Assembly (NCBI GenBank): GCA_002011035.2
Contig: MTLY02000002.1
Span: 32,001 to 96,000, forward strand
Reading direction: 5' to 3'
Origin: Candidatus Hecatella orcuttiae
Lineage (GTDB): Archaea; Thermoproteota; Bathyarchaeia; Hecatellales; Hecatellaceae
DNA: 64,000 bases
Shown: one piece after another, positions 1 to 64,000 of the stretch
How positions within the stretch are numbered: position 1 is the stretch's first letter
Layout of the letters: each line of letters begins with the position of its first letter
Notes under the pieces: generated by a model
Told to the model about the DNA's origin: nothing
Databases searched by the model: none
Seen by the model: the letters and a program-made list of their open reading frames with translations, nothing else
Program-made: the position numbers and the translations under genes

Positions 1-312
1 GCAGTGATGGTTCCTCAGGAAACGTTTCAGAAACTCGGTTTAAAACCGCCTGAAGGTTTGGAGGTTGAGAGCCGGCGACTGGTCCCCGCTGGAGTAAATG
101 TGATAGAAGGGGGGAGAATAGATGAGGCTGAAATTGAACAGGAAAACCTTATTCTAGACCGGCCTGAGCTGGCGGTCAACGTCAACACTTCCTCAGATGT
201 GAAGATGGCGGAAAAGATTCTTCAAGAAAAACTGAAGCCGAGTTTTAAATCAGTGGGAGGTCAGCCTTTTTCCGCGAAAAACCATCAAGCTTTATGTGCT
301 GGAGATAGTTAG
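1..312 (+). CDS. C-terminal part of an NTP-transferase, probably adenosylcobinamide-phosphate guanylyltransferase (CobY/MobA-like); 5'-truncated by the window edge
   Basis: Open frame from the window start; C-terminal LAVNVNTSSDVKMAE resembles the NVNTxxD motif of CobY/MobA-type nucleotidyltransferases. Confidence 0.55.
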   Translation, partial: AVMVPQETFQKLGLKPPEGLEVESRRLVPAGVNVIEGGRIDEAEIEQENLILDRPELAVNVNTSSDVKMAEKILQEKLKPSFKSVGGQPFSAKNHQALCAGDS

Positions 313-323
313 GTGGCGGTGAT

Positions 324-1019
324 ATGGTTTTAGCTGGGAAGATCTTCAGAGTCAGAGAAAAAGTGGAGCTTGACAGTTTAGCGGCCAAACTTAAAGACTT
401 CAAAAGGGAAGAAGCCTATGTGGAGGAGAATTTTCAGCACAGATTGGTCACCGAAGTTCAACGTTTAAACAAAACCTCTCTAGGCCTTGAGGGAATTCTG
501 TCTTTCGATAAGATCCTTCACATACCTCACCGGGGAGAGCTGGTTCCCGTGCCCAGAACCTTCCTAGCCCCCTTCCTTTTCACGGAGTATGGAGGAAAAC
601 TTCTCCTGACCATTCTGGAGAAAAAATGGCGGGCCAACAATTTCGCCAACCTTTTGAGCGAAGCTCTCTTCACCACCGTCGGCTATGTCGTCGAGGTTAA
701 AATTCCGGCGGAAAACCTGAGAAGCTACCATGAGGAAAACCCGGAGGGGACAAAGGTGATTTTCTTCAGCAACGTGGACATCCCCAACGTCAGGAAGCTA
801 TCCCTCTATGGGGCCAGCTTAGCCAATGCCTCCCTTTACGGAGAGTTTCTGAGCCACGGTAACATCTGGTATGTCGTGGTCACTTCTAAAAGGTACGGCT
901 ACGTGGTGGGGATAACCGGCAATGGCATCGTGACCATCTTCAACAGGGTTGAGCCTAAAGACTTTCTCACCTACACCACCGAGGAAGTCTTCCCCCTCAT
1001 CGAGATGCCTGAAGAATGA
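324..1019 (+). CDS. Conserved hypothetical archaeal protein
   Basis: 231-aa ORF with GGTGA ribosome-binding site and normal composition; no motif recognised. Confidence 0.7.
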   Translation: MVLAGKIFRVREKVELDSLAAKLKDFKREEAYVEENFQHRLVTEVQRLNKTSLGLEGILSFDKILHIPHRGELVPVPRTFLAPFLFTEYGGKLLLTILEKKWRANNFANLLSEALFTTVGYVVEVKIPAENLRSYHEENPEGTKVIFFSNVDIPNVRKLSLYGASLANASLYGEFLSHGNIWYVVVTSKRYGYVVGITGNGIVTIFNRVEPKDFLTYTTEEVFPLIEMPEE

Positions 1020-1105
1020 GGAGGCGGGCGGGCCTAGATAGGTTGATATGGGATGAGAGCAATTAATATTTTAAAAATCAGGGCTTCCGGGAGGCCTGAA
1101 GGGGC

Positions 1106-1426
1106 TTGAGGCTGGAGGAAGAAGCAAGGAGGTTAAAATACAACACCGCCAAATTCATCAGGATTCCTCTGATAATCCACGTCGTTTTAAAGAAAGATAA
1201 CTCTTTCAACCTGCAGGTGGAGCACTTAGAGGTGAAGAGAACCTCTATCCACATTCCACGGGACGCTATCAACCTGAAGCATCAGGAAATCGAAGACTTT
1301 ATAAAGCAGATGTACCCTGAAGCCCGGGCCTTCGTCATCCAATACGAGAAAAAAGGAGAAGAAGTTGTACCCTTCTGCGCACAGCTGTTCCTCTCTGGAC
1401 GGCCAAAAGGGCCTCAGGCTTACTGA
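1106..1426 (+). CDS. Hypothetical protein
   Basis: 106-aa ORF downstream of an AT-rich TATA-like element (~1063-1077). Confidence 0.5.
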   Translation: MRLEEEARRLKYNTAKFIRIPLIIHVVLKKDNSFNLQVEHLEVKRTSIHIPRDAINLKHQEIEDFIKQMYPEARAFVIQYEKKGEEVVPFCAQLFLSGRPKGPQAY

Positions 1427-1477
1427 AGCAAGACCGCCCATGGAGATGTTTTTCATCGAGGCTTAATGGAAACAGCT

Positions 1478-1557
1478 GCGGGGTCGCCAAGCATGGTCAA
1501 AGGCGCAGGAATGAGGATCCTGTCCCGAAGGGGGTTTGGGGGTTCGAATCTCCCGCA
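1478..1557 (+). pseudogene. Degenerate tRNA-Leu(GAG)
   Basis: GCGGGG-TCGCCAAGCATGGTCAAAGGCG D-arm, anticodon arm CAGGA-ATGAGGA-TCCTG, long variable arm and GGTTCGAATC are present, but the 3' strand of the T-stem is missing. Confidence 0.7.
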
Positions 1558-1638
1558 CTACTAGCTTTGGTCGATTTCTAAAGGATATTTTTCGAGAAAT
1601 AATTTAACTCTTCTGAGTTGAAAATTTAAATATTGAAC

Positions 1639-1658
1639 AATTGAATAATTATTCAATT
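1639..1658. promoter_or_regulatory. Perfect 20-bp palindrome AATTGAATAATTATTCAATT, probable ArsR/SmtB (CadC) operator
   Basis: Lies between a TATA-like TTTAAATA (1625-1632) and the regulator start codon; TGAA...TTCA core typical of SmtB/CadC operators. Confidence 0.7.
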
Positions 1659-1674
1659 ATATCAGGTAATATCT

Positions 1675-2034
1675 ATGGCGAAGAACGATGAAGTTTGTGA
1701 GATAATCTATGTGGATGAGAAGAAAGTTAAGAAAGTGCAAAAAGAGATGCTTAGTGAAGAGGACACAGAAACTATATCCGGGATTTTCAAAGCTCTTGGC
1801 GACCTGACGAGATTAAAGATTCTCTATGCTCTGTCAAAAGAGGAACTTTGCGTCTGCGATCTCTCCAGTCTTCTAGGCATAACCCTATCTGCCATATCTC
1901 ACCAGTTGAGAATTCTCAGAAATCTAAAGCTTGTCAAATCGAAGCGGCGGGGGAAAATCGTTTACTACTCGTTAGCGAACGATCACGTCCTCAGCCTGTT
2001 GCATGTGGGCGTGAAACATGCAGAAGAGTCCTGA
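1675..2034 (+). CDS. cadC: ArsR/SmtB (CadC-like) metal-sensing repressor
   Basis: ELCVCDL box, SAISHQLRILR HTH, N-terminal Cys; directly upstream of a P1B ATPase. Confidence 0.85.
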   Translation: MAKNDEVCEIIYVDEKKVKKVQKEMLSEEDTETISGIFKALGDLTRLKILYALSKEELCVCDLSSLLGITLSAISHQLRILRNLKLVKSKRRGKIVYYSLANDHVLSLLHVGVKHAEES

Positions 2035-2086
2035 TGGAGATGGAAGGATAATAAGAAAAAATACTGAAGGGCGAGCGTGAGTTAAG

Positions 2087-4015
2087 ATGGAAGAACACGT
2101 CGGTGAAAAGAGTTGTTCTATCTGTGCAGTTGGAATTATTGAGGAAAGAGAGCCTATATGGAAAAAGAGAAGCCTACACATAATACTGGCTTCGTCTGCA
2201 ACTCTTACAGTCGGATTAATCTTCGAATTCGTTCTGAACATTATTCTTCTTGCCCAGATTCTCTTCGTAGCTGTAGTTATTCTCTCAGGATTTGACATCG
2301 CAAAGAATGGTCTCCGCTCGCTGCTGAAAAAGCGTTTGGATATGAACCTGCTCATAATGGTTGCCGCCATAGGAGCGTTTCTCATAGGTCATGGCGAAGA
2401 AGGGGCAGCAATAGTTTTTCTGTTTTTCATAGCAGAATTTTTGGAAGAGCACGCTATAGAAAGAACGAGAAGGTCGGTTGGAGCGCTGATGAAGCTAGCT
2501 CCAGACATCACTACCGTAAGAAGAAACGGTAAAGAAGTGGAAGTTCATACGCATGACATCAAGGTTAATGAAGTCATTCTTGTGAAACCTGGAAATAAAG
2601 TGCCTTTGGATGGCGTTGTAGTGAAAGGTGTTTCCAGCGTGAATCAGGCTCCAATTACAGGAGAATCCATTCCGGTAACAAAGCAGCCGGGAGATGAAGT
2701 TTATGCAGGCACAATAAACTGCGAAGGTTTCTTGGAAGTTAAGGTTATGAAGAAATCGGATCAGACGATGCTCTCCAAGATTGCCAAGCTTGTGGAAGAG
2801 GCTCAGAAAAGGAAGTCTCCGACTGAGAAGTTTGTGGACAGGTTTGCCAAGTATTATACTCCAAGCGTTCTGTTCTTAGCCCTTCTAGTAGCCACAATAC
2901 CAACTCTGGTATTCAATCTGCCTTTCAACGATTGGTTTTATAAGGCACTGGTTTTGTTGGTGGTTTCTTGCCCATGCGCATTAGCGATCTCCACACCAGT
3001 GTCGATAGTCTCTGGGATAACTAGTGGAGCTAGGAATGGTGTTTTGATAAAGGGTGGCAGGTATGTCGAAGAGATAAATCAGATAGACGTTTTCGCCTTC
3101 GATAAGACTGGCACCTTGACAGAAGGAAAGCCTGAGGTAACTGACATCATAGGGTTAGGCAACCCCGACAGAGAAGTGTTAAGCATAGCCGCTTCCTTGG
3201 AGGCTATGTCAGAACACCCTATCGCCAAAGCAATAACTTATAAGGCGAGCGTAGAAGGCGTAAAAACAAAAAACGTCACTAACTTCAAGTCAATCGCTGG
3301 AAAAGGAGTCTACGGTAAAATCGGAGACCAAACCTACTATCTAGGCAGCGCAAAAATATTTAATGACATGTCCTTGACCATTCCTGAAGAAGCTGGAAAA
3401 CTTGAAGAAGAAGGCAAAACGGTGATACTCGTTGGAAATAGAAGAGGCATCGTCGGTGTAATAGCTGTCATGGACAAGATTAGAGATGGCACGGTTAGAG
3501 CTATATCTAGTATTCGAAAATCTGGAATAAGGACAGTGATGATAACAGGAGATAATAGGAGAACGGCTAAGACAATAGCGGAGAGAATAGGCATCGACGA
3601 ATTTCATGCAGAGCTGCTGCCGGAAGAAAAGGTGAAGATAATTGAGGACTTGAGAAAAAACAAGGGCAAGGTGGCTATGGTCGGTGATGGTGTGAATGAT
3701 GCCCCAGCGTTGGCTAGAGCAGACGTGGGCATAGCCATGGGAACCATAGGCAGCGATGTTGCCCTCGAAACGGCTGATGTGGCCTTGATGCAGGACGACC
3801 TCTCAAAGCTACCGTATCTGGTAAATTTAAGCAAAAAGACTGTCAAAGTAATGAAGACGAACATCTTCGCTTCAATACTAATAAAAGGATCGTTCGCCGT
3901 CCTAGCATTCCCAGGCATTGTAACATTGTGGATGGCTGTTGGCATAGGAGATATGGGGCTTTCACTTGCTGTAGTACTTAACGCAATGGCGCTCTCTATG
4001 CTAAAGCCCAAATGA
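2087..4015 (+). CDS. cadA: Heavy-metal P1B-2 ATPase (Cd/Zn/Pb exporter)
   Basis: TGES, SCPC, DKTGT, SEHP and GDGVNDAP motifs; Lys in TM7 and Asp (GDMG) in TM8. Confidence 0.9.
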   Translation: MEEHVGEKSCSICAVGIIEEREPIWKKRSLHIILASSATLTVGLIFEFVLNIILLAQILFVAVVILSGFDIAKNGLRSLLKKRLDMNLLIMVAAIGAFLIGHGEEGAAIVFLFFIAEFLEEHAIERTRRSVGALMKLAPDITTVRRNGKEVEVHTHDIKVNEVILVKPGNKVPLDGVVVKGVSSVNQAPITGESIPVTKQPGDEVYAGTINCEGFLEVKVMKKSDQTMLSKIAKLVEEAQKRKSPTEKFVDRFAKYYTPSVLFLALLVATIPTLVFNLPFNDWFYKALVLLVVSCPCALAISTPVSIVSGITSGARNGVLIKGGRYVEEINQIDVFAFDKTGTLTEGKPEVTDIIGLGNPDREVLSIAASLEAMSEHPIAKAITYKASVEGVKTKNVTNFKSIAGKGVYGKIGDQTYYLGSAKIFNDMSLTIPEEAGKLEEEGKTVILVGNRRGIVGVIAVMDKIRDGTVRAISSIRKSGIRTVMITGDNRRTAKTIAERIGIDEFHAELLPEEKVKIIEDLRKNKGKVAMVGDGVNDAPALARADVGIAMGTIGSDVALETADVALMQDDLSKLPYLVNLSKKTVKVMKTNIFASILIKGSFAVLAFPGIVTLWMAVGIGDMGLSLAVVLNAMALSMLKPK

Positions 4016-4174
4016 TTAAGGTTATCAAACATTAAATGAAAGAGGATGGTCAAGCGTTTAAAAGCGAGAAATGCGTGTACAGTTATTTTAGGTAAAGATA
4101 ACATTTAATATCAAATGCAGTTATACCTGAAACATTTTTCTAAACTAGCGGTATGGAAGCCGGGGACGCAGGGA

Positions 4175-4465
4175 TTGGACTGGATGGCTCTGATAGTTCC
4201 TTTCGGCATCGTTGCCGCTGCTGAGCTGGGGGACAAAACTCAGATCGCAACCATATTGATGGCAGCCAAGTATGCTCTACCTCTCCAAGTGTTCGCAGGA
4301 GCTTTTTCAGCCGAACTGTTCATCACCATCATAGGAATCCTTTTGGGAACCAGCTTGCGGAGGGTAGTCCCGCTGCGGGTGGTGAAGAAAGCCTCTGCCG
4401 GTGTCTTCATGGTTTTCGGCTTTCTCTTTCTGGTCACTGCTCTAGGGGGGTTCAACGCAGCCTAG
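4175..4465 (+). CDS. Single-domain UPF0016/GDT1/TMEM165 family membrane protein
   Basis: AELGDKTQ signature; about 3 TM helices; likely TTG start at 4175. Confidence 0.8.
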   Translation: MDWMALIVPFGIVAAAELGDKTQIATILMAAKYALPLQVFAGAFSAELFITIIGILLGTSLRRVVPLRVVKKASAGVFMVFGFLFLVTALGGFNAA

Positions 4466-4490
4466 GAAGCAGGCAGGCTTCTCCCTAGGG

Positions 4491-5987
4491 TTAGGAGCCC
4501 ATGGCAGGAGTCAGCCCTGAGAGAAGCTGGGAGAGGAAGGGCGCTGCCACGTTGGTGAGGACAGTGGGATAAATGCCGAGGACGACCGCCACCACGGCCA
4601 AGACTAGGATGGGCGCCGTCATCAACCTAGGCCCTTCTTTCGCCTCCTTCAAAGGTTCAGGGGTTCCGCCGAAGAAGACCCGGCGCACCGTCCAGAGGCC
4701 GTAGCCCGCGGTCATGGCGGAGAAAACCACGGCGATGCCCGTCACCCATATACGGGTCAAGTTGGGGGCTGTCACCCCACCGAAGCCTGTTCCTGTGTAG
4801 ATGGAACCTCCGAAGGTGAAGAACTCCCCCCAGAACCCGATGAGGGGCGGGGCTCCCATGAGAGTTAGAAACCCTAGGAGGGTAGCCGTGGCCGAGTAGG
4901 GCATTCTCCCCGCCAGTCCGCCCAGTTCCCGGATGCTCCGGGTGTGGAGGGTGTGGATGAAGATGCCGGCTACCATGAAGAGGATAGCCTTTCCCAAGCC
5001 GTGGCTGACGTAGATGAGCACAGCCCCCGTGAGGCCTAGGGCTGAGAGGGAGACGACGCCGAAGAGCAAGTAGCCCATCTGGCTGATGCTGGAGTAGGCC
5101 AGAAGCCTTTTGATGTCGTCTTGAGCCAAGGCCATGTAGCCGCCGTAGATCATAGTCACCACCGCCAAGACGACCAAGGCCATGACGAACTGCCCATGCC
5201 CTAAAACCATGGGAAAGGCCGTGTAGACGATGCGGATGGCGGCGTAGCCTCCGATACCCACCATGGCCGGAGACAGCAAGGCGCTGATGGGCGTCGGCGC
5301 CTCGGCGTGGGCGTCAGGCAGCCACGTGTGGAGGGGGAAGATGGCCATCTTGACGAAGAGGCCGAGGAGTATGGCGGAGACTATAGCCACAGCTGTGCCG
5401 ACACTGACTCTCTCCATTCCCGCGGCGATGGCGAACACGTCGAAGGTCCCCGCCAAAAACCGGGCGGTCACAATGCCTGCTAGAAGGAACAAGGCTCCTG
5501 CCTCGGTGAACATGAAATATTTGAAGGCAATTTTCTCCCGGGCCCCTGTGCCCCAGACTCCTATGAGAGCCCAAGAGGGGATAAGCATCAGCTCGAAGAA
5601 GACGAAAAAGGCTGCTAGGTTGGTGACCAACACCGTGCCCATCATCCCAGCAGAGTAGAGAAGGTAGAGAGCGAAGTAGGCGTGGAGGTTGCGCTCATGC
5701 TCCATGTAGGAAATAGAGTAGATAGCGATCAAAGCAGCCAACATGGATATGACCAAAGCGAAAGGTGTGCTCAGACCGTCGGCCACCAAGGTGAAATCGC
5801 CCAAATAGCGTCCCCAAGGATAGCTGGCCACTAGGCTGCCGCCCCAACTTCGAAGCTGGAAGAGGATGAAGCCCAGAAGCCCTGTGGTGTAGGTTAGTAC
5901 GGCGAAAGCCAGCCAGCCTGCGTATTTGCCCAGCCTCCCTCCCACGGCAAGGGCTATTGCGGAGAAGGCGATGGGAACCATGACCAC
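4491..5987 (-). CDS. nuoM: Complex I-like antiporter subunit NuoM
   Basis: FFELMLIP, VKMAIFPLHTWLPDAHAEAP and AYSSISQMG motifs; the true start may lie slightly upstream. Confidence 0.88.
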   Translation of the reverse strand: MVMVPIAFSAIALAVGGRLGKYAGWLAFAVLTYTTGLLGFILFQLRSWGGSLVASYPWGRYLGDFTLVADGLSTPFALVISMLAALIAIYSISYMEHERNLHAYFALYLLYSAGMMGTVLVTNLAAFFVFFELMLIPSWALIGVWGTGAREKIAFKYFMFTEAGALFLLAGIVTARFLAGTFDVFAIAAGMERVSVGTAVAIVSAILLGLFVKMAIFPLHTWLPDAHAEAPTPISALLSPAMVGIGGYAAIRIVYTAFPMVLGHGQFVMALVVLAVVTMIYGGYMALAQDDIKRLLAYSSISQMGYLLFGVVSLSALGLTGAVLIYVSHGLGKAILFMVAGIFIHTLHTRSIRELGGLAGRMPYSATATLLGFLTLMGAPPLIGFWGEFFTFGGSIYTGTGFGGVTAPNLTRIWVTGIAVVFSAMTAGYGLWTVRRVFFGGTPEPLKEAKEGPRLMTAPILVLAVVAVVLGIYPTVLTNVAAPFLSQLLSGLTPAMGS

Positions 5988-6023
5988 TTGTAGTAGCAGC
6001 TGATTGGTGTCTATCGTTTCCCT

Positions 6024-8093
6024 TCACCCCATCACTGTTAAGGCCAAGAGGAGGAAGAACACCACGAAGCCGAGGATGATCCCCTCCACATTGTGGGTGA
6101 GAATTCCAGAGTGAGTTTTTCTGAAGCTGTTGGAGAAGCCGGCTGTGGCGTTGGCTAAAACGTAGTTGAACCGGTCGATGACCCCCAGCTCTATTTTCTT
6201 CAACGCCCACATGCACCCTCCGATCATCGGGTAGACGATAGCCTTGTAGAAGAAACGGTTAATGTACCACCTGTTCAACACAAACTGCCTCAACACCGCC
6301 AGCAAACCGTAGCGTTGAAGAAACACCGAAGGCTCCAGCTTCCGCTTTACATAGAGGAAGTAGGCGGGAAGAGCTCCGGCCAGAAGCATGGCCACTGATA
6401 TGCCGGCGGTCACCCAAACAGCTAGCTCATGGGGGAACCCATGAACAGCCACAGCCTCCGAATGGCCTCCGCCTGCGGGGAGAAGCTCTCCCAGATATTC
6501 GTGGAAGACCCCTTCAAACCATCCTTTGACGAAGGGACCCATGACCCCGAAGGCTAGAGTGCCGATGACCAAGGCCAAGAAAGGAATCCACATGACCTTA
6601 GGCGCCTCGTGGACATGGTGGCCGTGGCGTTCTTGCTCCGCGAGGTGGGAGCTCTTAGGGCCGAAGAAGGTTAAACCCAGCATCCTAACGCTGTAGAAGC
6701 TGGTCACGGCCACGGTCACCGCTCCTAGGGCGAAGATCCAATACTGCCCCGCCAGCAGAGGGGCCTCCAGAACCATGTCCTTACTCCAGAAGCCGCTGAA
6801 GAGAAGGGGCACCCCCATGAGGGAAAAGGCGGCTAGGGACATGCACCAGAAGGTAATGGGCATGTACCGCCTGATGCCTCCCATGTGGGTCATAAACCGG
6901 GACTCGCAGGTGTGGATGACGGCCCCCGCGGTGAGAAAGAGGGCTGCCTTAAACATGGCATGACTCATGAGGTGGAAGACTCCGCCCACGTAGCCGACGA
7001 GAAACTCCGCAGTGGAGCCGGCTATGCCCAAGGCCAGCATCATGTAGCCCAGCTGGCTGACCGTGGAGTAGGCCAGCACCTTCTTTATCTCGCTGGAAAC
7101 CATGCCTTGGCTGCCTGCCACAAAGGCGGTGATAGCTCCAACCCAGGCGATGACGTAGAAAAAGGTGATAAGCTCGTTAGCTGCTCCCCCATGCCACACA
7201 GCGGTGTAGAACATGGGGAAAACCCGCCCTACCAAGTAGACACCGGCATTGACCATGGTCGCGGCGTGGATGAGAGCGCTGACCGTGGTAGGCCCTGCCA
7301 TGGCGTCGGGAAGCCACTCCATCAGGGGGAGCTGCGCTGACTTCCCAATAGGGCCTCCGAAGAGGAGGATGGCAGCGGGGATCAGGACGGCTAGGGGCAC
7401 TCGTAGGATGGCGCCTCCCTGAAGCTCCACGAAGTTGAGGGTGCCGGCGAAGGCTAGGAGGAGGAAGGCTCCGAGGAGGAAGAAGAGGTCGCCCATTCTC
7501 GTCGTGATGAAGGCCTTCATGCCGCAGTGGGAGGGCGGGTAGGCTTCAGGGCCTTCCCCAACCCAGCATTTAAGCCAGTCCTCCTTGGAGTCGCGGTGCC
7601 AGAACCCTATGAGGGCGTAGCTGCACAGGCCGACGCCCTCCCAGCCGAAGAGAAGCTGGATGATGTTGTCGGACATCACCAGCAGAAGCATGCTGCCGAT
7701 GAAGAAGTTCATGAAAAACCAGTAGCGAGTCAGGCTGGGGTCGCCGTGCATGTAGCCGAGGGAGTAAACCATGATGAGGAAGCCTATCACCGCGACCACG
7801 TTGGCCATGATGATGCTGAGGGGGTCGACGATGACCCCGGCCATCAGCCGGCTTAAAACCGGAGCGCCCTCCATGACCACCCAGAGAACCTGGTTGTGGA
7901 AGTACTTCCCTTCCCAAAGGTAGGGGATGAGGCTGAGGGTCATAACCATGGCGAGGAAAGAGAAAACAATCGCACCGTAGTCCCTGACTTTGGAGTGAAC
8001 CTTGGCCAACAGAGGAGTTAACACAGCTCCCAGCATGGGGAAAATCCAGCTGAGCCAAGCCGGCCAAACGAAGATTTCGGTGATGTACTCCAT
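6024..8093 (-). CDS. nuoL: Complex I-like antiporter subunit NuoL
   Basis: GWEGVGLCSY, GKSAQLPL..WLPDAMAGPTTVSALIHAATMV and HAMFKA motifs. Confidence 0.92.
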   Translation of the reverse strand: MEYITEIFVWPAWLSWIFPMLGAVLTPLLAKVHSKVRDYGAIVFSFLAMVMTLSLIPYLWEGKYFHNQVLWVVMEGAPVLSRLMAGVIVDPLSIIMANVVAVIGFLIMVYSLGYMHGDPSLTRYWFFMNFFIGSMLLLVMSDNIIQLLFGWEGVGLCSYALIGFWHRDSKEDWLKCWVGEGPEAYPPSHCGMKAFITTRMGDLFFLLGAFLLLAFAGTLNFVELQGGAILRVPLAVLIPAAILLFGGPIGKSAQLPLMEWLPDAMAGPTTVSALIHAATMVNAGVYLVGRVFPMFYTAVWHGGAANELITFFYVIAWVGAITAFVAGSQGMVSSEIKKVLAYSTVSQLGYMMLALGIAGSTAEFLVGYVGGVFHLMSHAMFKAALFLTAGAVIHTCESRFMTHMGGIRRYMPITFWCMSLAAFSLMGVPLLFSGFWSKDMVLEAPLLAGQYWIFALGAVTVAVTSFYSVRMLGLTFFGPKSSHLAEQERHGHHVHEAPKVMWIPFLALVIGTLAFGVMGPFVKGWFEGVFHEYLGELLPAGGGHSEAVAVHGFPHELAVWVTAGISVAMLLAGALPAYFLYVKRKLEPSVFLQRYGLLAVLRQFVLNRWYINRFFYKAIVYPMIGGCMWALKKIELGVIDRFNYVLANATAGFSNSFRKTHSGILTHNVEGIILGFVVFFLLLALTVMG

Positions 8094-8097
8094 ACCT

Positions 8098-9645
8098 TCA
8101 CCCTCCTATCAAAGCATGGGCGGCGCTGTCCGCCAGCTGAATTACAAGGTCAGGCCATATGCCCACCACCACGCAGGCAGCCGCCAGCAGCACGATGGGT
8201 AAAACCATGGTTCCCGGGGCTTCCCTAGCGCCCTCCGCCCTCGTCTTGGGCTTCCGAAACATCACCCTCTGCATGACCCAAAGGTAATAGGCTGCTGCGA
8301 AGACGCTGTTAACCACCACGGCGATGGTCACCCCCACCATGAAAGGGTCCTTGGCCATGTTGAAGCCTGCGAGGATGATGAACAGCTTACTCCAGAAGCC
8401 GCTGAGGGGAGGAACCCCCGCCAAAGTCAGAAGCCCAACGGAGAAAGACGCCCCAGTCCAAGGCATCTTTTTCCCTATCCCCTCCAACTCCGCTAGGTCC
8501 CTGGTCTTGGCTTCGTGGATGAAGCAACCGGAGCAGAGGAAGAGGAGGCCCTTTCCCACAGCGTGGTTGAACACGTGGAACAGCGCCCCCATGATGGCTA
8601 GGCCTGCCACCACCAAGGCGATTTCAGGGGCTGTGGAATAATAATGGGTGAGGGCGTAGGCTCCGATGCCGGCTCCGGTGAGGATGTAGCCGATGTTGAC
8701 GATGCTGGAGTAGGCCAGCAGCCTCTTGATGTCCCTCTGCAGCAGAGCCATGATGTTGGCCACGGTCATGGTGAGGATGCCGAAGAGCATCAGCACCGTT
8801 CCGAAATCGAAGACCAAAGGTGTAAAGGCCACGAACAAAACTCTGTAGATGGCGTAAACACCTACCTTGATGACTACCCCCGACAGCATGGCGCTGATGG
8901 AAGCCGGAGCAGCTGGGTGAGCGTCTGGAAGCCATGTGTGGAAGGGAACCACCGAAGCCGTCACTCCGAAGCCGCAGACGATCATAGTGACCAAAAAGAA
9001 CATGGTGAGAGTGGAAGGACCTGCTTCCTGAAGACCTTGGGCTAGGGCCTCGAAGTTGAGGGTGCCTGTTATGCCGTAGAGAAAGGACATGGCGTAGAGG
9101 AAGAGGAGGGAGCCGAAGGTGCTCATCACCAAGTATTTGAAGCTGGCTTCTATGGGCTCCCACCGGTGCTTCCGGAAGGCTACGAGGACGTAGGCGGAGA
9201 GGGACATAGTCTCCCAGAAGATGAAAAGGTTGAAGAAATCACCCGCGAAAGCCACTCCGATCATGCCAGCCACCATGGCCAAGAGCAAAGCGTAGTACTT
9301 GTCCAAGCCTGAATCCTTCTCCATGTATCGCAGAGAGTAAACAGCCACCATCAGACCCACCCCCACGTAGACGTAAGCCATGTACACGCTTAGAGAATCC
9401 ACAAAGTAGGTGACCCCGAAAGGCGGCCCGTAGGCTTCTAGGTGGTAGACAGCGAAGCCTTCCTCTGAAGCCTTGACCAAAAGGTCCAGCTTAAAAACAT
9501 AGTACAGGGTGGCGGCGAAGGCTCCTATGGAGAAAAGGTCCCTTGCCTTCTCAAACCCGACGGCTTTCCCCAACGCTGTAACAAGCGGCGTTAGAATAGC
9601 TGCGAAGAGAAGAGTCAACACAGGCATCAAGACGAGTAAAGACAC
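8098..9645 (-). CDS. nuoN: Complex I-like antiporter subunit NuoN / MrpD-like
   Basis: EASFKY, PFHTWLPDAHPAAP, IKRLLAYSSI and PPLSGFWSK motifs. Confidence 0.75.
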   Translation of the reverse strand: MSLLVLMPVLTLLFAAILTPLVTALGKAVGFEKARDLFSIGAFAATLYYVFKLDLLVKASEEGFAVYHLEAYGPPFGVTYFVDSLSVYMAYVYVGVGLMVAVYSLRYMEKDSGLDKYYALLLAMVAGMIGVAFAGDFFNLFIFWETMSLSAYVLVAFRKHRWEPIEASFKYLVMSTFGSLLFLYAMSFLYGITGTLNFEALAQGLQEAGPSTLTMFFLVTMIVCGFGVTASVVPFHTWLPDAHPAAPASISAMLSGVVIKVGVYAIYRVLFVAFTPLVFDFGTVLMLFGILTMTVANIMALLQRDIKRLLAYSSIVNIGYILTGAGIGAYALTHYYSTAPEIALVVAGLAIMGALFHVFNHAVGKGLLFLCSGCFIHEAKTRDLAELEGIGKKMPWTGASFSVGLLTLAGVPPLSGFWSKLFIILAGFNMAKDPFMVGVTIAVVVNSVFAAAYYLWVMQRVMFRKPKTRAEGAREAPGTMVLPIVLLAAACVVVGIWPDLVIQLADSAAHALIGG

Positions 9646-9648
9646 AGC

Positions 9649-9969
9649 TTACCACCTCAGCCTCCTCAGTCTTCTGACATCCAAGGTTGCATAATGGCGG
9701 TGGGCGTTGATGACCAGCAGCAGGGCTAAGGTAGCTATGGCCGCCGCAATGACGATGGAGACGATGACCACGCTCTGGGCTAAAGCCTCCACGGCCAGGG
9801 TGGGAGAAAGCTCCGAGCCCAAAGCCACAAAGTTCAGGTGAACAGCTGAGGTTAGAATTTCCACTCCGATGACGATTTTGATCATGTTCCTTTTCACAGC
9901 GATGCAGTAGGCTCCGAGGATGAAAAGGATGGCAGCCGCGGCCAAGTACCAACTCGTTTCTAGGCTCAT
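9649..9969 (-). CDS. nuoK: Complex I-like subunit NuoK
   Basis: 3-TM protein with KRNMIKIVIGVEIL and C-terminal LDVRRLRRLRW. Confidence 0.85.
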   Translation of the reverse strand: MSLETSWYLAAAAILFILGAYCIAVKRNMIKIVIGVEILTSAVHLNFVALGSELSPTLAVEALAQSVVIVSIVIAAAIATLALLLVINAHRHYATLDVRRLRRLRW

Positions 9970-9972
9970 AGG

Positions 9973-10272
9973 CTATTCTTCCTCCTCTTCGGAGATTTCT
10001 TCCTCCACGCCCTCCACGAAGACCTCCTCCTCCGGACCTGCCTCTTCAGTTCTGAAGAGAGCAGCGGCTCCGACGATGGTGACAAAGACCGTCAGAAACA
10101 GGAAGAGGATGTCGAACTCCCGGTAGGTCCAAAGCCAAAGTTGCTCTGGGAGGGGAGAAGGAGGTAGGGTAGGATTGGGGATGATGAAGTAGGAGCCCAT
10201 AAAACTGGCTATGATGACGGTGAAAGCAAGTAGAACGGCTAATCCCACTATCCTACCTGCAAGCGAGTTCAT
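9973..10272 (-). CDS. nuoJ: NuoJ C-terminal half (split nuoJ)
   Basis: LWTYREFDIL...IVGAAAL resembles the last helix of NuoJ; lies between NuoJ-N and NuoK. Confidence 0.65.
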   Translation of the reverse strand: MNSLAGRIVGLAVLLAFTVIIASFMGSYFIIPNPTLPPSPLPEQLWLWTYREFDILFLFLTVFVTIVGAAALFRTEEAGPEEEVFVEGVEEEISEEEEE

Positions 10273-10276
10273 CTTT

Positions 10277-10519
10277 TCACAACTTCTTGACGGTGTGGAA
10301 GGTTACCAGCAACAGGACGACAACGGCTCCCACGTAGATGAGAACCTGCACAGCCGCCACGTAGGGCGCGCCCAAAAGGAAGAAAGCCACAGCCAAAAGG
10401 ATGCTCATGAAAAAGAAGGAAGCAATGGCCTTGGGTATGTTTCGGAACTCAACAGCTAGAAAAGCGCAGCCGATTGTGAGGAGGATGACGGCCATTTCAA
10501 GAAGAGCCAGCGGTTCCAA
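10277..10519 (-). CDS. nuoJ: NuoJ N-terminal half (split nuoJ)
   Basis: LGAPYVAAVQVLIYVGAVVVL signature; likely TTG start at 10519. Confidence 0.8.
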   Translation of the reverse strand: MEPLALLEMAVILLTIGCAFLAVEFRNIPKAIASFFFMSILLAVAFFLLGAPYVAAVQVLIYVGAVVVLLLVTFHTVKKL

Positions 10520-10719
10520 TCTTACACCACAAAGCCTTCGTTTGAAATGTTTTTTATCTAAAAGGAGATGAAGATATAAATTCTTCGCTCCCTTTTTCGG
10601 GAAAATGCAGGCGTATATACAGTTCAAAAGATGTTTACTTTCAAAATTAAAGGATAAACCATAAATGCGACATTAATGTACTATTTTCTCGAGAACAAAC
10701 AAAGGAAAAGGGAAGAGCA

Positions 10720-11082
10720 GTGGCAGACCTTCTGGGCCTAGTGGTGTACATTGTCATCATGCTCCTGTTTCCCATAGGCCTAGTGCTGTCCGGAAAGATA
10801 TTCGGCCCGTCCAATCCCAGTCCCACCAAGAACTTGGCCTTTGAATGTGGACAGGTTCCTCTTGGAGACCCTCGGATAACCTTCAACATTCGATACTATC
10901 CTTACGCCATGATCTACGCGGTCTTCGGGGCCATAGCTATCTTTCTCCTCCTCACCGCCCCTGCCATCATCAGGTTGGGAGGCGAGGTTTCAACTTTCAT
11001 TTCCATCTCTCTCGCTGTGGTGATCCTCGCCTTGGTCAGCGCTGTGACTTCTCTCCGTTCGGCTAGGAGGAGGTTGAGGTGA
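10720..11082 (+). CDS. nuoA: Complex I-like subunit NuoA
   Basis: K..AFECG and YYPYAMIYAVF motifs; 3 TM helices. Confidence 0.88.
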   Translation: MADLLGLVVYIVIMLLFPIGLVLSGKIFGPSNPSPTKNLAFECGQVPLGDPRITFNIRYYPYAMIYAVFGAIAIFLLLTAPAIIRLGGEVSTFISISLAVVILALVSAVTSLRSARRRLR

Positions 11083-11549
11083 CCCTAAGCCCTGTGGCTA
11101 AGGCTAAGGAAACATACACCCTCCTGAAGGATAAAATCCTCAACTGGGGTCGAGCTTGGTCTCTGTGGTCTGTTCACCTTTGCACAGGCTGCTGCAGCCC
11201 TGAGCTGATGGCTGTTTCGTGTTCCCGGTTCGACGCGGAAAGGTTCGGCACTCTGCCCTTCCCTTCTTTAAGGCAGTGTGACCTTCTCTTCGTGTTGGGT
11301 GTGGTTAGCGAGAAAATGGCGAAAAGGGTTAAATTGATCTACGATCAAATGCCTGACCCGAAATATGTCATAGCCTTAGGGGACTGCGCCATCTCCGGAG
11401 GCTTGTGGTGGGACTCCTACTGCGTCGTTCAGGGGATCGATAAGGTGGTCCCTGTGGACGTCTATGTGCCGGGATGCCCCCCAAGGCCGGAAGCCTTCAT
11501 CCAAGGCATTATGATGTTGCAGAAGAAGATCCAAGGGAAAGAAGTTTGA
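11079..11549 (+). CDS. nuoB: Complex I-like subunit NuoB (N2 cluster)
   Basis: Tandem-Cys TGCCSPE, GDCAISGG and VPGCPPRPE motifs. Confidence 0.92.
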   Translation: MTLSPVAKAKETYTLLKDKILNWGRAWSLWSVHLCTGCCSPELMAVSCSRFDAERFGTLPFPSLRQCDLLFVLGVVSEKMAKRVKLIYDQMPDPKYVIALGDCAISGGLWWDSYCVVQGIDKVVPVDVYVPGCPPRPEAFIQGIMMLQKKIQGKEV

Positions 11550-12025
11550 GCGAGGCTGCTGAAAAAGCTGAAGCCATGGTTACTGAGGATGTTAAATCTA
11601 AATTTGGTGATGCTGTTCTCCAAGCTGAAGTCCAGCGGAAAGGCAGAATAAGCATAAAAGTCAATAAAGACCGCCTAGCAGATGTCGCCAGATACCTGAA
11701 GGATAGCTACAACTTTGACCATCTGGCCTCTGTTTCCGGAACCGACTACCCTGACCGGAAGGAGTTCGAAGTCGTCTACCATGTCTGGTCCATTCCCCGG
11801 AAGATTCTGGCAGCCTTAAGAGTTTCCCTGCCCAGAGAAGACCCTCAACTGGACACGCTTATCCCTGTTTGGGAAGCTGCCAATCTTCATGAGAGGGAAA
11901 CCCATGAAATGTTGGGGATAAACTTCGCCGGTCACCCCAACCTTTCCGGGCTATTGCTTCCGGAGGACTGGAAGCAGATGCCTCCCCTGAGAAAAGACTT
12001 CAAACTACCGTCCAAGCCGAGGTAG
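11546..12025 (+). CDS. nuoC: Complex I-like subunit NuoC
   Basis: ERETHEMLGINFAGHP...PPLRKDF motif; TTG start overlapping the nuoB stop. Confidence 0.9.
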   Translation: MSEAAEKAEAMVTEDVKSKFGDAVLQAEVQRKGRISIKVNKDRLADVARYLKDSYNFDHLASVSGTDYPDRKEFEVVYHVWSIPRKILAALRVSLPREDPQLDTLIPVWEAANLHERETHEMLGINFAGHPNLSGLLLPEDWKQMPPLRKDFKLPSKPR

Positions 12026-12035
12026 GTGTGGCTCT

Positions 12036-13115
12036 ATGCCTGTCATGCGTGTGAAATTCGGTCCTCAGCACCCTATCAGCGGCCACCTTTGCCTTGCCCT
12101 TGACGTTGACGGGGATGTTGTGGTCAACATTGAGCCTGACATCGGTTACACGCATCGGGGATTGGAGAAGATAGCTGAAAACCGCAACTACGTTCAAGCG
12201 GTTCCCCCATTGGAGAGAGCTAACATCGTTGACTCGGTCCACATGGTTTTAGGCTATGTGGAGGCGGTGGAGGAGCTCATGGGGGTGGAGGTGCCGGAGA
12301 GGGCGAAGTTCATCCGGGTCATCATGGCTGAGATGAGCAGAATAGCCAGCCACCTCTACTGGCTTTGTTTGATGGCGGTGGCTGTGGGTTTGGAAACAAT
12401 GCTCATGTGGCCCATTAACGACAGGGAACTGCTCCTAGACCTCTTCGAGATGTATACGGGGGCGAGGATAACTCACTCTTTCTTCATCCCCGGAGGGGTT
12501 CGGCGGGACCTTCCTCAAGGCTTTAAAGAGCAAACCTTCAGAGCGCTGAGCTATCTGGAGCAACGGCTGGGCGATTATGACCGAATGCTTTACCAAAGCT
12601 ACACTTTCAAAATAAGGACCCAAGGAGTTGGGAAGCTTAAACCTCAAGAAGCCATAAAGCTGGGGTTGGTTGGCCCTTCTATCAGAGGGTCGGGGGTGAA
12701 GGTGGATGTGCGAAAAGATGAACCTTATGCTGCGTATGACCAGCTGGAGTTCACCGTGCCCACGGGGAAGGTGGGAGACTCCTACGACAGGTCTGTGGTG
12801 AGGCTTAGGGAAATGGAGCAGAGCATCTCCCTCATCCGCCAAGCGCTGGAGAGGCTTCCCAGCGGGCCCATTAAGGCTCCTGCCCCTTCCTCCGCTCCGA
12901 AAGGGGAAACTTATAGCAGAGTGGAGTCGGCTCGGGGGGAGTTGGGCTACTATCTGGTGGGGGACGGAACCACCCGGCCTTACCGTTTGAAGATAAGCAG
13001 TCCCTCTTTTAGAAACCTCCCTGCCATGGGTTATCTATCTAAAAATGTCCCCTTCGCGGACATACCCGTTATACTGTGGAGTCTAGACCTCTGGCCGTTG
13101 GACATGGATAGGTGA
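12036..13115 (+). CDS. nuoD: Complex I-like subunit NuoD (no NiFe-binding cysteines)
   Basis: GPQHP, GYTHRGLEK and ESARGE motifs; C-terminal DMDR; no CxxC motifs. Confidence 0.92.
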   Translation: MPVMRVKFGPQHPISGHLCLALDVDGDVVVNIEPDIGYTHRGLEKIAENRNYVQAVPPLERANIVDSVHMVLGYVEAVEELMGVEVPERAKFIRVIMAEMSRIASHLYWLCLMAVAVGLETMLMWPINDRELLLDLFEMYTGARITHSFFIPGGVRRDLPQGFKEQTFRALSYLEQRLGDYDRMLYQSYTFKIRTQGVGKLKPQEAIKLGLVGPSIRGSGVKVDVRKDEPYAAYDQLEFTVPTGKVGDSYDRSVVRLREMEQSISLIRQALERLPSGPIKAPAPSSAPKGETYSRVESARGELGYYLVGDGTTRPYRLKISSPSFRNLPAMGYLSKNVPFADIPVILWSLDLWPLDMDR

Positions 13116-13121
13116 AAAAGC

Positions 13122-14207
13122 TTGGTGGGGTTGGAGTCTCTGACGTTGCAGCTGTGGCAGCTCTGGCAGAGCGGCTACCTGACGGAGCTCTTCATCAAAG
13201 TCATCATCTTCCCAGGCTTAGTCCACATATCCCTTGTCGTGCTACTGGCTGTGTGGTTTGAGAGAAAAGTAAACGCGAGAATCCATCTTCGAGTAGGACC
13301 CTACCATGTAGGCCCGGTGATGGGCTTTTTCCAGCCTATCGCCGACTTCGTTAAACTGATAGGAAAGGAGCTCATCGTCCCTGAGAAAGCTCATAAGCTC
13401 CTTTACAAGACGGCGCCCATCTCCGCTCTAGCTCTTTCCACGTTGAGCTTCGCTTTCATTCCCTTCGGGGTCATCGGCTCGGAGATGAGTTTACCGTTCA
13501 TTCCCTTCCACCTAAGCCCCGGAGAATACTGGGTTGTCTACTACTCGAACATCAGCCTCCTCATCGTCATCCTGCTCTTCAGCGTGCGCCCTTTCATCAT
13601 CATAGCAGCCGGCTGGGCATGCCGGAGTAAATACTGCACCGTAGGCGCCCTTCGTACAGCTTTTCAGCTTCTCGCCTATGAAGTTCCCCTTCTAGTGGCC
13701 ATCGTCGGCGTCGTCATGGTGGCCGGGTCCTTCGACCTTGTGGCCATAATAGAAAGCCAGTCCTCCATTTGGCATGGAGTCTTTCAGCCTCTCGGCCTCG
13801 CTGTCTTCTTCGTCGCCATGATGGCGGAAGTGTCCCGGAGACCCTTCGACCTACCCCACGCTGAACAGGAATTGGTCTACGGCTGGGCTACGGAGTATCC
13901 CGGCGTCCTCTACGGATGCTTCATGATGGCGGAATACGTTGACCTGTATCTGGGGGCGGTGCTGATGACAGCTCTTTTCTTGGGAGGATGGCTAGGCCCA
14001 GCTTTCCTGCCGCCCATCGCGTGGTTTCTGCTGAAGGCTGGGATCATCGTCTGCATCGTCACCCTCCTCCGAGGAGTGTTCCCCCGGGTGAGAATAGACC
14101 AGCTTCTGGACGCAGGTTGGACGTATCTGATACCTCTGGCTCTTATCCAGGTGCTGATCATCCTAGGCCTCGCTCATGTGGCACCAGGCCTGCTGGGTTT
14201 GGCGTAA
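13122..14207 (+). CDS. nuoH: Complex I-like subunit NuoH
   Basis: ERK..ARIHLRVGP, QPIADFVKL and AEVSRRPFDLPHAEQEL motifs. Confidence 0.92.
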   Translation: MVGLESLTLQLWQLWQSGYLTELFIKVIIFPGLVHISLVVLLAVWFERKVNARIHLRVGPYHVGPVMGFFQPIADFVKLIGKELIVPEKAHKLLYKTAPISALALSTLSFAFIPFGVIGSEMSLPFIPFHLSPGEYWVVYYSNISLLIVILLFSVRPFIIIAAGWACRSKYCTVGALRTAFQLLAYEVPLLVAIVGVVMVAGSFDLVAIIESQSSIWHGVFQPLGLAVFFVAMMAEVSRRPFDLPHAEQELVYGWATEYPGVLYGCFMMAEYVDLYLGAVLMTALFLGGWLGPAFLPPIAWFLLKAGIIVCIVTLLRGVFPRVRIDQLLDAGWTYLIPLALIQVLIILGLAHVAPGLLGLA

Positions 14208-14233
14208 AATGGAAAAAGTAAGGTGAAAAGAAA

Positions 14234-14680
14234 ATGTCTTCCATCGTAAAGCCGTTGAAAGTTGTGCTGGAACATTTCCCAAAAAGAACCTTTACGGTCT
14301 TTCATCCCTATGAAGCTCTAAAGCTACCGGAAAGGTCTCGTGGCGGCATCCAGCTGGACATGGAAAAGTGCACTGGCTGCGGTGTATGCGCCTACATCTG
14401 CCCTAATGTAGCCATAGAACTGGTCACCAGAGGAGAGAAGAGATACCCCAAACTGGATTATGGAAGATGCTGCTTCTGCGCTCTTTGTGTGGACTACTGC
14501 CCTAGGAAGGCGCTGAAAACCACACCGGTACATGAGCTGGCGGAGTTCAGCAGAGCGGAGCTGGAATATCCCCCTGAACGCCTCGCTCAACCTCCGCAGA
14601 TAACCAAACCTAAGCCCGCCCCTCGCCGAAAAATTGTTTCCATAAAAAAGATCGACCAAAGGGGAGTTTCACACCACTAA
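14234..14680 (+). CDS. nuoI: Complex I-like subunit NuoI (2x[4Fe-4S])
   Basis: CTGCGVCAYICP and CCFCALCVDYCP motifs. Confidence 0.9.
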   Translation: MSSIVKPLKVVLEHFPKRTFTVFHPYEALKLPERSRGGIQLDMEKCTGCGVCAYICPNVAIELVTRGEKRYPKLDYGRCCFCALCVDYCPRKALKTTPVHELAEFSRAELEYPPERLAQPPQITKPKPAPRRKIVSIKKIDQRGVSHH

Positions 14681-14829
14681 GCTGGGAAAACGCCCGCGGA
14701 TACTCGGCTGCACCTTCTCGAGTTAAAGTTGATTTTTCCGTGAAAACTTAAACTATAATAACCTCTCTTTCTCTATGTCGGTAGAAAGGGAAGTTTCAGG
14801 TTGAATGCCTAAAGGAGAAGATTTTTCCC

Positions 14830-15165
14830 ATGGGCAGTATTTCCATCATCTGCAAGGTTAACGCCATCCATCCCTCCGCTGCACCTTTCGGAGGGGAGTT
14901 CGTCTGCGTGGAGTTCGCGGTGGAGGCTCAGAAGCCTCCCAGCTTCATTCAGATACCTAAGGATATTCCCCAGGAGGTTTCAGCCGTCATGCCCATTCTC
15001 ACCCAACTGCCGAAGATGCTTCCTCAAGTTAAGCCCTACAACAACAGGCTGGTTCTCTACCTGACTCCTCAAGAATGGGAAAAATTACCCAGAAAATATC
15101 AGTATGGGGATGAGGTGGAGATCAAAATTAACCCCGACGGCTCTATTCATGTCTCCCTCATATAA
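14830..15165 (+). CDS. Arcadin-1-like protein
   Basis: Size and pattern (...VMPIL.Q...LP...RLVLYLTPQEWE...GDEVEIKI...) resemble Pyrobaculum arcadin-1 as recalled. Confidence 0.5.
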   Translation: MGSISIICKVNAIHPSAAPFGGEFVCVEFAVEAQKPPSFIQIPKDIPQEVSAVMPILTQLPKMLPQVKPYNNRLVLYLTPQEWEKLPRKYQYGDEVEIKINPDGSIHVSLI

Positions 15166-15178
15166 GCAGAAGGGGCTG

Positions 15179-15646
15179 TTAAGGCTTTTTTACGACATAA
15201 AAATATATGGTGTGCTGACCTAAGGTTTCTACCTTTTCAGGCTTCCACCCTACTATTTCGTAGTCGTGGGAGACAACCCTAACCCCGTTTCCCAGCTCCT
15301 TCTCCAGTTTAGGTCTGAGGCGCTCGTTGGCGGAAGTTGTCAGAAAGAGGGTCACCACGTCGGCGTCGACTATGGGTGTCTGGTAGAGGTCTCCACGGAT
15401 CACCGTAATCCGGTCCTCTAAACCGGCTTTCTTTATTTCCTCCATGGAGTTTTTGGCTAGGTCCTCTCTAGCCTCCACTCCGACGGCTTTTTTGGCTTTA
15501 AATTCCTGAACGGCTGTTATCAGTATTCTTCCATCCCCAGAGCCTAGGTCGTAGACGACTTCCCCCTCCCGAACTTGAGCTATCTCCAACATTTTCCTGA
15601 CAACTTCGGGTGGGGAGGAAATAAAGGGAACGTAGGCCAATTCCAA
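15179..15646 (-). CDS. SAM-dependent protein-lysine methyltransferase (aKMT/FAM173-like)
   Basis: VPF..SP.EVVRKMLEIA, YDLGSGDGRI and LRPKLEKEL..GVRVVSHD motifs. Confidence 0.8.
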   Translation of the reverse strand: MELAYVPFISSPPEVVRKMLEIAQVREGEVVYDLGSGDGRILITAVQEFKAKKAVGVEAREDLAKNSMEEIKKAGLEDRITVIRGDLYQTPIVDADVVTLFLTTSANERLRPKLEKELGNGVRVVSHDYEIVGWKPEKVETLGQHTIYFYVVKKP

Positions 15647-15770
15647 GGGGCCTCCTGTTTTATTATTGATGATAAACCAGACAGGCCTCCGATATTAAGG
15701 TTTCTTGTATCCAGAACAACTCCCATCCCTGAGAGGAATAGATATAAGTAACGGAAGCCTTTCTCGTGGT

Positions 15771-16070
15771 ATGGCTGAAAAATTCGGTCAAGTTGTTGTA
15801 CCTTACTATTGCAAGTTAGCTCTTCTGCTCTGCCAGCAGGCAAGGGAGCTCCTCTACAGCGGCTTAGACCTCCAAAGTGCCTCTAAGCTGTGCAGCTTCA
15901 TTTCCACCCTTTGCGTGAAAAACGGATGTTCTATTTGTAAGGAAGAGTCTCAGCTCTGCTCCAAAGTGTCGGAAACATGCGTATTGGAAGGCGGCGAAAG
16001 GGAAGCTAAAAACCTCTGCGATGTGGCCAGAAGACTATGCCCGAAAGGTTTCAGCATCCATGGGAGTTGA
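15771..16070 (+). CDS. Small cysteine-rich hypothetical protein
   Basis: 10 Cys in about 99 aa, mostly in Cx6C spacing; ends 6 nt before the PAC2 gene. Confidence 0.6.
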   Translation: MAEKFGQVVVPYYCKLALLLCQQARELLYSGLDLQSASKLCSFISTLCVKNGCSICKEESQLCSKVSETCVLEGGEREAKNLCDVARRLCPKGFSIHGS

Positions 16071-16076
16071 GGACCT

Positions 16077-16847
16077 ATGCCGGCTTGGACTAGAATCTAC
16101 CTTGTGGAAGACTTGAAGTTGAAGTCCCCCATTCTAGTCCAAGGGCTGCCGGGGCTAGGCCTTGTGGGGAAGCTGGCGGTGAACTACCTCATAGATGAAT
16201 TGAAGCCTAAACTTTTCGCGGAGCTTTACTCCAGCTATCTGAATCTCCCTGATGGAAGCACAGGCATCCAGATCAAGGAGGACGGAACCTACTACATGCC
16301 GAAGATCGAACTCTACGTCCATCGACATCCTAAACATGACATCATCCTGATAACCGGAGACTCTCAGCCTACCCTCCACGGCCAATACGAGGTGGTAGAC
16401 CACATCCTAGAGCTCGCTCAAAAACAAGGCTGCGAGCGGGTCATAGCGCTAGGCGGCTTTCAGACCCCGGTGGAAAAAGAGATAGGGAAAGTTTACGGGG
16501 TTTTCAACGATGCGAAGCTGGGGGAAGACCTGAAAAATCTAGGTGTTCAGATAACCAGAAGCGGCGCCATCACAGGTGCCTGCGGCGTGATCCTGGGGCT
16601 GAGCGACCGGAGGAGCATACCTTCCATAGCTCTGCTGGGAGCTACGAGAGGCGACTACCCGGACATGCAGGCGGCTAGGGGAGTTTTAAACGTCCTGTTG
16701 AAGATCCTTGACATTTCGATCAGCTTCGAACGGATGGATAAGGAAATCGAGGACATAAAAGTTAAACTGGAAGAGTTGAGGAGGATTCAGGCGGAAACCT
16801 ATCCTCAGCTTAAAAAAGAACTGGGTAAGCGGCCCTTCTACGTGTAG
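16077..16847 (+). CDS. PAC2 family proteasome assembly chaperone
   Basis: GLPGLGLVGKLA, ITGDSQP, ALGG and YPD..AA motifs. Confidence 0.88.
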   Translation: MPAWTRIYLVEDLKLKSPILVQGLPGLGLVGKLAVNYLIDELKPKLFAELYSSYLNLPDGSTGIQIKEDGTYYMPKIELYVHRHPKHDIILITGDSQPTLHGQYEVVDHILELAQKQGCERVIALGGFQTPVEKEIGKVYGVFNDAKLGEDLKNLGVQITRSGAITGACGVILGLSDRRSIPSIALLGATRGDYPDMQAARGVLNVLLKILDISISFERMDKEIEDIKVKLEELRRIQAETYPQLKKELGKRPFYV

Positions 16848-16854
16848 CCGCTGC

Positions 16855-18171
16855 CTAGCCTTCCCTCGTTTTTTTTGGCTTAACCACCAGCAGAGGGCCT
16901 TCTTTACCGATTATTTCGACTTTCTCCCCAGGCTTGATGGGGACGGCTGACTTAGCCTTCCAGTATTCGCCCTTATACCGGATGAAGCCGACCTTTTCCG
17001 GGGTAACTTCCTCCAAGGCCTCTCCTTCCTCCCCTACTATGATTCCCATCGCCGGCTTCATTCTCCTAGCCTTAAGCACCTTGTAGGCGGCGAAGATGAA
17101 GAAGACGCCTATGGCTAAGGGAGCGGAGATGAGGGCGGCGTAGAGAAGGTTAAGCCACTCCGGTGAAACAGACCACTGGCTGGGGAAAAGAAGGACAGCC
17201 CCCAGTAGCATGCAGGCGAAACCGGAGCCGCCTACGATTCCAAACCCGGGGGTGAAAAGTTCAGCCAGCAGAAGTGCTGCTCCTAAGACCATGAGGATGA
17301 GGGCGCCCACGTTTATGCCTGTGATGCCTAGGCCTATCAGGCCGAGGACCAGAAGCACCGCGCCTATAACTTCGCCTCCCGCCCCTGGAGAGGTTAGACC
17401 GAAGATGAGAGCGTACATGCCCACGGTGAAGAAAATGAAAGCCAGCATGGGCTCGGAGAGAATTTTGAACACCAGCAACCCTGGGCTGGGGGTCCATCTC
17501 ACCAATTCAGCGCCGCGGCTTCGGAGGACATACTCGCCTTTAACTGTCTCCACGGAGAAGCCGTCGATTTCAGCCAGCAGGTCTTCCAGCGCAGGGGCTA
17601 CCACTTCGACGACGCCCATTTCCATCGCCTCTTCGGCGCCTAGGTTGAGGTTTTCGGTGACGAAAAGCCGTGCTGCTGTTTCGTTTCTTCCGTGAGCTCT
17701 AGCCCTTTCAGCCATGTAGGCTTCTAGGGCGTTGAGCACCTTGGTGTCATTGATAGGCTGGGAGCCTCCGAAGGGAGAGAAGGCCACAGGCTGGGCTGAG
17801 CCTATGATGGTATGGGGCGCCATGGCGGCTATGTGGGTGGAAAGCAGAATGTAGGTCCCCGCCGACCAGGCGGTGGCCCCCGGAGGGTAGACGTAGCCTA
17901 TGATCGGAACCTCAGCCCGCTCGATGGCTGCGATGATCTTCTGGGTGGCGTCCAGGTTTCCGCCCGGCGTGTCGAGGGTGAGGACCACCGGCTGGTTTCG
18001 GGCCTCCGCGTAGGCTAAGGCCTCATTGACCAGTTCAACAGACATGGTGGTGATGGTGCCTTCCAGTCTGACTACGAGGACCTCCGGCTGCTGGGCTGCG
18101 GCTGGGGAGAGTAAAGGAGCCGATAGAGTAACGGCTACTAGGACGAGAAGGAGGAAAGAGAACCGATGCAC
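16855..18171 (-). CDS. nfeD: NfeD/STOPP membrane-bound serine protease
   Basis: LDTPGG and AWSAGTYI protease motifs, TM region and C-terminal OB fold (GEYWKA); adjacent to a stomatin gene. Confidence 0.9.
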   Translation of the reverse strand: MHRFSFLLLVLVAVTLSAPLLSPAAAQQPEVLVVRLEGTITTMSVELVNEALAYAEARNQPVVLTLDTPGGNLDATQKIIAAIERAEVPIIGYVYPPGATAWSAGTYILLSTHIAAMAPHTIIGSAQPVAFSPFGGSQPINDTKVLNALEAYMAERARAHGRNETAARLFVTENLNLGAEEAMEMGVVEVVAPALEDLLAEIDGFSVETVKGEYVLRSRGAELVRWTPSPGLLVFKILSEPMLAFIFFTVGMYALIFGLTSPGAGGEVIGAVLLVLGLIGLGITGINVGALILMVLGAALLLAELFTPGFGIVGGSGFACMLLGAVLLFPSQWSVSPEWLNLLYAALISAPLAIGVFFIFAAYKVLKARRMKPAMGIIVGEEGEALEEVTPEKVGFIRYKGEYWKAKSAVPIKPGEKVEIIGKEGPLLVVKPKKTREG

Positions 18172-18177
18172 AGAGGT

Positions 18178-18978
18178 TTACTCACCCGAAGTGGACCTAG
18201 TCTTCTTTTCGGCTTTCATGAGCCCTAGCATGGTGGCAAGGTCGGCGCCTCCTCCAATGGCCGCAGGTGTGACGACGACCAAGTTTCGCTCTCGGGCTAT
18301 GTCGGTGAGGGTTTGAAGCTCTCTCAACCTCATGGCCATAGGTGTCATCTGGTACATTTTAGCCGCGTCTGTCATGCGAGTTGCCGCTTGGTATTCACCC
18401 TCAGCAATAATGATCCGGGAGCGCCTTTCTCTCTCCGCTTCCGCCTGCTTGGCTATCGCCCTCTGCATGTCTTCGGGGAGGGAAACGTCTTTGATGGCCA
18501 CGTTGGACACTTTTATGCCCCAAGGATCCGTGGCTGTGTCGATGATTTCCGTCAGCCGTTTGGAGAGTTCTTCCCTCTTGGTCAACAGCTCATCCAAGTC
18601 CACTTGGCCTAGGACATCCCTCAGGGTGGTTTGGGAGAGAAGGTTGGTAGCGAAGATGAAGTTTTCCACGGCCACCACAGCCTTTTGAGGGTCGACTACG
18701 CGGTAGTAGACGGCGGCGTCCACGTCCACGGAGACATTGTCCCTAGTGATCACCCGCTGTTTGGGGACGTCGAAGGTCACCACCCTCAAGTCCACCACTC
18801 TGAAGACGTCGATGAGGGGGATCCGGAAGAAGATGCCGGGGCCTTTGGCACCTAGAAGTCTTCCAAGCCTGAAGATCACAGCCCGCTGGTATTCCTTCAC
18901 TATTTTGAGGGAGGAAGCCAGAATTATCAGCACGATGATTATCAGGAAGAAGGCAGGGGCAAAGTTAGCGGCAGCCAT
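18178..18978 (-). CDS. Stomatin/slipin (SPFH domain) protein
   Basis: EYQRAVIFRLGR, ITRDNVSVDVDA and QAEAERERR motifs. Confidence 0.92.
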   Translation of the reverse strand: MAAANFAPAFFLIIIVLIILASSLKIVKEYQRAVIFRLGRLLGAKGPGIFFRIPLIDVFRVVDLRVVTFDVPKQRVITRDNVSVDVDAAVYYRVVDPQKAVVAVENFIFATNLLSQTTLRDVLGQVDLDELLTKREELSKRLTEIIDTATDPWGIKVSNVAIKDVSLPEDMQRAIAKQAEAERERRSRIIIAEGEYQAATRMTDAAKMYQMTPMAMRLRELQTLTDIARERNLVVVTPAAIGGGADLATMLGLMKAEKKTRSTSGE

Positions 18979-19083
18979 TTATATCACCTATACATCTTTC
19001 CAAGGTACTCACATCTTCCTAAAATTTAAACCTACCTAATTGGGGATCCCTAGGTTAAACTTCGCAGCGAAAAGGGGAACATC

Positions 19084-19710
19084 TTGACAGCCTCCAGCCG
19101 ACCGGTAGTGGGCATCGACCTTGCGGGAGTGGAAACCAGACCCACAGGCTTCTGCACCTTAGACCAAAACCTCAGAGCGAAAACCCTCCTCCTCTGGAAG
19201 GATGAAGAAATAGTCAGCCATGTTGCAAAGTTGAAACCCCGCCTCGTCGCCGTGGACGCTCCCCTAGGGCTGCCCAAGGGGAGATGCTGCCTCAGGGACG
19301 ACTGCCCCTGCCGCTCCGCAGGCCATCTGAGAGAATGCGACCGGGAGCTTCTTCGAATGGGATTGAAGCTTTTCCCTCCCACCTTGGGGGCCATGAGGAA
19401 GCTGACTCTCCGAGCTGTGGCCCTCAGAAAAATCCTTGAGCGGGGACGCTTTCAGGTGGTGGAGGCTTTTCCCCACGCCGCCAAAGCCCTCTTGGGGTTT
19501 CCTGAAAAAAGGGAGGGAGCTGAAAAGTTGAGGGAGGCCCTCAAAAAATTCGGCGTGAAGGGGGAGCTTCGTAGGAAGCGAAACATAACCATCCACGAGC
19601 TGGACGCTGTGGTTTCAGCCTTGGTTGGAAGACTCTGGCTGGAGGGTGAGGCTCAAGCCGTAGGAAAACCGGAAGAAGGCTTGATAATAATTCCGAAGAA
19701 GCCCCAGTAG
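19084..19710 (+). CDS. DUF429 family predicted nuclease (RNase H-like fold)
   Basis: VGIDLAG, VDAPL, RECDREL, EAFP and HELDA motifs. Confidence 0.8.
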   Translation: MTASSRPVVGIDLAGVETRPTGFCTLDQNLRAKTLLLWKDEEIVSHVAKLKPRLVAVDAPLGLPKGRCCLRDDCPCRSAGHLRECDRELLRMGLKLFPPTLGAMRKLTLRAVALRKILERGRFQVVEAFPHAAKALLGFPEKREGAEKLREALKKFGVKGELRRKRNITIHELDAVVSALVGRLWLEGEAQAVGKPEEGLIIIPKKPQ

Positions 19711-19799
19711 GCTGCGGCCAAAGAGCCGCGGTTTGCAGAAGCCGTGGATCCAAGTTAATGTGCAAGGTTTTTATCAGGCAGCTTTCTTCTTCAACTTCA

Positions 19800-19864
19800 G
19801 GGGCTGTGAAGACTCTAGCCCAACTGAGCTGAAGCCGTGATGTGGATCTTGAGTGCAGAGCCCC
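19800..19864 (+). ncRNA. C/D-box guide sRNA, predicted to direct Cm34 of tRNA-Leu(CAA)
   Basis: Terminal stem GGGGC/GCCCC; C GTGAAGA, D' CTGA, C' GTGATGT, D CAGA; D guide GGATCTTGAGT complementary to the tRNA-Leu(CAA) anticodon loop; TATA-like TTTTTATC at ~19768. Confidence 0.8.
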
Positions 19865-19879
19865 TAGTTTTCAGCACTT

Positions 19880-21295
19880 TTAGGATAAGGTTCTCCGAAG
19901 GCTGTGAATGGCCCTCTTCTGGCAGTCTAAAACAGCCTCTTTGAAGGCTTCTGACAGGGTTGGGTGGGGGATCACGGTGCGGGCGACGTCTTCCACGGTA
20001 GCCTCCAAGCTGACCGCTGTTATGGCCCCTGAAATCAGCTCCGAAGCATGAGGGCCTAAGATGTGAACGCCTAAAAGCTCCCCGGACTCGGCTTCCGCAA
20101 CGACCTTAACAAAGCCCTCAGCCGCCTCTAAGGTTACGGCCCTCCCGTTGGCGGCGAAGGGAAACCTACCTACCTCCACGCGGTGCCCTCGCTCCCTCGC
20201 TTGCTCTTCCGTGAGGCCTACGGCGGCGACTTCGGGGGAGGTGAACACACACCGGGGAATTGTTTCCCTTCGAAGGATGGAATTGCCCCCCAGCGCATTC
20301 TCTGCAGCCACCAGTCCCCCTGCATAGGCTTCATGGGCGAACTGCCCTCCGGCTACGTCTCCCACCGCAAACACTCGGGGAACGTTGGTTTCCATCCTCT
20401 GATTTACAGGTATGCCTTTCCTCCCAAAGGATACCCCCGCGTTTTCAAGCCCTAAATTTTCAACGTTGGGAACCCGGCCTGTTGCGAGGAGGACCTTTTC
20501 AGCTTCCACCTCCTTCACACCCTCTTTCGACGTTAAAGCCACTTTTTTCCCTTCGGGGGAGCTGGAAATCCGCTTAACCTCCACGCCCACCGAAACCTCA
20601 ACTCCCCTACGGCGTAGCAGCTGCTCCAAGCGGGAGCCTATTTCACCGTCTTCCGCCGGTAAAAGGCGGGACATCATCTCCACAAGCCTCACCTCCGTTC
20701 CCAGCCCTGAAAACAGGGAGGCGAACTCGCATCCCACAGCGCCGCCCCCCATGATAAGCAGACTATGGGGGGCATTTTCTAATGCCAAGGCTTCATCGCT
20801 GGTTAGGACATCTTTCCAGTCGGCTCCCGGTATGGGCGGCTTCAGAGGCTTGGAGCCCGTGGCGATGATGATACTTTCAGCCTCCAACTCGAGCATCCCT
20901 TCGCCCTTTTCCACCACCCTAACCTTCCGAGGGCTGGTTAAGGCGGCGGAGCCACGGATGAGTTGGACCCCGTTTTTCTCAAGAAGATACTCCACGTAGC
21001 CTACCATCCGGTTTACAATTTCCTCTTTGCGTTTCATCAACCCCTTGAAATCCAAAGCTACACCTTGGACGGCCACGCCGAATTTATGGCAGCTTTTGAT
21101 TTCGGAAAGCAGCTCCACCGACTTCAACAAAGTTTTAGTGGGAATACATCCTACGTTCGTGCATACGCCTCCAACCCTGTCTTTTTCCACAACAGCCACC
21201 TTACCTCCCAGCTGAGAGGCCCTGATGGCCGCAGTGTAACCTCCCGGCCCGCCTCCCAAGACCAAAACATCCAACCGGCCTAAACCTGCCACCAT
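19880..21295 (-). CDS. lpdA: Dihydrolipoamide dehydrogenase
   Basis: GGGPGGY, GGVCTNVGCIPTK and HPTLSE motifs. Confidence 0.9.
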   Translation of the reverse strand: MVAGLGRLDVLVLGGGPGGYTAAIRASQLGGKVAVVEKDRVGGVCTNVGCIPTKTLLKSVELLSEIKSCHKFGVAVQGVALDFKGLMKRKEEIVNRMVGYVEYLLEKNGVQLIRGSAALTSPRKVRVVEKGEGMLELEAESIIIATGSKPLKPPIPGADWKDVLTSDEALALENAPHSLLIMGGGAVGCEFASLFSGLGTEVRLVEMMSRLLPAEDGEIGSRLEQLLRRRGVEVSVGVEVKRISSSPEGKKVALTSKEGVKEVEAEKVLLATGRVPNVENLGLENAGVSFGRKGIPVNQRMETNVPRVFAVGDVAGGQFAHEAYAGGLVAAENALGGNSILRRETIPRCVFTSPEVAAVGLTEEQARERGHRVEVGRFPFAANGRAVTLEAAEGFVKVVAEAESGELLGVHILGPHASELISGAITAVSLEATVEDVARTVIPHPTLSEAFKEAVLDCQKRAIHSLRRTLS

Positions 21296-21432
21296 GAACG
21301 CTCAACCCCTGCTGTTAAAACGAAACTTTTTCTTCAACCTCTGTAAAAAATCCTTCCATCCTGCTGGGCGAGCAGCACATCAACCTTATAGGGCCTTGTT
21401 TCCGATGGTTGAAGTTGAGGGGCTGCAGCCTA

Positions 21433-22284
21433 ATGGGGGAGACAGGAACCTACAAGGCTAAGCTTCAACATCTGCTTTTCCCCTTGTTAACCCTCTCCAT
21501 GGCGATGGCTTTCGCCGCCCTTCTCTCGGCTGCTTATACTTCGCCGCCTCTGAACCCTCTGCCTTTTGAAGGCGGCCTCTCCGCCTCTGCTTACAATGCT
21601 CTGTACTACGCAGCCTTGATAGCGGGGATGGGGCTGGTCTTCTACCTTCTCACCAAGGCCGGTATGAGAAAAATTTTGAAGACTCTCATCCTCGGAGTCT
21701 ACGCCCTCCTAGTTTTCGCTCTTGCCTCCATATATTCTGCTGCAGGCTTCTGGATAGCCGGTTTGAGTCCACCTTTCAGCTCCTACCTTGGGGGGTTAGG
21801 CTCGGTGGCAGTTGTTTTTCTGGCCCTCTACGCTGTTTTCGTCAGGGGCGGAGTCTGGAGGTCCATCGTCATGTTTCTGGTGGCCGCAGGTTTAGGGGCT
21901 CTCCTAGGCTTTACCATTCCAAGCCTCAGCGTCTACGCCATTCTCATCGCTCTCTCCGTCTACGATGTTTTCGCCGTGTTCAAGGGGCCTCTGGGGAGAA
22001 TGCCTTGGACGGCGGAGCCAGAGGTTTTCACAGGTCTCATTCTCACCCACGACAATTTGAAAATAGGGCTGGGGGACCTAGCCTTCTACTCTATGCTGGC
22101 ATCCCACATCTACCTTCTCCAAGGCTTTTACCCCTTCCTAGCGGCTTCCTTGGGGATACTTCTAGGCGTCTATCTTTCCCTCAAACTTTTGGAGCGGAGA
22201 AGCATGGTTCCGGGACTGCCTTTAGCCGTCGGCCTAGGGATAATCTTCACCCAGCTCCTCAACTTTCTCCAACCCCTTATTTGA
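21433..22284 (+). CDS. Presenilin-like GxGD intramembrane aspartyl protease
   Basis: Multi-TM protein with YD, GLGDLAFYS and PGLP (PAL-equivalent) motifs. Confidence 0.8.
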   Translation: MGETGTYKAKLQHLLFPLLTLSMAMAFAALLSAAYTSPPLNPLPFEGGLSASAYNALYYAALIAGMGLVFYLLTKAGMRKILKTLILGVYALLVFALASIYSAAGFWIAGLSPPFSSYLGGLGSVAVVFLALYAVFVRGGVWRSIVMFLVAAGLGALLGFTIPSLSVYAILIALSVYDVFAVFKGPLGRMPWTAEPEVFTGLILTHDNLKIGLGDLAFYSMLASHIYLLQGFYPFLAASLGILLGVYLSLKLLERRSMVPGLPLAVGLGIIFTQLLNFLQPLI

Positions 22285-22447
22285 AAATCCATCAGTTTAA
22301 GGGACTGGGGGAAAAGCTTCCTGTTCCTAAGTGATATGGACGGACTGCGCTAGGCTACTAGAAAAATATCAGAATATTGATAACATGCTGCACGCATAGT
22401 AAATTATAAATATATATTCCAAAATAATATAACTAGCGTGATAAATA

Positions 22448-22555
22448 ATGACCGTACATCAAATCATAGACGTAGTATATATTCTGTACGCGGTAGGCGT
22501 AGCGACATTTATGCTTCTCTATGTTCGCAAAATCACGCAGAAAGGAGGGGGGTAA
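22448..22555 (+). CDS. Unannotated 35-aa single-TM protein, probable small subunit (IIa-like) of the downstream heme-copper enzyme
   Basis: MTVHQIIDVVYILYAVGVATFMLLYVRKITQKGGG; first ORF after an AT-rich promoter; its 3' end contains the GGAGG RBS of subunit II. Confidence 0.65.
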   Translation: MTVHQIIDVVYILYAVGVATFMLLYVRKITQKGGG

Positions 22556-22559
22556 AAAG

Positions 22560-22982
22560 GTGGAGAAAGCGGAAAAAAGATGGCTGGTCATCTTAGTTGC
22601 CGTAGCAGTGGTCTTTAACGCTACAACGCTTTCTCCTCTAGTCCCTTGGCAAAACTGGCTTTTCTGGTCTCCGCCTACTCCAGTGGAAGAATTCCATATA
22701 AGGATGAAAAATTACACTTTCCAACTTCCCCCGGATGGGATAACAGTCCAAGTAGGTGAGCCTGTTAGGTTTATCGTGACGTCGGAGGATGTAACCTATG
22801 GTTTCGGAGTCTTCAGAGAGGATGGGAGCATCGTCTTCCAGATGCAGGTGCTCCCCGGGTATCGCAATTCGATCCTGTGGGTGTTCGATGAACCCGGCGA
22901 CTACACCATCCGTTCCACGGAGTACTCCGGCCCATACCATCCCCACATGGTCTTACCGAATGCCATTCGCGTGGTGGAGTGA
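22560..22982 (+). CDS. Heme-copper oxidase superfamily subunit II (cupredoxin) lacking CuA ligands
   Basis: One TM helix plus cupredoxin; DVTYGF and STEYSGPYHPHM replace DVxH and CxExCxxxHxxM. Confidence 0.85.
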   Translation: MEKAEKRWLVILVAVAVVFNATTLSPLVPWQNWLFWSPPTPVEEFHIRMKNYTFQLPPDGITVQVGEPVRFIVTSEDVTYGFGVFREDGSIVFQMQVLPGYRNSILWVFDEPGDYTIRSTEYSGPYHPHMVLPNAIRVVE

Positions 22983-22997
22983 GGTGGAGGCTTTCCC

Positions 22998-24587
22998 ATG
23001 ACCTATGAAAGGCTTACTCTGCGTTATGCGATAATCTCAACACTGTTCCTAGGCCTAGCTGGCATTGAAGGTTTGCTGATGAGGGTGCAACTGGTGAACA
23101 TTCCGTTGTTCGACTTCGAACACTACTACGCCATGCTGACCGTTCACCCGTTTGTGGGAATCTACGGATGGGCTTACTTGGGGGTGATAGGCGCCTTTTA
23201 CTATCTCGTCCCTAAACTCCTTAACAAACCCCTCTACAGCCTCAAGCTGGCCGACGTGAACCTGTGGACCTTCGTCGCAGGAGTGCTCATCGTTTGGTCT
23301 TCCGGGCTTCTCACCAAGTTCGGCTCCCTCTACACCCTCTACTGGCCGCTGCCTGTGGAGAGGTTCCCTCCCAACAGCGTAGTCTTTTTCTCCTCAGGCC
23401 TACTGCTCATAGAACTGTCGGTGTTGCTGTTCATCTTCAACATCTTCGCCACCGTTTTCAGCAGAAAAGGGGAGAGTTCGGGGAAAACCTTCAAAAGTCT
23501 TCTCTTATCCGCCTTCGGGCTTGAGGGTTTGTCCCAACGGTTCAGCATGGCCCTCAGCAAGTTGGGAGTAAAGTCTTCCAAGCGTATGTTGAACGGAGGC
23601 AGCGGCTCCAATCCTCAACCCATGCCTGTGTTTGTTGTGGCGGTGATGCGGGGAAGCGTCGACGCTGTTCTCAACGCGCTGGTTCTAGCTGGGGCAGGAG
23701 GCTTGCTGTTGGCTTTCAGCCTGCCGGCGCTTTTAGCCGGTGTGATGCTAAACCCTCTCATCGTCGACCCACTAGTCTACAAGAACGTGTTCTGGTGGGG
23801 TTTGGATATGATTGCCGACGGCGATGTTTTGATATGGGTGGCTGGAGCCTTGTATCTTCTCGCTCCTTTACTCACAAACCGGAAACTTTACGCTGAAGAT
23901 GTGGTGAGGAAGGTTATCCTAGCAGACCTTCTCATCTCCATGGGCGTGTGGAGCCACCATCTGATGTCCGACCTTCCCCAGCCTTCGTTTATGAGGCTGA
24001 TCTCAGGGCAGTTCATAACTTGGGGTGAGTTCTTCACCATGGGGCTGACGTTTTTCGCCGTCCTGATGACCGTCTGGCTGGCTCGGCCGGTTAAGCTAAC
24101 TATGCCTCTGAAATTCATGCTGGGGGGTATTTTCGGCTTCATGCTTGGAGGAGGTTCAGGGCTGCTTCAAGCCAACTACGCTTTGAACCTAGTCATGCAC
24201 AACACCCAGTGGGTTCCCGGATTCCACATTCACCAGATGGTGCTGGTGGGGTTAGGCGGCGTCATCTTCGCTGTCATCTACGCTCTTCTGCCCATGTTGA
24301 CAGGCACTGAGTTGAAGAGTCAGAAGCTGAGCAACCTTCACTTCTGGCTTTGGATGATCGGAGGCGTAGGTATGGCCTTTTCCATGGGGCTGGCGTGGAC
24401 GCCGGGTATGCTGAGGAGAACCCTCTACCCTGACACTACCATCTACCTGCCCTATATGAGCTCAGCCATGTTCTTTGGAATACTGCTCGCCATCGGATTC
24501 CTAGCCTTCATCATAAACCTCGTCCATACCTACGGGCTGCGAACACTGGTAGGACTCTTCATACCTCAGAGGAAAACCAAACCCTAA
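22998..24587 (+). CDS. Heme-copper oxidase superfamily subunit I, non-canonical (gNOR-like putative NO reductase)
   Basis: About 12 TM helices; LTVHP, WSHH, HNTQW..FHIH and GMLRR present; helix VI reads FWWGLDMIADG instead of W..HPxVY. Confidence 0.8.
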   Translation: MTYERLTLRYAIISTLFLGLAGIEGLLMRVQLVNIPLFDFEHYYAMLTVHPFVGIYGWAYLGVIGAFYYLVPKLLNKPLYSLKLADVNLWTFVAGVLIVWSSGLLTKFGSLYTLYWPLPVERFPPNSVVFFSSGLLLIELSVLLFIFNIFATVFSRKGESSGKTFKSLLLSAFGLEGLSQRFSMALSKLGVKSSKRMLNGGSGSNPQPMPVFVVAVMRGSVDAVLNALVLAGAGGLLLAFSLPALLAGVMLNPLIVDPLVYKNVFWWGLDMIADGDVLIWVAGALYLLAPLLTNRKLYAEDVVRKVILADLLISMGVWSHHLMSDLPQPSFMRLISGQFITWGEFFTMGLTFFAVLMTVWLARPVKLTMPLKFMLGGIFGFMLGGGSGLLQANYALNLVMHNTQWVPGFHIHQMVLVGLGGVIFAVIYALLPMLTGTELKSQKLSNLHFWLWMIGGVGMAFSMGLAWTPGMLRRTLYPDTTIYLPYMSSAMFFGILLAIGFLAFIINLVHTYGLRTLVGLFIPQRKTKP

Positions 24588-24708
24588 ACCGGCCGGACAT
24601 CCCTAAATAGGCGAGCTTTTTTTCATGCCGCTGAAGACTGGAGGAGAATATCTAAAAATCCGGAGAGAGTTAAATCTAAGAGCGAGTAATAGTAGAAATC
24701 TGAACGGC

Positions 24709-24783
24709 GCGGCCGTGGTCTAGCCTGGCCTAGGACAGGGGCCCCCCAAGCCCCTAACCCGGGTTCGAATCCCGGCGGCCGCA
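24709..24783 (+). tRNA. tRNA-Gly(CCC) with C at position 33
   Basis: Full cloverleaf: acceptor GCGGCCG/CGGCCGC, anticodon arm GGGGC-CCCCCAA-GCCCC, GGTTCGAATCC. Confidence 0.85.
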
Positions 24784-24967
24784 TTCAGCTACCCCGTTTA
24801 CGGACTTCGTCTATCCTTTTGATCCATCAGCCTTTGCAGGCTTGCAAAATGCGAGAAGGGGAAAAATGGATTTTGAGTTAATTCTTTGAGCATCTCCTGC
24901 CGGTCTTTTTGACTGCAAATACGCATAAAGCGGAAATTTTAACCAGCAACATAAGAAGGTTTATTAG

Positions 24968-25089
24968 TGCTCCGGGCGGGATTCGAACCCGCGACCTCCG
25001 GCTCGAAAGGCCGGAATACTTGACCGGGATTTACCAGCCTGGCGCAGGAAAACCCCGCACCGTTTGAGGGCTGCCTATACTACCGGAGC
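24968..25089 (-). tRNA. tRNA-Glu(TTC) with a ~46-nt intron in the D-loop
   Basis: Exons GCTCCGGTAGTATAG and CCCGGTCAAGTATT-CCGGC-CTTTCGA-GCCGG...GGTTCGAATCCCGCCCGGAGCA join to a 76-nt cloverleaf; intron ~25029-25074. Confidence 0.85.
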
Positions 25090-25464
25090 TCCCTTGTCTG
25101 AGCGTGGCTTCGACCTTCTAGGTTTGGAAAGCTAGACGCGGGAAGGGTTTAAAAGACTTTCTTCAGAAAGACCTACTTCTCAGCCACCGGCAGCGGTGGC
25201 ATTGCTGGCAGTTTCCGCGGCAGGTTTTGAGGTTTGAGTTTTTAAAAACTAGACGGCCGTCTATGAGTTCCACGTTGAAATATCTCTGTAAGCTGCAGTC
25301 TTCTTTCAAGTTTCGCATGAATAATTCTACAAAACGGATGGGTGGCGGAGTATTTTAGGGTTCCCTTTATCGTCTTAAATTCAGATAGGGGCCCCATAAA
25401 ATATTAAAGTGAAAAGGACTAACTCTGCATCATCCTCAACGGTTAAACCTCAGGATGACCCACC

Positions 25465-26217
25465 ATGGGCGGCTGCAATCTGGCGGTTTTGGCTTCAGGC
25501 GAAGGAACAAATTTCCAAGCCATAGCCGACCATGTGGCGGCAGGGGTTCTTCGAAACGTGAACCTGAGGGTTCTGGTTTACAACCGCCCTGAGGCGAAGG
25601 TGAAGGATAGGGCGGAAAAATGCCAGGTGCCTAGCGAGTTTGTTTCCCACGCAGGTAAGGACAGGGGAGAGTTTGACGAAGAAGTCATAGACACTCTGAA
25701 CAGGTATGGCGTCGACCTCATTGCCTTAGCCGGCTGGGACAGGATACTTGGAGCGGAGTTCATTGAGAAATACCGGTGGAAGATATTGAACATCCACCCA
25801 TCCCTACTCCCTTTCGCCGGGGGTAAAGGCATGTACGGCCGAAAAGTCCACAAAGCCGTCTTAGAGTCAGGAGTGAAGGTCACAGGACCCACGGTTCACT
25901 ACGTTGACATAGCCGTAGACCGAGGGCCGATAATCGACCAGTATCCGGTACACATCGGCGACATCTACGGACTACCCATAGCTTGGGAGGACAAGATCAC
26001 CCTTCTCGCGGAAAGGGTGCTTCTCTACGAGCATAGGCTGTATTCTAGGGTGATCCAGCTGCAGGCGGATGGAAGAATAAAAATTGAAACCGAAAAAGTG
26101 GAGAGGGAAGGCATGACTTGGGAGCTGACCATCGCAGTCCCAGATTACAGCGGAAACTGGCTTAAAGAATGGAATGAGAGGCAGAGAAAGTTTCTAGCCC
26201 TTCAAAACGAAAAATAG
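25465..26217 (+). CDS. purN: Phosphoribosylglycinamide formyltransferase (folate-dependent)
   Basis: LASGEGTNFQAI, LNIHPSLLP and TVHYV...D.GPII motifs. Confidence 0.9.
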   Translation: MGGCNLAVLASGEGTNFQAIADHVAAGVLRNVNLRVLVYNRPEAKVKDRAEKCQVPSEFVSHAGKDRGEFDEEVIDTLNRYGVDLIALAGWDRILGAEFIEKYRWKILNIHPSLLPFAGGKGMYGRKVHKAVLESGVKVTGPTVHYVDIAVDRGPIIDQYPVHIGDIYGLPIAWEDKITLLAERVLLYEHRLYSRVIQLQADGRIKIETEKVEREGMTWELTIAVPDYSGNWLKEWNERQRKFLALQNEK

Positions 26218-26244
26218 GAAGGTGCTGAAGCCATCGCAGTCCTA

Positions 26245-27153
26245 ATGCACGCTGAACCGATTTTCAAGAAAATCAAGGAAGAAGTTAGAAGGGAACTGGC
26301 AGCCTTCAAAGAAGAGGGAATAACTCCCGGCTTGGCCGCCATCATAGCCACCGATAACCCTCCAGAGCTCCTCACGGCTAAAAAATACGTGGCCCTGAAA
26401 GAAGCTGACTGCAGAGAAGTTGGAATCTATTTCGAAGCCCATGAAATATGCGGGTATTCTCCTGAGGACAGGGAAAAAGCTTTGCTAGGCTTGATCGAGA
26501 AGCTCAATTTAAGAGACGACATCACCGGCATACTGGTTCAAATGCCTCTCCCAGGGTTTATCAACAGAGAGAGACTTCTTGAAAAAATAAACCCGATGAA
26601 GGACGTCGACGGGCTGACCCCCTACAACAAGGGTCGAATGCTGAGCTCCTACAGCTTGGAAGAGGATCTTCTCCCCTGCACGGCGGTGGGCATCGTGCAG
26701 CTGCTGGAGTATTACAGAATAAACCCAGCTGGGAAAGACGCTGTGATCGTGGGAAGAAGCGACCTAGTCGGACGGCCTCTGCGCATCCTACTTGAAGACA
26801 GGGATGCGACAGTAACATGCCTCCACCGGAAAACCAAAAACAAGTACGAGAAAGTAGCGGAGGGAGACCTCGTCGTTTCAGCCGTAGGGCGGCCTCCTGA
26901 ACTTTACAGGGAAGACTCCTTCAGGCTTACGGCGGAGCTGATAAAGGACGGCGCTGTCATTGTGGGAGTGGGAGGGAAAAGAGACCCCGCCACCGGCAAG
27001 ATGTACTTCGACGTGGATGTGGAAAGCGTGTCTGAAAAGGCATCGTACGTCACGCCCAACATCGGAGGCGTAGGCTTGATGACTCGGGCGAGGCTGCTGA
27101 AAAACCTGATTAGTGCAACAAGGCGGCTGGCGGAACAAGTGAAGCCCTACTGA
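26245..27153 (+). CDS. folD: Methylenetetrahydrofolate dehydrogenase/cyclohydrolase
   Basis: GILVQMPLP, KDVDGL, LPCTA, VGRSDLVGRPL and GGVG motifs. Confidence 0.88.
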   Translation: MHAEPIFKKIKEEVRRELAAFKEEGITPGLAAIIATDNPPELLTAKKYVALKEADCREVGIYFEAHEICGYSPEDREKALLGLIEKLNLRDDITGILVQMPLPGFINRERLLEKINPMKDVDGLTPYNKGRMLSSYSLEEDLLPCTAVGIVQLLEYYRINPAGKDAVIVGRSDLVGRPLRILLEDRDATVTCLHRKTKNKYEKVAEGDLVVSAVGRPPELYREDSFRLTAELIKDGAVIVGVGGKRDPATGKMYFDVDVESVSEKASYVTPNIGGVGLMTRARLLKNLISATRRLAEQVKPY

Positions 27154-27180
27154 ATTTCAGTCCTTTCCAAAGGGGGAAGC

Positions 27181-28224
27181 TTGGTGAAAATCAGGTTCAC
27201 GAGGATTGTTAGAAAAGCCAAGATTCTGACCGGTTCTAACAGTGTGGAGGAATACCGCCTAGAACACAGAGTCGACCCCCTAACCGGCCGCTTGTCCACC
27301 GTCTGCCCGGGAATAAAGGAAAAAAGGGGATTGTTCTTCGGAAAACCGGATTGGACCTTAGTCAAGACCTTGGCAGAAGAAAGCAAGGCCTCTTGCCCCT
27401 TCTGCCCCGAGAACCTTCAAAGCGCAACAGCGAGATTCTACAATCTGAAGAAAAAAAGGCTAAGGTTTGGGAAAGCCTGGGCTTTTCCGAACCTCTATCC
27501 TCGAGCTGAATTCGAGGCAGTGGCAGTCTTAACTCCCCGCCACTTTCTTGGCCTAAACCAGTTTACCCCTCGGGTTCTCTACGAGGGCTTGAGAGTACTC
27601 CTGGAATGCGCTTGGGAAGCTTGGGAATCTAAGCCTCGTTTAAAATACGCCTGCATTGGGGGTAACTATCTTTTTCCAGCCGGAGCCAGCCTTTTACACC
27701 CCCATTTTCAGCTTATCATGCGGGATCTTCAGTTTAACTATGTAAAGGAACTTTCCCGCTGCAGTGAAGCCTACCATAGGGAACAGGGGGAAAATTATTG
27801 GGAAGCATTGGTGAAGCAGGAGAAGTCCCGGGGAGAAAGGTTCGTTGGCTACGTGAACGGAACCTACTGGTTAACTCCTTTTGCCCCCCAAGGAATGGAT
27901 GAGGTTCAGGCGGTGGTTTTGGGGAAATCTCACCTCTTAGAGCTTGATGCCTGCATTCTGAAAGGTTTAGCCTCAGGCCTCTCAAAAGTGCTGAAATACT
28001 ACGACGAAACAGGACTCTCAAGCTTCAATATAGCTCTCTACTCGGAGGCCTTGGGTGTGAAAACAGAGCATTTCACCTGCCTTTTGAGGGTGATTTCAAG
28101 ACCCAACATGCGGGAGAACTACACCAACTTCGACGGCTGGTACGCCCAGAAGCTGCTGGATGAAACAGTACTCGTGGATTCACCGGAATCTCGAGCGGCA
28201 GATCTTCGAAAACTTTTCCCATAA
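27181..28224 (+). CDS. GalT-like nucleotidyltransferase (HIT superfamily)
   Basis: DPLTG, CPFCP, FPNLYP and AGASLLHPHFQ motifs. Confidence 0.8.
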   Translation: MVKIRFTRIVRKAKILTGSNSVEEYRLEHRVDPLTGRLSTVCPGIKEKRGLFFGKPDWTLVKTLAEESKASCPFCPENLQSATARFYNLKKKRLRFGKAWAFPNLYPRAEFEAVAVLTPRHFLGLNQFTPRVLYEGLRVLLECAWEAWESKPRLKYACIGGNYLFPAGASLLHPHFQLIMRDLQFNYVKELSRCSEAYHREQGENYWEALVKQEKSRGERFVGYVNGTYWLTPFAPQGMDEVQAVVLGKSHLLELDACILKGLASGLSKVLKYYDETGLSSFNIALYSEALGVKTEHFTCLLRVISRPNMRENYTNFDGWYAQKLLDETVLVDSPESRAADLRKLFP

Positions 28225-28262
28225 CCGGTTTTTACGAAGGGTCTAACCTCGTTCGTTGAAAG

Positions 28263-28333
28263 AAGGTCGGAGGAGGTGCCTTTACATCCTCATAAGCCCG
28301 AGGCTTCGGTTCAGGTCAGTCTCCTCATTCCAG
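28263..28333 (-). ncRNA. Candidate C/D-box guide sRNA
   Basis: Minus strand: C ATGAGGA, 12-nt guide, D' CCGA, hairpin AAGCC-TCG-GGCTT, C' ATGAGGA, 16-nt guide, D CCGA; TTAAATA TATA box ~25 nt upstream. Confidence 0.6.
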
Positions 28334-28364
28334 AGGAAAAAATTCGGCAACCCTATTTAAGAAT

Positions 28365-28562
28365 TTAGCCTGAAAGTGCGCCGTGTTTTTTGATCTTGGT
28401 GATGTAACCTGCTATCTGGTCTTTGATTTTCTTCGACTCCGACCCAGTGAGTTCGTCTACTATTTTTTTGTTATGTTCAAAATCGGCTGTGAAGAGGTTG
28501 GAATACCTTTCCATCAGAGTCTTGGAAATCCTCTTGACTAGCGCTGTCTTAATGCGGCCCAA
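28365..28562 (-). CDS. rps17e: 30S ribosomal protein S17e
   Basis: GRIKT..VKR, FTADFEHNK and IAGYIT motifs. Confidence 0.92.
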   Translation of the reverse strand: MGRIKTALVKRISKTLMERYSNLFTADFEHNKKIVDELTGSESKKIKDQIAGYITKIKKHGALSG

Positions 28563-28779
28563 GCTTCACTCCCAGCACAGCCATAGATGGTTTCGTGAAC
28601 TTCAATAAATCATTTTGCATGAGGGCTGAAAAACTGTTTTCTCGATTTTTTCGGTAAACTCGCCTTTTTTTGAGGGAGAGTGCTTCTTCAGTTCATTTTT
28701 TAAGCTGAAAGTTAACGTTAAGCCGATGCAAAAGTTTATTATGTGATTTAGGCTAAAAATATTATTGGTGCATGGAAAA

Positions 28780-29001
28780 ATGTCCGAAAAAGAGATGTCC
28801 CTCGCCCCTCTCCACAGGCTGATAAAAAAGGCTGGCGCCTACAGGGTTAGTGAGTCAGCTGCCGATGAGTTGAGGAGATCCCTAGAGGACTTGGCGGTTA
28901 AAATAGCCAAGGAAGCCATGGATTACTGCGCTCACGCGGGAAGAAAAACCGTGAAAAGGGAAGACATCGAGCTGGCCTTGAAGAAACTTCTGAGGGAATA
29001 A
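28780..29001 (+). CDS. Archaeal histone (HMf-type)
   Basis: LAPLHRLIKKAGAYRVS...A.HAGRKTVKREDIELA. Confidence 0.92.
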   Translation: MSEKEMSLAPLHRLIKKAGAYRVSESAADELRRSLEDLAVKIAKEAMDYCAHAGRKTVKREDIELALKKLLRE

Positions 29002-29192
29002 CACCATTTCAGCTCCGATGCTCGCCATCTGAAAGCTGAAGTTGCTGAGAGCTTCACTCTCACACTAATCCTTACTTTCGAAGTCTTTCTTAAACTGAAC
29101 GTAAGCTGATCCAGCTTTCTATATGGAGTTCTGAAATGGTTTGCAGGGAAGAGAAAAAAATAAGGGCAGCCATTTAATACTTCGAAGAATGT

Positions 29193-29314
29193 AGCCCGGT
29201 GGTGTAGCGGTCAAGCATAGCGGGCTTTGGCTCGCCCTTCCGCGAGAAGAAACCCGCCGACGGGAGTTCGAAAGGCGCTTTCAAGGCAGCCCGAAAGTCT
29301 CCCCCGGGCTACCA
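29193..29314 (+). tRNA. tRNA-Gln(TTG) with two introns (37/38 and T-loop) and encoded CCA
   Basis: A1-U72 acceptor AGCCCGG/CCGGGCT; anticodon CT-TTG-G, 21-nt intron 29231-29251; second ~25-nt intron after GTTCGA; spliced length 73 nt plus CCA. Confidence 0.85.
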
Positions 29315-29325
29315 TACCCGCGGTT

Positions 29326-30435
29326 TTATGTGCGGGCTTTCTCAGCCTTCCATTTTTCCAGTTCTCCGTCGACGGTTGGGATCGTTTCTTCGGGTATTGC
29401 GCATCGCATGGGGCCTCCTCGGCAGCCTCCGCTCCAGTAGCAGATTCTGTGGCTTCTGAGGGCTATGATGTCCTTGGCTTTGAGGGGTTCGCAGCCTTGC
29501 ATTCTCAGTTTGGCGGCTATATCCTCTGTCAAGGCTCCTCCACGAGCAGCGTCCCATCTGCCCTCCCGGTATAGTTGGATTAAAGCTTTCAGAAAACAGT
29601 AGACTTTTTCTCCTCTCTCGTCAAGAACTTTCCTCACCATGTCCCGGACAGAGTTCCTTCTGTCACCCAGTTCGAAGCCTCTTTTTTTATCGAAAAAATA
29701 ATGCTCCCCTACAAACCGGTCGATGTTGATCCAGACAGGCCATCCGACCTTGTTGAGGATTTCAATGAATTTCTCGTCGGAGTTCACTTGGATGATTTTT
29801 TCTAAAGCTTCCTCTCTTTCCCTGTCGGTGAAAAACTGGAGTTTAGCCGTTTTATGTTTTTCATCAAACTGGTTAAACCATTCCAGCCCTGCCTGCTTCC
29901 CCATGTTGTAGAGGTCTTTGTCGTTGTAGTAAAATCGTTTAATCAACATCCTTCTCTCTGCCAACTTATCTGCGTGTTCACCTGCAAGGCGGGGGGCTTC
30001 ATCTTCTACGTCCACTATTTCCAGCTTGAACTTTATCGCTCGCCCGGCTAGGGGATGGTTCAAGTCGAGAGTAACACTGTCCTCCCTCACCTCCACGATG
30101 GTGGCCATCTGGGTTTTCCCCTCCTCGGTTTTCAGCTGAACAATGACTCCCTCCTTAATCTGCTCAGATGGCCCTTGGAACATTTCCTTGGGAATTTCAA
30201 CTGTCAGGTTTTCTTCCCGTATACCGTGGGCTTTCTCCGGGGGGATGATGACGGTTTTCTTGACCCCTTTCTCAAGCCCCAACACAGCTTCTTCTAAGCC
30301 TAGAAGAACGCGGCCTTCCCCCACTCTAAACTCGATGGGGTCTCTGTGAAGGGTGGAATCGACCACGCGGCCGTCAACTTCGGCGATGTAATGCACCTTC
30401 ACAAGGCTTCCTTTCTCAACAACCAAAAACTTCAA
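29326..30435 (-). CDS. FKBP-type (SlyD-like) peptidyl-prolyl isomerase fused to a ~220-aa unknown domain
   Basis: VKVHY...DST, IPPEKAHG and DLNHPLAG in the first ~145 aa; uncharacterised C-terminal part. Confidence 0.8.
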   Translation of the reverse strand: MKFLVVEKGSLVKVHYIAEVDGRVVDSTLHRDPIEFRVGEGRVLLGLEEAVLGLEKGVKKTVIIPPEKAHGIREENLTVEIPKEMFQGPSEQIKEGVIVQLKTEEGKTQMATIVEVREDSVTLDLNHPLAGRAIKFKLEIVDVEDEAPRLAGEHADKLAERRMLIKRFYYNDKDLYNMGKQAGLEWFNQFDEKHKTAKLQFFTDREREEALEKIIQVNSDEKFIEILNKVGWPVWINIDRFVGEHYFFDKKRGFELGDRRNSVRDMVRKVLDERGEKVYCFLKALIQLYREGRWDAARGGALTEDIAAKLRMQGCEPLKAKDIIALRSHRICYWSGGCRGGPMRCAIPEETIPTVDGELEKWKAEKART

Positions 30436-30569
30436 CCTCTCTGAAGATGAAAAGATAGTTCGATATAAATACTCTCCTCCATCGAAAAGGAAAGGGCAAC
30501 GCGAAACCGAAAGGAAAAATCATAAAGATGGGAAGCCCGTTAACCTATCGTCCGTGAAGGCAGAAACCC

Positions 30570-31169
30570 ATGTTGACGAAGCTGAGAATCCGCGTGGAAG
30601 AGCTGCTGTGTACACTAGCCGAAGGGCTTCTGAAAGCCGGCGTCGGCCCCAACACCATGACCGCCCTAGGTTTCATCCTAGCGGTTTCCGCAGGCTATTT
30701 TTACGCGTTTTCCCCCCAACCACGGTTTATTTGGCTGGCTGCCTCCCTACTCCTTATCTCAGGACTGTTCGATGCTTTGGACGGGGCGGCGGCTAGGCTC
30801 AGCGGCCGGGCTACGAGTTTCGGAAGCTTCTTAGACTCTCTGCTGGACAGATACAGCGACGTAGCTGTCATCTTCGGAATCACTCTCTCTTACAGGGAAG
30901 TTTCAGTCCTCGGGGTTTCCGGAATGATATGGGGAATACTGGCTCTCACCGGTTCTCTGTTGGTGAGCTACACCAGAGCGAAGGGGGAAAGCCTAGGCAT
31001 TTCCATGGGGGGAGTAGGCTTGGCGGAAAGGCCGGAGCGCATCCTCATCATATTTGCTTCCAGCATCTTCCTCCGGCCGGATTTGGGTTTGGCCGCTGTG
31101 GCCGTGTTATCCAACCTAACCGTGGCTCATAGGAGCCTTCACATTTACCGCCAATCCAAGCCCAAATAA
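30570..31169 (+). CDS. CDP-alcohol phosphatidyltransferase (archaetidylinositol phosphate synthase-like)
   Basis: DALDGAAAR...GSFLDSLLDRYSD, SYTRAKGE and ERPER motifs. Confidence 0.88.
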   Translation: MLTKLRIRVEELLCTLAEGLLKAGVGPNTMTALGFILAVSAGYFYAFSPQPRFIWLAASLLLISGLFDALDGAAARLSGRATSFGSFLDSLLDRYSDVAVIFGITLSYREVSVLGVSGMIWGILALTGSLLVSYTRAKGESLGISMGGVGLAERPERILIIFASSIFLRPDLGLAAVAVLSNLTVAHRSLHIYRQSKPK

Positions 31170-31224
31170 GCTGGCTTTTAACCTCCGCTTTCGCCTTCAA
31201 AGTGACACCTGCGGTTGAAAAGAG

Positions 31225-32073
31225 CTAGGATGCTTCCAGCTGCTTGAACATCTTCAAATATTCGGTTTTGATGTCTTTCTCCCTCTCCTCGCTTCCTAAG
31301 ACTTTCACCAAAAGCTCGGAGGGATATTTCTTCAAGTCCTCCATCAGGAAGCGAGGGGAGGTGAGCAGAAAATAGGGCTTGGCAAGTTGAACCAGTTTTT
31401 CAGCTTCCCATCCTCCCCTCTGGATGGCCGCCCTGATCTCTTCAACCTCGATGCCTAAGGCTCTGGAGAAATAGTGAGCGGATAGAGACACTGCCTTTTC
31501 CAAGGTTTCTTCGAAGGAGATAGGGAGATAGAAGAGAGGCTTCCTCAGCCACCACCTCTTCTCTAGTCTCGGAGTCAGATAGAGGTAGTGCCGGATGGGT
31601 GTGCCTGCGAATTTTTCCCTAACCTCTTCGTTGACGCTTAACATTCTTTTACCTATCCCCGCGAGGAGGATGGGCATGGGGAGGGGGCTCAACTTTTCCA
31701 CCGCCTTTTCCATCGCCTCTCTCCATATCTCTAAGGGCTTCCCCCTCTTTCTTTTGAGGGGATATTTCGAAGATCCGAGAACCAAGGCTATACCGGCATG
31801 CCTCTCTCTGCCTTCCACTGTGCGGACGAATTCTTCCAGAAGCCTCTCCGAATCTTCAGCTAGAATTTGCAGAGTGTACACAGCACGGCTTCGCCCTTGT
31901 GTTTCGCAGGCTTCCAAAAACCTTTGATACGACCTCAGGGGTAGGCCTTCTTTTTCGGCGTCGAAAACATGGTACTGTGTCAGCTTGGGGGCGCTACCTA
32001 TGAGGTTGACGATGTCCTCATCGGAGATCTCGCTTCTCTTGTAAGCGAAACCGACTAAGCGGCTGTTTTCCAT
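31225..32073 (-). CDS. Hypothetical protein
   Basis: 282-aa ORF with a TATA-like TTTAAATA upstream; no motif recognised. Confidence 0.65.
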   Translation of the reverse strand: MENSRLVGFAYKRSEISDEDIVNLIGSAPKLTQYHVFDAEKEGLPLRSYQRFLEACETQGRSRAVYTLQILAEDSERLLEEFVRTVEGRERHAGIALVLGSSKYPLKRKRGKPLEIWREAMEKAVEKLSPLPMPILLAGIGKRMLSVNEEVREKFAGTPIRHYLYLTPRLEKRWWLRKPLFYLPISFEETLEKAVSLSAHYFSRALGIEVEEIRAAIQRGGWEAEKLVQLAKPYFLLTSPRFLMEDLKKYPSELLVKVLGSEEREKDIKTEYLKMFKQLEAS

Positions 32074-32176
32074 TTTCCAAAGAGAATTGGGCGGCTTCTC
32101 CTTATTTAAATTTCACAGCACGGGTGAATAGGCTTATCGGGTGGGGCGTCTAAACAATTGTTTAGGGGACGTTATC

Positions 32177-32633
32177 TTGGTTGAGGTAGGCGATATGGCT
32201 CCGGACTTCACCCTCATGTCCGACAGCGGCAGGGAGGTTTCCTTAAGGATTACCGGGGAAAGAAAGTGGTCCTCTACTTTTACCCGAAGGACGGAACTCC
32301 CGGATGCACCCAAGAAGCTAAGGAGTTCAGGGATTTAGGTGAGAAGTTTGAGGAGGAAGACGTGGTCATCTTGGGAGTGAGCAAAGACAGCGTTGAGTCT
32401 CACCGGAAATTTAAGGAGAAAAACCGTCTGCCCTCCCCCTTCTAAGCGACCCGGAGGGGAATGTTCTGGACCTCTACGGGGTTTGGAAGCGGAAAAGTCT
32501 TTACGGCAGAAGTTTTCTAGGCGTGGAGAGAACCACCTTTCTCATCGACGAGGAAGGGAAGGTGGTGAAAATCTATCGGCAGGTTAAGGTGAAGGATCAT
32601 GCGAAAACCTGTCTCCTTGACCTCGCAGGTTGA
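32177..32633 (+). pseudogene. bcp: Bcp/PrxQ peroxiredoxin with two single-base frameshifts
   Basis: Joining three frames gives [10 protein letters not shown] / [15 protein letters not shown]...GVSKDS / LLSDPEG...GVERTTFLID; shifts at ~32245 and ~32435. Confidence 0.8.
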
Positions 32634-32640
32634 GCGACGG

Positions 32641-33687
32641 CTACCCCGTAGGTTTTGCCCGTCCTCCAGCTGGCTTTCCTAGGCTTGACTTCGGTGAAAC
32701 CCGAATGGGCAGCCGGCTTTTCCGCCGAGTTTTCTCCCATTCCTTGTAGGAGGTAATGTTCAGCCTCCTGATTTCAGCTTCAAAATCCAGCTCCGTGAAG
32801 ACTCCCCTCCGGTGTAGGGCTTCGTTGGCTTCCCAGAGGGATTTGGAGCCTTGAATCCTCTGAGCTAAGGGGCTTAGGCTGAACAAGGTTTTTGCATCGA
32901 GGTAGAAGGTGAGGGTTGAAAGAATCGATACGTGAACCTTCCTCGTTCCCTCCCTTATGCGTGTTAGGCCTCTGAATCCCCTGGCGGCCATGAGGGGAAT
33001 GTTGCTGGCCTCGGTGAAAACCATCTGCGAAATTTTTTCCATGAGTTTTACATCCTCAGCGGTCATTCCCCAAGCTCCGAGATAACCCCCCGCCCTCGCC
33101 ACCTCAGAAAGCCGGCTTAAAATCTGTCCTCCGGAGAGTTCCCCGTCGCTTCCAAACCCGAAGACGCCGATGACCGGTGAGCCCCCCAGCTGGGCTAGGG
33201 CTGAAAGCATCATGGCGTCGGCTAATGGGGAGCGCAGGCCTTTTTCGCTCCCTTTCGCCAAGACATCTCCTCCGCTGTCGATGCCGAAGACTAAGTTCAC
33301 GCCCAGCTTCTTCAAAGCCTCTTTCAGGCCCGTACATAGGCCTTCAACTCCCAAGGTCAAGTCCAGGAGGAGAACTTTTTCACCCGTAGCCTCTGCGAAC
33401 CTAGCTGCTTGGAAGACGACGCCTTTCCTGCTCTTAGTCTTCTTCCCCGCCAAGGCAACGGTTTCGGAAAGAGGGTAAATGTTTTCCATTTCTTTTAGAG
33501 GACGAGGCCCCGGCTCAGAGTCCACCACAAACCTTTCCCAAGGGACGGTTCCGAAAAACACCTCCCAACCGGCATGCTTGAGGAGATTGGCTGTAGGGAC
33601 AGTGGCGAGAATGTCTCCTCCGCCTCCTATTCCCGCCACCAAACACCGCCCACCCTCAGCTTTACCGAGAACTTTCTCCAAGAACAT
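32641..33687 (-). CDS. DUF1152 family protein
   Basis: GIGGGGD, WERFVVD..PGP, DSGGDVL, LRSPLAD and GSDGEL motifs. Confidence 0.75.
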   Translation of the reverse strand: MFLEKVLGKAEGGRCLVAGIGGGGDILATVPTANLLKHAGWEVFFGTVPWERFVVDSEPGPRPLKEMENIYPLSETVALAGKKTKSRKGVVFQAARFAEATGEKVLLLDLTLGVEGLCTGLKEALKKLGVNLVFGIDSGGDVLAKGSEKGLRSPLADAMMLSALAQLGGSPVIGVFGFGSDGELSGGQILSRLSEVARAGGYLGAWGMTAEDVKLMEKISQMVFTEASNIPLMAARGFRGLTRIREGTRKVHVSILSTLTFYLDAKTLFSLSPLAQRIQGSKSLWEANEALHRRGVFTELDFEAEIRRLNITSYKEWEKTRRKSRLPIRVSPKSSLGKPAGGRAKPTG

Positions 33688-33745
33688 GGGGTGAACCCCC
33701 GGAGTCTGTTTTTCGGGGTGGTTGAAGCTGAGCCTAGGCGGCCTT

Positions 33746-33931
33746 TCAGTCTGGCTCTGGGAAATACACAGCCTTACGGGTGATTTCCAGAGAGCAGGCG
33801 TTATGGGTTGAGCAGTGCCGCTGGCATGCTTGAGCGGTTTCCTCATCGGAGTAACCCAACCCGCATAGTTCGCAGGTGTAAACGTCTTTCCCGTCCTTCC
33901 TTATCTTTTTAACCAAAGTGCCACCATCCAT
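33746..33931 (-). CDS. Small Cys-rich Zn-finger-like archaeal protein
   Basis: YTCELCGLGY...A.ACQ.HC..HNACSLEITRKA. Confidence 0.7.
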   Translation of the reverse strand: MDGGTLVKKIRKDGKDVYTCELCGLGYSDEETAQACQRHCSTHNACSLEITRKAVYFPEPD

Positions 33932-33994
33932 CGAAAGCCTTAAAGAAGTAAAGTCCGCCTCTTTTTAAAGGTTTAAAACCTTTCCCACCCCAAG

Positions 33995-34456
33995 ATGGGC
34001 GGAGGAGAAGGGGAAATAATACCTCGTCTAGCGGCAGTAGGCTTGGCCTTAAGCGCGGCCGGAGCTGCCTTAGATTTCACCTCAGGAACCCTCATGCTTC
34101 AAAGGACTTTCATGCCCACAATGCCCGGCATGGGAATGGGGATGAGGATGGCCGCTTTCCCCGCCTACGCTGCTTGGTGGGCTTTTCTGCTGTATGCCCT
34201 CGGAAGCCTGCTCATAGTCACGGGAATCCTCGGAGCCACAAGGATGAGTATGGGAAGGATGCATGTCTTCGGAGCTCTGATGGCAACTTACGGGGTTATC
34301 ATGCTGGCCGTCGGAGCCCTGATGCTCTCGGGAGTTACACCCATGATGCAAGGGGCCGTCTTCTCCGGCTTGGGGATGCTCGCCGTAGGGGCAGGTATGA
34401 CAGTTAACGGGCTGCTAATGGTCGCCAGCCAAAAGGTCATGAAGCCCAGCACCTAA
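33995..34456 (+). CDS. Methionine-rich 4-TM membrane protein
   Basis: 20 Met in 153 aa, including the MPTMPGMGMGMRM loop. Confidence 0.65.
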   Translation: MGGGEGEIIPRLAAVGLALSAAGAALDFTSGTLMLQRTFMPTMPGMGMGMRMAAFPAYAAWWAFLLYALGSLLIVTGILGATRMSMGRMHVFGALMATYGVIMLAVGALMLSGVTPMMQGAVFSGLGMLAVGAGMTVNGLLMVASQKVMKPST

Positions 34457-34632
34457 GCCGCAACAGAAGATGTCGTTCCTCCCCACCGTGCTAAAGGGGA
34501 TTGGGGGAATTTGGAGTTTAACCATTATGCTGAAAATCCGCAGGCTAATACGCAGGGATGGGAAATGAACCTACGTCTTCTATTAAACATGAAGAAACTC
34601 CCCCTTCCAGCCTCCTTCCTCAAAAAGAGAGG

Positions 34633-34717
34633 TGGAGGGGGTGGGATTTGAACCCACGAGGGCCTACGCCACGGGATCTTGAGTCCCGCCCGTTTAACCT
34701 GGCTTCGGTACCCCTCC
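34633..34717 (-). tRNA. tRNA-Leu(CAA)
   Basis: GGAGGGG/CCCCTCC acceptor, CGGGA-CTCAAGA-TCCCG anticodon arm, long variable arm, GGTTCAAATCC. Confidence 0.93.
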
Positions 34718-34878
34718 TTTGAGGCTATGAGGTTGGTAGCTTCAGGACCCTAAAATATCTTCACTCTTTCGGAAGACTTGTAGTTTGGTAAGCGCTAGGT
34801 ATAATAAACCTAGCTTCCATCCCTCCCTTGAAGGCTTCTACTCAAACGGACGCTTTCAGACTCTTCAAGGGAATAACA

Positions 34879-35370
34879 ATGGATCGAGAGTGGTATCGAA
34901 AGAAGGTTAGGGAAAGCCAGGATTTCGGAGACCTCTTCGAAGTAGTCAAGAAATCCGTTCTAGAAGTGCTGGGCCACCAGAGAGCTGGGCTGATGCTTTA
35001 CCTAGCTGACTTACCGCTTTACGTGGGCGCCTATCATGGAGTGAACTCCAACACCATCGTCGTCAACCGGGCTTTGCTCAGGCTGGTACGCGAGGAGACA
35101 GAGTCAGCGGAGGAAATGAACTCCTTCGTCTACGTCCTCCTCCTCCACGAGTACCTCCATTCTTTAGGGTTTGTGGACGAAACTCAGGTCAAAAACCTAG
35201 CCAGACGTGTGGCCTTGGAGACCCTCGGAGAGGAGCACCCAGCGGCTAAGGCCTCTCAAGACCCTTACTCCTTGCTGAAGCGCAGGATCCCCTTGGACAC
35301 CCCCTTTGCCATGGACGCGCCGGAGCTCGTCAAGGATTTTGATAGGCAAGCTCAACGCTACTTCGTCTAG
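34879..35370 (+). CDS. Conserved HExxH (zincin-like) protein
   Basis: LLHEYLHSLG motif. Confidence 0.7.
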   Translation: MDREWYRKKVRESQDFGDLFEVVKKSVLEVLGHQRAGLMLYLADLPLYVGAYHGVNSNTIVVNRALLRLVREETESAEEMNSFVYVLLLHEYLHSLGFVDETQVKNLARRVALETLGEEHPAAKASQDPYSLLKRRIPLDTPFAMDAPELVKDFDRQAQRYFV

Positions 35371-36087
35371 TCACAGGGCCACTCTGATGCGGCCTATTAA
35401 CTCCAATTCTCGCCCTGTAAACCGGGCTGAGTACGCATAGACTTCCAGTCCGCCCAAGGCGGCCTCCCTCAGGGAAGCTGCAAACCTAGGGTCCGCAGCG
35501 GAGTTGGCAGTGAAAACTTCAGCATCCTCCCTCTGCACCACGAAAACTAAGCAAGCCCGATGACCCATTTCCAAGGTTTCCGTTAGCTCTTTAACATGTC
35601 TTCGACCCCGCTCCGTGGGGGCGTCTGGAAAGAGGGCAACTCTTTCCCTCACCAGCGTGCAGGATTTCACCTCTACCCAACACTCGCCACCCGAAGAATC
35701 GGCGAGGAGGAAATCGAAACGGCTTCCCCTGAACCTGGGTTCAGAGCGGATGATCCGATAGCCCCTGAACTCCTCTAAAAGGCCCCGGCTCAGAGCCTCC
35801 GCCACAACTTGGTTAGGCAGCCTAGCGTCCACGGAAACCTTAACCCCTCCGGGGAGAACAACCCCTACAAGGGTGTAACGGGTTTTTCTTCCCTTCGAAC
35901 AGGCTGCTTCGGCGAGGATGACTCTGCGTCCCGGCTTCAAAAGCTCCTCCAGCCTTCCAGAATTTGGGAGAAAGCAGACTTCCTTCCGGTGGTTTACTTC
36001 AAGTTTAACTGCGGCTGAAAACCGGGTAAGCCTTTTGAGGAAAAGGCCCTCCCTCAGCCGGCCTTGGAGAGGGATGGTGCACTTCAA
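35371..36087 (-). CDS. sfsA: SfsA family PD-(D/E)xK nuclease
   Basis: PNSGRL.ELL, RFDFLL, VEVKSCTL and FPDAPTERGRRH motifs. Confidence 0.9.
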   Translation of the reverse strand: MKCTIPLQGRLREGLFLKRLTRFSAAVKLEVNHRKEVCFLPNSGRLEELLKPGRRVILAEAACSKGRKTRYTLVGVVLPGGVKVSVDARLPNQVVAEALSRGLLEEFRGYRIIRSEPRFRGSRFDFLLADSSGGECWVEVKSCTLVRERVALFPDAPTERGRRHVKELTETLEMGHRACLVFVVQREDAEVFTANSAADPRFAASLREAALGGLEVYAYSARFTGRELELIGRIRVAL

Positions 36088-36336
36088 AGTTGGAGCTCCT
36101 TAAAGGTGAACCGTGACAGAGGGTGATCAATTTCCTCTTTTCTGCTTTCCATATCAATCCTATGTTCTATCAGACGCTGCCGAGGGTTTCTAGAATCTTG
36201 AGGGGGATACATTCATCCTCTTACTTTCGTGAGAGCACGAGGGCAGAGAAAAAGGTTATGCTCGCGACTCCCCCAAGGGTTTGGAGGGATAACTCTCCAT
36301 GGCTTACCGAAGTTTATTGAGTTGCTTTGTTTTTCT

Positions 36337-37185
36337 TTAAAAAGGCGTCATTTTGATGTCTAAGGCTGTTTGAAACCAGCGGGGTCCTGTTGACCTGACA
36401 ATCCGTCCGTTAGAGATGGTGAATTTCCCTTCGAGTCTGCGGGCAACCTTCTCCACTGTTTTAACTACCGGGTCTTCTCCCTTGGCAGCGTGGACAAAGT
36501 CATAGTAGTGGATCCAGCCTTCTCCGCCGGGTTTTAGACATTGCACAGCGTAGGGAAGGTACTCGTAGGCTTTGGCTGGGAGGGGCATGAGGACTCTGTC
36601 GGCGGTTCCTCGGAGCCTTTGGGCGGCTTCTTTGGCGTCGGCGAGGATGGGCTCCACCACGCTTTCCACTCTGTTCAATCGGATGTTTTCCTCCAGGTAT
36701 CGAACTGCATCAGGGTTAATGTCGATGGAGTAGACCTTAGCCGGCTTGGCTATCTTGGCTATCACCATACTGAAGCTTCCCACCCCAGCGAACATGTTTA
36801 CCACAACCTCCCAAGGCTCTACCATCTCCGCTATCCTCCTTCTCTCGAATTGAAGCTTGGGTGAAAAATAGGCTTTGGAAACGTCCACCTTCAGAAGGCA
36901 GCCGTGCTCCCTGTGCACGGTTTCGGTTCTATTTTCACCGTAGATAAGCTGGAGCCCCCGGGTTCTGAAGCCGCCTTCCACCGGGCCTATCTGCTTGAAA
37001 ACGGACTTAACCTGCTTGTTCAACATCGCCACCGCCTCGCCTAAAAGCCTCTCTTGGGCAGCTGAGAGTGCCGGAAGCTTGAGGATAGCAATGTCCCCTA
37101 TTATCTCCAAGGAGGAATGTAGGTCTAACTTCTCCCCGCCAGGGAAGACCTTCTTCAGGTAGTCTTTGAAGCTTCTTCCCCGCAT
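36337..37185 (-). CDS. Trm5/Taw2 family tRNA modification SAM-dependent transferase
   Basis: IGDIAI, H.EHGC..KVD..KAYFSP, NMFAGVGSF, DINP.A and DRVLMPLP motifs. Confidence 0.85.
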   Translation of the reverse strand: MRGRSFKDYLKKVFPGGEKLDLHSSLEIIGDIAILKLPALSAAQERLLGEAVAMLNKQVKSVFKQIGPVEGGFRTRGLQLIYGENRTETVHREHGCLLKVDVSKAYFSPKLQFERRRIAEMVEPWEVVVNMFAGVGSFSMVIAKIAKPAKVYSIDINPDAVRYLEENIRLNRVESVVEPILADAKEAAQRLRGTADRVLMPLPAKAYEYLPYAVQCLKPGGEGWIHYYDFVHAAKGEDPVVKTVEKVARRLEGKFTISNGRIVRSTGPRWFQTALDIKMTPF

Positions 37186-37259
37186 GTTCAGAGCTCCTTG
37201 AAGAAGGTTTATTAGGCCTGTGAACTAAAAATGCTAGTCTTCAGGAGGACCTTCAACCC

Positions 37260-37424
37260 ATGGCCGGAGAAAAAAGTGGGATCCAGTATCAGTGTTTCCG
37301 ATGTGGAAAGAAGGTGTACTATGAAGAGTTGACAGCCATGCCTGAACTTAAGTGCCCTGAGTGCGGATATAAGATCCTGAAAAAAGTTAGGCCGCCTATC
37401 GTAAAACACGTTAAGGCCCGCTAG
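37260..37424 (+). CDS. rpo12: DNA-directed RNA polymerase subunit Rpo12 (RpoP); missing from the ORF track
   Basis: MAGEKSGIQYQCFRCGKKV...LKCPECGYKILKKVRPPIVKHVKAR; GGAGG RBS upstream. Confidence 0.9.
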   Translation: MAGEKSGIQYQCFRCGKKVYYEELTAMPELKCPECGYKILKKVRPPIVKHVKAR

Positions 37425-39037
37425 CCACGTAGCCCTCGGACAGCCTCCTCTAAGCTTTTCTTCAAGCCTTGGAGAGACCCTTCAGCCCAAGCTCTTTTCC
37501 TGCCGTTGTTCACCCGGATGCCTGCTTTTTCCTTCAACTGCCGGACATGCGCCCTGTCGAGCAGGCGCGAGTCCCTGTGGAGGATCACCTTTGAGTAATT
37601 TTGGGTTTTTACATACTCGACGATGTAGGCTGCTAGATTTCTTTTCATCTCCAGACTGTAGGGTTGAGCAGCTTCAAACTGAGACAGCGGATATACCTCA
37701 TCCAGTTCTAGGGGGACAATTCCTAGGGCAGGGCTGTAGAAGCAGAAATGCACCGCTTTTCCCCCGGCTGGAATCGCTTCTAGAATTTTTTTGATCTTCC
37801 CTGAGGAGGATAGGTGGAAAGGCTTGGAATCAGGCTCAGGTAGGAGGACAAGCAGTTTTGAGGAAGGGGGCTTTTCATAGGACTTCAGCATTTTCCACCT
37901 ATGCCGGAGGATTTCAGGCCTTCTGAGGCTGTGCTCACCGTAGATGAGGAGGCCTCTGGGCTTGATGGAGGGAGTAAACTTCTCCATCCACTCCGCGTAT
38001 TTGGCAATTCTCTGGAAAGCTTGGGAGAGGGATGGGTGAGCCTTAGCCCTCAGTTCTAAAAGCTCCCAAAGCCTACCTTCGACGATGCTCTGCTTAACGC
38101 GTTGAACTTCAGCCTGGGAGGCGTAGAGGTTGTGGCTTAAAAGAAAACGGTAGACCTGGGCTTTTCCTTCCTGCTTCAGCTTTTCAGGCGTGGTGCTCTT
38201 ACAAGCGGGACAAGAGCAGGGAAAATATTCCAGCCTCTCAAGCCTGAGGGTGCCGTTTTCTGTAATGTATCGGCCATCTCTGGCGTAGAGGGCGTAGGCA
38301 GCGGAGTCGAAAAGGTCGCAGCCTAGAGCCACGGCGAATGAAAACATGAAAGGATGTCCGGCTCCGAAGAGATGGAAGGGTTTTTGGATGGGGAGATTAG
38401 CCTTAGCGGCGGCTATCATGTCCACTAAGACGTCGAAGAGGTAGCGCTCCATGACCTCCGTGGGGCTTCCTAGGGCGTAGAGGTCGAAGGGAAGACGGCC
38501 TATCTCACGCGCAGACCACGCCACCAGATCCAAATGCTCGCCCCCCTGCACGGGGCCCATCCATAGGGGATCGTCCTCTTCGAAGAACTTCACAGCCTCT
38601 TTGGCCCTTTCTAAGGTTGTCAACACCGTGGATTTGGCGTAGGCCCTCCCCGTCCTCCAGCCGGTGGGGATGTCCAAGATGATGGCTATGTCCGGCTTGA
38701 TCCTCTTCTGGAACTCTATGATCTGTCGAGACGTGACAGCGACTCCTCCGTACCGGAGAACCTGATAACCTCCCGAATCCGTCATCACAACTCCTTCGAA
38801 GTCTAGGAAGCGGTGAACTCCTTTCTCCGTAACCTGAGCTTCAAAATGCTTCTTCAGAAGATAGGCGTTAGTCATCAGCCCCCCGTAGCCGAATTCCTCC
38901 CGAAGCTGCTTTGGCGCTATGTCTAAAACCCTAGGATTGAGCACTGGAAGAAGGGCAGGGGTCTCCAAGATTCCGCTTCTGGTCTTCAGCCGGCCTATTC
39001 TTCCTAGAAGGTCTTTATCCCTAACCTCGAAGCTCAA
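37421..39037 (-). CDS. tgtA: Archaeosine tRNA-guanine(15) transglycosylase
   Basis: MTDSGGYQ, LDIPTG, HLFGAGHP, DLFDSAAY and Zn site CSCPAC. Confidence 0.92.
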   Translation of the reverse strand: MSFEVRDKDLLGRIGRLKTRSGILETPALLPVLNPRVLDIAPKQLREEFGYGGLMTNAYLLKKHFEAQVTEKGVHRFLDFEGVVMTDSGGYQVLRYGGVAVTSRQIIEFQKRIKPDIAIILDIPTGWRTGRAYAKSTVLTTLERAKEAVKFFEEDDPLWMGPVQGGEHLDLVAWSAREIGRLPFDLYALGSPTEVMERYLFDVLVDMIAAAKANLPIQKPFHLFGAGHPFMFSFAVALGCDLFDSAAYALYARDGRYITENGTLRLERLEYFPCSCPACKSTTPEKLKQEGKAQVYRFLLSHNLYASQAEVQRVKQSIVEGRLWELLELRAKAHPSLSQAFQRIAKYAEWMEKFTPSIKPRGLLIYGEHSLRRPEILRHRWKMLKSYEKPPSSKLLVLLPEPDSKPFHLSSSGKIKKILEAIPAGGKAVHFCFYSPALGIVPLELDEVYPLSQFEAAQPYSLEMKRNLAAYIVEYVKTQNYSKVILHRDSRLLDRAHVRQLKEKAGIRVNNGRKRAWAEGSLQGLKKSLEEAVRGLRG

Positions 39038-39174
39038 ACACTCAAACCTCCTCAGGAGATTCCCTCACCCAAGAGGTGGGAAGCTGAAATCTCCTTTTCC
39101 ACTTCCACGGACAAAAAATTTCCAGAACGCCCTAAAAGGAGGGACAACAATGGAGGGCTGGAGGGTTTCCTGGG

Positions 39175-39528
39175 CTACCTCATCATAGCCTTGGCTATTT
39201 CTTCTTTGAGCTCAGCTTCGGTTTTGCCCTCTGTTTCTATGCCCAGTTCTTTGGCGATTTTTATGAGCTTATCCAATTCTTCCTCAGAACTGGTGGAGGG
39301 GGATTGAGAAGGAGGGGTGGATGATAATTGTTTTATGCTTTGGAGTTCTTTCTCTATTTCGCTCTTCCCTTTTTGATATTCCCCTGTTGCCCTCCCTAGA
39401 CTTCTGGCTAACTCCGGAAGTTTCTTCGCTCCAAACAGGAGGACTACCACAACAACTATGAGGATGACCCATTCCATTCCGTGAATTGTTGGAACAAAGC
39501 CCAGATGCTCTATTCCGAAATTCAGCAT
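39175..39528 (-). CDS. tatA: Twin-arginine translocase TatA
   Basis: LLFGAKKLPELARSLGRA motif. Confidence 0.9.
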   Translation of the reverse strand: MLNFGIEHLGFVPTIHGMEWVILIVVVVVLLFGAKKLPELARSLGRATGEYQKGKSEIEKELQSIKQLSSTPPSQSPSTSSEEELDKLIKIAKELGIETEGKTEAELKEEIAKAMMR

Positions 39529-39542
39529 AGTTACTCAGCCCT

Positions 39543-40343
39543 TTAAGATAATGGCCCGATCCCTATTTTAACCTTATGGTAGGTTGTAAGAAGATAGCCC
39601 GCGGCATAGAGAACCAACATGGGCCCTGCGACCAGGAACATTGTGATACCGCTTCCGTCCGGAGTTATCAACGCGCCAAAGATTAGCATACCTACCGCGG
39701 CGTAGTTGAAGTTTCTTTTCCAGAAATCCGACTCCACAACTCCCACGGAGGTTAAGCCTACCATGATGATGGGCATCTGGAAGGCTAAACCGAAGGCCAG
39801 GAGAAACATCAAAACAAAAGACACGAAGCTGGTGATGGTGAGGAAAGTGGTCAGATTAACGGACAGGGCATACCGAAAAAGAAAGTTCAGAGTGAAGGGT
39901 ATGACGTAAAAATAGGCAAAAATCGCCCCACCGATGAAAAGCGCAGCGGAGGGGATAGCCATCCTCAAGATCAGTCTTTTTTCATGAGGGTAAAGCCCAG
40001 GAGCCACAAACTTGCCCAACTGGTAGACTATCATGGGCATGCCGAGGGCGATTCCCAAGAAAATGGAAACATAGAAAAGAGAAAAGATGGCTTCTCCGGG
40101 AGTCGTGACGATAACCCTCACGTATTCGGGAACGAGATCCTCCTGAAGCTTTTGCAGAAACTGGGCGGCTATGTTGTGGAAAGGATCTGGAAACAGGTAG
40201 TACACCGTGAAGCCGCCGACGTCGCTGTTTCGGAGGGAAAAGGCGAAACTTCCCGCGGAGATGGCCATCACTGTTATGATGGCGCGTATAACCCTAGCCC
40301 TCAGCTCCGCGAAATGCTCCATCAGACTCATTTCTTTGGACAT
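39543..40343 (-). CDS. tatC: Twin-arginine translocase TatC
   Basis: EHFAELR.R, FVAPGLYPHEK, FQMP and ITPDGS motifs. Confidence 0.92.
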   Translation of the reverse strand: MSKEMSLMEHFAELRARVIRAIITVMAISAGSFAFSLRNSDVGGFTVYYLFPDPFHNIAAQFLQKLQEDLVPEYVRVIVTTPGEAIFSLFYVSIFLGIALGMPMIVYQLGKFVAPGLYPHEKRLILRMAIPSAALFIGGAIFAYFYVIPFTLNFLFRYALSVNLTTFLTITSFVSFVLMFLLAFGLAFQMPIIMVGLTSVGVVESDFWKRNFNYAAVGMLIFGALITPDGSGITMFLVAGPMLVLYAAGYLLTTYHKVKIGIGPLS

Positions 40344-40467
40344 GGATCCACCAAGACGGCGGCTGGGCCATTATATTTAACGGAAAATGCCCCTCAAAAA
40401 CCTTCCCTTCTAAGAATAAGAATGCCCCTTGAAGAGCTTTCAGTGGAAGATCCCCGGGGAAGGAACC

Positions 40468-41004
40468 TTATGTCTTGCGGCTTGGCTTAGAGCTTAGTGC
40501 GCTGATTATTTCTCGGCAAAAGTAGGGCAAGTCTGCGGGGGACCTTGACGTAATCAGGTTTCCATCCCGCACTACTGGGGTGTCTGAATATCTTGCCCCA
40601 GCGTTTACCACATCGTCTTTTATGGCTGCGAAGCAGGTGATATGTCTACCTTGGAGGAGTTTAGCTGAAATCAAAACTTGGGCGCCGTGGCATATGGCTG
40701 CTAAGATTTTGCCTTGCCGGTGCGCAGTCTTTACAAGTTTCAAGACTTCCTTATGCCGCCTCAACCTGTCGGGAGACCATCCTCCGGGGATGATGAGACC
40801 GTCGAAATCTTCAGCCCGGGATTCTTTCGCCGTCAAGTCAGGCTTTACGGACAGGCCGCGTTTGCCTTTCACTGTTTTCCTGTCCGGGGCTAAAACTTTA
40901 ACCTCGGCTCCTTCCTCCATCAGTCGGATGTGAGGGTAATGGAGTTCCAAGTCCTCGTAGTCAGGGCCGGCTAAGATTCCGATTCTTTTACCCTTCAGCA
41001 TCAT
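40468..41004 (-). CDS. pfpI: PfpI/DJ-1 family protein
   Basis: YEDLEL.YP, IPGGWSPD.LR, AICHG and ITSR.P.DL motifs. Confidence 0.88.
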   Translation of the reverse strand: MMLKGKRIGILAGPDYEDLELHYPHIRLMEEGAEVKVLAPDRKTVKGKRGLSVKPDLTAKESRAEDFDGLIIPGGWSPDRLRRHKEVLKLVKTAHRQGKILAAICHGAQVLISAKLLQGRHITCFAAIKDDVVNAGARYSDTPVVRDGNLITSRSPADLPYFCREIISALSSKPSRKT

Positions 41005-41062
41005 CTTTACTCCTATATAGAAGGCTGTGGTCTTTTTTATTGATATCGATGAGGGAGAGAGG

Positions 41063-42154
41063 CTAAATTATACCCATTTCTCGGCCCAATTCCATGAGAA
41101 GCTGCTTCTGGCGGCCGGTCAGCTTCGTCGGCACCCGCACCTGGATTCTCACAAACTCGTCTCCCCGCCCGAAACCTCTCAGTTTAGGCATCCCTTTTCC
41201 CTTTAACCGGAAAACAGTGCCAGGCTGGGTGCCCGGGGGGATTTTCAGCTTAGCCTTTCCATCTAAGGTGGGAACCTCCATCTCACCGCCCAACGCTGCG
41301 AGGACGAAGCTGACGGGAACCTCGCAGTAAAGGTTGGGGCCGTCTCTCTTGAAGATAGGATGAGGCTTCACATGGACTACCACATAGAGGTCTCCTGGGC
41401 GGCCTCCTTGAGCGCCTACGTCTCCTCCGCCGCTGATCCTCAAGCTGGTTTCACCTTCTATGCCTGGGGGGATTTTGACGCTTATCTTCCGCGTCCGCTG
41501 CACGTTTCCCGTGCCTCGACATTCGCTGCAGGGCGAGTCTATGATCGTTTTCTTCCCGTGGCACCGGTTGCATGTTAGGATTTGCACAAACCGAGCGAAG
41601 CCTGAGGTTTGGACATATTGAATCTGGCCCGTTCCATGGCATTCAGGGCATTTCCTCGGCTGGGTGCCAGGCTTAGCGCCGCTTCCTCCACAAACATGGC
41701 ATGTTTCAATGCGGGGGACTTCGACTTCCGTTCTTAAACCGGAGGCAGCCTGTTCGAGAGTGATGTCTAAATCGTATCGAAGGTCTGCGCCTCTTTGAGG
41801 TTCGTATCTCGGGCGGGCTCCGCCGAAGAACAGGTCGAAGATTCTTTCAAAGCCTCCGAAGCCGAAGCCTAGGTCTCGGAAGATTTCGTCAAAGTCAACG
41901 CCTCGGAATATGTCCTCCGGAGTATATCTGTCGCCTATTCCAGCATGGCCGAACATGTCATATTGGCGGCGCTTCTCATCGTCGGAAAGGACTGCGTAGG
42001 CTTCGGATATTTCCTTGAATTTTTCTTCAGCGTCGGGAGATTTATTCCGGTCTGGGTGGTACTGCATGGCCAGCTTTCGGTAGGCGTTCTTTATTTCCTC
42101 CTTGGTAGCATTTCTGGGCACGTTGAGAACTTCGTAGTAGTCCCGCTTACTCAT
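41063..42154 (-). CDS. dnaJ: Chaperone DnaJ
   Basis: J-domain HPD, G/F region and four CxxCxG Zn-finger repeats. Confidence 0.96.
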
Positions 42155-42321
42155 GCCTAGCCGTCCTCCCCACGGCTGGGGGTGGATGAAGCCCGCTTCT
42201 AGGAGGATGCAGCGTTCTTCAGTATGCTGTCAACTTTAACTCCGCCACATCCAAGTCGCTAAAATACAGAGAATACAATATTAGCTTTATCCCGTGGAAG
42301 CAGGGACGTTGAAAAGCCGGG

Positions 42322-44190
42322 TTACTTTTTCCCTTCATCAACTACCTCGTAGTCGGCATCCACAACCTTTCCTTCCCCCTGCTGGGAACCTTCCTTGGAG
42401 GGGGGAGGCGAACTGCTTCCCCCGCTGGGCGCCTGTTGCTGGGCGGCTTGCTGGTACACGGTGGCTCCTGCAGTTTGCAGCGCTTTGGCCAGTTCGTCGG
42501 TTTTAGCCTTAATCTTATCCACTTCCTTGCCTTTCAGAGCCTCTTTCAGTTCTCCAACGGCTTTTTGCACCCTGTCTTTCATGTCTTGGCTGAGTTTGTC
42601 TCCCAGTTCTCCTAGGGTTTTTTCCGCCGTGTAGATCATGGAGTCAGCGGCGTTTCGGATTTCAGCTTCCTCCTTTCTTTTCCGGTCTTGTTCTGCAAAC
42701 TGCTCCGCCTCCTTGATCATCCGCTGCTTTTCCTCCTCGGAAAGTTTTGTAGAGGCTGTGATGGTGATCTTCTGCTCCTTGTTGGTGGCCAAGTCCTTGG
42801 CGGAGACGTTAAGGATGCCGTTGGCGTCGATGTCGAAGGTGACCTCTATCTGAGGGACGCCTCTGGGGGCTGGGGGGATGCCAACAAGATTAAACCTACC
42901 CAAGGAAATGTTGTCGGAGGCCATAGGCCGCTCTCCCTGCAACACGTGGATGGTTACCGTGGTCTGGAAGTCGGCGGCTGTGGTGAAAATCTGGCTTTTC
43001 CTAGTGGGTATGGTGGTGTTCCGCTCGATGATCTTGGTGAAAATACCTCCTAAAGTCTCAACTCCGAGGGAGAGAGGGGTTACATCGAGAAGAAGAATGT
43101 CTTTAACCTCCCCCGCGAGGACACCTCCCTGGATGGCGGCTCCGATGGCCACGCATTCCATGGGGTCGATGCCTCGCTCCACCTTCTTGCCCATGAATTT
43201 CTCCACGAACATCTGAACTATCGGCATCCTCGTCGGGCCGCCTACGAGAATAATCCTATCAATGTCCTTTGGCTCCAATTTAGCGTCCTCCAAAGCCTGC
43301 CTCATGGGTCCCCGGCAACGCTCCACGATGGGAGCGATCAGTTCCTCCAGCTTCGCCCTCGTCAAGGTTATGTTCAAATGTTTGGGGCCGCTGGCGTCAG
43401 CGGCGATGAAGGGCAGGCTGATGTCGGAGGTCAGGGTGGTGGAGAGCTCTATTTTGGCTTTCTCCGCAGCCTCCCTCAGCCGCTGCATGGCAACTTTATC
43501 CTCTCTCAAGTCGATGCCTGTTTCTTTTTTAAATTCATGGACCAAGTAGTCGACGATGGCGTTGTCCATGTCCGTGCCTCCCAGCTGAGTGTCCCCGCTG
43601 GTGGCTTTGACTTCGAAGACGCCTCCGCCGAACTCCATTATGGTGACGTCGAGGGTTCCTCCGCCGAAGTCGAAGACCATGATCTTCTGCTCCTTTTCAG
43701 CCTTGTCTATACCGTAAGCTAGGGAGGCAGCCGTCGGCTCGTTGATTATCCTCACCACATCCAACCCGGCGATGATGCCGGCGTCCTTGGTCGCCTGCCT
43801 CTGGTTGTCGTTGAAGTAGGCTGGGACGGTGATCACGGCTTTCTCCACTTTTTCCCCGAGAAAAGCTTCCGCGTCTCGTTTGATCTTTTGCAGAATGAAG
43901 GCGGAAATCTGCTGAGGAGTGTATTCTTTTCCGAAGATCTTAACTTTATAGTCTGTGCCCATCTTGCGCTTTATGGCGGTGACTGTTCCCTCCGGATTGG
44001 AAATAGCCTGCCTTCTAGCCGGCTCACCCACCAACAGCTGACCGTCCTTGGTGAAGGCGACATAGGAGGGGAAAGCCTTCCCCGCGACAGTTAAGCCTTC
44101 AGCGCTAGGTATGATGGTGGGTCTTCCGCCTAACATAACCGCTGCCGCTGAGTTGCTTGTCCCCAAGTCTATGCCAATTATTTTAGCCAA
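42322..44190 (-). CDS. dnaK: Chaperone DnaK (Hsp70)
   Basis: [27 protein letters not shown] and NEPTAA motifs; TTG start after a GGAGG RBS. Confidence 0.97.
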
Positions 44191-44320
44191 AGGGAAAACC
44201 TCCTCCAAGTTTAGCTTATTTCTAACCTACCTGAAGCTTTGCTGTGCGCAGGAAGCTTAATTTTTTCATCCCATCGATGGAAACACCGTTTTATAAACTC
44301 ATCGGCAAACTTCACCAGCG

Positions 44321-44848
44321 CTACTTGACCTCGATTCTCACCCCTTCCTCTTTTGGCTTCGGCTCCTTCTTCGGCAGCTCGATTTCAAGGATTCCCTTAT
44401 CCATCTTCGCTTTCGCCTTGTCTGCAAGAACCTCTTCAGGCAGCGTTATCCGCCGGTGGAAAGCCCGGTAGGATCTTTCCCGGTGGAGGTAGGATTTTTC
44501 GTGCTCCTCCTTCACCTCGCGGTGCTCAGCTCTGATCTCCAAGGTATCTTTGTTCAACGTTAGGTCAACTTCCTCCTTACTGTATCCAGGAAGCTCAACA
44601 GTCACGACCAACCTGTCGCCCTTGTCCACCACATCCACATAAGGCGTCCGAACTGCTGGTTCAGGCAGCCGCGGCATGAAATCCCATGGTCTGAAGGGGA
44701 ATCTCCACGGTTGAAGTAATCCTTCGAAGCCCATCCTGAAATCTTCAAACAGCCTATCCAATTCGCGGATGAAGTTGGTGGGTCGCCACCATCTAGGGAT
44801 GATCGTTTCACGTTCTGATTTTTTGAGGTCTATGTCCTTTTCTACCAT
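44321..44848 (-). CDS. Small heat-shock protein (Hsp20)
   Basis: Alpha-crystallin domain (ELPG...RER...F.R.I.LP...GILEI.LPK) and C-terminal IEV. Confidence 0.92.
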   Translation of the reverse strand: MVEKDIDLKKSERETIIPRWWRPTNFIRELDRLFEDFRMGFEGLLQPWRFPFRPWDFMPRLPEPAVRTPYVDVVDKGDRLVVTVELPGYSKEEVDLTLNKDTLEIRAEHREVKEEHEKSYLHRERSYRAFHRRITLPEEVLADKAKAKMDKGILEIELPKKEPKPKEEGVRIEVK

Positions 44849-44866
44849 TTTTATCACCTTTAGTAA

Positions 44867-44881
44867 TTAACCTAAGGTTAG
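44867..44881. promoter_or_regulatory. Heat-shock operator TTAAC-N5-GTTAG (HSR1/Phr-type)
   Basis: Palindrome between the divergent hsp20 and HTH regulator genes; one mismatch from the Archaeoglobus HSR1 motif CTAAC-N5-GTTAG. Confidence 0.65.
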
Positions 44882-44935
44882 TAACTGGATGATAATATTT
44901 AAATATTTCGGTGGAATTTATTGATTTGGGCGAGG

Positions 44936-45682
44936 ATGTCCGTAGGTCAGGAAGACGCAGGTCTCCTGCTGGAGATCTTAGGCAACGAGACTAGGAGGAA
45001 GATTATTCAGCTTCTTGCCGACGAGCCGAAATACCTCCTTCAGTTAGCCAAGGAAGCAGATGTCAGTCAGCAGGCGGTGCTTAAGCACCTAGCCTTGTTG
45101 GAGAAATACGGCTATGTGACTTCTTACGAGGTTGAGAGCGAACTCGCTGCGCCGCCGAGAAAATACTACGAACTGGCTAGATCGTTCTATCTGTCTATAG
45201 GGTTGACTAAGGGTGCCTTCGACTTCATGATCCAGAAGATCCCTTCAGAGGAGGGGGGGGAAGAAGCAGAGTTTCCTAGACGGTTGAAAGAGTTGAGAAG
45301 GCAGCTCAGAAAATTTGAAAAAACCTCCGACCTCCCTCAAGCCTTATCGACGGCTGATGTTTTGCTGGATGAAATCAATCGCCAAGCCAAAGAGTTGACT
45401 GAGGCCAAGCTCTTCCTCTTGACGTTGAAGCAGAAGATAATGGGACGAGTCCGCGAAATGGTAAGACAGGTGACAGGCACGGTGGTGGAAAGGAGAGTCC
45501 TCCGTTCCCTCTTGGGCACCGGAGGCGTCGCCGACATCGAAGCTCTCTCGGAAGAGCTGGACGTTCGCGAAAAAGAAGTTGAAAGAGCGTTGGATTCGCT
45601 GCAACGGAAACTGGGTTTTTTGAGGAAAAGACCTAAGGCTTCAAGGAAGCCAGCTTACCGCCGTAGGGAACGAAACCGTTAG
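44936..45682 (+). CDS. ArsR-like winged-HTH heat-shock regulator (HSR1/Phr-like)
   Basis: LEILGNETRRKIIQLL..EP, VSQQAVLKHL and PRKYY motifs, coiled coil; divergent from hsp20-dnaK-dnaJ. Confidence 0.75.
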   Translation: MSVGQEDAGLLLEILGNETRRKIIQLLADEPKYLLQLAKEADVSQQAVLKHLALLEKYGYVTSYEVESELAAPPRKYYELARSFYLSIGLTKGAFDFMIQKIPSEEGGEEAEFPRRLKELRRQLRKFEKTSDLPQALSTADVLLDEINRQAKELTEAKLFLLTLKQKIMGRVREMVRQVTGTVVERRVLRSLLGTGGVADIEALSEELDVREKEVERALDSLQRKLGFLRKRPKASRKPAYRRRERNR

Positions 45683-45696
45683 AGGGGAAGGAAGTC

Positions 45697-46167
45697 GTGT
45701 TCGCACCTCATCTGCTGGCTTGGAGGCAGGTGAAGAACTGGAGATGTCTGGGCTGCGGGGACTGCTGCAGAAGGTCTGTAGTCATGGTCAGCCGCGGGGA
45801 GGCCTCCAAGTTTCTCCAGAAATATCCCTGGTCTCTAGAGAGCCTAGGCGCCAAGAGCATTATCAAACATAACCCTTGGGGGAGATGCGTCTTCCAAGTG
45901 GGAAACCTCTGCAGCATCCAGCACGACAAGCCTCTGGCCTGCAGGCTTTGGCCTTTCCACCCTCGGCTTAAGCCGTTGAGGACGGAGGATGCCGGTGAAG
46001 CTGAATACTCTCACCAAGGCCAACGCTACTACATCTATGTGGACAGAAGATGCGTCGGCCTAGGGAAGGGGCCGCCCATAACTTTAGCCCTAGCTGAGGT
46101 TGTGAGAATGGTGGAGGGAATCCCCACCCAGCCGAAGTACACTACCATTCCCCTCCAGCTGCTTTAA
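45697..46167 (+). CDS. YkgJ family cysteine-cluster protein
   Basis: CLGCGDCC...CVF...CSI...KPLACRLWPF. Confidence 0.82.
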   Translation: MFAPHLLAWRQVKNWRCLGCGDCCRRSVVMVSRGEASKFLQKYPWSLESLGAKSIIKHNPWGRCVFQVGNLCSIQHDKPLACRLWPFHPRLKPLRTEDAGEAEYSHQGQRYYIYVDRRCVGLGKGPPITLALAEVVRMVEGIPTQPKYTTIPLQLL

Positions 46168-46305
46168 AGCTGAACGCATAGCTTCGCCTACAAATCCCAG
46201 CTGAAACGTGTAAAAAGATTATGCCGTATATGACATGAGGTTTTTGGCGGGCGCCTATACCAGCCGCTGAGATGGTGGGATGTTTCCCGCATCTCTTTTC
46301 CGAGT

Positions 46306-46767
46306 TTAGATCTCGGCTGCAGCGAACTCCACGTGGGTGAGCTGCTGGAAGTAAGGTGAACTTCTGCCGAAGGCTCGGGGAATATACTTCCTTATCTTCA
46401 TCGCCCTTTGGGCTGCTGCATGCACTATTCTCAGCCTTTCCGGGTCAAGCCCTTTCTCCACAGCGTTGGCTTCCAAAGCCTTCAGAACCCTCAGGAGTTC
46501 CCGGGAGGCTTTCTGAGGGTAGCGCCCTGCATGCCAGCCTTGGAGGCCGCGGCGGTGGGGAACCTCCTTCTTATGTCGCTTGTAGGGCACAGCCCTCTTC
46601 CCTTGGATGACTTCTTCGAGAAACTTCTTGGCGTGCTCCAGCCGCATTTTTCTGATGGAGGCGCATATTTCCCTAGCGGCTTTAGGGGAGATTCTCAAGT
46701 CTCTTCCGCTGGCTATAGCCGTCTTGGCCTTGTCCAGTTCTTTAATGGAGTACCCCCAGCTGGGCAT
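46306..46767 (-). CDS. rpl22: 50S ribosomal protein L22 (uL22)
   Basis: ISPKAAREIC, GRYPQKA and PRAFGRSSP motifs. Confidence 0.93.
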   Translation of the reverse strand: MPSWGYSIKELDKAKTAIASGRDLRISPKAAREICASIRKMRLEHAKKFLEEVIQGKRAVPYKRHKKEVPHRRGLQGWHAGRYPQKASRELLRVLKALEANAVEKGLDPERLRIVHAAAQRAMKIRKYIPRAFGRSSPYFQQLTHVEFAAAEI

Positions 46768-46910
46768 CGGCTTTCCAATCCTCGGAATTTGGGGAAATAT
46801 CAAAGCTTTAAGCTCTAATAAAGTTTCTTGAAAACCCGACTAAAACACTGGAGAGGGCAAACCTTTAGTTTCCCTCCTTCCCCTGAGGAGAAGAGGAGAC
46901 TGACTGAACT

Positions 46911-47507
46911 GTGCCCCACATCTTCGACGCAAGCAGAAAAGACCTTTTAGAAGACCCTGAGCGCTGGAAGGGAACCAGCATCAGCACTATGCTCAGAAAG
47001 GCGGGGTTAAGAAGGGGAAAAAACATGGTCGATATGGGATGTGGAACAGGTTTTTTCTCTCTACCAGCCTCGGAGATAGTGGGATTCCGAGGCTTAGTCT
47101 GCTCTATAGACCTTCAATTGAAGATGCTGGGTTTCTTGAAGTCGAAGCTTAAGACATCGGCCGGTGTCAATGTGGAGCCCGTGCTTTCCAGCATTTTAGA
47201 CGCTCCCCTCCACACAGCATCCGTGGACCTAGTCCTCTTGGTGGACACGCTCCATGAAGTGGAGCGGAAGAACGCCCTCCTCAAGGAAGCCTGGCGGATC
47301 CTGAAGCCCAAGGGCCGAATTGCCGTGGTAGACTGGAAAAAGGCCAGGATGGATATCGGGCCTCCGTGGGAGGAGAGGCTGAGCTTGGACGAGGTACTCC
47401 ATCTTCTAGCCCAAGCCGGCTTTGGAAAGCCCTCCGCCTTCCAAGCGGGTCATTACCACTACGGGGTTACGGCCGTGAAGCCAGATTCTTCCTCTCCCCA
47501 AGGTTAG
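46911..47507 (+). CDS. Class I SAM-dependent methyltransferase
   Basis: DMGCGTGFF, LHEV, RILKPKG and DW.K...GPP motifs. Confidence 0.82.
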   Translation: MPHIFDASRKDLLEDPERWKGTSISTMLRKAGLRRGKNMVDMGCGTGFFSLPASEIVGFRGLVCSIDLQLKMLGFLKSKLKTSAGVNVEPVLSSILDAPLHTASVDLVLLVDTLHEVERKNALLKEAWRILKPKGRIAVVDWKKARMDIGPPWEERLSLDEVLHLLAQAGFGKPSAFQAGHYHYGVTAVKPDSSSPQG

Positions 47508-48408
47508 ATGTTTTGGAGGCAGAGGTGGTTCGGCTTCCACCGCTCTTATAGAGCTCAAGCCTGCTGGCTTCCAGCATCTCCACTTTTCTCCCCAAGAACT
47601 CAGCGGCAGTGAGGACTTGAACCCCTCGGCGTTCAGCGGCTTCACAGAGGGGAGAAGCCAGCTTCCTGTAATTGAGGTCCCTCATGAAATGGTGTTCCAG
47701 CAGAATTGTTTTAACCGGAGTCTTCTCCACGATCTTAGCTAGGTTTTCCATGGAAGTCTCCAAACTGGCTTGGCTGTACCGGTAGCCCAGCATGTAGGTC
47801 AGGGGGCCGTCGACGATGAGGAAGCTGGGCTTCTCATCGAGAATGAACCGAGCTTGCTCAGGGAGGGAGGGCCCTTCCACATCGGAGGTGTAGACCAGCT
47901 TCTCTCCCCCCACCCCAATGCTGACCTCCACCACATAGCCCAGCTGAGTGTCGGTTCCGTGGGCGACGGCTTTGGAAAACCTCAGGGAAGTCCTGCCGAA
48001 AACCTTATGCACTCCGTCGGCGTAGTCTAGGGTCTTGGGGAGGCCTCGGATGGCTTGGAGAAAGCGAGGCGCCCTCTCTGCTCTTTGGCTGTAGTTGATG
48101 TTTTCCCGAGGATGCTTCACAAAGACCTTTTTACCTGTGTAAATGGAGGTGGGGATAAGTCCGCCTAGGTCGTGGTGGTCGTAGTGGTAGTGGGTTACGA
48201 TGAGGATGTCGGAGGCCTCAGCGTGGCTCTGCACAGCCTTGGCACATTCCTTCTGCCTAGCCAGCTCCAAGGGATGCGTAGGAAGCCCGAATCTTCGGGG
48301 AGCCAAAGAGACCCCAGGGTCTATGGTGATCTTGACATCCTCCGTCTCCACGTAGGTAGCCATGGACCTGACGCCGAAGCTGTCGAAGGCCAGAGGCTTA
48401 ATCAACAT
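47467..48408 (-). CDS. UPF0282 family metallo-beta-lactamase-fold hydrolase
   Basis: DSFGVRSMAT, IDPGVSLAPRRFGLP, THYHYDHH and SDVEGP motifs. Confidence 0.85.
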   Translation of the reverse strand: MLIKPLAFDSFGVRSMATYVETEDVKITIDPGVSLAPRRFGLPTHPLELARQKECAKAVQSHAEASDILIVTHYHYDHHDLGGLIPTSIYTGKKVFVKHPRENINYSQRAERAPRFLQAIRGLPKTLDYADGVHKVFGRTSLRFSKAVAHGTDTQLGYVVEVSIGVGGEKLVYTSDVEGPSLPEQARFILDEKPSFLIVDGPLTYMLGYRYSQASLETSMENLAKIVEKTPVKTILLEHHFMRDLNYRKLASPLCEAAERRGVQVLTAAEFLGRKVEMLEASRLELYKSGGSRTTSASKTSNLGERKNLASRP

Positions 48409-48620
48409 TGCCCCAAACCTACAGTGCTTTGCCTAAATAGAAGCTTTCTAGCTAAAAAAACTTCTAACAAAAATAAAAAAAGATACTGGAGCGGTAGACC
48501 GTGTTAAAATATCGTCGAAATTTACGGCCAAATGCAGACGCTGAATTTTAAGCCAGCATGTTTTCGTGACCTGTTCGCCGGCTTATATCTTGGAAGCAGC
48601 GAGCTTCGGCTGGTTTCAGG

Positions 48621-49757
48621 TCAGCGGTAGACTCCGTATTCTCTCGCAGCCTTCACTAGGGCTTTAAAGTTCTCCGAGGGGGTATCGGGATTGGTGTCGC
48701 AGCCCGGCATCACTATGAAACCTCCCCCCTCTGCTGCGTAGTCTATGTTCCTTTTTACCGTTGCTCTAACCTGATCCGGAGTGCCCTCCAGCATGACAGA
48801 AATGGGGTCTATGTTGCCGCATACGCAGACCCTGTCGCCGACCATTTTCTTCACCGCTTTAAGCATGATGCTGTAAGGGTCGTCCGGGTCAAGGGCTACG
48901 GATTCGCCGACCACTTCCTTCAGGAATTTCAAGCTTAGCGGCCTTGTCTTCACATCTCCATAGTTGGCATGGATAGCGCCTGGAGATCCTTTCGGTATTA
49001 CATCCGCCGCCATCTGCAGAATTCCCGTTGTGTCTCCGCAGGGATGGTTAATGGGTATCATTCCAGCTTTGGCTATGGCATCGCAGTCTCTTGCTAAATA
49101 GGGTTTCACAAATTTTTCATGCTGCTTTGGAGACGTAGCCTCGGTGGACGCTACAGGGTCAAGAAGAGCCACGGCATGTGCACGGCCTTTAAAGGCGGTA
49201 TGGTATTTGATGGAATAATCGGTTATCTTGTCTAGCAGTGAATGGACTTTTTCAGGTTCCTTCACCATGGCCCTGAACATGGATTCATGTCCCATAAGAT
49301 TACAGGCTGTGCTGTAGGGCCCTGATACGATGACAGCGACTGCTATATGGTCTCCAACTTTATCCATCAGAATTCCCGCCTCTTCGATAACAGTTCTCAT
49401 CCTGGGATGCTCCTCTGGAGCCGGGAAGGTTAGGTTGTCCACATCCTCCCATGACTTTATTACCCTGTAACGAGTGTCCACGATGGGCATGTGCTTGCTC
49501 CAGTAGTTTTTAGCCCCCATGGCCTTTGCTTCAACGAAGCAGCCGTCGATGCCTGCGACGACGATATCGTCACCGAAATTTTCATTGGCAGCAATCTTTG
49601 CCTTCGCCATCTTTTCAGCATCATCGATGGCTGTTTGGGGTCTTTCCCCAATCTCCCAAAGGGCTCTCGTGATGGCTAGGGTGGCTACCGGCACTTGGTC
49701 TGGCTGTCCTCTCTGCAACGCTGTGGCAACCCTTTCAAGACTGGTCATTTTAGCCAT
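48621..49757 (-). CDS. MtaA/CmuA-like methylcobamide methyltransferase (UroD fold)
   Basis: Zn ligands HPCG and PGC, GNIDP; downstream of a corrinoid protein gene. Confidence 0.8.
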   Translation of the reverse strand: MAKMTSLERVATALQRGQPDQVPVATLAITRALWEIGERPQTAIDDAEKMAKAKIAANENFGDDIVVAGIDGCFVEAKAMGAKNYWSKHMPIVDTRYRVIKSWEDVDNLTFPAPEEHPRMRTVIEEAGILMDKVGDHIAVAVIVSGPYSTACNLMGHESMFRAMVKEPEKVHSLLDKITDYSIKYHTAFKGRAHAVALLDPVASTEATSPKQHEKFVKPYLARDCDAIAKAGMIPINHPCGDTTGILQMAADVIPKGSPGAIHANYGDVKTRPLSLKFLKEVVGESVALDPDDPYSIMLKAVKKMVGDRVCVCGNIDPISVMLEGTPDQVRATVKRNIDYAAEGGGFIVMPGCDTNPDTPSENFKALVKAAREYGVYR

Positions 49758-49774
49758 GATCTTCACCCTCCTCT

Positions 49775-50440
49775 CTATCCTCCACGCCCCACTAGGCTTC
49801 GAGCTGCTTCCACTGCCCCAGGGCCGTCGGCCGCCCACTTGTCACATCCTATCTGCCCCGCCCATTTTTCATTGGTCGACCTTCCTCCGACTAAAATTTT
49901 AAAGTCTTTTCGAAGCCCTCTTTTCTCCAGTTCTTCCACCACGTCTTTCACGTGGTCCCTAGTCACACTCATAAGGCAGGAGAGGGCTATGATGTCCGCT
50001 TTGACATCGACCGCCTTATCGATTATTTTGCCAGCCGGCATATCAACTCCCATGTCTTCGACGGTAAAGCCTGAGCCCTGCAAAAACAACCTCACGATGT
50101 TTTTTCCAATATCGTGGATGTCTCCCTCCACGGTTGCCAGCACAATCTTTCCGATTTCTTCTTCTTTTTTCCCAACTTCTTTTCCTAGATGTTCCAGTAT
50201 AGGTTTCATCACAGCTTGCAATGTTTCTCCGCAGAGGACGAGTTCTGAAAGGAAATACTCGCCTGTTTCATATTTTTCACCTATAATCTTGGTAGCCGGC
50301 AATATCGCCTCCGATATCAAAAACCTTGCAGATGCACCTTCGCTCAGCGCCTTATCCGTCAATTCCACGGCTTTCTCCGTATCGTACTCTACCAATGTCT
50401 GTTTCAGATTTTCAATATATTTGATCAATCTTGGCACCAT
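49775..50440 (-). CDS. Corrinoid (B12-binding) methyl-carrier protein, MtaC/MttC-like
   Basis: TVEGDIHDIGKNIV, SCLM and VGG motifs. Confidence 0.9.
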   Translation of the reverse strand: MVPRLIKYIENLKQTLVEYDTEKAVELTDKALSEGASARFLISEAILPATKIIGEKYETGEYFLSELVLCGETLQAVMKPILEHLGKEVGKKEEEIGKIVLATVEGDIHDIGKNIVRLFLQGSGFTVEDMGVDMPAGKIIDKAVDVKADIIALSCLMSVTRDHVKDVVEELEKRGLRKDFKILVGGRSTNEKWAGQIGCDKWAADGPGAVEAARSLVGRGG

Positions 50441-50632
50441 TATTCTACGTGAGGAAATCTTATATAAGTTTTATTTGCATAAATTTTATGAAGCTTTCAT
50501 CCAACATCTTCGCAAGCCTTTTGAATCATCATCGGACCTTTTTCCAAAACACGGCTTTAGGAAACCCTATGATTTTTAGCTCCATCAAGGAAAAGTTTTT
50601 ATCCCCTTCCAGCTTTAACCCTTTCCGCTGGA

Positions 50633-50752
50633 GGTTTACGGCCACAGCTTCCGGGGTAAGACCCGATCCCGTCCGATCTCGGAAGTGAATCCCGGAGGCG
50701 CCGCTCAATACTGCTCTCCGAAAGGGGGCGGGAAAGGGCGGTGCCGTGAACC
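50633..50752 (+). rRNA. rrf: 5S rRNA (stand-alone)
   Basis: Helix I GGTTTACGGC/GCCGTGAACC, ACCCGATCCCGTCCGATCTCGGAAGTGAA and AATACTG...GGGAA segments; ~120 nt. Confidence 0.88.
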
Positions 50753-50909
50753 TCCCTTCTTCTGTGAACTTTTTAGAGGAATATCCACCTTACCTTTAGA
50801 GTTTACGCGTTTAGATTCCTCCAGGTTCACCCCCTTGTAGGAGGAAAATCTGGGGGATCCGGTTTTCTTCAGCATTATTTATTTAAGCCAATTGATCCAC
50901 TAGGCTTTG

Positions 50910-52148
50910 TCAATCGAGAGACTTTTGACGTTTTAACAAGTAAGCTAACAGCACAGCACCCACGGTGATGAACAAACAGAAAATCAAACCCGGCCGGTAG
51001 CTGCCTGTAACGTCAAAAGCATACCCCAGTAGGATGGGCCCTAGGATGCCGCCAACTCCGAAGGTGGTGGTCAGTGCCCCCAAGTTCAAACCTATCTTAT
51101 CCGGTCCAAAGGTTTCTTCCACAAGAGGCGCTACCAAAGCCCAAACACCAGCGGCGCTGAACCCGAATACGACCGCGAACACATACAGCATCCAAACATC
51201 GTCCACCCAGAGGAGCCCGACGAAGACAACCGCCTGAGCGGCTAAACATGCAACCAGCATGTTCTCTTTGCCGACTTTGTCGGAAACTGCCCCCACAGCA
51301 GGCGAGCCGGCGATGGTGCTACCGCCCATCAGCCCTAAAGCCAAAGCAGCCATGACGCTTGATATCCCAGCGTCCGTAGCAAAGGGGACAAGATGCACAA
51401 GCAAAGAAGTGAAGCAGAGACTTCCAAAAAAATAGATCCCGTAGAGTATCAAGAAAGACCTTGTAAAGACAGCTTGCTTTGTAGACAAGCTTACTTGCAA
51501 AGGATCCTGCTTCCTCGCTCGGACTTTTAGCCCATCCGAGTTTGCATGGTTTTTCATCAGAAAAGCCGCGAAGGTGATAATTCCGAGGAGTGCGAATCCC
51601 AAGGTTACTAAAGCTCCCCGCCATCCGTAGGTTGAAGTTAGGATTGCGGCTATAGGCGCCATGGAGAGAATGCCCAGCCCGTATCCGGAATTGGCAACAC
51701 CTACGGCTAGCCCCTTCTTTTCTTCAAACCACTTGACCACAGTCGAAATAGGCGGCACCCAAAGGCCGCTGGAGCCGAAGGAGGCTATACCCCAGAAAAG
51801 ATACAGATGCCAGACAGATTCTACGGAGGAAGACAGAATCAGCCCGAGGCCCACGAGAATACCTCCAAACATGATAACCTTCCTCGACCCGTGTTTGTCG
51901 CTTAGATGCCCCATGAGGACGGCTGAAAAACTGTGCGATATGGCATACAGCGAGAAGACAGAAGAGGCCACAGCCCTGCTCCAGCCGAACTCTTCCATCA
52001 AAGGTTTGAAGAACACACCGTAAACCTCGAAAACGCTGAAGGTGAAGAGGCACAGCGTCGTGGCCGCAACCACTACCCATCCGTAGAAAAAATTGGCCCT
52101 CAAAGAGCGTGAACTCCAAACTTCTGCTGAAGACTCAAAACTGTACAA
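50910..52148 (-). CDS. MFS transporter (monocarboxylate/OFA-like)
   Basis: FFYGWVVV, GHLSDKHGSR and KWFEEKKGLAVG motifs; 12 TM helices. Confidence 0.88.
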   Translation of the reverse strand: MYSFESSAEVWSSRSLRANFFYGWVVVAATTLCLFTFSVFEVYGVFFKPLMEEFGWSRAVASSVFSLYAISHSFSAVLMGHLSDKHGSRKVIMFGGILVGLGLILSSSVESVWHLYLFWGIASFGSSGLWVPPISTVVKWFEEKKGLAVGVANSGYGLGILSMAPIAAILTSTYGWRGALVTLGFALLGIITFAAFLMKNHANSDGLKVRARKQDPLQVSLSTKQAVFTRSFLILYGIYFFGSLCFTSLLVHLVPFATDAGISSVMAALALGLMGGSTIAGSPAVGAVSDKVGKENMLVACLAAQAVVFVGLLWVDDVWMLYVFAVVFGFSAAGVWALVAPLVEETFGPDKIGLNLGALTTTFGVGGILGPILLGYAFDVTGSYRPGLIFCLFITVGAVLLAYLLKRQKSLD

Positions 52149-52157
52149 AGAGGCTTA

Positions 52158-52841
52158 TTATATTTTCGGGAGAATCTTTGAGTATTTCTCCATCCTCATT
52201 TTCCTTCCTTCAGGCTGAATGAGCCAAGTCATCCAGCAGAGTTCGATGGGTCTATACCCACAAGTCAGAGCAAGCTCCTCAGCTTTTTTCACAAACTCGA
52301 GGTCGTCGTTCACAGGCTCTAAGCCGGCTTTCACCATGATCTCGTTCACCACTCTTTTGACTATTTTATCAGGCATCACCGTGTCCACACCGCCCATCAT
52401 CCTAAGATACTGAAATGTATTCACACCTACACCTTTGATCCTTCCAACGGGGTCCTCCCTCCATTTTTGGAGGTCGGCGCTTCTAGCCCAAGTCCTGAGG
52501 GCTTCCCTATCATCGCCCAGCGCTGAAAGGTGGGAAGCTATGGCCTTGGCCATAGCCCATGAGCGCCTGTTTCGCCACACTGCCTTCAGTTCCTCCACGT
52601 TCGCCTCAGATAGATCTTTGAGGTTTTTTATTTTACCACTTTCCACAAACTTCTCGCGGAACTCCTCCACCTTCGGAACAACGGCGGTGAAGTAGTTTAG
52701 ACCGATGGAGGTGAACGCGGCGTCCACCACCATCAAAACCACGCTTCCACCCCACCTCTCTGTTCTGAGACATCTACTGCAATGCTCCTTTATCCCGGAA
52801 ACTTTTTGCATGTAACCGTCAACAATTCTCTTCAGCAACAT
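52158..52841 (-). CDS. Conserved hypothetical protein with a helix-hairpin-helix-like motif
   Basis: IKGVGVNTFQYLRM.GGVDTVMPD resembles HhH followed by the catalytic Asp of the HhH-GPD superfamily. Confidence 0.55.
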   Translation of the reverse strand: MLLKRIVDGYMQKVSGIKEHCSRCLRTERWGGSVVLMVVDAAFTSIGLNYFTAVVPKVEEFREKFVESGKIKNLKDLSEANVEELKAVWRNRRSWAMAKAIASHLSALGDDREALRTWARSADLQKWREDPVGRIKGVGVNTFQYLRMMGGVDTVMPDKIVKRVVNEIMVKAGLEPVNDDLEFVKKAEELALTCGYRPIELCWMTWLIQPEGRKMRMEKYSKILPKI

Positions 52842-53000
52842 CGGGCACTCCTCGGACGAGAAAACCGTCTACTATGAGGGAGATATTTCTCCATTTTAAG
52901 TTGAAAAATTATATTTAAAACCTACAGCCGACAGTTACGAACGCATTTCATGGTGTGGGGGCTCGGGAAGCATTTGGAAGCCAGCTTGATACTTAGCTTA

Positions 53001-53774
53001 TTAGCTTACTCTCCTCCCACCCCATTCCTGCCTGTAATGGCACTCATAGCAGTTTTCACCGAATCTTTCCGCCCATTCCTCATGGCAATTGATACACACA
53101 TCAACACGGGGTTTTATCTTCTCAAAGCCGCCTTCAGTGTGGCAAAGATCACAGTCGATTTTAGAGTGAGGCGTTTCTGTGTGGAGATACGTGATCACAT
53201 GACATCGGTCACATTCGGCGAAGTTTAAGTTGCCATATTCATCAGGCAAATGCCCTATAGGTGAACCCCAATCTTCCCGAGGATGGCATTTGTAACAATT
53301 GGTGTCCATCATGTATTCTGGAAGATCCTCATGGCAGTGTATGCAAACATCCACGGTAGGCACCTCGATTCCAGGTCCATGCATACCATGGCATTGTCTG
53401 CAGGCGATCTCCGAATGAGCCTTAACCTCGTGAAGACTGTTTCGGAGATGACATTCTTCGCAGATGGCTGATATCTGAGGATTGGTAAAGTTTATGAGAA
53501 CAGGAACCTCGTATATGCCTAGAACATATCTTCCTACCATGATCACCGACTGGGGTCCGCTTTCATGGCACAGATGACACTCGACGAAACTTTGTCCGTG
53601 AACTGATATCTCCCAGTCCTGAACAAAAGGCTCCATTATATGACATGCGCTGCAGTAGCGTGGATTTGAGATGATGCCGGTCCCTATCTGGTAAGTTAAA
53701 ACCGTAAAAGTGAGAAAGCTGAAAACTAGAATCATAACTAGGGCAGTGATCCCTATTTTCGCCACTCGACGCAA
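53001..53774 (-). CDS. Membrane-anchored decaheme cytochrome c (NapC/NirT-like N-terminus)
   Basis: N-terminal TM helix and 10 CxxCH motifs. Confidence 0.9.
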   Translation of the reverse strand: MRRVAKIGITALVMILVFSFLTFTVLTYQIGTGIISNPRYCSACHIMEPFVQDWEISVHGQSFVECHLCHESGPQSVIMVGRYVLGIYEVPVLINFTNPQISAICEECHLRNSLHEVKAHSEIACRQCHGMHGPGIEVPTVDVCIHCHEDLPEYMMDTNCYKCHPREDWGSPIGHLPDEYGNLNFAECDRCHVITYLHTETPHSKIDCDLCHTEGGFEKIKPRVDVCINCHEEWAERFGENCYECHYRQEWGGRRVS

Positions 53775-53787
53775 TTGAACCCCCCGG

Positions 53788-54495
53788 TTACAATTTCTTC
53801 AATACTGTTGTGCAACATCTATCTCCGTCGATAATGCAGTCTTCGAGTTTTACGTCATAGTTTCCAAGGCATCTACTAATGGATCGAAAATAGGCAGCGT
53901 GACCTTCGCAGAGGGTCTTGGGGCTGAGCTTCGAGATTTCGTAGAAGATGCAGTTGAAAATTTTTATCACCAAGTCCCCCTCAGGCGTTCTAGTTATCGA
54001 AGGATAACAACCCATTTTTTCCAGTTCGCTGAGCACATGAGTGCAGAATTTCTCCTCGTTCCATTGCTGAATTCGATGCTGAAGGCTAAGGTTTCTCATC
54101 ATGTTCTCCCCCATTTTTTCTCCAATCTCCCGGAGGAGAGTCGCTGCATATTTTTCACCTTTCTTATCAATAAGACTTTCCAGCAATAATTGAGCCAGCA
54201 GTTGGTACTGACGCTGGGGGAAACCTAGATTCATATATCTGTTTGCAATTTTATAATACTGTTTGGGTCTGCCTGGGCTGCCTCTTTCCTCCAAAAAGGA
54301 CTCTACTAAACCTGCGTTTTCCAAGATTCTCATATGGTGGCGGAGGGTTATGGTTTTGAGGTTAGTCTTTCTCGAAAGTTCATCCAAGTCTAAAGGTCCA
54401 CAAGTTACAAGAAGGTCTAATATAAATCTTCTAGGTTTGATGGAAAGAGCCTTATAGGCTTCTTCGTCTTTCAGGTTTGAATTTGTTGAGAACAA
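53788..54495 (-). CDS. ArsR-type HTH regulator with a Cys-rich C-terminal sensor domain (SufR/V4R-like)
   Basis: LRHHMRILE.AGLV, GRPKQYY, FPQRQY.LLA, NCIF, LCEGH and CIIDGDRCC motifs. Confidence 0.75.
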   Translation of the reverse strand: MFSTNSNLKDEEAYKALSIKPRRFILDLLVTCGPLDLDELSRKTNLKTITLRHHMRILENAGLVESFLEERGSPGRPKQYYKIANRYMNLGFPQRQYQLLAQLLLESLIDKKGEKYAATLLREIGEKMGENMMRNLSLQHRIQQWNEEKFCTHVLSELEKMGCYPSITRTPEGDLVIKIFNCIFYEISKLSPKTLCEGHAAYFRSISRCLGNYDVKLEDCIIDGDRCCTTVLKKL

Positions 54496-54755
54496 ATACT
54501 CACAACATATTCTATTGAAGCCTGCTTCTTTTATTTTTTTCTCTTTAATTATATATATGGATAATATAATATTTATTTAAATTACAAATGAAAGAAAAAT
54601 AATTATTAAGCGGAAATATCAAGTTCACCTCGAGCTTAACTCCCGTGCCTCAGAGGATACGGTAGGTTTAAGTTGTTTTCGAAGATAGCAATAGAATATA
54701 TCAACACATGAGTTGAGAACAAAATCTTTAGAGACTAAGGGAACAGTGTTTTCCA

Positions 54756-55475
54756 TTGAAAGAACACACACCAGTTGTTATCGAGCACCTCGCCAAGCGC
54801 TACGGCTTTAGATATGCGCTCCTAGATGTTACGTTGAGCGTGGGCCGGGGAGAAGTTTTTGGCCTCCTCGGTCCCAACGGCGCAGGCAAAAGCACACTTT
54901 TGAAAGTGCTTGCCACACTGGTGTCTCCATCCGGCGGCTCTGTACTAATAGACGGCCTCAGCTTGAAGGATAGGAAGGTGGAACTCCGGAGGAGGATAGG
55001 CTACCTAGGCCACGAGCCTCTTCTTTACAGGGACCTAACAGGTGAGGAGAATTTGAAGTTCTACTATAAGTTCTACCATTCTTCGCCTCCAGAGTACGTT
55101 CAGGAAAAATTGGATGAGGTATTTGAGCTTTTGAGGATAGGGGGCTGGCGGCATGAACCTGTCAGAAACCTTTCCAGAGGATTTAAGAAGAGGTTCGACT
55201 TTGCCAGAGCCATCATTCATGATCCTGAACTTCTGCTTTTCGACGAACCTTTTTCAGGCCTTGACATGGAAAGCCTAGAGGTCGCCCGTGAATTTGTGCG
55301 AAGCATGGAAGGGGAAAAGACTATCATCATCTCCACCCATAACATCGAAGAAGCCAAGGAGCTTTGCAACAAGGCAGCACTCCTAGCAAAAGGGCGACTT
55401 ATCCGCTTGTTGGAGGCCGGCGATATAGACGAGGTAAGCCTCAAAGACGCCTTTAAGGGAGGAGCCGCCCGTTGA
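54756..55475 (+). CDS. ccmA: Heme exporter ABC ATPase CcmA
   Basis: GPNGAGKST, YLGHEPLLY.DLT..ENL, LSRG and DEPFSGLD motifs; overlaps ccmB. Confidence 0.85.
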   Translation: MKEHTPVVIEHLAKRYGFRYALLDVTLSVGRGEVFGLLGPNGAGKSTLLKVLATLVSPSGGSVLIDGLSLKDRKVELRRRIGYLGHEPLLYRDLTGEENLKFYYKFYHSSPPEYVQEKLDEVFELLRIGGWRHEPVRNLSRGFKKRFDFARAIIHDPELLLFDEPFSGLDMESLEVAREFVRSMEGEKTIIISTHNIEEAKELCNKAALLAKGRLIRLLEAGDIDEVSLKDAFKGGAAR

Positions 55476-56164
55476 CAAGCCAAACTCTCCATGAGTTAAA
55501 ATGCGCCATCTACGTTGCATCCAAGGATCTTCTGGCTGAGTTGAGGAGGAAGTATGAAGTTTTTTCCATGCTCACTTTTGCCCTGATCTCTATCATAATA
55601 TTCAACTTCGCCTTCGGGATTTTCTCTGCCGCAGTGCACCAAGCGGTTCCCGCCATAATATGGATAATAATTTTGTTCGCAGGAATGTTCGGTTTTTCCA
55701 CGGTGTTCACGCGGGAAAGCGATCAAGGCACGCTCGACGGCTTGAGAATGCTTCCCATCTCCTCCCAGTCCATATTCTTGGGGAAAGTGGTCTACGGCTT
55801 CCTTCTGATGGGAGTCATCGAGGTGATTTTTGTTCCTTTGAGTATGGTGCTTTACAGCTACACCTTCACTTCCAGTTTCCTATTAACAGGATTGGTTTTC
55901 GTCCTAGGAACGTTGGACCTCGCTGTTGTGGGAGCTTTGGTCTCGGGTTTGACGATGTATACGGAGTCAAGGGCTCTGCTGATTCCTCTGTTGATGTTTC
56001 CGCTGGTGCTGCCGGTAGTTATCCCCCTCGTCATTCTGACCCAGAAACTCATCCTTGGAGTAGAGTTCTATTCTGTGCTGCCTGAGCTGAGGATGGTGGC
56101 TCTCACTTTGGCGGCGCTGGCAGCCGCCGCTCTCCTGCTTTTCGACTATGTCCTCCAAGATTGA
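55472..56164 (+). CDS. ccmB: Heme exporter permease CcmB
   Basis: KDL.AELR, F.RE.DQGTLDGL and LIPLL.FPL..PV motifs. Confidence 0.88.
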   Translation: MTSQTLHELKCAIYVASKDLLAELRRKYEVFSMLTFALISIIIFNFAFGIFSAAVHQAVPAIIWIIILFAGMFGFSTVFTRESDQGTLDGLRMLPISSQSIFLGKVVYGFLLMGVIEVIFVPLSMVLYSYTFTSSFLLTGLVFVLGTLDLAVVGALVSGLTMYTESRALLIPLLMFPLVLPVVIPLVILTQKLILGVEFYSVLPELRMVALTLAALAAAALLLFDYVLQD

Positions 56165-56204
56165 AGCTGAAAGTTTCCACTGGAGAGACAGTTGGCGAGA
56201 CGGT

Positions 56205-56339
56205 TTATTCCCCTTGCTCTTTCAGAGTGTGTAAGACCTTTCTGAGAGATGAAACTTTGCGGTCTAACCATAAGACATACAGGAAGATAACACCCCAGAA
56301 GATCATGGACATCGTCAGTAAGGTTTCTAAAAGCCCCAT
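56205..56339 (-). CDS. ccmD: CcmD-like small protein
   Basis: 44 aa (MGLLETLLTMSMIFWGVIFLYVLWLDRKVSSLRK...): single TM helix plus basic tail, directly after ccmC. Confidence 0.7.
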   Translation of the reverse strand: MGLLETLLTMSMIFWGVIFLYVLWLDRKVSSLRKVLHTLKEQGE

Positions 56340-56341
56340 TT

Positions 56342-57037
56342 TCACACCTCCTTTCCATATTTTACGGCCTCTGTTCTCTCCTCCATCCGAAGCAAGTCTA
56401 GGGTGATCCGGAAAAGCAAAACGTAGATCAACGTGACCGCAGCGAGGGCCACCATCAATGTGGCAACCATCGACCCTGTTATGAGTAAGCCCGTTGGTTT
56501 TATGACCACGGGGTGAAGCGTAAACCAGAGATGAACCGATAGATAGCTTAATGGCACAGTTATGAAGGCTACGATCCCCAACACAGCCGAAAGCCTCGCC
56601 CGCTTCTCCCTGTCTTCCACGGCCAGCCGAAAGGAAAGGTAAGCAACATAGACCAGCCAGAGGATAAGAGTGGTCGTCTCCCGTGGGTCCCAGTGCCAGT
56701 AGACCCCCCAAGCTGAACCAGCCCATAGAGACCCAAGTATCAAGGCCAGCCCACAGAAGACAACCCCCAACCTAGCTGAGGCGTCGGCGCAGAGGTCCCA
56801 GCCGCTTCGCCCGGTGCGCAGAAACATGAGACTTCCAACAAACGTAACCCCGAAGGCTAGGTAAGAAACCCACGCTGCTGGAACGTGAAGATAGAAAACT
56901 CTATAGAGCTCCCCCAACGTAGCCTCTGGAGGTGCGTAAAAATATGTGAGATAAATAGATAAAGCATTGAAGATAAAAACTAGGGGAAGGAATCCGTAGC
57001 GCCACAGAGCTTGACGGCGTTCTGAAACCACAACCAC
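56342..57037 (-). CDS. ccmC: Heme chaperone loader CcmC
   Basis: YLHVPAAW, WWD motif GSLWAGSAWGVYWHWDPRET and TLHP. Confidence 0.92.
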   Translation of the reverse strand: MVVVSERRQALWRYGFLPLVFIFNALSIYLTYFYAPPEATLGELYRVFYLHVPAAWVSYLAFGVTFVGSLMFLRTGRSGWDLCADASARLGVVFCGLALILGSLWAGSAWGVYWHWDPRETTTLILWLVYVAYLSFRLAVEDREKRARLSAVLGIVAFITVPLSYLSVHLWFTLHPVVIKPTGLLITGSMVATLMVALAAVTLIYVLLFRITLDLLRMEERTEAVKYGKEV

Positions 57038-57039
57038 TT

Positions 57040-58275
57040 TTATCCACTCCTCTTCTTCTGAGAATTATCTTCCTTTCCTCTCTTCAGTTTATTCAATTTT
57101 TTCTGAGCCTCCGTCTTACGGCTCTCATATCTGCGTATAAGCTGGACGTATACTTCTGGGGAGATAACTCCTAGCCTATAGTCAGACTCCAATCTACGGA
57201 GAGTAGCCTCGGAAGCCTGTAGCTCTCCTTCCAGTTGCATGATAGTTGAAACAGCCGATTTTACTCCCCCCTTTTTCCTTAGCATATTCAGATAAAGGGC
57301 AGCCACGCCTATAATAGCGATGACTCCCGACATCCAGAGAACAGAGTTGGCGATAAATCGAAGCTGAGATAAACCTGAAACCTTGACGATTATCTGGGAG
57401 CCGGCTTCCATCTTAGAGCCTAAAAGTGCTTGGTATACCTTGCCGTTCAACGTAGTTTCACCAGCGTTCTCCAACCCCTCCGCTTCCACTTCCACGCCCG
57501 GCTTCTTCTCCACCAGCACGTGGACTAGTTGGGTGGGATAGACTAGCTGTTTGGTGAAGACGCGCTCAGAGCGTTGGAGAGGGAGCTCGTATTCCACCCA
57601 TAACCTGTACTGACTGCCGGGATAAAGAGGTCCCATGGGGTCGAAGGTTACGGAGTCTTCGGAAGGAAACAGACAACAGTCCATCACGGGAGAGGTGAAG
57701 TTGTAGCGATCTGGGGGAACGTTTAGTCGTAGAGTACTGTTGGCGAAGACCAGCTCGCCCACGTTTTGGTAGACGAGAAGCTCGTAGACTCCTAAACGTT
57801 TCTCAAGGGGAGTTAGCAGTATGTAGTGGACGAGCACCCCAATGTCTTCGTCGCTGGATGTAACTTCGTAGACTATAAAGTCAGCCTGCACTGGCTCTTG
57901 GCCGTCTAACTTCACCATCTGAAAGTAGGGAACACCTTGATAAACAACCTCGATAACGAAAGTTTTGTTTACTGGCAAGGTTTCGAATTTATATTCACCC
58001 TCCCTGCCGGTAACCGTATCCGCAACGGTGATGAACTCGTCTCCGCGCAACTCTTTGAGTGAAACCTTTAAACCGGGAAGCGGGCCTGCTGAAGATGTTA
58101 CTTTCCCGACGATTACGCCGCTTTCCTCAGCGCCTTTTGCAACCTTTATGCCACTAAGACCGACGGCCATGATGGAGACCAGAAAAATAACCACTAACAA
58201 CTTGCTTAACCTGTTTGATGAGGAAACCGATCCCCAGAGACAAAGAGATGCCACCAAATCGTTTGTGAGACTCAT
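57040..58275 (-). CDS. Unknown secreted/membrane-anchored protein within the ccm operon
   Basis: Signal-like N-terminus, beta-rich (carboxypeptidase-regulatory/Ig-like) domain, C-terminal TM helix and coiled coil; start overlaps the ccmH stop and stop lies 2 nt before ccmC. Confidence 0.7.
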   Translation of the reverse strand: MSLTNDLVASLCLWGSVSSSNRLSKLLVVIFLVSIMAVGLSGIKVAKGAEESGVIVGKVTSSAGPLPGLKVSLKELRGDEFITVADTVTGREGEYKFETLPVNKTFVIEVVYQGVPYFQMVKLDGQEPVQADFIVYEVTSSDEDIGVLVHYILLTPLEKRLGVYELLVYQNVGELVFANSTLRLNVPPDRYNFTSPVMDCCLFPSEDSVTFDPMGPLYPGSQYRLWVEYELPLQRSERVFTKQLVYPTQLVHVLVEKKPGVEVEAEGLENAGETTLNGKVYQALLGSKMEAGSQIIVKVSGLSQLRFIANSVLWMSGVIAIIGVAALYLNMLRKKGGVKSAVSTIMQLEGELQASEATLRRLESDYRLGVISPEVYVQLIRRYESRKTEAQKKLNKLKRGKEDNSQKKRSG

Positions 58276-58775
58276 TTTTTCGCAACTCTTTCCCTAAACT
58301 TTTGGTATTCTTTCTCAAATATCTCATCGTACTTTGCCATGGCCGTCAGTAATTCCTCACTCTCATATTCTTCTTCCTCCAACTCCACATCGGAAGGTTT
58401 TCTATATGCTAAACGGTAAATTATGGCGGTTCCGCCGACAGCAGCTGCGATGGGAAGCACCCACAGCATTAGTTCTAAGCCGCTTTTCTGCGGGGTTGCC
58501 AGTATATTTTCCCCGTATATCATTTGAAGCTCGAAGATTATTTCCTCCTTCGTTTTCCCTTGACTTATCATCTGCTCTATCTGAGTACGCACCTTATAGG
58601 CGGTTTCACATTCACAGTCCGATAGAAGCATGGTACAGCCGCAGGGACACCATACACTGCGGGAAACCTCCTCCACTGTCGTTTTTACCTCTGAGGCTTG
58701 AACCGAGATCGGAAGCAACAGCAACCCGAATATGAAGACAAAGACTGCTATTTTTCTGGCGTTTTTCATCTTCAT
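58272..58775 (-). CDS. ccmH: Cytochrome c biogenesis protein CcmH
   Basis: CPCGC...A..VR.QI..MI..GKTKEEI...YGE.IL..P...LWVLP. Confidence 0.85.
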   Translation of the reverse strand: MKMKNARKIAVFVFIFGLLLLPISVQASEVKTTVEEVSRSVWCPCGCTMLLSDCECETAYKVRTQIEQMISQGKTKEEIIFELQMIYGENILATPQKSGLELMLWVLPIAAAVGGTAIIYRLAYRKPSDVELEEEEYESEELLTAMAKYDEIFEKEYQKFRERVAKK

Positions 58776-60739
58776 CGACCATTTCCCTTCAGGTCTTGGT
58801 TTTTCAGCACTGCTTTCTCGGAGCTGGTCATAGCAAATACTGTTGAAGCAAGCATCAGAAAAGCCCCGATCCATATGAGGTTCACAAATGGGAGTATTTT
58901 GACTTTAAAGGTGGCGTTATCCTCCCACACTTCTAAGGGGATAACGTAGAGATCCTTCAAGCCTACGGTATGGATGTGCACGCGTGTTATATATTGCTCC
59001 ATTTTTTCATAATATTCTATGGAAGGTGTTGCTTCATGTATCACCCGACCGTCTTTTAAAACTAGAAGAGAAACAGTGAAAACAGCCCGGTCGGCTTTCT
59101 CGCTCACTTTAACACCTTCGAAGGATAATGTGTACCCTTCTATGCTGTAGGTCTCTCCCCGACTGAGAGTAAACATACGCGAACTGTCATACACTGAGGA
59201 GGCTGTTATACCGACGAGTATGATTACGATGGAAATATGGACAAGGTATCCTCCGTAACGCCTTCGATTTTTCTGGACAGCACGCCAAAGATTTCTCACA
59301 TAACCGAAACCCTTGGTTTTACCCTCTGCCTTAATTCCCCTCCAAAACTCCAGCCCGTGAGAGGCTACCACGAATACGCATATAAACACCATAAGTAAAC
59401 CTACAAAATCCCGAATGCCGAGAAGAGGCGAGATAATCAAGCCTACCATGGATGCTACAATCGGCCAAGTGAAACTTCTTTTGAGACTGGCTATGTTTGC
59501 CCTCCTCCAAGCTATGGAGGGACATATCCCCATAAGGAAAATGAGGACCAAGCCTAAAGGCACAGTAACCTCATTGTAATATTCGGCTCCTATGGTCACT
59601 TGGAAACCTCGGAGGGCTTGGGAAATGAGGGGGAAAGTGGTTCCCACCAATATTACGACGGTTAAGACGACGAATAGGAGGTTGTTGAAGAGAAAGCTGA
59701 CTTCTTTTGAAAGAGACGCCTCAAAGATATTTCTGCTCCTGTAAACCTCATACTTGCTAACAAACAATCCCAGCGATGCAATTAGAGTGAGAACAATGAA
59801 AGTTGAGAAAAAGATCCCAATAGGCGACTCAGCGAAAGAATGAACCGAGGAGAGAATACCGCTTCTCGTCAAGAATGTTGCGTATATCACTAATATGAAG
59901 GTGAATGTTATAAGCAGAAAGTTCCATCTTTTCATGCCTCTTCTCTTTTCTTGTATCATAACCGAGTGGAGAAAAGCTGTGCCTACAAGCCAGGGCATCA
60001 AGGAAGCGTTTTCCACAGGATCCCAAGCCCAGTAGCCTCCCCAACCCAAAACACGATAAGCCCACCAGCCTCCTAAGACGATGCCTACACTCAAGAAAAT
60101 CCAAGCAGATAACGCCCATTTCCTAGAACGGTATATCCAGTGCTCATTTCCGGTTGCCAACCCTGCCATAGCATAGGCGAAGGGAATGGTGAAACCTGCA
60201 TAGCCTATGAGCAAAGTAGGCGGGTGGAAAATCATTCCAGGACTCCGAAGCAGAGGATTAAGGCCTAAGCCATCTACAGGCTTAAAGGAAAGCCTCTGAA
60301 AAGGGTTCGCCGCAAACATCAACGTAAATAGGAAAAAGAGCAGAGTTGCTGCTAGCGTGAGGGATTTGTAAATTGCGAATTCATCGTTTTTCTTATCCAC
60401 AAAAAGGGTTACCGCTGTGAACAGGGAAAGCGCCCAAGCCCACAGAAGAAGTGAACCCTCCTGTCCAGCCCAGAAGGCTGAGAGCGTGTATACCAAAGGC
60501 AGAGCTCTATTGGTGTGAGAAGCCACATACATGCTCTGGAAATCGCGAGTTACAAGTAAATAGAATAACCACAAGGCGGCTATGGTGATGAACACGCTGG
60601 CTAAGAGCAGAGCTCCCCTTCCAAACCTGATTAAACCCGGATGATTTTTTTTCAGGGATACACTAAACAGAATAATAGCGCAGAAGGTTGACAGGAAAGC
60701 CGATATCAGGCTTACGTATCCTATCATCCCTTTGCACAT
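58772..60739 (-). CDS. ccmF: Cytochrome c heme lyase CcmF
   Basis: FWAGQEGSLLLW, HPP, WGGYWAWDPVENASLMPW and TRSG...SVHSF motifs. Confidence 0.95.
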   Translation of the reverse strand: MCKGMIGYVSLISAFLSTFCAIILFSVSLKKNHPGLIRFGRGALLLASVFITIAALWLFYLLVTRDFQSMYVASHTNRALPLVYTLSAFWAGQEGSLLLWAWALSLFTAVTLFVDKKNDEFAIYKSLTLAATLLFFLFTLMFAANPFQRLSFKPVDGLGLNPLLRSPGMIFHPPTLLIGYAGFTIPFAYAMAGLATGNEHWIYRSRKWALSAWIFLSVGIVLGGWWAYRVLGWGGYWAWDPVENASLMPWLVGTAFLHSVMIQEKRRGMKRWNFLLITFTFILVIYATFLTRSGILSSVHSFAESPIGIFFSTFIVLTLIASLGLFVSKYEVYRSRNIFEASLSKEVSFLFNNLLFVVLTVVILVGTTFPLISQALRGFQVTIGAEYYNEVTVPLGLVLIFLMGICPSIAWRRANIASLKRSFTWPIVASMVGLIISPLLGIRDFVGLLMVFICVFVVASHGLEFWRGIKAEGKTKGFGYVRNLWRAVQKNRRRYGGYLVHISIVIILVGITASSVYDSSRMFTLSRGETYSIEGYTLSFEGVKVSEKADRAVFTVSLLVLKDGRVIHEATPSIEYYEKMEQYITRVHIHTVGLKDLYVIPLEVWEDNATFKVKILPFVNLIWIGAFLMLASTVFAMTSSEKAVLKNQDLKGNGR

Positions 60740-60751
60740 CCATCTACTAGC

Positions 60752-61141
60752 TTATTCCGAGGCCTCCGGAAGTTCTTCATATTTAGAAGGACACTTAACC
60801 AGCACTTTCTCAGCTTGGAGAACTGAATCTTGAAGGGTGCCGATCACCACAACTTCATTACCTTCTTGAAATCCTGAAGGATAAACTCCGAAATAGGTTA
60901 CCTCGATGGATGAGCGGTTGTCTGCAAGGATAAAAGTAAGAGTAGCTCCTACCCTCTCCACAGAGCCCTCCTTCACTATTCCTGTTACCTGAACCTGCCG
61001 CCCGTAATATTCGCTAGGCTTCTCCATCAGTTCAGAAACAGGGGTATAGGGTGTGATAGAACTTGTAAGCTGCTCATAAACTACGTAGCTACCTATTACC
61101 GCCAAGATAAGACAAAGCGCCACTATCCTCCGGGTCCTCAA
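60752..61141 (-). CDS. ccmE: Heme chaperone CcmE, CxxxY variant
   Basis: VLVKCPSKY heme-binding motif. Confidence 0.9.
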   Translation of the reverse strand: MRTRRIVALCLILAVIGSYVVYEQLTSSITPYTPVSELMEKPSEYYGRQVQVTGIVKEGSVERVGATLTFILADNRSSIEVTYFGVYPSGFQEGNEVVVIGTLQDSVLQAEKVLVKCPSKYEELPEASE

Positions 61142-61323
61142 GCTCGATACCCTACTTGTTTTAACATCGATATAATAGATATGAAAGTTCTTTTATAAAT
61201 ATTTAATAATCATATTTATTAAAATTTTTAATAATATTATTTATATATATATGTGCATAGAAAATTTTTTATCTTAATATTTAATAGTTATTAATTAAAT
61301 TAATTTAAAATCGAAGAAGAACC

Positions 61324-62415
61324 ATGCAACGCAAACTGAAAATCATTCAAATATCTACCGTATTCTTCATTCTTAACATATGCTTTTACCTTCTTTACAC
61401 CCTAGTCTTACGACCCTTCATGAACGCCCTTCCGATGGTGAGTAGAATCATTGCTTCAAACTTCCCCTTCTCAGCGAATCTTCCCTCAGCCTATTCACTT
61501 CAATTCTATGTGATAGCCTTCTACTTTTTCCTCATCACTGTTTTAGTACTGCTTTTCGCAGTGCATGTGCTTCTCGACACCGTGAAGAGGTGGAGGGAAG
61601 CCGAAAGTTTTCCCATAGAAACATCGAAAGCCAAGTTTGAGCGATTCTCCCTTAACCAGAGGCTTCAACACATCGTACTGATAGTGACCTTCACCATATG
61701 CGCTGTCACAGGCTTCGCTTTGAGATACTTCGACTCTTGGGGGGCCTTTGTGATTTACTTCCTAGGCGGACTTGAAGCGAGGCGGATAGTCCATATAGTC
61801 TCTGGCTTCACCATGGGCGGTCTAGCGATATACCACATGATCTATTACGGCCGCACCTTTTTCACCACGCACAAAAGGCGAGTTGAGATCATGTTTACCA
61901 AGAAAGATCTATCCAACTTAATAGCCAACATCAAATATCTCCTAAACTTAGCCAAAGAGAAGCCTAAATTTGGGCGATATAATTATATTCAAAAACTCGA
62001 TTATTGGGGTGTTGTATGGGGCATAGTGATTTTTGGTGCAAGCGGCATAGCCTTACTCTTTTTCAGGTCACCTTTTGGAGTGGGGATAGGGGCTCCTGAG
62101 CCTTATCTCCTCGTCGCCCTTCTGTTCCATGAAAGAGAAGCTGTTTTAGCCGTCTTAACTTTGCTGGTGCTCCATTTCTATTACTCCCACCTCAACGCTG
62201 ATGTTTTCCCCATGGATCGGGTGTGGATTACCGGAAGCGTGCCGGAAGAGATTATGCGCAGCGAGCATCCCTTAGAATTGGAGGGGATAAAAAAAGGTAA
62301 GGTAGAGCCGCCTCTTCCCCCTGTACCTTGGCAGTCCATATTTCTTACTTCCCTCATTCTGCTGTTCATCACCGTCATGATACTTTCATATTCGTATGCG
62401 CGGGGGTTGATATGA
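61324..62415 (+). CDS. Membrane cytochrome b (FdnI/HydC-like) with extra TM helices
   Basis: RFS..QRLQH, RIVH, YH, GRYNYIQK.DYW, HEREA.LA...LHFY and EHPLE motifs. Confidence 0.85.
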   Translation: MQRKLKIIQISTVFFILNICFYLLYTLVLRPFMNALPMVSRIIASNFPFSANLPSAYSLQFYVIAFYFFLITVLVLLFAVHVLLDTVKRWREAESFPIETSKAKFERFSLNQRLQHIVLIVTFTICAVTGFALRYFDSWGAFVIYFLGGLEARRIVHIVSGFTMGGLAIYHMIYYGRTFFTTHKRRVEIMFTKKDLSNLIANIKYLLNLAKEKPKFGRYNYIQKLDYWGVVWGIVIFGASGIALLFFRSPFGVGIGAPEPYLLVALLFHEREAVLAVLTLLVLHFYYSHLNADVFPMDRVWITGSVPEEIMRSEHPLELEGIKKGKVEPPLPPVPWQSIFLTSLILLFITVMILSYSYARGLI

Positions 62416-64000
62416 GAAATCTTAAGCATCTGACAGCAGGGCCAAAGATAAATAAGAGAGCGATGGCGGCTTTCTCGATCATTATTATTCTTTCTATCGC
62501 TTTTAACACAGCCTTCGCCTCAAAACCTTCTTTCCCCTCCCAATCTACCGCAGCTCCTCCCATGCCGGAAGACCATGAGGGACGTACCGTCTGTAAGGGC
62601 TGTCATGAAACGGGTGTAGCTGATGCTCCTCTTCTCCCCCCATCGCCTGATCACACAGTTTTCCCTGATGATTACGTGATGTGCAGTGGATGCCATGAAC
62701 TAGTTTTGTCGCCTACACCGTCCCCTACCATCGCAGTTACACCTTCACTTCCCCTGCCACCAGAAGAGTGTGGAGTATGCCACGAAGAGTACGAAGGATG
62801 GCAGCAGTCTATCCATGCTGAGAAAGGCGTCAACTGTCTTGTTTGCCATTCCGGCGTTGAAACCGTGCCTCACGAGGAAGTCGTAGTAGATCTGGCCGTG
62901 TGCAGTCAGTGCCATGGGGGAAGGTTTCAACTGGAAGTCATCAGCATCACTTGTAACTCATGTCACGATCCCCATAGTCAGACTTTGGAGGTTGAAGTCG
63001 CTAAGCTATGCAGTCGCTGCCATTCAGAGGAGTACCAGCGATGGAGTGACTCTGCTCACGGTTTGGCGGGAGTGGCCTGCGAGAAATGCCACCGTCATGC
63101 AGAGGTGGGGCACGTGCACAGGTTGGTAGAGGTCAGTTCTGTCCTTTGTGGTAGTTGTCATGTCGAGCAGTACCGGCTTGAGATAAAGCACGACATCAAC
63201 TGTGCTGACTGCCATGAACCTCACAGCCAAGACTTGAGAAAGAAGGTGCCGGAGTTATGCGATAGATGCCATGACGACATATATCGAGATTGGAATATGT
63301 CCCCTCACAAAGTAGAAGGAGTCTCATGCGACGTATGTCATCCTCATGCAGAAAGCGGCCATGTTCACAGGTGGATCAACGCCTCCTCTGCCGCTTGCGG
63401 ACAGTGCCATAAAACCTTTGAAGAATTAAGCGAATCGAAAATGGCTGTGTATGATATCACATGCACCAACTGCCATAACCCCCACTCCCAGGAAATTAGG
63501 ACCCCCACTGTTTCCACCCTCTGCGGGCGCTGTCACAATCAGACCACAAGTCCAGAATACTATTTCTGGAATGCCAGCGTCCATAAGGCTGTGGGAGCAA
63601 GTTGTGAGACATGCCACATGTACTCTGAAGGAGAGCGGTTCAGGCATAACTTTACTCAACCTCTCTTAGAAGAAGCATGTGAGCAGTGTCACGCGATCCT
63701 ACCTTCGGGAGAGTTACATGCCCTTCAGTACAGGACTGAGTATGAGATCAAGAAGGCTGAGGAGAAAATAAGGGCGGCTGAAGGAGTTATCGCCAAGGCC
63801 AAATCTGTCTTCAAAGTAAGTGAAAAAGACCCTCTAATGGTGAAAGCTGAAAGCATGCTGGCTGAGGCTGAACACATACTGGAAATGGTGAAGAATGAGA
63901 AAAGTCGAGGGTTCCATGCACCCATACTTACTCACATGCTTATATCCCAAGCCTTTAACTTGGGAGAGCAATCTCAGCGCATAGCTTTGGAGCTGGCGGG
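62412..64000 (+). CDS. Large multiheme cytochrome c (>=17 CxxCH), 3'-truncated; not in the ORF track
   Basis: ATG overlaps the cytochrome b stop; signal/TM segment; 17 CxxCH motifs by manual translation; helical C-terminal region with EKSRGFHAP; no stop before the window end. Confidence 0.9.
   Translation, partial: MRNLKHLTAGPKINKRAMAAFSIIIILSIAFNTAFASKPSFPSQSTAAPPMPEDHEGRTVCKGCHETGVADAPLLPPSPDHTVFPDDYVMCSGCHELVLSPTPSPTIAVTPSLPLPPEECGVCHEEYEGWQQSIHAEKGVNCLVCHSGVETVPHEEVVVDLAVCSQCHGGRFQLEVISITCNSCHDPHSQTLEVEVAKLCSRCHSEEYQRWSDSAHGLAGVACEKCHRHAEVGHVHRLVEVSSVLCGSCHVEQYRLEIKHDINCADCHEPHSQDLRKKVPELCDRCHDDIYRDWNMSPHKVEGVSCDVCHPHAESGHVHRWINASSAACGQCHKTFEELSESKMAVYDITCTNCHNPHSQEIRTPTVSTLCGRCHNQTTSPEYYFWNASVHKAVGASCETCHMYSEGERFRHNFTQPLLEEACEQCHAILPSGELHALQYRTEYEIKKAEEKIRAAEGVIAKAKSVFKVSEKDPLMVKAESMLAEAEHILEMVKNEKSRGFHAPILTHMLISQAFNLGEQSQRIALELA

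Follow-up and report, generated by a model that had tools for sequence, protein, structure and literature searches.

A two-gene operon of Candidatus Hecatella orcuttiae encodes a heme-copper superfamily (HCO) enzyme in which the active site of subunit I and the CuA site of subunit II both depart from the canonical ligands, and the features of the pair are those of the gNOR family. The operon lies in a 64,000-nt window (GCA_002011035.2, contig MTLY02000002.1, positions 32,001-96,000 of the forward strand), which is the whole stretch of DNA analyzed and the frame for all coordinates in Table 1. The odd active site is real; gNOR is a published family, so it is not a new discovery. What we add is the invariance of the residues that replace the CuA ligands (79 operons), the sporadic range of gNOR in Bathyarchaeia, the finding of no nir match and no other HCO in this genome, and a Nar-like operon with CuA cupredoxins. 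The observations on conserved residues may already be in print, in the supplement of PMC11214002.

Both ORFs were found at the positions given in the original prediction. An alternative start of subunit II, the GTG at 22560 used in the original prediction, is plausible in view of GGAGGGGGG 7 nt before it, while subunit I starts 15 nt past the subunit II stop and is preceded by GGTGGAGG. The arrangement is widely shared: of 80 related loci, 78 have a subunit II homologue immediately before the subunit I gene. A sigma-70 promoter scan of the upstream region, with a model unsuited to archaea, gave no score above shuffled expectation.

Table 1. Features of the gNOR operon in window coordinates
Feature	Position	Strand	Description
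Upstream AT-rich intergenic region	22335..22520	+	Putative archaeal promoter, proposed from sequence only (AAATTATAAATATATATT at ~22400-22420)
gNOR subunit II	22521..22982	+	ORF, 153 aa from ATG; one N-terminal TM helix and a CuA-less cupredoxin domain
Tyr93 codon	22797..22799	+	Replaces CuA His (ba3 His114); Tyr in 79/79 subunit II sequences
S132-T-E134-Y-S136-G-P-Y-H140-P-H-M143	22914..22949	+	Remodeled CuA loop, from ba3 alignment; codons checked
gNOR subunit I	22998..24587	+	529 aa, HCO catalytic subunit; Pfam COX1 E=1.9e-62
His50 codon	23145..23147	+	Low-spin heme ligand by homology; invariant 86/86; aligns with conserved helix-II His of HCOs
Asp270-Met-Ile-Ala-Asp274	23805..23819	+	Asp270 at the helix-VI CuB His, Asp274 at the cross-linked Tyr
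His320-His321 codons	23955..23960	+	Two active-site metal ligands kept (alignments)
His410-Ile-His412	24225..24233	+	High-spin and low-spin heme ligands by homology; invariant 86/86; aligns with HCO H-x-H

The active site of subunit I

Subunit I contains every motif that the original prediction quoted, namely LTVHP (H50), FWWGLDMIADG (266-276), WSHH (H320, H321) and FHIH (H410, H412). As that prediction held for the heme His residues and the HH pair, alignment shows that subunit I keeps the predicted ligands for the low-spin heme (His50, His412) and the high-spin heme (His410), and that the second active-site metal position corresponds to Asp270, His320 and His321. Indeed, helix VI lacks both a His and the cross-linking Tyr, as had been claimed. 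HMMER comparison with PDB chains pairs FWWGLDMIADG with FWWTGHPIVYF of ba3, which puts Asp270 at His233 and Asp274 at Tyr237, and the helix-VI register is unchanged when the nearest non-gNOR representatives are aligned with MAFFT. Thus, at the two canonical positions where a His and a Tyr would have contradicted the prediction, both alignments place an Asp, and the loss of the Tyr is extended by the observation that its position is itself an invariant Asp. Asp270 and Asp274 are invariant in all 22 sequences of set A1, which was chosen without motif selection, and in all 86 subunit I rows, although the invariance of Asp270 in the larger set is partly by construction. Glu344 is likewise invariant.

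Misalignment might hide the His and Tyr of an ordinary cytochrome oxidase, and MAFFT alignment with distant A-family sequences does shift the helix-VI register by 4-5 residues. However, there is no His in residues 255-295 whatever the register, and the two alignments with the closest relatives concur; the sequence itself refutes this explanation, to which we give virtually no chance.

The AF2 model of subunit I is all-helical (pLDDT 77.1, pTM 0.81) and is matched by Foldseek to subunit I of bo3/aa3 oxidases at a TM of ~0.7, with E. coli bo3 as the top matches. We rejected fold comparison as a test of subfamily, since Foldseek puts the A-type bo3/aa3 enzymes first and does not discriminate between families.

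The CuA site of subunit II

Sequence comparison shows subunit II to be a cupredoxin anchored by one helix and devoid of CuA. Its best PDB sequence matches are to Thermus ba3 subunit II (E ~2e-08), and its score against Pfam COX2 is 19.9 bits, under the 22-bit cut-off. There is no Cys in subunit II and therefore no CuA. Both quoted motifs are present, DVTYGF (Y93) and STEYSGPYHPHM (132-143), and alignment to ba3 subunit II bears out the claim that both CuA Cys residues are replaced by Ser and the first His by Tyr: His114 corresponds to Tyr93, Cys149 to Ser132, Gln151 to Glu134 and Cys153 to Ser136, while His157 and Met160 are kept as His140 and Met143. S132, E134 and S136 are found in all 79 subunit II sequences, and H140 and M143 in 78 of the 79. 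The replacements of the CuA ligands are invariant across the 79 operons; therefore, the site is remodeled and not decayed. The site had been called destroyed, which is right with respect to the loss of ligands, but the invariant Tyr/Ser/Glu/Ser/His/Met set speaks for remodeling.

Decay of a B-type oxidase into an inactive relic would account for the loss of canonical ligands in both subunits and for the sporadic occurrence in the lineage. We disfavor this explanation as very improbable, since the replacement residues are invariant in Archaea and Bacteria, 93 positions are invariant among the 86 subunit I sequences (archaeal and bacterial), the reading frames are intact and the gene order is kept in nearly all of the loci. 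Judged by these invariant positions, by the invariant substitutions in subunit II and by the canonical CuA motifs elsewhere in the same genome (CSETCGALHPFM and CSVFCSEGHQSM), the enzyme is functional rather than decayed.

Two oxidases place these differences in context. The window enzyme resembles that of Thermus thermophilus ba3 (PDB 1EHK/1XME) in its heme ligands, His-His pair and single-helix cupredoxin subunit II, but ba3 has His233-Tyr237 and a full CuA site (His114, Cys149, Cys153, His157, Met160), whereas the window enzyme has Asp270 and Asp274, with Tyr93, Ser132 and Ser136 in subunit II. Similarly, it shares a CuA-less cupredoxin subunit II with the E. coli bo3 quinol oxidase, an analogy drawn by Murali et al. 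(PMC11214002). Unlike the window enzyme, bo3 belongs to the A family and reduces O2 with a His-Tyr cofactor; unlike bo3, the lost CuA positions of the window enzyme hold an invariant set, with no drift.

Membership in the gNOR family and its range

PMC8756737 and PMC6094997 credit the gNOR family to Sievert et al. 2008 and Hemp & Gennis 2008. Murali et al. (PNAS 2024, PMC11214002) call it the first HCO family to replace an active-site His, and no other is reported to have done so. They give as its hallmarks an Asp at the place of that His, the lack of an active-site Tyr, a cupredoxin subunit II devoid of CuA ligands and kinship with the B family; the quinol-binding residues in gNOR are the topic of Murali, Hemp & Gennis (ref. 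23 of PMC11214002). The window pair displays all of the sequence-level features. Subunit I is an HCO protein with heme ligands (COX1, invariant His50/410/412, fold by AF2 and Foldseek), has Asp270 at the position of an active-site metal His (ba3 His233, the His of GHP(V/I)VY) and has Asp274 at the Tyr237 position, in a helix VI without a His to cross-link; the cupredoxin subunit II lacks CuA ligands at Tyr93, Ser132 and Ser136. The pair also groups with published gNOR near the B family by way of the loci of holder genomes: a single 91-row clade contains the window protein and the loci of JdFR-56 (L023) and DUEL01 (L028), both of which are scored gNOR=1 and NOR=1 in the sd08 table of PMC11214002. 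The clusters nearest to this clade are B-type, and among solved structures the Thermus ba3 B-type oxidase is closest in sequence to both subunits. Together, the published hallmarks and this clustering support the gNOR identity originally proposed. Chance resemblance is ruled out because of the strength of the COX1 match (E=1.9e-62) and because the same substitutions occur in every homologue examined.

Of 1.84 billion representatives searched with a profile, 47 matched at E<=1e-30, and 18 full-length rows were aligned. WWGLD is present only in the two top-scoring rows (P0004 and P0126), and GHP(V/I)VY is present in 8 of the remaining 16. Window subunit I is at most 72% identical to any row of the tree, in which it forms its own branch, and its best database match is 88% identical.

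The other HCO families compared do not fit. The three-His CuB, cross-linked His-Tyr and subunit II CuA of the B-family O2 reductases are all lacking. The window enzyme shares with cNOR and qNOR its proposed chemistry and a carboxylate-containing non-heme metal site, but cNOR and qNOR are defined by a three-His plus Glu FeB, a cytochrome c or fused subunit II and relatedness to the C family, whereas the window enzyme has two His and an Asp, relatedness to the B family and a cupredoxin subunit. That only two active-site His are left, beside a cupredoxin subunit II, argues against assignment to cNOR or qNOR. Matches of cbb3 to subunit I cover the N-terminal ~100-150 residues only. All three active-site His are kept in sNOR, bNOR and eNOR, whereas the window enzyme has Asp270 for one of them and an Asp at the Tyr position; the residue tabulated there in Appendix 2 of PMC8756737 is Asn for sNOR and CuANor, Gln for eNOR and 'D' for gNOR.

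As foreseen, homologues carry names such as 'cbb3-type cytochrome c oxidase subunit I' and 'cytochrome c oxidase subunit 1'. Annotation pipelines label gNOR as cytochrome c oxidase, and this label would wrongly imply aerobic respiration.

The original prediction took gNOR to be described mainly from bacteria. This does not hold, as PMC11214002 reports both domains and its GNOR sheet includes several archaeal lineages (Bathyarchaeia, Methanomethylicia, Caldarchaeales, Conexivisphaerales and Geothermarchaeales). Archaeal occurrence is therefore not new, and the supplement already includes a Bathyarchaeia genome. Cultured holders in the table of PMC11214002 include Sulfurimonas denitrificans, Persephonella marina, Tenuifilum thalassicum and Nocardioides sp. 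GCF_000015265.1, and OGW14262.1, CBE68178.1, OGC04573.1, OGC10325.1, OFY63238.1 and OQY19783.1 are gNOR references of that paper (Dataset S2). In its defining features, the two-gene operon included, the window enzyme is like published gNOR, whose range covers Thermoproteota including Bathyarchaeia. It differs in its separate branch and in being the sole copy found in its own family, Hecatellaceae (1 of 14 genomes). In Bathyarchaeia as a whole gNOR is sporadic, with 13 holders among 401 sampled genomes. Our search of the literature on gNOR or heme-copper nitric oxide reductase in Bathyarchaeia, partly by title, found none on this enzyme.

Proposed function and genome context

We consider it fairly probable that the operon encodes a two-subunit, membrane-bound gNOR-type enzyme in which the 2-His-1-carboxylate site would bind non-heme iron rather than copper, membrane quinol would supply the electrons, given that the enzyme lacks both CuA and a cytochrome c domain, and 2 NO would be converted to N2O. 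The argument for NO made by Murali et al. (PMC11214002) rests on the missing Tyr and on a precedent in engineered myoglobin, in which a 2-His-1-Glu iron centre gained NOR activity (Lin 2010, ref. 42 of PMC11214002). The available text of PMC11214002 and PMC6094997 reports no purification or assay of a gNOR, and the Fig. 1 legend of PMC11214002 does not name gNOR where it lists the families whose proton channel is completely conserved. Any tractable gNOR could reveal how a 2-His-carboxylate heme/non-heme site reduces NO or another substrate. This copy contributes little to that question of chemistry; its local value lies in the physiology of Bathyarchaeia.

The original prediction had suggested a search for nir and nosZ genes, and this genome, which is 97.1% complete, has no match to nirK or nirS and thus no dedicated NO source. 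The search with PF18764 (nosZ) gave no match, but the controls were equally silent. A CuA-motif regular expression, run over every ORF of 60 aa or more, picked out four (133, 135, 215 and 657 aa); three are small and the motif of the fourth is N-terminal (position 122), which hints that none is NosZ-like. The multiheme cytochromes were rejected as NrfA, since they score 58.6 and 30.6 bits against a cut-off of 595, and are not called nitrite reductases. The genome does have a Nar-like, NarGHJ-type operon with intact CuA cupredoxins. Since NirK and NirS were not found, a likely role would be to scavenge or detoxify NO released by neighbors, formed abiotically from nitrite or made by the Nar-like molybdoenzyme as a side product. 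Participation in full denitrification is less likely. Among the 12 other Bathyarchaeia holders, nirK is present in 2 and a close homologue of the Nar-like subunit in none. By our own count from the GNOR sheet of PMC11214002, nirK or nirS is found in 44 of 147 rows, 31 of which have another NOR (cNOR or qNOR in 30, eNOR in one genome); gNOR is the sole NOR in 90 rows, and 10 of these have a nir gene.

This poor co-occurrence with nir genes would also suit a reductase whose small-molecule substrate would be N2O, nitrite, hydroxylamine or a sulfur/selenium oxyanion and whose carboxylate-rich site would be tuned for it or for sulfide tolerance. According to PMC11214002, gNORs occur mainly in sulfidic settings (Murali et al.) and their active site is unlike that of every assayed NOR. 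However, no neighbor or precedent indicates a particular alternative substrate, and the characterized enzymes of the superfamily reduce O2 or NO (PMC11214002); we regard this reading as quite unlikely.

The nitrite reductases missing from most gNOR-only genomes could equally be taken to favor a quinol oxidase variant that scavenges O2 or peroxide, with which a strict anaerobe would remove trace O2 or H2O2 in two-electron steps without a His-Tyr cofactor. The holders are mostly anaerobes (Anaerolineae, Bacteroidales, Bathyarchaeia), the genome has a single PF00115 match and thus no other heme-copper enzyme detected, and cytochrome bd was not found in it. Among the gene neighbors in 81 loci are hemerythrin-domain proteins (24), Crp/Fnr regulators (17) and UbiA/heme-O-synthase-like proteins (11), encoded next to the operon. 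We count these neighbors toward the link to NO, and the first two would suit O2 sensing equally. However, all three characterized O2-reductase families use the cross-linked His-Tyr (Murali et al., PMC11214002), both of these residues are Asp here in a helix VI without His, and canonical GHPEVY oxidases serve O2 in other Bathyarchaeia. A scavenger of this kind is unlikely.

Rather unlikely, too, is a bolder form of the gNOR reading, in which Tyr93/Ser132/Glu134/Ser136/His140/Met143 and the 2-His/2-Asp site with its invariant Glu344 would form a new cofactor arrangement at the end of a chain from the Nuo-like complex through quinone to gNOR. One option would be that subunit II holds a mononuclear metal or acts as a proton/quinol relay, feeding a carboxylate-rich iron site. 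If true, the chain would conserve energy from NO or another oxidant in a genome without another terminal heme enzyme. A complex-I-like operon in the window (4491-14680) and a MenA-like prenyltransferase in the genome speak for the quinol route of the NO-reducing reading, but the proximity of the operon was rejected as a functional link: the 25 ORF clusters that recur most widely in the 81 loci include no Nuo gene, and NuoH occurs in 36 of 41 relatives, which marks the Nuo-like complex as native and independent of gNOR. The quinone pool is putative only, since the futalosine marker MqnA was not found in the genome and the MenA-like protein scores below all cut-offs.

Heme O synthase is present above NCBIfam cut-offs. 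It was rejected as a marker of a working gNOR, since 7 of 13 other genomes of the same family, in which no HCO was detected, also have matches (E<=1e-20), 3 of them above the cut-off. Set against 40 sampled relatives, this small genome is distinct in having gNOR, cytochrome c maturation with multiheme cytochromes, and the Nar-like operon, a combination that points to acquired anaerobic respiratory capacity.

Active site of the gNOR subunit pair

The subunit I gene of the window encodes a heme-copper oxidoreductase (HCO) subunit I (Pfam COX1 E=1.9e-62) that matches NCBIfam oxidase models only below threshold. HMMER comparison with all PDB chains gave the B-family cytochrome c oxidase of Thermus thermophilus, ba3, as the closest relative of both subunits. 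In this alignment FWWGLDMIADG pairs with ba3 FWWTGHPIVYF, which puts Asp270 at the position of the CuB ligand His233 and Asp274 at that of the cross-linked Tyr237. As originally predicted, the heme ligands (His50, His410/His412) and the helix pair His320-His321 are retained, while helix VI has neither a His nor the cross-linking Tyr. The same register was obtained with MAFFT and the nearest non-gNOR representatives, among which eight have GHP(V/I)VY; alignment to distant A-family sequences shifts the helix-VI register, but this is immaterial to the loss of the His because residues 255-295 hold no His. The AF2 model of subunit I (22-row alignment) is all-helical, with a pLDDT of 77.1 and a pTM of 0.81, and compares with oxidase subunit I chains at a TM of about 0.7; the comparison confirms the HCO fold and does not discriminate the subfamily.

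Subunit II matches Pfam COX2 weakly (19.9 bits, below the 22-bit cut-off). Unlike ba3, the best solved relative, whose CuA residues include His114, Cys149 and Cys153, the window protein has Tyr93, Ser132 and Ser136 at these positions; Glu134 replaces Gln151, and His140 and Met143 align with His157 and Met160. In 78 of 80 retrieved loci the gene immediately before subunit I is a subunit II homologue, and in the other two subunit I begins at a contig edge. All 79 subunit II sequences have Tyr93, Ser132, Glu134 and Ser136, and 78 retain His140 and Met143. Because the replacement residues are invariant in loci that were not picked on their subunit II sequence, the former CuA site is remodelled and under constraint, not decayed. 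The loss of both Cys and the first His seen in the original prediction stands, but the site is remodelled and not simply destroyed. The organism can make CuA, since two cupredoxins of another operon carry canonical CuA loops.

The two ORFs have the same direction and are separated by 15 nt, with GGTGGAGG preceding the subunit I start. An AT-rich spacer of 185 nt lies upstream of the subunit II ORF, whose true start may be the alternative GTG used in the original prediction, 7 nt behind GGAGGGGGG. Just before the membrane anchor, at least 90% of the 79 subunit II sequences share Glu18 (AEKRW). A weakly scoring HMMER segment pairs it with the Glu in AYEKGW of ba3 subunit II, the residue at the mouth of the K-type proton path in ba3. 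As a lead, gNOR may have kept some portion of a route for proton uptake. A presenilin-family intramembrane aspartyl protease homologue (Pfam Presenilin E=1.3e-11) lies directly upstream of the operon, an arrangement not conserved in other gNOR loci.

Coordinates of features in the window and in the rest of the Hecatella genome
Feature	Position	Strand	Remarks
Complex-I-like operon	4491-14680	both	two divergent arms
Complex-I minus arm		-	three antiporter-like subunits, NuoK-like and NuoJ-like genes
Complex-I plus arm		+	NuoA, B, C, D, H, I-like genes
Presenilin homologue	21409-22284	+
gNOR subunit II ORF	22521-22982	+	153 aa
Alternative subunit II start	22560	+	GTG
Glu18 codon of subunit II	22572-22574	+
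gNOR subunit I ORF	22998-24587	+	529 aa
tRNA-Gly	24709		downstream of gNOR operon
Cytochrome c maturation system I and multiheme cytochromes	53001-64000 and G000:C2:96266-98149
NrfH-like protein	53001-53774		10-heme
CcmA, CcmB	54756-56164
CcmC, H, F, E	56342-61141
Cytochrome b561-type membrane protein	61324-62415
Cytochrome c	62328 onward		17-heme
Cytochrome, coiled-coil, membrane-anchored	just beyond window end		7-heme
NarG/NarH/NarJ-like operon, NapH/MauN-like Fe-S membrane protein, two small CuA cupredoxins	G000:C2:160980-169208 (L134 4980-13209)		outside window

Assignment to gNOR and conservation of the family

Both the hallmarks of the gNOR family and its occurrence in Archaea have been published before. 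The family was described as the first HCO family in which an active-site His is replaced, by Asp, with a cupredoxin subunit that has no CuA residues, a possible quinol-oxidising function and kinship to the B family, and was reported from 156 genomes of Bacteria and Archaea in GTDB, mainly from sulfidic settings (Murali et al. 2024, PMC11214002). The sd08 GNOR sheet of that paper names archaeal holders, among them one Bathyarchaeia genome, and scores genomes JdFR-56 and DUEL01, whose loci are present in our tree (L023 and L028), as holders. The family is also tabulated with 'D', citing Sievert et al. 2008, in PMC8756737, and a Methylomirabilis gNOR is named in PMC6094997, where its role is said to remain to be shown. 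The window pair shows Asp for His, no Tyr, a CuA-less cupredoxin and B-family kinship; because all testable defining features are present, we assign it by sequence to gNOR, in agreement with the original prediction.

Of 8000 candidates scored in a word-indexed search, 2658 proteins reached E<=0.001. The best 120 of these 2658 relatives are 50-88% identical to subunit I, and those that are named are annotated as 'cbb3-type cytochrome c oxidase subunit I' or 'cytochrome c oxidase subunit 1'. In 22 of these relatives, picked without regard to motifs, there is no variation at Asp270, Asp274 or any of the five His. From 126 relatives in GTDB species genomes we retained 80 loci, retrieved by the patterns [FY]WWGLDM[IV] and [VI]S[ML][GF]VWSHH and then filtered on WWGLDM; 15 are archaeal by title, including six under the names Bathyarchaeia or Bathyarchaeota (66-69% identity), and 65 are Chloroflexota, with phylum labels taken from the tree (about 50% identity). 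In an alignment of 86 subunit I sequences, 93 positions do not vary; in the retrieved set, invariance of the pattern stretches is by construction, because the loci were fetched and filtered on them, and support independent of motif selection comes from the 22 unselected relatives, the class-wide HCO survey and the profile search. The latter, against 1.84 billion 50%-identity representatives, found 47 proteins at E<=1e-30, and only the two top-scoring of 18 full-length rows aligned carry WWGLD. By these sequence comparisons gNOR is a compact family.

Two representatives near gNOR may stand for families that are intermediate or that have diverged further. One (P0152) reads WWGLHSYVNQ, a gNOR-like context that keeps the His and has Asn at the Tyr position, with a Tyr where the high-spin heme His is expected; the other (P0156) has no His at the helix-VI site and H-W-Q-H in place of HH.

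Distribution and neighbours of gNOR

Strong gNOR matches (E<=6e-56) occur in 13 of 401 Bathyarchaeia genomes, the Hecatella genome (G000) included. The other 12 holders all belong to one different family of the class, f26, and no gNOR match of any kind occurs in the 13 further genomes of the family to which G000 belongs. The 12 ORFs examined among the weaker matches in the class read FGHPEVY or YGHN and are ordinary HCOs. In a quick tree (IQ-TREE, LG+G4, SH-aLRT; 96 rows, five of them outgroup, with the own or partial copies L100, L106 and L107 omitted), the window protein falls inside a 21-row archaeal set (support 99), beside the f26 Bathyarchaeia on its own branch of 0.33, and the Chloroflexota proteins form one clade. 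The Bathyarchaeia-titled loci L001-L003, L005 and L006 share identical subunit I sequences with the same-class rows L095-L099, which places the genome of the window in class Bathyarchaeia. The sporadic distribution and the tree pattern suggest a lateral origin of this gNOR within Archaea.

Several observations concern individual loci. A second, divergent gNOR clade in f26 (L101-L105) branches apart, scoring about 650-670 bits versus about 880-895, and one f26 genome, G157, holds two full-length copies. The gNOR on a contig titled Methanomassiliicoccales (L011; 68% identity) groups with the window protein and the Bathyarchaeia clade, which points either to a transfer across archaeal phyla or to mis-binning of the contig.

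Genes adjoining the gNOR operon were counted in 81 loci whose flanks reach no further than 6 kb, so that the counts are lower bounds. They include a hemerythrin-domain gene in at least 24 loci (5 archaeal), a Crp/Fnr regulator in at least 17, a small ferredoxin in at least 15, a UbiA/heme-O-synthase-like gene in at least 11 and an HTH_10 regulator in at least 7, all archaeal. The window operon has none of these genes beside it; elsewhere G000 holds a hemerythrin at 42% identity.

Proposed function and genomic setting

The predicted heme/non-heme centre has a 2-His-1-Asp set with a second Asp nearby, and electrons have neither CuA nor heme c as an entry point. Non-heme Fe(II) is classically bound by a 2-His-1-carboxylate triad. 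From these features we infer that the metal site would bind iron, that quinol would be the electron donor and that the enzyme would reduce NO, as also proposed in PMC11214002, which argues for NO reduction from the missing Tyr and from a myoglobin engineered to carry a 2-His-1-Glu iron site (its ref. 42). The Fig. 1 legend of that paper lists completely conserved proton channels for eNOR, bNOR, sNOR and nNOR, and gNOR is absent from this list. The observation behind the original prediction is thus correct and its gNOR interpretation is supported at the level of sequence, with NO reduction as the putative activity.

Physiology is the weak point of the NO-reductase reading; action on O2 or peroxide, or on another substrate, is a less probable alternative. 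Neither nirK nor nirS, to which the original prediction had drawn attention, has a match in G000 (1.75 Mb, 3 contigs, 97.1% complete); a nosZ propeller search gave nothing, and its controls were equally silent. By our own count, nirK or nirS is listed in 44 of the 147 rows examined in the GNOR sheet of PMC11214002, 31 of these 44 also have cNOR or qNOR (30) or eNOR (1), and a nir gene is listed in 10 of the 90 rows with gNOR as the sole NOR. Similarly, nirK is found in 2 of the 12 other Bathyarchaeia holders. Because nir genes rarely accompany gNOR, a role in detoxifying or scavenging NO is more plausible than one in stepwise denitrification.

The window subunit I is the sole PF00115 match in G000. 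Cytochrome bd and MqnA were not found in this genome, and a MenA-like protein is below cut-off. The five molybdopterin enzymes all score below the NarG and NapA cut-offs. Among them, a 1154-aa type-II DMSO-reductase-family subunit adjoins NarH-like, NarJ-like and NapH-like genes and the two CuA cupredoxins; this Nar-like large subunit scores 185 bits, below the NarG cut-off of 1084, and was found in 0 of 40 relatives and 0 of 12 other gNOR-holding Bathyarchaeia (E<=1e-50). CcmF, the Nar-like subunit and gNOR are each unique to G000 among 41 genomes, and the cytochrome c maturation system and multiheme cytochromes are unusual for its family. The complex-I-like operon, alongside which no NuoEFG were seen in the window, is native to the lineage, since 36 of 41 relatives carry NuoH.

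Heme O synthase of G000 scores above cut-off (258.9 versus 246 bits) and is 45% identical to the UbiA gene downstream of gNOR in L011. Heme-O-synthase-like genes also occur in 7 of the 13 other genomes of the family (G001, G004, G005, G009, G010, G011 and G013), three of them above the NCBIfam cut-off. Because no HCO was detected in these seven genomes, the prenyltransferase may have another role in this lineage.

What the first reader, a model, noticed from the sequence alone, without database searches (positions are those of the whole stretch)
53001..64000. Self-contained multiheme-cytochrome island: 10-heme and >=17-heme cytochromes c, cytochrome b, own Ccm system and regulator
Seen: an ~11-kb block with very AT-rich divergent promoters (54496-54755, 61142-61323) encodes two multiheme cytochromes, a membrane cytochrome b, ccmABCDEFH and a Cys-rich HTH regulator. 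Known: cytochrome b plus multiheme cytochrome c modules (e.g. Geobacter CbcL/CbcBA) move electrons from a membrane carrier pool to outside-facing cytochromes for metal reduction or extracellular electron transfer. Multiheme cytochromes are patchy in archaea and not typical of Bathyarchaeia. Inference: a horizontally acquired, complete electron-export module. With the headless complex I upstream, it could give this probably anaerobic archaeon a respiratory or extracellular electron transfer chain. This is the best candidate for an undescribed system in the window.
Basis: partly seen in the sequence, partly recalled or inferred. Interest (0 to 1): 0.88.

Follow-up and report, generated by a model that had tools for sequence, protein, structure and literature searches.

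The report
Acquired multihaem respiratory island in Bathyarchaeon
An archaeon from a group usually seen as fermenters carries, in one gene block, the machinery to make and mature three large multihaem cytochromes that probably carry electrons from its membrane to a reductase held out on the cell surface, one of whose haem sites has an unusual sequence.

Summary
The block is real and larger than described. It holds an archaeal-type System I Ccm set (CcmE reads CxxxY), an ArsR-type regulator, a NrfH-like 10-haem cytochrome, a dihaem cytochrome b, and a cytochrome with exactly 17 haem motifs. Just past the window end lie an OcwA/NrfA-like cytochrome on a coiled-coil stalk and a second hemA.

These are the genome's only multihaem genes. 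Both flanks are native Bathyarchaeia genes, and read depth is even across the left junction.

CcmF was found in 0 of 13 same-family genomes and in 28 of 401 same-class genomes. The cytochrome b was found in 5 of 401. The 17-haem protein has no orthologue in the 400 others. Base composition is unremarkable, so acquisition is likely but old or mosaic.

The island is not self-contained. Ahb haem synthesis and CcdA lie elsewhere, and no menaquinone pathway marker was found.

Best reading: electrons flow outward from a membrane carrier to a surface reductase. The acceptor may be insoluble (Fe(III), humics) or soluble N-oxides, and a gNOR-like gene lies 30 kb upstream.

The catalytic-type haem-5 site reads CxxCM. 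This variant recurs in relatives and turned up in no paper I could search. Verdict: a new variant of a known kind.

The parts
53001..53774 (-). MHC10: membrane-anchored 10-haem cytochrome c with a NrfH/NapC-like N-terminus
   Evidence: It has 10 CxxCH and one N-terminal TM helix. It matches TIGR03153 NrfH at E 4.5e-8 (33.2 bits, below the 134.2 cut-off) and D. vulgaris NrfH 2j7a_C at E 3.6e-4. The first motif reads CSACHIM, i.e. CXXCHXM. That this motif is the NrfH hallmark is recalled, not tested.
53788..54495 (-). ArsR-type winged-helix regulator with a Cys-rich C-terminal domain
   Evidence: HTH_5 scores 29.5 bits, over its cut-off. MetOD1 and SufR matches are below their cut-offs. It has 9 Cys. 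A 36% homologue lies beside the Ccm/cytochrome cluster of same-class genome G208.
54496..54755 (.). AT-rich divergent intergenic region (regulator/MHC10 on one side, ccmAB on the other)
   Evidence: GC is 0.296 against a genome mean of 0.519. Promoter function is inferred.
54756..56164 (+). ccmA and ccmB (haem-handling ABC ATPase and permease)
   Evidence: ABC_tran E 3.4e-31. TIGR01189 ccmA scores 116 bits, below its 131.6 cut-off. CcmB PF03379 scores 95.7 bits, over its cut-off.
56205..56339 (-). ccmD candidate (44 aa, one TM helix)
   Evidence: CcmD_alt scores 17.2 bits, below the 23.5 cut-off. It lies 3 nt after ccmC. There are 34-50% matches next to ccmC in L111, L116 and L138.
56342..57037 (-). 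ccmC
   Evidence: PF01578 scores 120.4 bits, over its cut-off. The WWD-type motif WGVYWHWD is present.
57040..58275 (-). 411-aa two-TM membrane protein of unknown family inside the ccm operon
   Evidence: CarboxypepD_reg scores 28.4 bits, below its cut-off. There is no NCBIfam match. Homologues of 24-28% sit next to ccmF in G064, G249, G213 and a Dehalococcoidales MAG. The protein atlas places it in bacterial hypothetical families, one of them fused to cytochrome c.
58272..58775 (-). ccmH
   Evidence: PF03918 scores 67.4 bits, over its cut-off. The Cys motif WCPCGC is present. The start was chosen at the internal Met that abuts the ccmF stop.
58772..60739 (-). ccmF (haem lyase)
   Evidence: CcmF_C scores 185.1 bits and PF01578 134.3 bits, both over their cut-offs. 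The motif WGGYWAWD is present. Identity is 45-49% to same-class G064, G249 and G213, 44% to a Dehalococcoidales MAG, and only 31% to G130.
60752..61141 (-). ccmE, variant with Cys in place of the haem-binding His (KCPSKY)
   Evidence: PF03100 scores 87.4 bits, over its cut-off. The CPSKY motif is present here and in 8 of 8 homologues examined.
61142..61323 (.). Extremely AT-rich divergent intergenic region (ccmE operon on one side, cytochrome b operon on the other)
   Evidence: GC is 0.159. Promoter function is inferred.
61324..62415 (+). Dihaem cytochrome b (FdnI/HydC-type, PF01292) with extra N- and C-terminal TM helices
   Evidence: PF01292 scores 50.1 bits, over its cut-off. His116, 157, 171, 269, 284 and 315 are invariant in 5 homologues. 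Its stop overlaps the next gene's start by 4 nt.
62412..64000 (+). MHC_A: 17-haem cytochrome c (566 aa) with a signal peptide and a C-terminal TM anchor. It runs 112 nt past the window end. Downstream on the same strand, outside the window, lie MHC_B (L002 3267-5150) and hemA (L002 5196-6545).
   Evidence: It has 17 CxxCH and matches Cytochrome_C7, Cytochrom_C552 and DmsE-type decahaem families. No orthologue was found in 400 same-class genomes. For MHC_B: OcwA 6i5b at E 3e-35 by sequence, and Foldseek E 2.1e-19 on a model with pLDDT 84. hemA: TIGR01035 scores 413 bits, over its cut-off.

Best explanation
This is a laterally assembled respiratory module in the chromosome of a Bathyarchaeon.

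The variant System I Ccm genes (CcmABC(D)EFH, with CcmE reading CxxxY) attach haem to three membrane-anchored multihaem cytochromes on the outer face of the membrane. These are the genome's only multihaem genes.

Two membrane entry points are proposed. One is a NrfH-like decahaem cytochrome. The other is an FdnI-type dihaem cytochrome b that is translationally coupled to the 17-haem cytochrome. Both are proposed to oxidise a lipid-soluble carrier reduced by the headless complex I.

Electrons then pass along the membrane-proximal 17-haem relay to MHC_B. MHC_B is an OcwA/NrfA-family nonahaem-type reductase held away from the membrane on a roughly 70-residue coiled-coil stalk with a C-terminal anchor. 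It would reduce an acceptor at or beyond the S-layer, most likely insoluble or macromolecular (Fe(III) minerals, humics or a partner cell).

Shown: the gene content, the haem motifs, the topology signals, the family memberships, the haem-synthesis genes, the patchy distribution, and the native flanks.

Inferred: the direction of electron flow, the contacts between the proteins, the carrier, the acceptor, and that the CxxCM site binds haem.
For: - Gene identities and motifs.
- Only three multihaem ORFs exist in the 97%-complete genome, and no class-I cytochrome c family match was found. Ccm therefore serves these three.
- MHC_B's best solved relative is OcwA, by both sequence and fold. OcwA is the cell-surface Fe(III)-oxide reductase of Thermincola. 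The next best is OmhA, the S-layer cytochrome (PMC6703420 passages).
- The model shows a long C-terminal helical stalk plus a TM helix. There is a weak SlaB stalk match at E 1e-4.
- The same kind of tail occurs on non-cytochrome ORFs across the class, which suggests a host-type surface anchor.
- Cytochrome b homologues (542 or more loci) lie next to multihaem genes in 42 of the 80 best loci, including many Methanoperedens. There, b-type cytochrome plus MHC clusters are proposed as menaquinone:cytochrome c oxidoreductases (PMC7327174 passages).
- Haem supply is encoded: AhbA and AhbB over their cut-offs, AhbC- and AhbD-like genes, and HemA, B, L, C and D. A duplicated hemA (71.6% identical) abuts MHC_B.
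- The DNA belongs to the chromosome. A 30.6-kb independent-assembler contig bridges the left junction, with depth 311/309/312 across flank, island and flank. The flanking TgtA, LysRS and ArgRS are lineage-typical.
Against: - No MqnA, MqnC or MenB was found. The MqnC-like hit is CofH. The membrane carrier is therefore unknown.
- The C-terminal module of MHC_B is NrfA-like. Its closest relatives (47-53% identical) include four with the nitrite-reductase-type CxxCK motif, and public records call them NrfA. A gNOR-like gene lies 30 kb upstream. Together these favour soluble N-oxides as substrate.
- No expression data were found.
- Haem 5 lacks the canonical His, so that site may be empty.
- Base composition gives no sign of recent transfer.
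Confidence: 0.45

Rival explanations
1. The same hardware works as a NrfHA-like reductase for soluble nitrogen (or sulfur) oxyanions. The NrfH-like decahaem cytochrome and cytochrome b feed MHC_B, whose haem-5 pocket reduces nitrite, hydroxylamine or NO. This would serve either respiratory ammonification or detoxification. The gNOR-like enzyme upstream would remove NO.
For: - MHC_B aligns with NrfA/ONR over residues 352-530, at E down to 4e-14.
- Haem 5 is the NrfA-type catalytic position, and both distal His-His motifs of OcwA are kept.
- Four of the 120 family hits have CxxCK at this site, and all four are 47-53% identical to MHC_B.
- MHC10 carries the CXXCHXM first motif.
- An HCO subunit I has Asp in place of the CuB His and of the cross-link Tyr, and its subunit II lacks the CuA cysteines. 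This matches the published description of gNOR (PMC11214002 passages).
- OcwA itself reduces nitrite and hydroxylamine.
Against: - A stalk that lifts the enzyme off the membrane and a 17-haem relay are not needed for a soluble substrate.
- MHC_B has Met, not Lys or His, at the proximal position.
- TIGR03153 (NrfH) and the NrfA equivalog models score far below their cut-offs.
- I did not search for nitrate or nitrite transporters or for a nitrate reductase.
Confidence: 0.3
2. The chain runs inward. The surface cytochromes take electrons from Fe(II), reduced humics, a cathodic mineral or a partner cell. They pass them to the membrane carrier pool to support CO2 fixation by the Wood-Ljungdahl pathway.
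For: - Multihaem chains are reversible in principle (general knowledge).
- The genome has the Mtr and H4MPT-type C1 genes beside the island and no McrA.
- No terminal oxidase-type sink was identified other than the gNOR-like enzyme.
Against: - The closest characterised relatives (OcwA, NrfA, NrfH) all act as reductase systems.
- No Cyc2- or MtoA-type oxidation markers were looked for or seen.
- Uphill electron flow to ferredoxin would need an energised step that has not been identified.
Confidence: 0.1
3. The island is present but not functional as a respiratory chain. It would be a decaying or orphan acquisition that lacks a compatible membrane carrier and has a damaged haem-5 site.
For: - No menaquinone pathway markers were found.
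- The CxxCM site departs from the His that E. coli Ccm requires (recalled).
- No RNA run holding this DNA was listed, so expression could not be tested.
Against: - All 13 island genes have intact frames.
- CxxCM is conserved with both cysteines in 10 other family members and arose at least twice.
- A haem-synthesis cluster and an extra hemA are maintained.
- The DNA is 99-100% identical in runs from 8 studies.
Confidence: 0.1
4. Assembly or binning artefact: the block belongs to another organism and was joined to a Bathyarchaeal contig.
For: - CheckM-type contamination is 4.25%.
- Short-read contigs break inside hemA and at a tRNA-like element on the right side.
Against: - The contig is 481 kb long, and lineage-typical genes lie on both sides.
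- A 30.6-kb Logan contig bridges the left junction, and depth is equal across flank, island and flank.
- The right-side breaks are explained by the 77%-identical hemA paralogue on C3 and by tRNA-like repeats on C1.
- Tetranucleotide use is ordinary for the genome.
Confidence: 0.03

Closest known systems
OcwA, nonahaem cell-surface terminal reductase of Thermincola potens (PDB 6I5B), and OmhA of Carboxydothermus ferrireducens (6QVM)
   Same: - Best sequence match (E 3e-35) and best fold match (E 2.1e-19, TM 0.68 by target) for MHC_B.
- Same order of nine haem sites.
- c554-like N-terminal module plus NrfA-like C-terminal module.
- C-terminal three-helix bundle, and both distal His-His motifs.

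(PMC6703420 passages)
   Different: - Only 26-28% identical.
- The haem-5 motif is CLSCM, not CLKCH.
- The haem-9 motif is CX5CH.
- It is archaeal, and it is anchored by a coiled-coil stalk plus a TM helix rather than sitting on a Gram-positive wall.

NrfHA cytochrome c nitrite reductase complex (e.g. Desulfovibrio vulgaris, 2J7A)
   Same: - A membrane-anchored NapC/NrfH-like cytochrome with a CXXCHXM first motif.
- A NrfA-related catalytic-type cytochrome in one locus.
- Close relatives of MHC_B carry the CxxCK motif.
   Different: - MHC10 has 10 haems, not 4.
- The two genes are 10 kb apart on opposite strands.
- The NrfH and NrfA equivalog models score far below their cut-offs.
- The proximal ligand is Met.
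b-type cytochrome plus multihaem cytochrome 'menaquinone:cytochrome c oxidoreductase' clusters of Methanoperedenaceae (groups with a b-type cytochrome next to a 6-haem MHC), and Geobacter CbcL (recalled)
   Same: - A PF01292-type dihaem cytochrome b sits directly upstream of a multihaem cytochrome.
- Homologues of this cytochrome b (33-41% identical) occur in many Methanoperedens MAGs.
- In 42 of the 80 best loci they lie next to multihaem genes.

(PMC7327174 passages)
   Different: - The partner has 17 haems and no detectable orthologue in the class.
- Identity to any cytochrome b found is at most 42%.
- No menaquinone pathway markers were found.
- The host has no Mcr.
Variant System I cytochrome c maturation with CcmE CxxxY (archaea, Desulfovibrio; recalled from Allen et al. 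2006 and Kletzin et al. 2015, neither read here)
   Same: - CcmA, B, C, E, F and H are present.
- CcmE reads KCPSKY.
- No CcmG or CcmI was recognised in the island by the family scans.

   Different: - A conserved 411-aa membrane protein of unknown family is inserted between ccmH and ccmC.
- The substrate set includes CxxCM and CX5CH sites.

Membership tests
System I cytochrome c maturation (Ccm), CxxxY variant | CcmC and CcmF with a WWD-type tryptophan-rich motif | tested here: met
   The motifs read WGVYWHWD (CcmC) and WGGYWAWD (CcmF). Pfam PF01578 and PF16327 both score over their cut-offs.
System I cytochrome c maturation (Ccm), CxxxY variant | CcmE haem chaperone with a (H/C)xxxY haem-binding motif | tested here: met
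   PF03100 scores 87.4 bits. The motif is CPSKY, and the same motif is present in 8 of 8 homologues examined.
System I cytochrome c maturation (Ccm), CxxxY variant | CcmAB ABC module and the small CcmD | tested here: inconclusive
   CcmB scores over its cut-off. CcmA scores highest against generic ABC models, and TIGR01189 gives 116 bits against a 131.6 cut-off. The CcmD candidate scores 17.2 bits against 23.5.
System I cytochrome c maturation (Ccm), CxxxY variant | Thiol-reduction branch (CcmH CxxC; CcdA/DsbD) | tested here: met
   CcmH PF03918 scores over its cut-off and carries WCPCGC. DsbD_TM scores 43.2 bits, over its cut-off, but lies on contig C1, outside the island.
NapC/NrfH quinol dehydrogenase family | N-terminal TM helix followed by a tetrahaem core whose first motif is CXXCHXM | tested here: inconclusive
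   The TM helix and CSACHIM are present. TIGR03153 scores 33.2 bits against a 134.2 cut-off, and the protein has 10 haems. Quinol binding is not testable with these tools.
OcwA/OmhA clade of the NrfA-c554-octahaem superfamily | Nine haem sites in OcwA order, with the c554-like and NrfA-like modules and the C-terminal helix bundle | tested here: met
   The phmmer match to 6i5b has E 3e-35 over two stretches that cover residues 32-519. Foldseek ranks OcwA first and second and OmhA third.
OcwA/OmhA clade of the NrfA-c554-octahaem superfamily | His-ligated, pentacoordinate catalytic haems 2 and 5, with distal His-His motifs | tested here: not met
   Both His-His motifs are kept, but the haem-5 motif is CLSCM, with Met in place of the proximal His. 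Coordination state is not testable with these tools.
NrfA (ammonia-forming cytochrome c nitrite reductase) | Pentahaem enzyme with a CxxCK (or CxxCH) catalytic haem, scoring as an equivalog | tested here: not met
   NF008339 scores 58.6 bits against a 595 cut-off, and TIGR03152 scores 38.4 bits against 692.5. The motif is CxxCM. Only the C-terminal module aligns.
FdnI/HydC-type cytochrome b (PF01292) | Four-helix core with four haem-ligating histidines | tested here: met
   PF01292 scores 50.1 bits against a 30.1 cut-off. His116, 157, 171, 269 and 284 are invariant in the alignment.
Menaquinone:cytochrome c oxidoreductase (b-type cytochrome plus MHC) | Adjacent cytochrome b and multihaem genes, plus a quinone pool in the host | tested here: inconclusive
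   Adjacency is met, with a 4-nt overlap. No MqnA or MenB was found, and the MqnC-like hit is CofH.

The most novel reading that the evidence does not exclude
CxxCM is a natural c-type haem attachment motif. The proximal ligand of the NrfA-type catalytic haem would be methionine, beside the known His and Lys forms. A variant archaeal Ccm system would mature it. It would sit in a surface-stalked reductase that gives a member of the supposedly fermentative or acetogenic Bathyarchaeia a true anaerobic respiratory chain: headless complex I, cytochrome b or NrfH-like entry, 17-haem relay, then the reductase, with a gNOR-type enzyme alongside.

The motif recurs in 10 other family members. On the tree it needs at least 3 His/Met changes. 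It alternates with CxxCH inside the repeat units of an unrelated 1622-aa cytochrome.
Probability: 0.35. Interest if true: 0.8.

Novelty: new variant of a known kind. Interest (0 to 1): 0.62.

Why it matters
Bathyarchaeia are among the most abundant archaea in anoxic sediments and are modelled as fermenters and acetogens. The one cultivated member is reported to lack c-type cytochromes, quinones and oxidases (PMC10477458 passage).

A complete cytochrome-maturation, haem-synthesis and multihaem-reductase kit appears in one lineage. Related Ccm plus OcwA-like cassettes appear in a minority of the class. Some members may therefore respire minerals, humics or nitrogen oxides. That would change how carbon, iron and nitrogen budgets are assigned in sediments.

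The CxxCM, CxxCK, CxxCR and CxxCH series at one catalytic haem position is a natural experiment on axial ligation. It can be tested directly by expression and spectroscopy.

Tried and rejected
- Complex prediction on cytochrome b plus the 17-haem protein gave no verdict (score 0.01). It is no evidence either way.
- The look-up of sequencing runs listed no RNA holder, so there is nothing on expression.
- ARAGORN found no tRNA in the 20-kb locus. The tRNA-like 104-nt element was seen only through a weak tmRNA-model match, at E 2e-4 and below the gathering score.
- No direct or inverted repeat of 11 nt or more links that element to the left border. I claim no integration site.
- Left-flank synteny could not be used. 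In G002, the 19 kb upstream of LysRS holds no homologue of any G000 gene from the region tested.
- The MqnC hit (401 bits) turned out to be CofH, and its neighbour is CofG.
- My first idea, prompted by the Mtr operon, was that the host might be an ANME or alkane-oxidising archaeon. No McrA was found and TgtA points to Bathyarchaeia, so I dropped it.
- My reading of the HCO gene as evidence of aerobic respiration was dropped once the active-site His and Tyr proved to be Asp.
- The k-mer search with cytochrome b found only 5 proteins. The pattern scan showed the family is in fact large.
- Supplementary files of the papers were closed. The Methanoperedenaceae cytochrome b trees (Fig. S7) and the gNOR sequence lists could not be compared with my sequences.

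Full report
**Where the window lies.** The window is G000:C2:32001-96000, in a 1.75-Mb genome of 3 contigs. Completeness is 97.1% and contamination 4.25%. I laid the genome in the script box and fetched the DNA beyond the window end.

**What is in the block.**

On the minus strand:
- a 257-aa cytochrome with 10 CxxCH and one N-terminal TM helix (53001-53774);
- an ArsR-type HTH protein with 9 Cys (53788-54495).

After an intergenic region of GC 0.296, on the plus strand: ccmA and ccmB (54756-56164).

Convergent with them, on the minus strand:
- ccmE (60752-61141);
- ccmF (58772-60739);
- ccmH (58272-58775);
- an unmentioned 411-aa two-TM protein (57040-58275);
- ccmC (56342-57037);
- a 44-aa ccmD candidate (56205-56339) that scores below the Pfam cut-off.

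A 182-nt spacer of GC 0.159 separates ccmE from a divergent operon. That operon holds:
- a PF01292 cytochrome b (61324-62415);
- overlapping its stop by 4 nt, a 566-aa cytochrome with exactly 17 CxxCH, a signal peptide and a C-terminal TM helix. It ends 112 nt past the window.

The contig then carries:
- a third cytochrome, MHC_B (627 aa, L002 3267-5150);
- hemA (L002 5196-6545);
- a tRNA-like element;
- LysRS, a TBP-like gene, ArgRS and an mtrEDCBA(F)-H operon.

**These are the genome's only multihaem genes.** A six-frame scan found 4 ORFs with 2 or more CxxCH. Three are these, and the fourth (2 motifs) is DnaJ. No class-I cytochrome c family match exists. The Ccm genes therefore serve these three proteins.

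**Host and authenticity.**
- The window's archaeosine tRNA-ribosyltransferase has 120 listed homologues. Ten carry an organism name. Nine are Bathyarchaeota, Bathyarchaeia or Bathyarchaeales, and one is Nitrososphaerota. The best identity is 60%.
- LysRS on the other side of the island has 61-68% orthologues in same-family genomes, with ArgRS next to it as here.
- No McrA was found.
- The island DNA occurs in 9 DNA runs from 8 studies.
- In run X1 a 30.6-kb contig from an independent assembler bridges the left junction. Depth is 311, 309 and 312 over left flank, island and right flank. X1 may be the source sample.
- Contig breaks inside hemA and just after it are explained. There is a 77%-identical hemA paralogue on C3, and there are tRNA-like repeats on C1. 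The loose ends map to these.

I put a chimera or mis-binning at about 3%.

**Distribution.**
- With the CcmF protein, 0 of 13 same-family genomes and 2 of 47 other same-class genomes had a real match.
- With the CcmF_C family, 28 of 401 sampled class genomes (G000 included) scored over the cut-off. They are concentrated in families f14 (20 of 71) and f16 (8 of 16).
- The cytochrome b matched in 5 of 401 including G000, at 24-42% identity.
- MHC_B matched 71 of 401 at E<=0.001. Most of those matches cover only the coiled-coil/TM tail (about residues 500-625), on ORFs that are not cytochromes. About 12 genomes match the haem domain, and the best is G130 at 48-54%.
- The 17-haem protein matched 7 of 401 at E<=1e-8. 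The six foreign hits (26-34%) fall on MHC_B-like genes, so no orthologue was found.

**Mosaic origin.** The parts have different nearest relatives.
- CcmF is 45-49% identical to f14 genomes G064, G249 and G213, and 44% to a Dehalococcoidales MAG. All of these also carry the 411-aa gene next to ccmF. CcmF is only 31% identical to that of G130, whose MHC_B homologue is the closest.
- The cytochrome b family is large: 599 pattern matches, of which 542 were confirmed. Its best members (30-42%) are in Methanoperedens, Nitrospirota, WOR-3, Bipolaricaulota and others.

Composition does not single out the island. GC is 0.469 against a mean of 0.519, which is the 9th percentile. In tetranucleotide use, 12% of equal-length windows are at least as deviant. 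I conclude that acquisition is likely, piecemeal and not recent.

**Not self-contained.**
- Contig C3 carries AhbA and AhbB (both over their cut-offs), AhbC-like and AhbD/NirJ2-like radical-SAM genes (below their cut-offs), and HemA, HemB, HemL, HemC, CobA and HemD.
- The hemA beside MHC_B is a 71.6%-identical paralogue of the C3 copy.
- In the family, HemA was found in 1 of 13 genomes (G003, 32%). AhbB scored over its cut-off in that same one.
- A CcdA/DsbD_TM gene lies on C1.
But it sits elsewhere in the genome and is itself unusual for the family.
- No MqnA or MenB was found, and the MqnC-like hit is CofH. The membrane carrier is unknown.
- Complex I is headless. NuoD, NuoH and NuoL/M/N-like genes are in the window, and no NuoF family match exists in the genome. 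Close NuoD orthologues (65-74%) occur in 3 of 13 relatives.

**The third cytochrome, MHC_B.**
- Its best solved relative is OcwA of Thermincola potens, at E 3e-35 over residues 32-519.
- An AlphaFold2 model from a 63-row alignment has pLDDT 84.1 and pTM 0.77. It matches OcwA first (E 2.1e-19), then OmhA, MccA, ONR and NrfA.
- In OcwA, hemes 2 and 5 are pentacoordinate putative active sites, each with a distal His-His motif. Hemes 5-9 superimpose on NrfA (PMC6703420 passages).
- MHC_B keeps both His-His motifs and seven canonical CxxCH.
- The haem-5 site reads CLSCM, and the haem-9 site reads CGQAIGCH, i.e. CX5CH.
- After the NrfA-type helix bundle comes a coiled coil of about 70 residues and a TM helix. 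There is a weak SlaB match.

**The CxxCM site.**
- Among 10 same-class homologues, 7 of the 8 that keep this segment have CxxCM and 1 has CxxCH.
- Among the 150 best cluster representatives of an exhaustive search, 55 have CxxCH there, none has CxxCM, and one has CxxCR.
- Among the 120 best hits of a profile search, the counts are 92 CxxCH, 11 CxxCM (one is this protein), 4 CxxCK, 2 CxxCR, and 11 gapped or other.
- The four CxxCK proteins are 47-53% identical to MHC_B and share its stalk.
- On a 32-row tree, MHC_B groups with two CxxCH proteins (support 98). The other CxxCM proteins lie in the sister group. At least 3 His/Met changes are needed.
- An unrelated 1622-aa cytochrome has 7 CxxCM in repeat units, where one unit has CARCH instead.
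- Both cysteines are always kept, which argues for a haem-binding site with a changed axial ligand.
- Full-text searches for CXXCM and four spelling variants found no natural motif. They found only a mutagenesis paper on mitochondrial HCCS. The library lacks most subscription journals.
- Named family members are Bathyarchaeota or Bathyarchaeia records annotated as nitrite reductase c552.

**Function.** The anatomy fits an outward chain with two carrier-oxidising entry proteins:
- MHC10, with a NrfH-like N-terminus and a CXXCHXM first motif. That this motif is the NrfH hallmark is recalled.
- The dihaem cytochrome b.

These would feed a membrane-proximal 17-haem relay, and then a stalked terminal reductase.

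Cytochrome b plus MHC pairs of this kind are proposed as menaquinone:cytochrome c oxidoreductases in Methanoperedenaceae, and are said to be laterally transferred (PMC7327174 passages).

The acceptor is open.
- The surface stalk, the 17-haem relay and the matches to OcwA and OmhA favour insoluble or macromolecular acceptors.
- The NrfA-type module, the CxxCK relatives and a gNOR-like gene pair 30 kb upstream favour N-oxides.

In that gene pair (window 22521-24587), subunit I has Asp where ba3 oxidase has the CuB His and the cross-linked Tyr. Subunit II lacks the CuA cysteines. This matches the published description of gNOR (PMC11214002 passages). It is absent from 13 of 13 relatives.

My odds are 0.45 and 0.30. 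OcwA itself does both kinds of chemistry.

**Literature.**
- Searches pairing Bathyarchaeia or Bathyarchaeota with multiheme, multi-heme plus extracellular electron transfer, cytochrome c maturation, and c-type cytochrome found no description of such a system.
- One paper reports no multihaem complexes in 19 MAGs (PMC9534799 passage).
- The cultivated Bathyarchaeum tardum lacks c-type cytochromes, quinones and oxidases (PMC10477458 passage).
- One 2026 paper assigns 15-25% of iron-reduction marker taxa in deep estuarine layers to Bathyarchaeota, without characterising the genes (PMC13212322 passages).

**Verdict.** The system is a new variant of known kinds: variant Ccm, cytochrome b/NrfH entry modules, and an OcwA/NrfA-family reductase. 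Its host is unusual, and it carries an unreported haem-motif variant.

Noticed in passing
window 22521-22982 (+) and 22998-24587 (+): This is a haem-copper-oxidase-like gene pair. Subunit I (COX1, E 1.9e-62) has Asp where ba3 oxidase has the CuB-ligand His and the cross-linked Tyr. Subunit II is a cupredoxin whose CuA cysteines are Ser. This fits the published description of the putative quinol-dependent NO reductase family gNOR. It was not found in 13 of 13 same-family genomes.
   Followed up: partly
window 57040-58275 (-): A 411-aa protein sits between ccmH and ccmC. It has an N-terminal TM helix, a weak CarboxypepD_reg domain, a second TM helix and a charged coiled tail. Homologues sit beside ccmF in three same-class genomes and in a Dehalococcoidales MAG. 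Atlas neighbours are bacterial hypothetical families, one of them fused to cytochrome c. It may be an undescribed Ccm accessory protein.
   Followed up: partly
L002 4482-4505 (MHC_B residues 406-413): The ninth haem site of MHC_B reads CGQAIGCH (CX5CH). The same spacing is kept in 9 of its 10 closest relatives aligned. More distant relatives have CxxCH there.
   Followed up: partly
proteins P0294, P0295, P0297, P0301, P0296, P0326, P0204: At the haem-5 position the family also shows CxxCK (4 proteins) and CxxCR (2 proteins). A 1622-aa cytochrome (P0204) carries 7 CxxCM in repeat units, with one CARCH unit.
   Followed up: partly
L002 5196-6545 and L145 7636-8958: There are two hemA genes, 71.6% identical at the protein level and 77% at the DNA level. 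One is in the Ahb/Hem cluster on C3 and one directly follows MHC_B. The paralogy breaks short-read assemblies here.
   Followed up: yes
L146 17372-17475 (-), about 330 nt after hemA: A 104-nt tRNA-like element with acceptor and T arms and an encoded CCA. It is probably an intron-bearing tRNA. ARAGORN missed it, and it was seen only as a weak tmRNA-model match. No repeat of it occurs at the island's left border.
   Followed up: partly
window 50634-50752 (+): A 5S rRNA gene (73.1 bits, above the gathering score) lies 2.2 kb left of the island.
   Followed up: no
L002 14552-19001: An mtrE, D, C, B, A(F fused) and H-like operon sits in a genome with no McrA match. There is also a methyltransferase (URO-D family) with a corrinoid-protein gene at window 48621-50440.
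   Followed up: no
MHC_B residues about 500-627; many same-class genomes: The coiled-coil plus TM tail of MHC_B matches the tails of many otherwise unrelated ORFs across the class, including same-family genomes G002, G005 and G009. This suggests a shared surface-anchoring module.
   Followed up: no
same-family genomes G001-G013: Twelve of 13 relatives gave no HemA match, and 12 of 13 gave no AhbB match over the cut-off. De novo tetrapyrrole synthesis itself looks unusual in this family.
   Followed up: partly

Follow-up and report, generated by a model that had tools for sequence, protein, structure and literature searches.

A 17-haem c-type cytochrome gene overlapping a hydrogenase-type cytochrome b gene in Candidatus Hecatella orcuttiae: a candidate electron conduit of a bathyarchaeial membrane

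We analysed a stretch of 64,000 nucleotides of the Candidatus Hecatella orcuttiae genome (G000:C2:32001-96000; hereafter the window, to whose own numbering all positions refer unless given otherwise), toward the 3' end of which genes for haem attachment and multihaem cytochromes lie together. Upstream of a cytochrome b gene and of the 17-haem cytochrome gene P0002 that overlaps it, the ccm haem-attachment genes comprise ccmA (ABC ATPase) and ccmB (54756-56161, plus strand, profile search), a ccmC-type haem exporter or assembly protein (56342-57034, minus strand; Cytochrom_C_asm, 8.1e-35), ccmH (58272-58874, minus strand; CcmH, 1.7e-18), ccmF (58772-60739, minus strand; CcmF_C, 2.6e-54) and ccmE (60752-61141, minus strand; CcmE, 8.6e-25). 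The minus strand encodes, at 53001-53771, a 10-haem cytochrome whose N terminus has a single membrane helix and weakly resembles NrfH; its gene is one of only three with at least three CxxCH motifs in the genome, all of which stand beside ccm genes. Between ccmE and the cytochrome b gene, an AT-rich divergent intergenic region of 182 nt (61142-61323) is, judging by its sequence, probably a promoter region. The same genome contains hemA and an Fpo-like complex. A search of it for the MqnA/MqnD menaquinone family gave no match. The GC content of the island is 0.47 against 0.518 for the genome, as low as in 24 of 245 windows, and its tetranucleotide distance was equalled by 29 of 245 windows; this compositional signal is too weak for a foreign origin of the island to be called. 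In a synteny comparison with two genomes of the same family, the control gene alone was common to the island region.

The P0002 gene occupies 62412-64000 on the plus strand and runs 112 nt beyond the window end to a stop at G000:C2:96112. The initial annotation, made within the window, had described 529 codons without a stop and 17 CxxCH motifs, and had noted that CxxCK was absent; translation reproduced the open frame and every listed motif in the same order. Extension into the genome contig added 37 codons, giving a protein of 566 aa that still holds exactly 17 CxxCH, no CxxCK and no CX3-4CH, and that acquires a C-terminal membrane helix. All 34 Cys residues fall within haem motifs. Among the 40 His residues 23 lie outside the motifs, and 22 free His remain after the signal peptide for 17 haems; modules B and C (defined below) have two and one His to spare, respectively, whereas module A has three free His (135, 154 and 188) and no Met for four haem sites, so that one haem of module A may not be bis-His-ligated. 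Five database forms of the protein were 100% identical across their overlaps and differed in the called start alone. Furthermore, two contigs from two other studies (X4, 2758 nt; X5, 2720 nt), which span the whole cytochrome b gene and the P0002 gene until 41 nt before its stop, showed no differing letter and no gap; neither these contigs nor the database forms contained a frameshift. Contigs of four runs end or thin near positions 248-440 and 3160-3370 of the locus sequence L003, which are two AT-rich spacers. The protein had been called unannotated: this holds in that no name is listed for it, but the exact protein is already present in NCBI, UniRef, JGI and other public collections. No full-length relative was found among 1.84 billion representatives, and tblastn searches of genome_contigs and metagenome_contigs, with records of its own genome left out, returned none. 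Pattern matches in these two collections (28 and 39, respectively) were all rejected.

The domain layout that had been outlined for P0002 was borne out throughout: a dihaem start with a Pro/Ser/Thr linker, a four-haem unit in three copies and a partial fourth that arose by internal duplication, and an NrfA-type helical tail with SRGFHAP. Residues 1-36 (62412-62519) form a signal peptide region by hydropathy, with a hydrophobic core at 17-35 followed by AFA/SK, the putative cleavage site as read from the sequence. The N-terminal dihaem domain (residues ~50-96, 62559-62699) carries haems at C61 and C91 with conserved His55 and His81, and its unit, P.DH.GRT.C..CH ... PDH ... C..CH, recurs in relatives; in P0156-P0158, P0175 and P0189 units of this type stand in tandem with PT-rich linkers between them. 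The linker (residues 100-117, SPTPSPTIAVTPSLPLPP, 62709-62762) contains S/T-P-S/T triplets. It leads into four-haem modules A (residues 116-195, 62757-62996), B (residues 196-278, 62997-63245) and C (residues 279-366, 63246-63509), delimited by internal repeat alignment, and into the three-haem partial module D (residues 367-445, 63510-63746), delimited by repeat alignment and by NrfA sequence and fold matches. Modules A, B and C share 40-48% mutual identity. In a test with 300 shuffles in which every CxxCH was held in place, their alignment scores lay 8.5-16 z above the shuffles (B against C, 47.6% identity, z 16.1) and were equalled by none of the 300, while partial module D scored z 3.7-6.7 against the modules. 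The N-terminal dihaem part was unrelated to the modules in the same test (z -0.8 to 0). On this statistical evidence, the modules represent 3.75 copies arisen by internal duplication, beyond chance, and the predicted haem layout is a dihaem head on a Pro/Ser/Thr tether followed by 15 haems in the 3.75 four-haem modules. Pfam Cytochrome_C7 and Cytochrom_c3_2 also match the protein repeatedly. Beyond P0002, the four-haem module was seen in P0116, P0117 and P0122 only, with 29-43% identity.

In module D, the last two haems line up with haems 4 and 5 of NrfA. The NrfA-type three-helix tail with SRGFHAP (helices 432-465, 474-495 and 504-562; 63705-64000) was recognised by modelling, NrfA match and hydropathy. 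The third of these helices continues directly into a transmembrane helix at residues 538-556, beyond the window end and within the extra 37 residues. Pfam Cytochrom_C552 (PF02335) matches residues 380-522 over profile positions 229-377 of 438 with 70.5 bits (cut-off 24.1), and NrfA 2j7a matches residues 379-528 with an E-value of 5.9e-12; over model range 338-534 the structure also resembles NrfA, with 193-195 residues aligned (Z 13.0-13.3, rmsd 2.3-2.7 A). A second NrfA stretch at residues 257-310 is weak (i-Evalue 9.4). The NrfA feature that P0002 displays is thus the C-terminal three-helix bundle with its GFH.P motif beside the last two haems, and not the catalytic haem 1 (CxxCK). Full-length NrfA membership was not indicated, with 31.4 bits against a cut-off of 595 for the NCBIfam NrfA equivalog and 23.9 against 692.5 for TIGR03152, and the DmsE/MtrA decahaem family TIGR03508 reached 95.5 bits against 192.2. 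No full-length similarity to a characterised enzyme family was seen. The AlphaFold2 model is confident for residues ~350-566 only (tail pLDDT 80-97), being poor at 40-115 and at about 250-350, with pLDDT of about 40-50 over much of modules A-C; the model is unreliable in its middle, so that a rod shape of the protein is putative. An ESM Atlas model of P0002 has a pTM of 0.51, and its neighbours (TM 0.37-0.45) are generic multihaem proteins and some cytochrome b fusions, which serve as leads only.

The gene preceding P0002 (61324-62415, plus strand) encodes a dihaem cytochrome b of the hydrogenase/formate-dehydrogenase type with 363 aa and about seven membrane helices, and its TGA stop overlaps the ATG of P0002 by 4 nt (ATGA). 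It belongs to Ni_hydr_CYTB (PF01292; 50.1 bits, cut-off 30.1), and His116, 157, 171, 269 and 284 are invariant in seven sequences, where at least four conserved His in membrane helices are expected of this family for its two b haems. In a scan from a 5-row alignment, 76 of the 80 best loci (of 350 found) with relatives of this cytochrome b had a same-strand ORF with at least three CxxCH within 300 nt or overlapping. In addition, a multihaem domain is fused to the same cytochrome b family in P0272 (607 aa) and P0101 (602 aa), with which our cytochrome b shares 24-25% identity, and in G108, a genome of the same class, a 5-haem ORF ends 2 nt before the cytochrome b gene. In most related loci the multihaem partner lies upstream of the cytochrome b gene and has 5-9 haems, and its similarity to P0002 is weak (best E 8.7e-11). 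By these sequence comparisons, the association of cytochrome b with multihaem proteins is one of kind, not orthology.

The closest relatives of the cytochrome b occur with hydrogenases, not cytochromes, and in its own phylum this cytochrome b anchors [NiFe] hydrogenases. The hydrogenase-linked gene stands between those of the small and large [NiFe] hydrogenase subunits in three of three loci, and the small subunit lies upstream of it in 7 of 12 loci scanned; no hydrogenase genes flank it at the P0002 locus. From this placement, P0002 occupies the site expected of a C-terminally anchored redox subunit. In a tree from which the split copy L033 was omitted, the G000 cytochrome b grouped with two hydrogenase-linked Nitrososphaerota sequences (SH-aLRT 98, long branches). 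An AU test did not reject a topology constrained to place it among the 78 rows labelled multihaem-linked (lnL difference 9.78, p 0.313); in one of these rows, L079, the multihaem ORF is on the opposite strand at a distance of 318 nt. This non-rejection reduces an independent recruitment of the cytochrome b to a possibility.

The next gene after P0002 encodes P0003, which matches OcwA (PDB 6I5B) with an E-value of 3e-35 over residues 32-519 and has a coiled coil followed by a membrane helix at its C terminus. Seven CxxCH and one CX5CH make it an 8-haem protein. HH 232/233 aligned to one OcwA HH motif and HH 351/352 lay three residues off the other; P0003 therefore has the similarity and the HH motifs of the OcwA family, but not its nine CxxCH. 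OcwA is described as a cell-surface terminal reductase for solids in Thermincola potens, in which the HH motifs sit over two open-coordination haems (PMC6703420). A T8 run and TATA-like stretches 3' of the P0002 stop make separate transcription of P0003 possible, and on these sequence features it may be transcribed apart from P0002.

Taken together, we consider it somewhat better than an even chance (roughly 0.55) that P0002 and the cytochrome b make up a two-gene membrane module, with P0002 as its electron-transfer subunit facing outward. The protein is predicted to be exported and to be held on the outer face of the membrane by its C-terminal helix. We infer its function, the direction of electrons and the ligation of its haems, and it is gene context that suggests contact between the cytochrome b and P0002; a complex prediction of the cytochrome b with four haem and residues 340-566 of P0002 gave scores of 0.23 and 0.03, the mark being 0.32. 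In the proposed module, the cytochrome b would exchange electrons with a lipid-soluble membrane carrier and would hand them on to haems 15-17, those of P0002 nearest the membrane; P0002 would dock as C-terminally anchored small subunits of hydrogenases and formate dehydrogenases do. The haem chain would then carry electrons across the space under the S-layer to the OcwA-like 8-haem P0003, held off the membrane on its coiled-coil stalk, and/or the tethered dihaem head would deliver them directly to outside acceptors; electron flow along P0002 could equally be inward. The initial annotation had suggested an elongated haem wire. With the membrane anchor, the overlapping cytochrome b and the OcwA-like neighbour, this suggestion becomes a specific hypothesis of a membrane-to-surface conduit.

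Part of the same evidence bears on whether the two genes belong together at all. If their adjacency were incidental, P0002 would be a free-standing tethered electron store or relay with another entry, for example the NrfH-like 10-haem protein, and the cytochrome b would work with another partner. The 4-nt overlap of stop and start, the pairing with multihaem genes in 76 of the 80 best related loci (of 350), the existence of fusions and the lack of hydrogenase genes beside the cytochrome b here all argue against this, which we regard as improbable even though the 10-haem protein is another cytochrome of this genome that might oxidise quinol, hydrogenases are the partners of the closest relatives of the cytochrome b, and C-terminal anchors are described as common on archaeal c-type cytochromes (PMC4429474). 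Less probable still is that P0002 is itself an enzyme, in which one haem without a distal ligand would be the catalytic site fed by the others. Module A, with its four haem sites and three free His (135, 154 and 188) and no Met, could house such a haem, and relatives in the NrfA/OcwA superfamily are reported to have CxxCH catalytic haems without a distal ligand (PMC6703420). The sequence as a whole nevertheless bears no enzyme signature: there is no CxxCK, 22 free His are available for 17 haems with two and one to spare in B and C, the NrfA equivalog score is 31.4 bits against 595, and the matches to NrfA, ONR, OcwA and MccA are restricted to model residues ~338-534, which correspond to the electron-transfer end of NrfA and not to its catalytic end.

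The destination of the electrons is a separate question. The cytochrome b and P0002 might instead be a quinol dehydrogenase and its delivery chain, in the role of NrfH or NrfB-NrfCD, with P0003 reducing a soluble substrate such as nitrite or hydroxylamine, in which case the system would serve respiration or detoxification and neither solids nor partner cells would be involved. P0003 does belong to the NrfA/ONR/OcwA fold family and keeps the His-His pairs 232/233 and 351/352, and the 10-haem protein of the island has a weakly NrfH-like start. NrfH has 4 haems and NrfB 5, however, so that a 17-haem chain, a tethered head and a stalked partner exceed the need of a local enzyme, and P0003 is possibly transcribed from a separate promoter. 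Nitrite and hydroxylamine are reduced by OcwA, although slowly (kcat 1 per min), and OcwA is itself described as a surface reductase for solids (PMC6703420). We consider this soluble-substrate role unlikely. Comparably unlikely, on the side of the conduit, is a more detailed version in which P0002 is a rigid ~12 nm rod of 15 haems with a flexible dihaem head, grown by accordion-like duplication of the NrfA-derived module to span exactly the distance from membrane to S-layer and linking a former hydrogenase cytochrome b to a height-matched, stalked P0003. It would be the first complete membrane-to-surface conduit of Bathyarchaeia, and its recruitment would be separate from that of its counterparts in Methanoperedens and bacteria.

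In the subsurface and in anoxic sediments, Bathyarchaeia rank with the most abundant archaea, and models usually treat them as fermenters or acetogens. The ccm genes, hemA, the cytochrome b with its 17-haem partner and the OcwA-type reductase together provide a testable case for extracellular respiration in this class, with the cytochrome b as a recognisable membrane entry point present in the genome. If the reading of P0002 as a rod-like conduit is true, abundant subsurface archaea could respire minerals or swap electrons with partners. In the accessible part of the literature, our search found neither a 17-haem cytochrome nor a pair of cytochrome b and multihaem protein described for Bathyarchaeia; iron-reduction marker genes have been reported as assigned to Bathyarchaeota at the level of read counts (PMC13212322). 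The cytochrome b-P0002 pair is a single, one-off form of a type of system already known, and as a single-genome observation it carries moderate weight.

The fold of P0002 residues ~338-534 is common to NrfA (Desulfovibrio vulgaris, PDB 2J7A) and the octahaem nitrite reductases. As in NrfA, there are the W..S.H..G..C motif and the S.GFH.P helices, and CETCH and CEQCH are the motifs that align with haems 4 and 5. Unlike NrfA, P0002 has no match to the N-terminal catalytic half and carries twelve more haems upstream; in addition, the third helix of P0002 extends into a membrane anchor, whereas NrfA is a soluble protein for which NrfH or NrfB provides the docking site. P0002 thus illustrates how an NrfA helical bundle can be turned into such an anchor. 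Its tail, and only its tail, is also shared with OcwA (Z 11.0, rmsd 2.2 A, 153 residues aligned), and superposes on OmhA (6QVM) with Z 9.8. P0003 departs from OcwA, with its nine CxxCH, in having seven CxxCH and one CX5CH and in its added coiled-coil stalk and membrane helix. GSU1996 is a dodecahaem protein of c7-type domains and HmcA a 16-haem protein of c3-type domains. P0002 is likewise a long haem chain made by tandem duplication of a small module, but its module has four haems and is deemed NrfA-derived because module D runs into the NrfA tail, and the protein is membrane-anchored and archaeal. It would thus be a natural example of a haem wire lengthened by tandem NrfA-derived four-haem modules. 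By description and not by sequence, the head of P0002, a haem unit on a Pro/Thr-rich linker, is reminiscent of PgcA of Geobacter sulfurreducens, whose S/T-P-S/T triplets are proposed to bind metal oxides (PMC5732950). PgcA is described as secreted, with monohaem domains, whereas P0002 has one dihaem head; its relatives P0157, P0158 and P0189 come closer as strings of tethered dihaem units.

For the pair as a whole, a close known system is Mco of ANME-2a/2b, which has been proposed to act as a methanophenazine:cytochrome c oxidoreductase (Chadwick et al. 2022, PMC9012536). Both combine a hydrogenase-type cytochrome b with an adjacent multihaem cytochrome that replaces the hydrogenase subunits, and both hosts are archaea that possess ccm genes and an Fpo-like complex; correspondingly, a Ni_hydr_CYTB cytochrome b adjoins a multihaem c gene at our locus, with no hydrogenase genes. 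As far as McoA and McoB can be compared by description, they differ in that Mco partners have 7-11 haems and occur in Methanosarcinales, whereas P0002 has 17 and occurs in Bathyarchaeia, and in that the cytochrome b of the P0002 locus groups with hydrogenase anchors of Nitrososphaerota (SH-aLRT 98, long branches), which would set it apart from VhtC. CbcL joins a multihaem c domain and a HydC/FdnI-type cytochrome b in one chain. CbcL of Geobacter sulfurreducens is described as an inner-membrane quinol oxidase (PMC9012536), and the same two building blocks are present here, with the fused forms P0272 and P0101 in this very cytochrome b family. At the P0002 locus, however, they are not a single polypeptide but two genes with a stop codon between them, the gene order begins with the cytochrome b, the length of the c-type part is roughly doubled, and P0002 brings its own C-terminal anchor and NrfA tail. 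By analogy with these systems, the best reading of the pair is a quinol:cytochrome c oxidoreductase with a wire, of a kind like Mco and CbcL.

The frame that opens with an ATG at window position 62412 (+ strand) was followed by translation in genome G000 of Candidatus Hecatella orcuttiae (1.75 Mb, 3 contigs; window, G000:C2:32001-96000). It runs for 529 codons to the window end without a stop and closes 37 codons later, with a stop at C2:96112, giving a 566-aa product, P0002. A motif count over the 566 aa recovered all 17 CxxCH motifs of the initial annotation, precisely those it had listed, and no CxxCK, as it had also stated; CX3-4CH motifs were likewise absent. All 34 Cys lie within CxxCH motifs, while 23 of the 40 His lie outside them, 22 of these beyond the signal peptide. 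Hydropathy analysis detected only two hydrophobic helices, one of signal type at residues 17-35, followed by AFA/SK, and one at 538-556, so that mature P0002 is predicted to be held at the membrane's outer face by its C-terminus. Many archaeal c-type cytochromes have been described with such C-terminal anchoring (PMC4429474). Public collections hold five forms of P0002, which are 100% identical over every overlap and differ solely in the called start (M1, M18, M51, M296 or M403). The stretch with P0002 is present in nine DNA runs from eight studies, three of which are possibly its source. Four other runs were compared; of these, X4 and X5 each have a single contig (2758 and 2720 nt) that spans the cytochrome b gene upstream and P0002, with coverage of P0002 ending 41 nt short of its stop, and shows no letter difference and no gap relative to G000. 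A frameshift on resequencing, the event named at the outset as speaking against the frame, was therefore not seen in the fully agreeing X4 and X5 contigs.

The architecture proposed in the initial annotation, a dihaem segment, a Pro/Ser/Thr linker, three copies and a partial fourth of a four-haem unit and an NrfA-like tail with SRGFHAP, was recovered in every part. The dihaem head occupies residues ~50-96, after the signal peptide, with conserved His 55 and 81, and is tied to the remainder by the linker SPTPSPTIAVTPSLPLPP (residues 100-117). Its unit, P.DH.GRT.C..CH ... PDH ... C..CH, also occurs in the database proteins P0156-P0158, P0175 and P0189 as strings of copies with Pro/Thr-rich linkers between them. 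These proteins carry 2-4 copies joined by long Pro/Thr/Ala linkers, matched no named family in the scans run and seem to form a family of cytochromes built like beads on a string. Modules A (residues 116-195), B (196-278) and C (279-366) hold four CxxCH each and are 40-48% identical, and module D (367-445) holds three. Local alignment scores among A-C gave z values of 8.5, 9.0 and 16.1, reached by none of 300 shuffles in which the C..CH letters were kept in place; the same test gave 3.7-6.7 for D against A-C and -0.8 to 0 for the head against the modules, indicating that the head is unrelated to them. The module also builds three short metagenome proteins at 29-43% identity: P0116 and P0117, in which a PT linker and a C-terminal helix accompany 10 CxxCH and one CX4CH, and P0122, with 7 CxxCH, the helical tail and a C-terminal helix.

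Module D continues into an NrfA-type end, on which sequence and fold matches agree. Residues 380-522 align with positions 229-377 of the 438 in Pfam Cytochrom_C552, and residues 379-528 match Desulfovibrio vulgaris NrfA (2J7A) at E 5.9e-12, placing CETCH and CEQCH on NrfA CADCH and CRQCH, and SRGFHAP on SVGFHNP. An AlphaFold2 model from an alignment of 78 rows (mean pLDDT 66, pTM 0.45) reached pLDDT 80-97 at residues ~350-566 and was poor, about 40-50, at 40-115 and about 250-350. Its helices lie at 432-465, 474-495 and 504-562, the last of which predicts that the third helix of the bundle runs uninterrupted into the membrane helix. The best fold matches were the nitrite reductases 8RV0, 6V0A and 1QDB (Z 13.0-13.3, rmsd 2.3-2.7 Å, 193-195 residues aligned within model range 338-534), followed by OcwA (Z 11.0), MccA (10.8) and OmhA (9.8), on a scale where helical bundles can commonly give Z values below about 13; Foldseek concurred with 2J7A (E 1.4e-4). 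The fold matches go beyond a bare bundle, since they cover the haem-binding part and the sequence matches concur.

A word-indexed search of 5.8 billion proteins returned, above 37% identity, only the cluster of P0002 itself, the next match being at 26%. Exhaustive HMMER searching of 1.84 billion representatives gave 781 matches at E <=1e-3, among which there was no full-length relative, and just two at E <=1e-30, P0002 itself and P0116. The protein fell short of the curated cut-offs for the DmsE decahaem family (95.5 bits vs 192.2), GSU2203 (65.1 vs 325) and NrfA (31.4 vs 595). No match at E <=1e-5 was found in 40 relative genomes. In a class sample of 401 genomes, P0002 was matched at E <=1e-6 in 15, G000 included, with a best non-self match at E 2.3e-13 (30% identity, residues 197-528); the several matches reaching the tail (query residues about 193-541) were ORFs of 465-537 aa, which are 8-haem NrfA-tail proteins.

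The cytochrome b gene (window 61324-62415, +) terminates in ...ATATGA, and the ATG of P0002 lies inside that end. Its 363-aa product has about 7 hydrophobic helices and passes the Ni_hydr_CYTB cut-off (50.1 bits vs 30.1), while staying below the equivalog cut-offs for FdnI (50.3 vs 115.85) and hydrogenase cytochrome b (29.5 vs 121.5). Five His, which suffice for two b haems, are invariant across seven aligned family members. The word-indexed search found four other clusters only, and P0272 and P0101 are fusions of an N-terminal multihaem domain with a cytochrome b of the same family. Scanning 185,579 species genomes by pattern yielded 350 relatives, of which the best 80 were retained; these came mostly from Ca. 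Methanoperedens, with Bacillota, WOR-3, Nitrospirota, Kryptonia and others. At 76 of these 80 loci, a same-strand ORF with at least 3 CxxCH overlapped the cytochrome b match or lay within 300 nt of it. At the three top-scoring loci (two Nitrososphaerota, one Hydrothermarchaeota), [NiFe] hydrogenase small and large subunits flank cytochrome b, and the fourth exception, L079, has scant upstream flank and a multihaem ORF 318 nt off on the opposite strand. At five loci in WOR-3, Kryptonia and Bacteroidota genomes, the relative is followed after 20-93 nt by an ORF of 635-656 aa with 18 CxxCH (L084, L095, L106) or overlapped by one of 800-820 aa with 17 CxxCH (L085, L111). These long ORFs have no NrfA tail motif and are weakly similar to P0002, and long wires beside this family seem to have arisen more than once.

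In a phylum sample (401 genomes), the family was detected at E <=1e-15 in 19, G000 included, and none of the 18 other loci had a multihaem neighbour. Seven of the 12 best loci carry a hydrogenase small subunit upstream and five a C_GCAxxG_C_C protein with two CxxCH. The latter proteins, of 344-425 aa, precede cytochrome b at L131, L132, L134, L136 and L137 (Thermoproteota G628, G503, G653, G482 and G618) and would add a third partner type for the anchor. Within the class sample, only G108 couples this cytochrome b with a cytochrome, a 5-haem ORF that stops 2 nt before it. A quick maximum-likelihood tree joined the G000 protein with two Nitrososphaerota hydrogenase anchors (SH-aLRT 98; long branches), and grouping it with multihaem-linked sequences was not rejected by the AU test (p 0.313). 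These results demonstrate that the cytochrome b is a hydrogenase-type membrane anchor of a family repeatedly coupled to multihaem cytochromes, and that pairing with multihaem proteins or hydrogenase subunits is family-wide.

The next gene downstream, just beyond the window (L002:2267-4150 = G000:C2:96266-98149, +), encodes the 627-aa P0003, residues 32-519 of which match Thermincola potens OcwA (6I5B; PMC6703420) at E 3e-35. OcwA is described as a nine-haem terminal reductase at the cell surface; it has a three-helix bundle like that of NrfA, its His-His motifs lie over two haems of open coordination, and its nitrite/hydroxylamine activity is weak (PMC6703420). P0003 resembles it in HH 232/233, which is aligned, and HH 351/352, which is offset by 3 residues, but carries 7 CxxCH plus CGQAIGCH, an unusual CX5CH where relatives have CxxCH or CX4CH. 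Beyond the OcwA-like part, about 75 residues match families of coiled coils, among them that of the S-layer stalk protein SlaB (weak, E 1e-4), ahead of a C-terminal membrane helix (605-623). P0003 resembles a stalk-mounted surface reductase. The 153-nt spacer between P0002 and P0003 opens on a T8 run, and AT-rich, TATA-like stretches come after it, suggesting that P0003 may have its own promoter.

Only three ORFs with at least 3 CxxCH exist genome-wide in G000, all within 13 kb of one another. The remaining one encodes a 256-aa, 10-haem cytochrome (window 53001-53771, -) whose single membrane helix is N-terminal and whose start weakly resembles NrfH/TorC (33.2 bits vs cut-off 134.2). It is possibly a second quinol-oxidising entry point; an ArsR-type regulator gene lies directly upstream. 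Between the three genes sit ccmA, B, C, H, F and E. CcmF was not detected in any of the 40 relative genomes searched. In the class sample, 35 of 401 genomes yielded it, counting G000 (28 above cut-off), chiefly in families f14 (20/71) and f16 (8/16), and none of the 13 other members of G000's own family did. hemA (glutamyl-tRNA reductase; L002:4196-5545, +) directly follows P0003. A search of the five same-family genomes of highest completeness gave no hemA match at E <=1e-20, with a control gene detected in 5/5; tetrapyrrole synthesis may have come or stayed together with the cytochrome genes. Other ccm-bearing Bathyarchaeia have different cytochrome sets beside these genes: in G103, proteins of 12 haems and of 8 haems, the latter with an NrfA tail; in G248, a multihaem-FeS-NrfD module and a Rieske/cytochrome b pair. 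As a partial check of the host, 11 of the 120 best matches of the arginyl-tRNA synthetase adjoining the locus carry organism names, nine of them Bathyarchaeota/Bathyarchaeia/Bathycorpusculaceae, one Nitrososphaerota and one Methanocella.

Several other genes nearby were recorded. The ccm operon contains a 411-aa membrane protein (window 57040-58275, -) with a coiled-coil tail and a CarboxypepD_reg-like domain (28.4 bits, below the 32.3-bit Pfam cut-off); a similar 556-aa ORF (29.6 bits, also below cut-off) precedes ccmF in G248 (L025:917-2584), and the protein may be a conserved archaeal ccm-associated one. An mtr-like membrane methyltransferase gene row, read from ORF translations alone, lies 3' of the window (L002:13552-17156, +), and McrA had no match in G000. 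Genes at window 22521-24584 (+) for a subunit II-like protein of cupredoxin type (153 aa) and for subunit I of a haem-copper oxidase (529 aa; COX1, 1.9e-62, far under every NCBIfam equivalog cut-off) may encode an O2 or NO reductase in a genome otherwise equipped for anaerobic C1 metabolism. Complex-I-like (Fpo/Nuo-type) genes form two divergent clusters (window 4491-14677, both strands) with three antiporter-like subunits and subunits A, B, C, D, H and I; no NADH- or F420-input module for them is visible in the window.

P0002 thus unites topology signals, 17 haem sites and an anchor-fused NrfA-type tail with an overlapping dihaem cytochrome b gene and an OcwA-like neighbour. Hydrogenase and formate-dehydrogenase small subunits are C-terminally anchored and seated on their cytochrome b, and P0002 would occupy the corresponding site. 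The cytochrome b would have two partners in electron exchange, a membrane carrier and the P0002 haems nearest the membrane, and the haem chain would then conduct charge outward; MqnA/D were not found in the G000 genome. Haems in solved haem wires are spaced at about 1 nm, which by arithmetic would make the 15 haems of modules A-D a rod of about 12 nm, and the P0003 coiled coil would measure about 11 nm (75 residues x 0.15 nm), so that the stalk-borne head of P0003 could meet the far end of P0002. The leading alternative has the same wiring, but in it P0003 would reduce soluble nitrogen or sulfur oxyanions. That P0002 is itself catalytic would fit module A, which holds three free His for four haems, but is unlikely because CxxCK is lacking and the NrfA match is limited to the electron-transfer end.

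Known kinds already include haem wires of repeated modules, quinol oxidases that combine a cytochrome b with a multihaem part, and surface reductases of the OcwA type. PgcA, whose S/T-P-S/T triplets have been discussed as oxide-binding (PMC5732950), offers a parallel to the tethered dihaem head and its own triplets. The closest published concepts to the cytochrome b-P0002 pair are CbcL of Geobacter and Mco of ANME-2a/2b, in which a VhtC-type cytochrome b is followed by a 7-11-haem cytochrome (PMC9012536); the literature searches run brought up no description of a comparable pair in Bathyarchaeia. What is new is the occurrence of this system in a Bathyarchaeia family of which no other sampled member has ccmF, P0002 or this cytochrome b family, the build of P0002, in which a tethered dihaem head and 3.75 NrfA-derived four-haem modules are joined to an NrfA bundle serving as membrane anchor, and its pairing with a hydrogenase-type cytochrome b.
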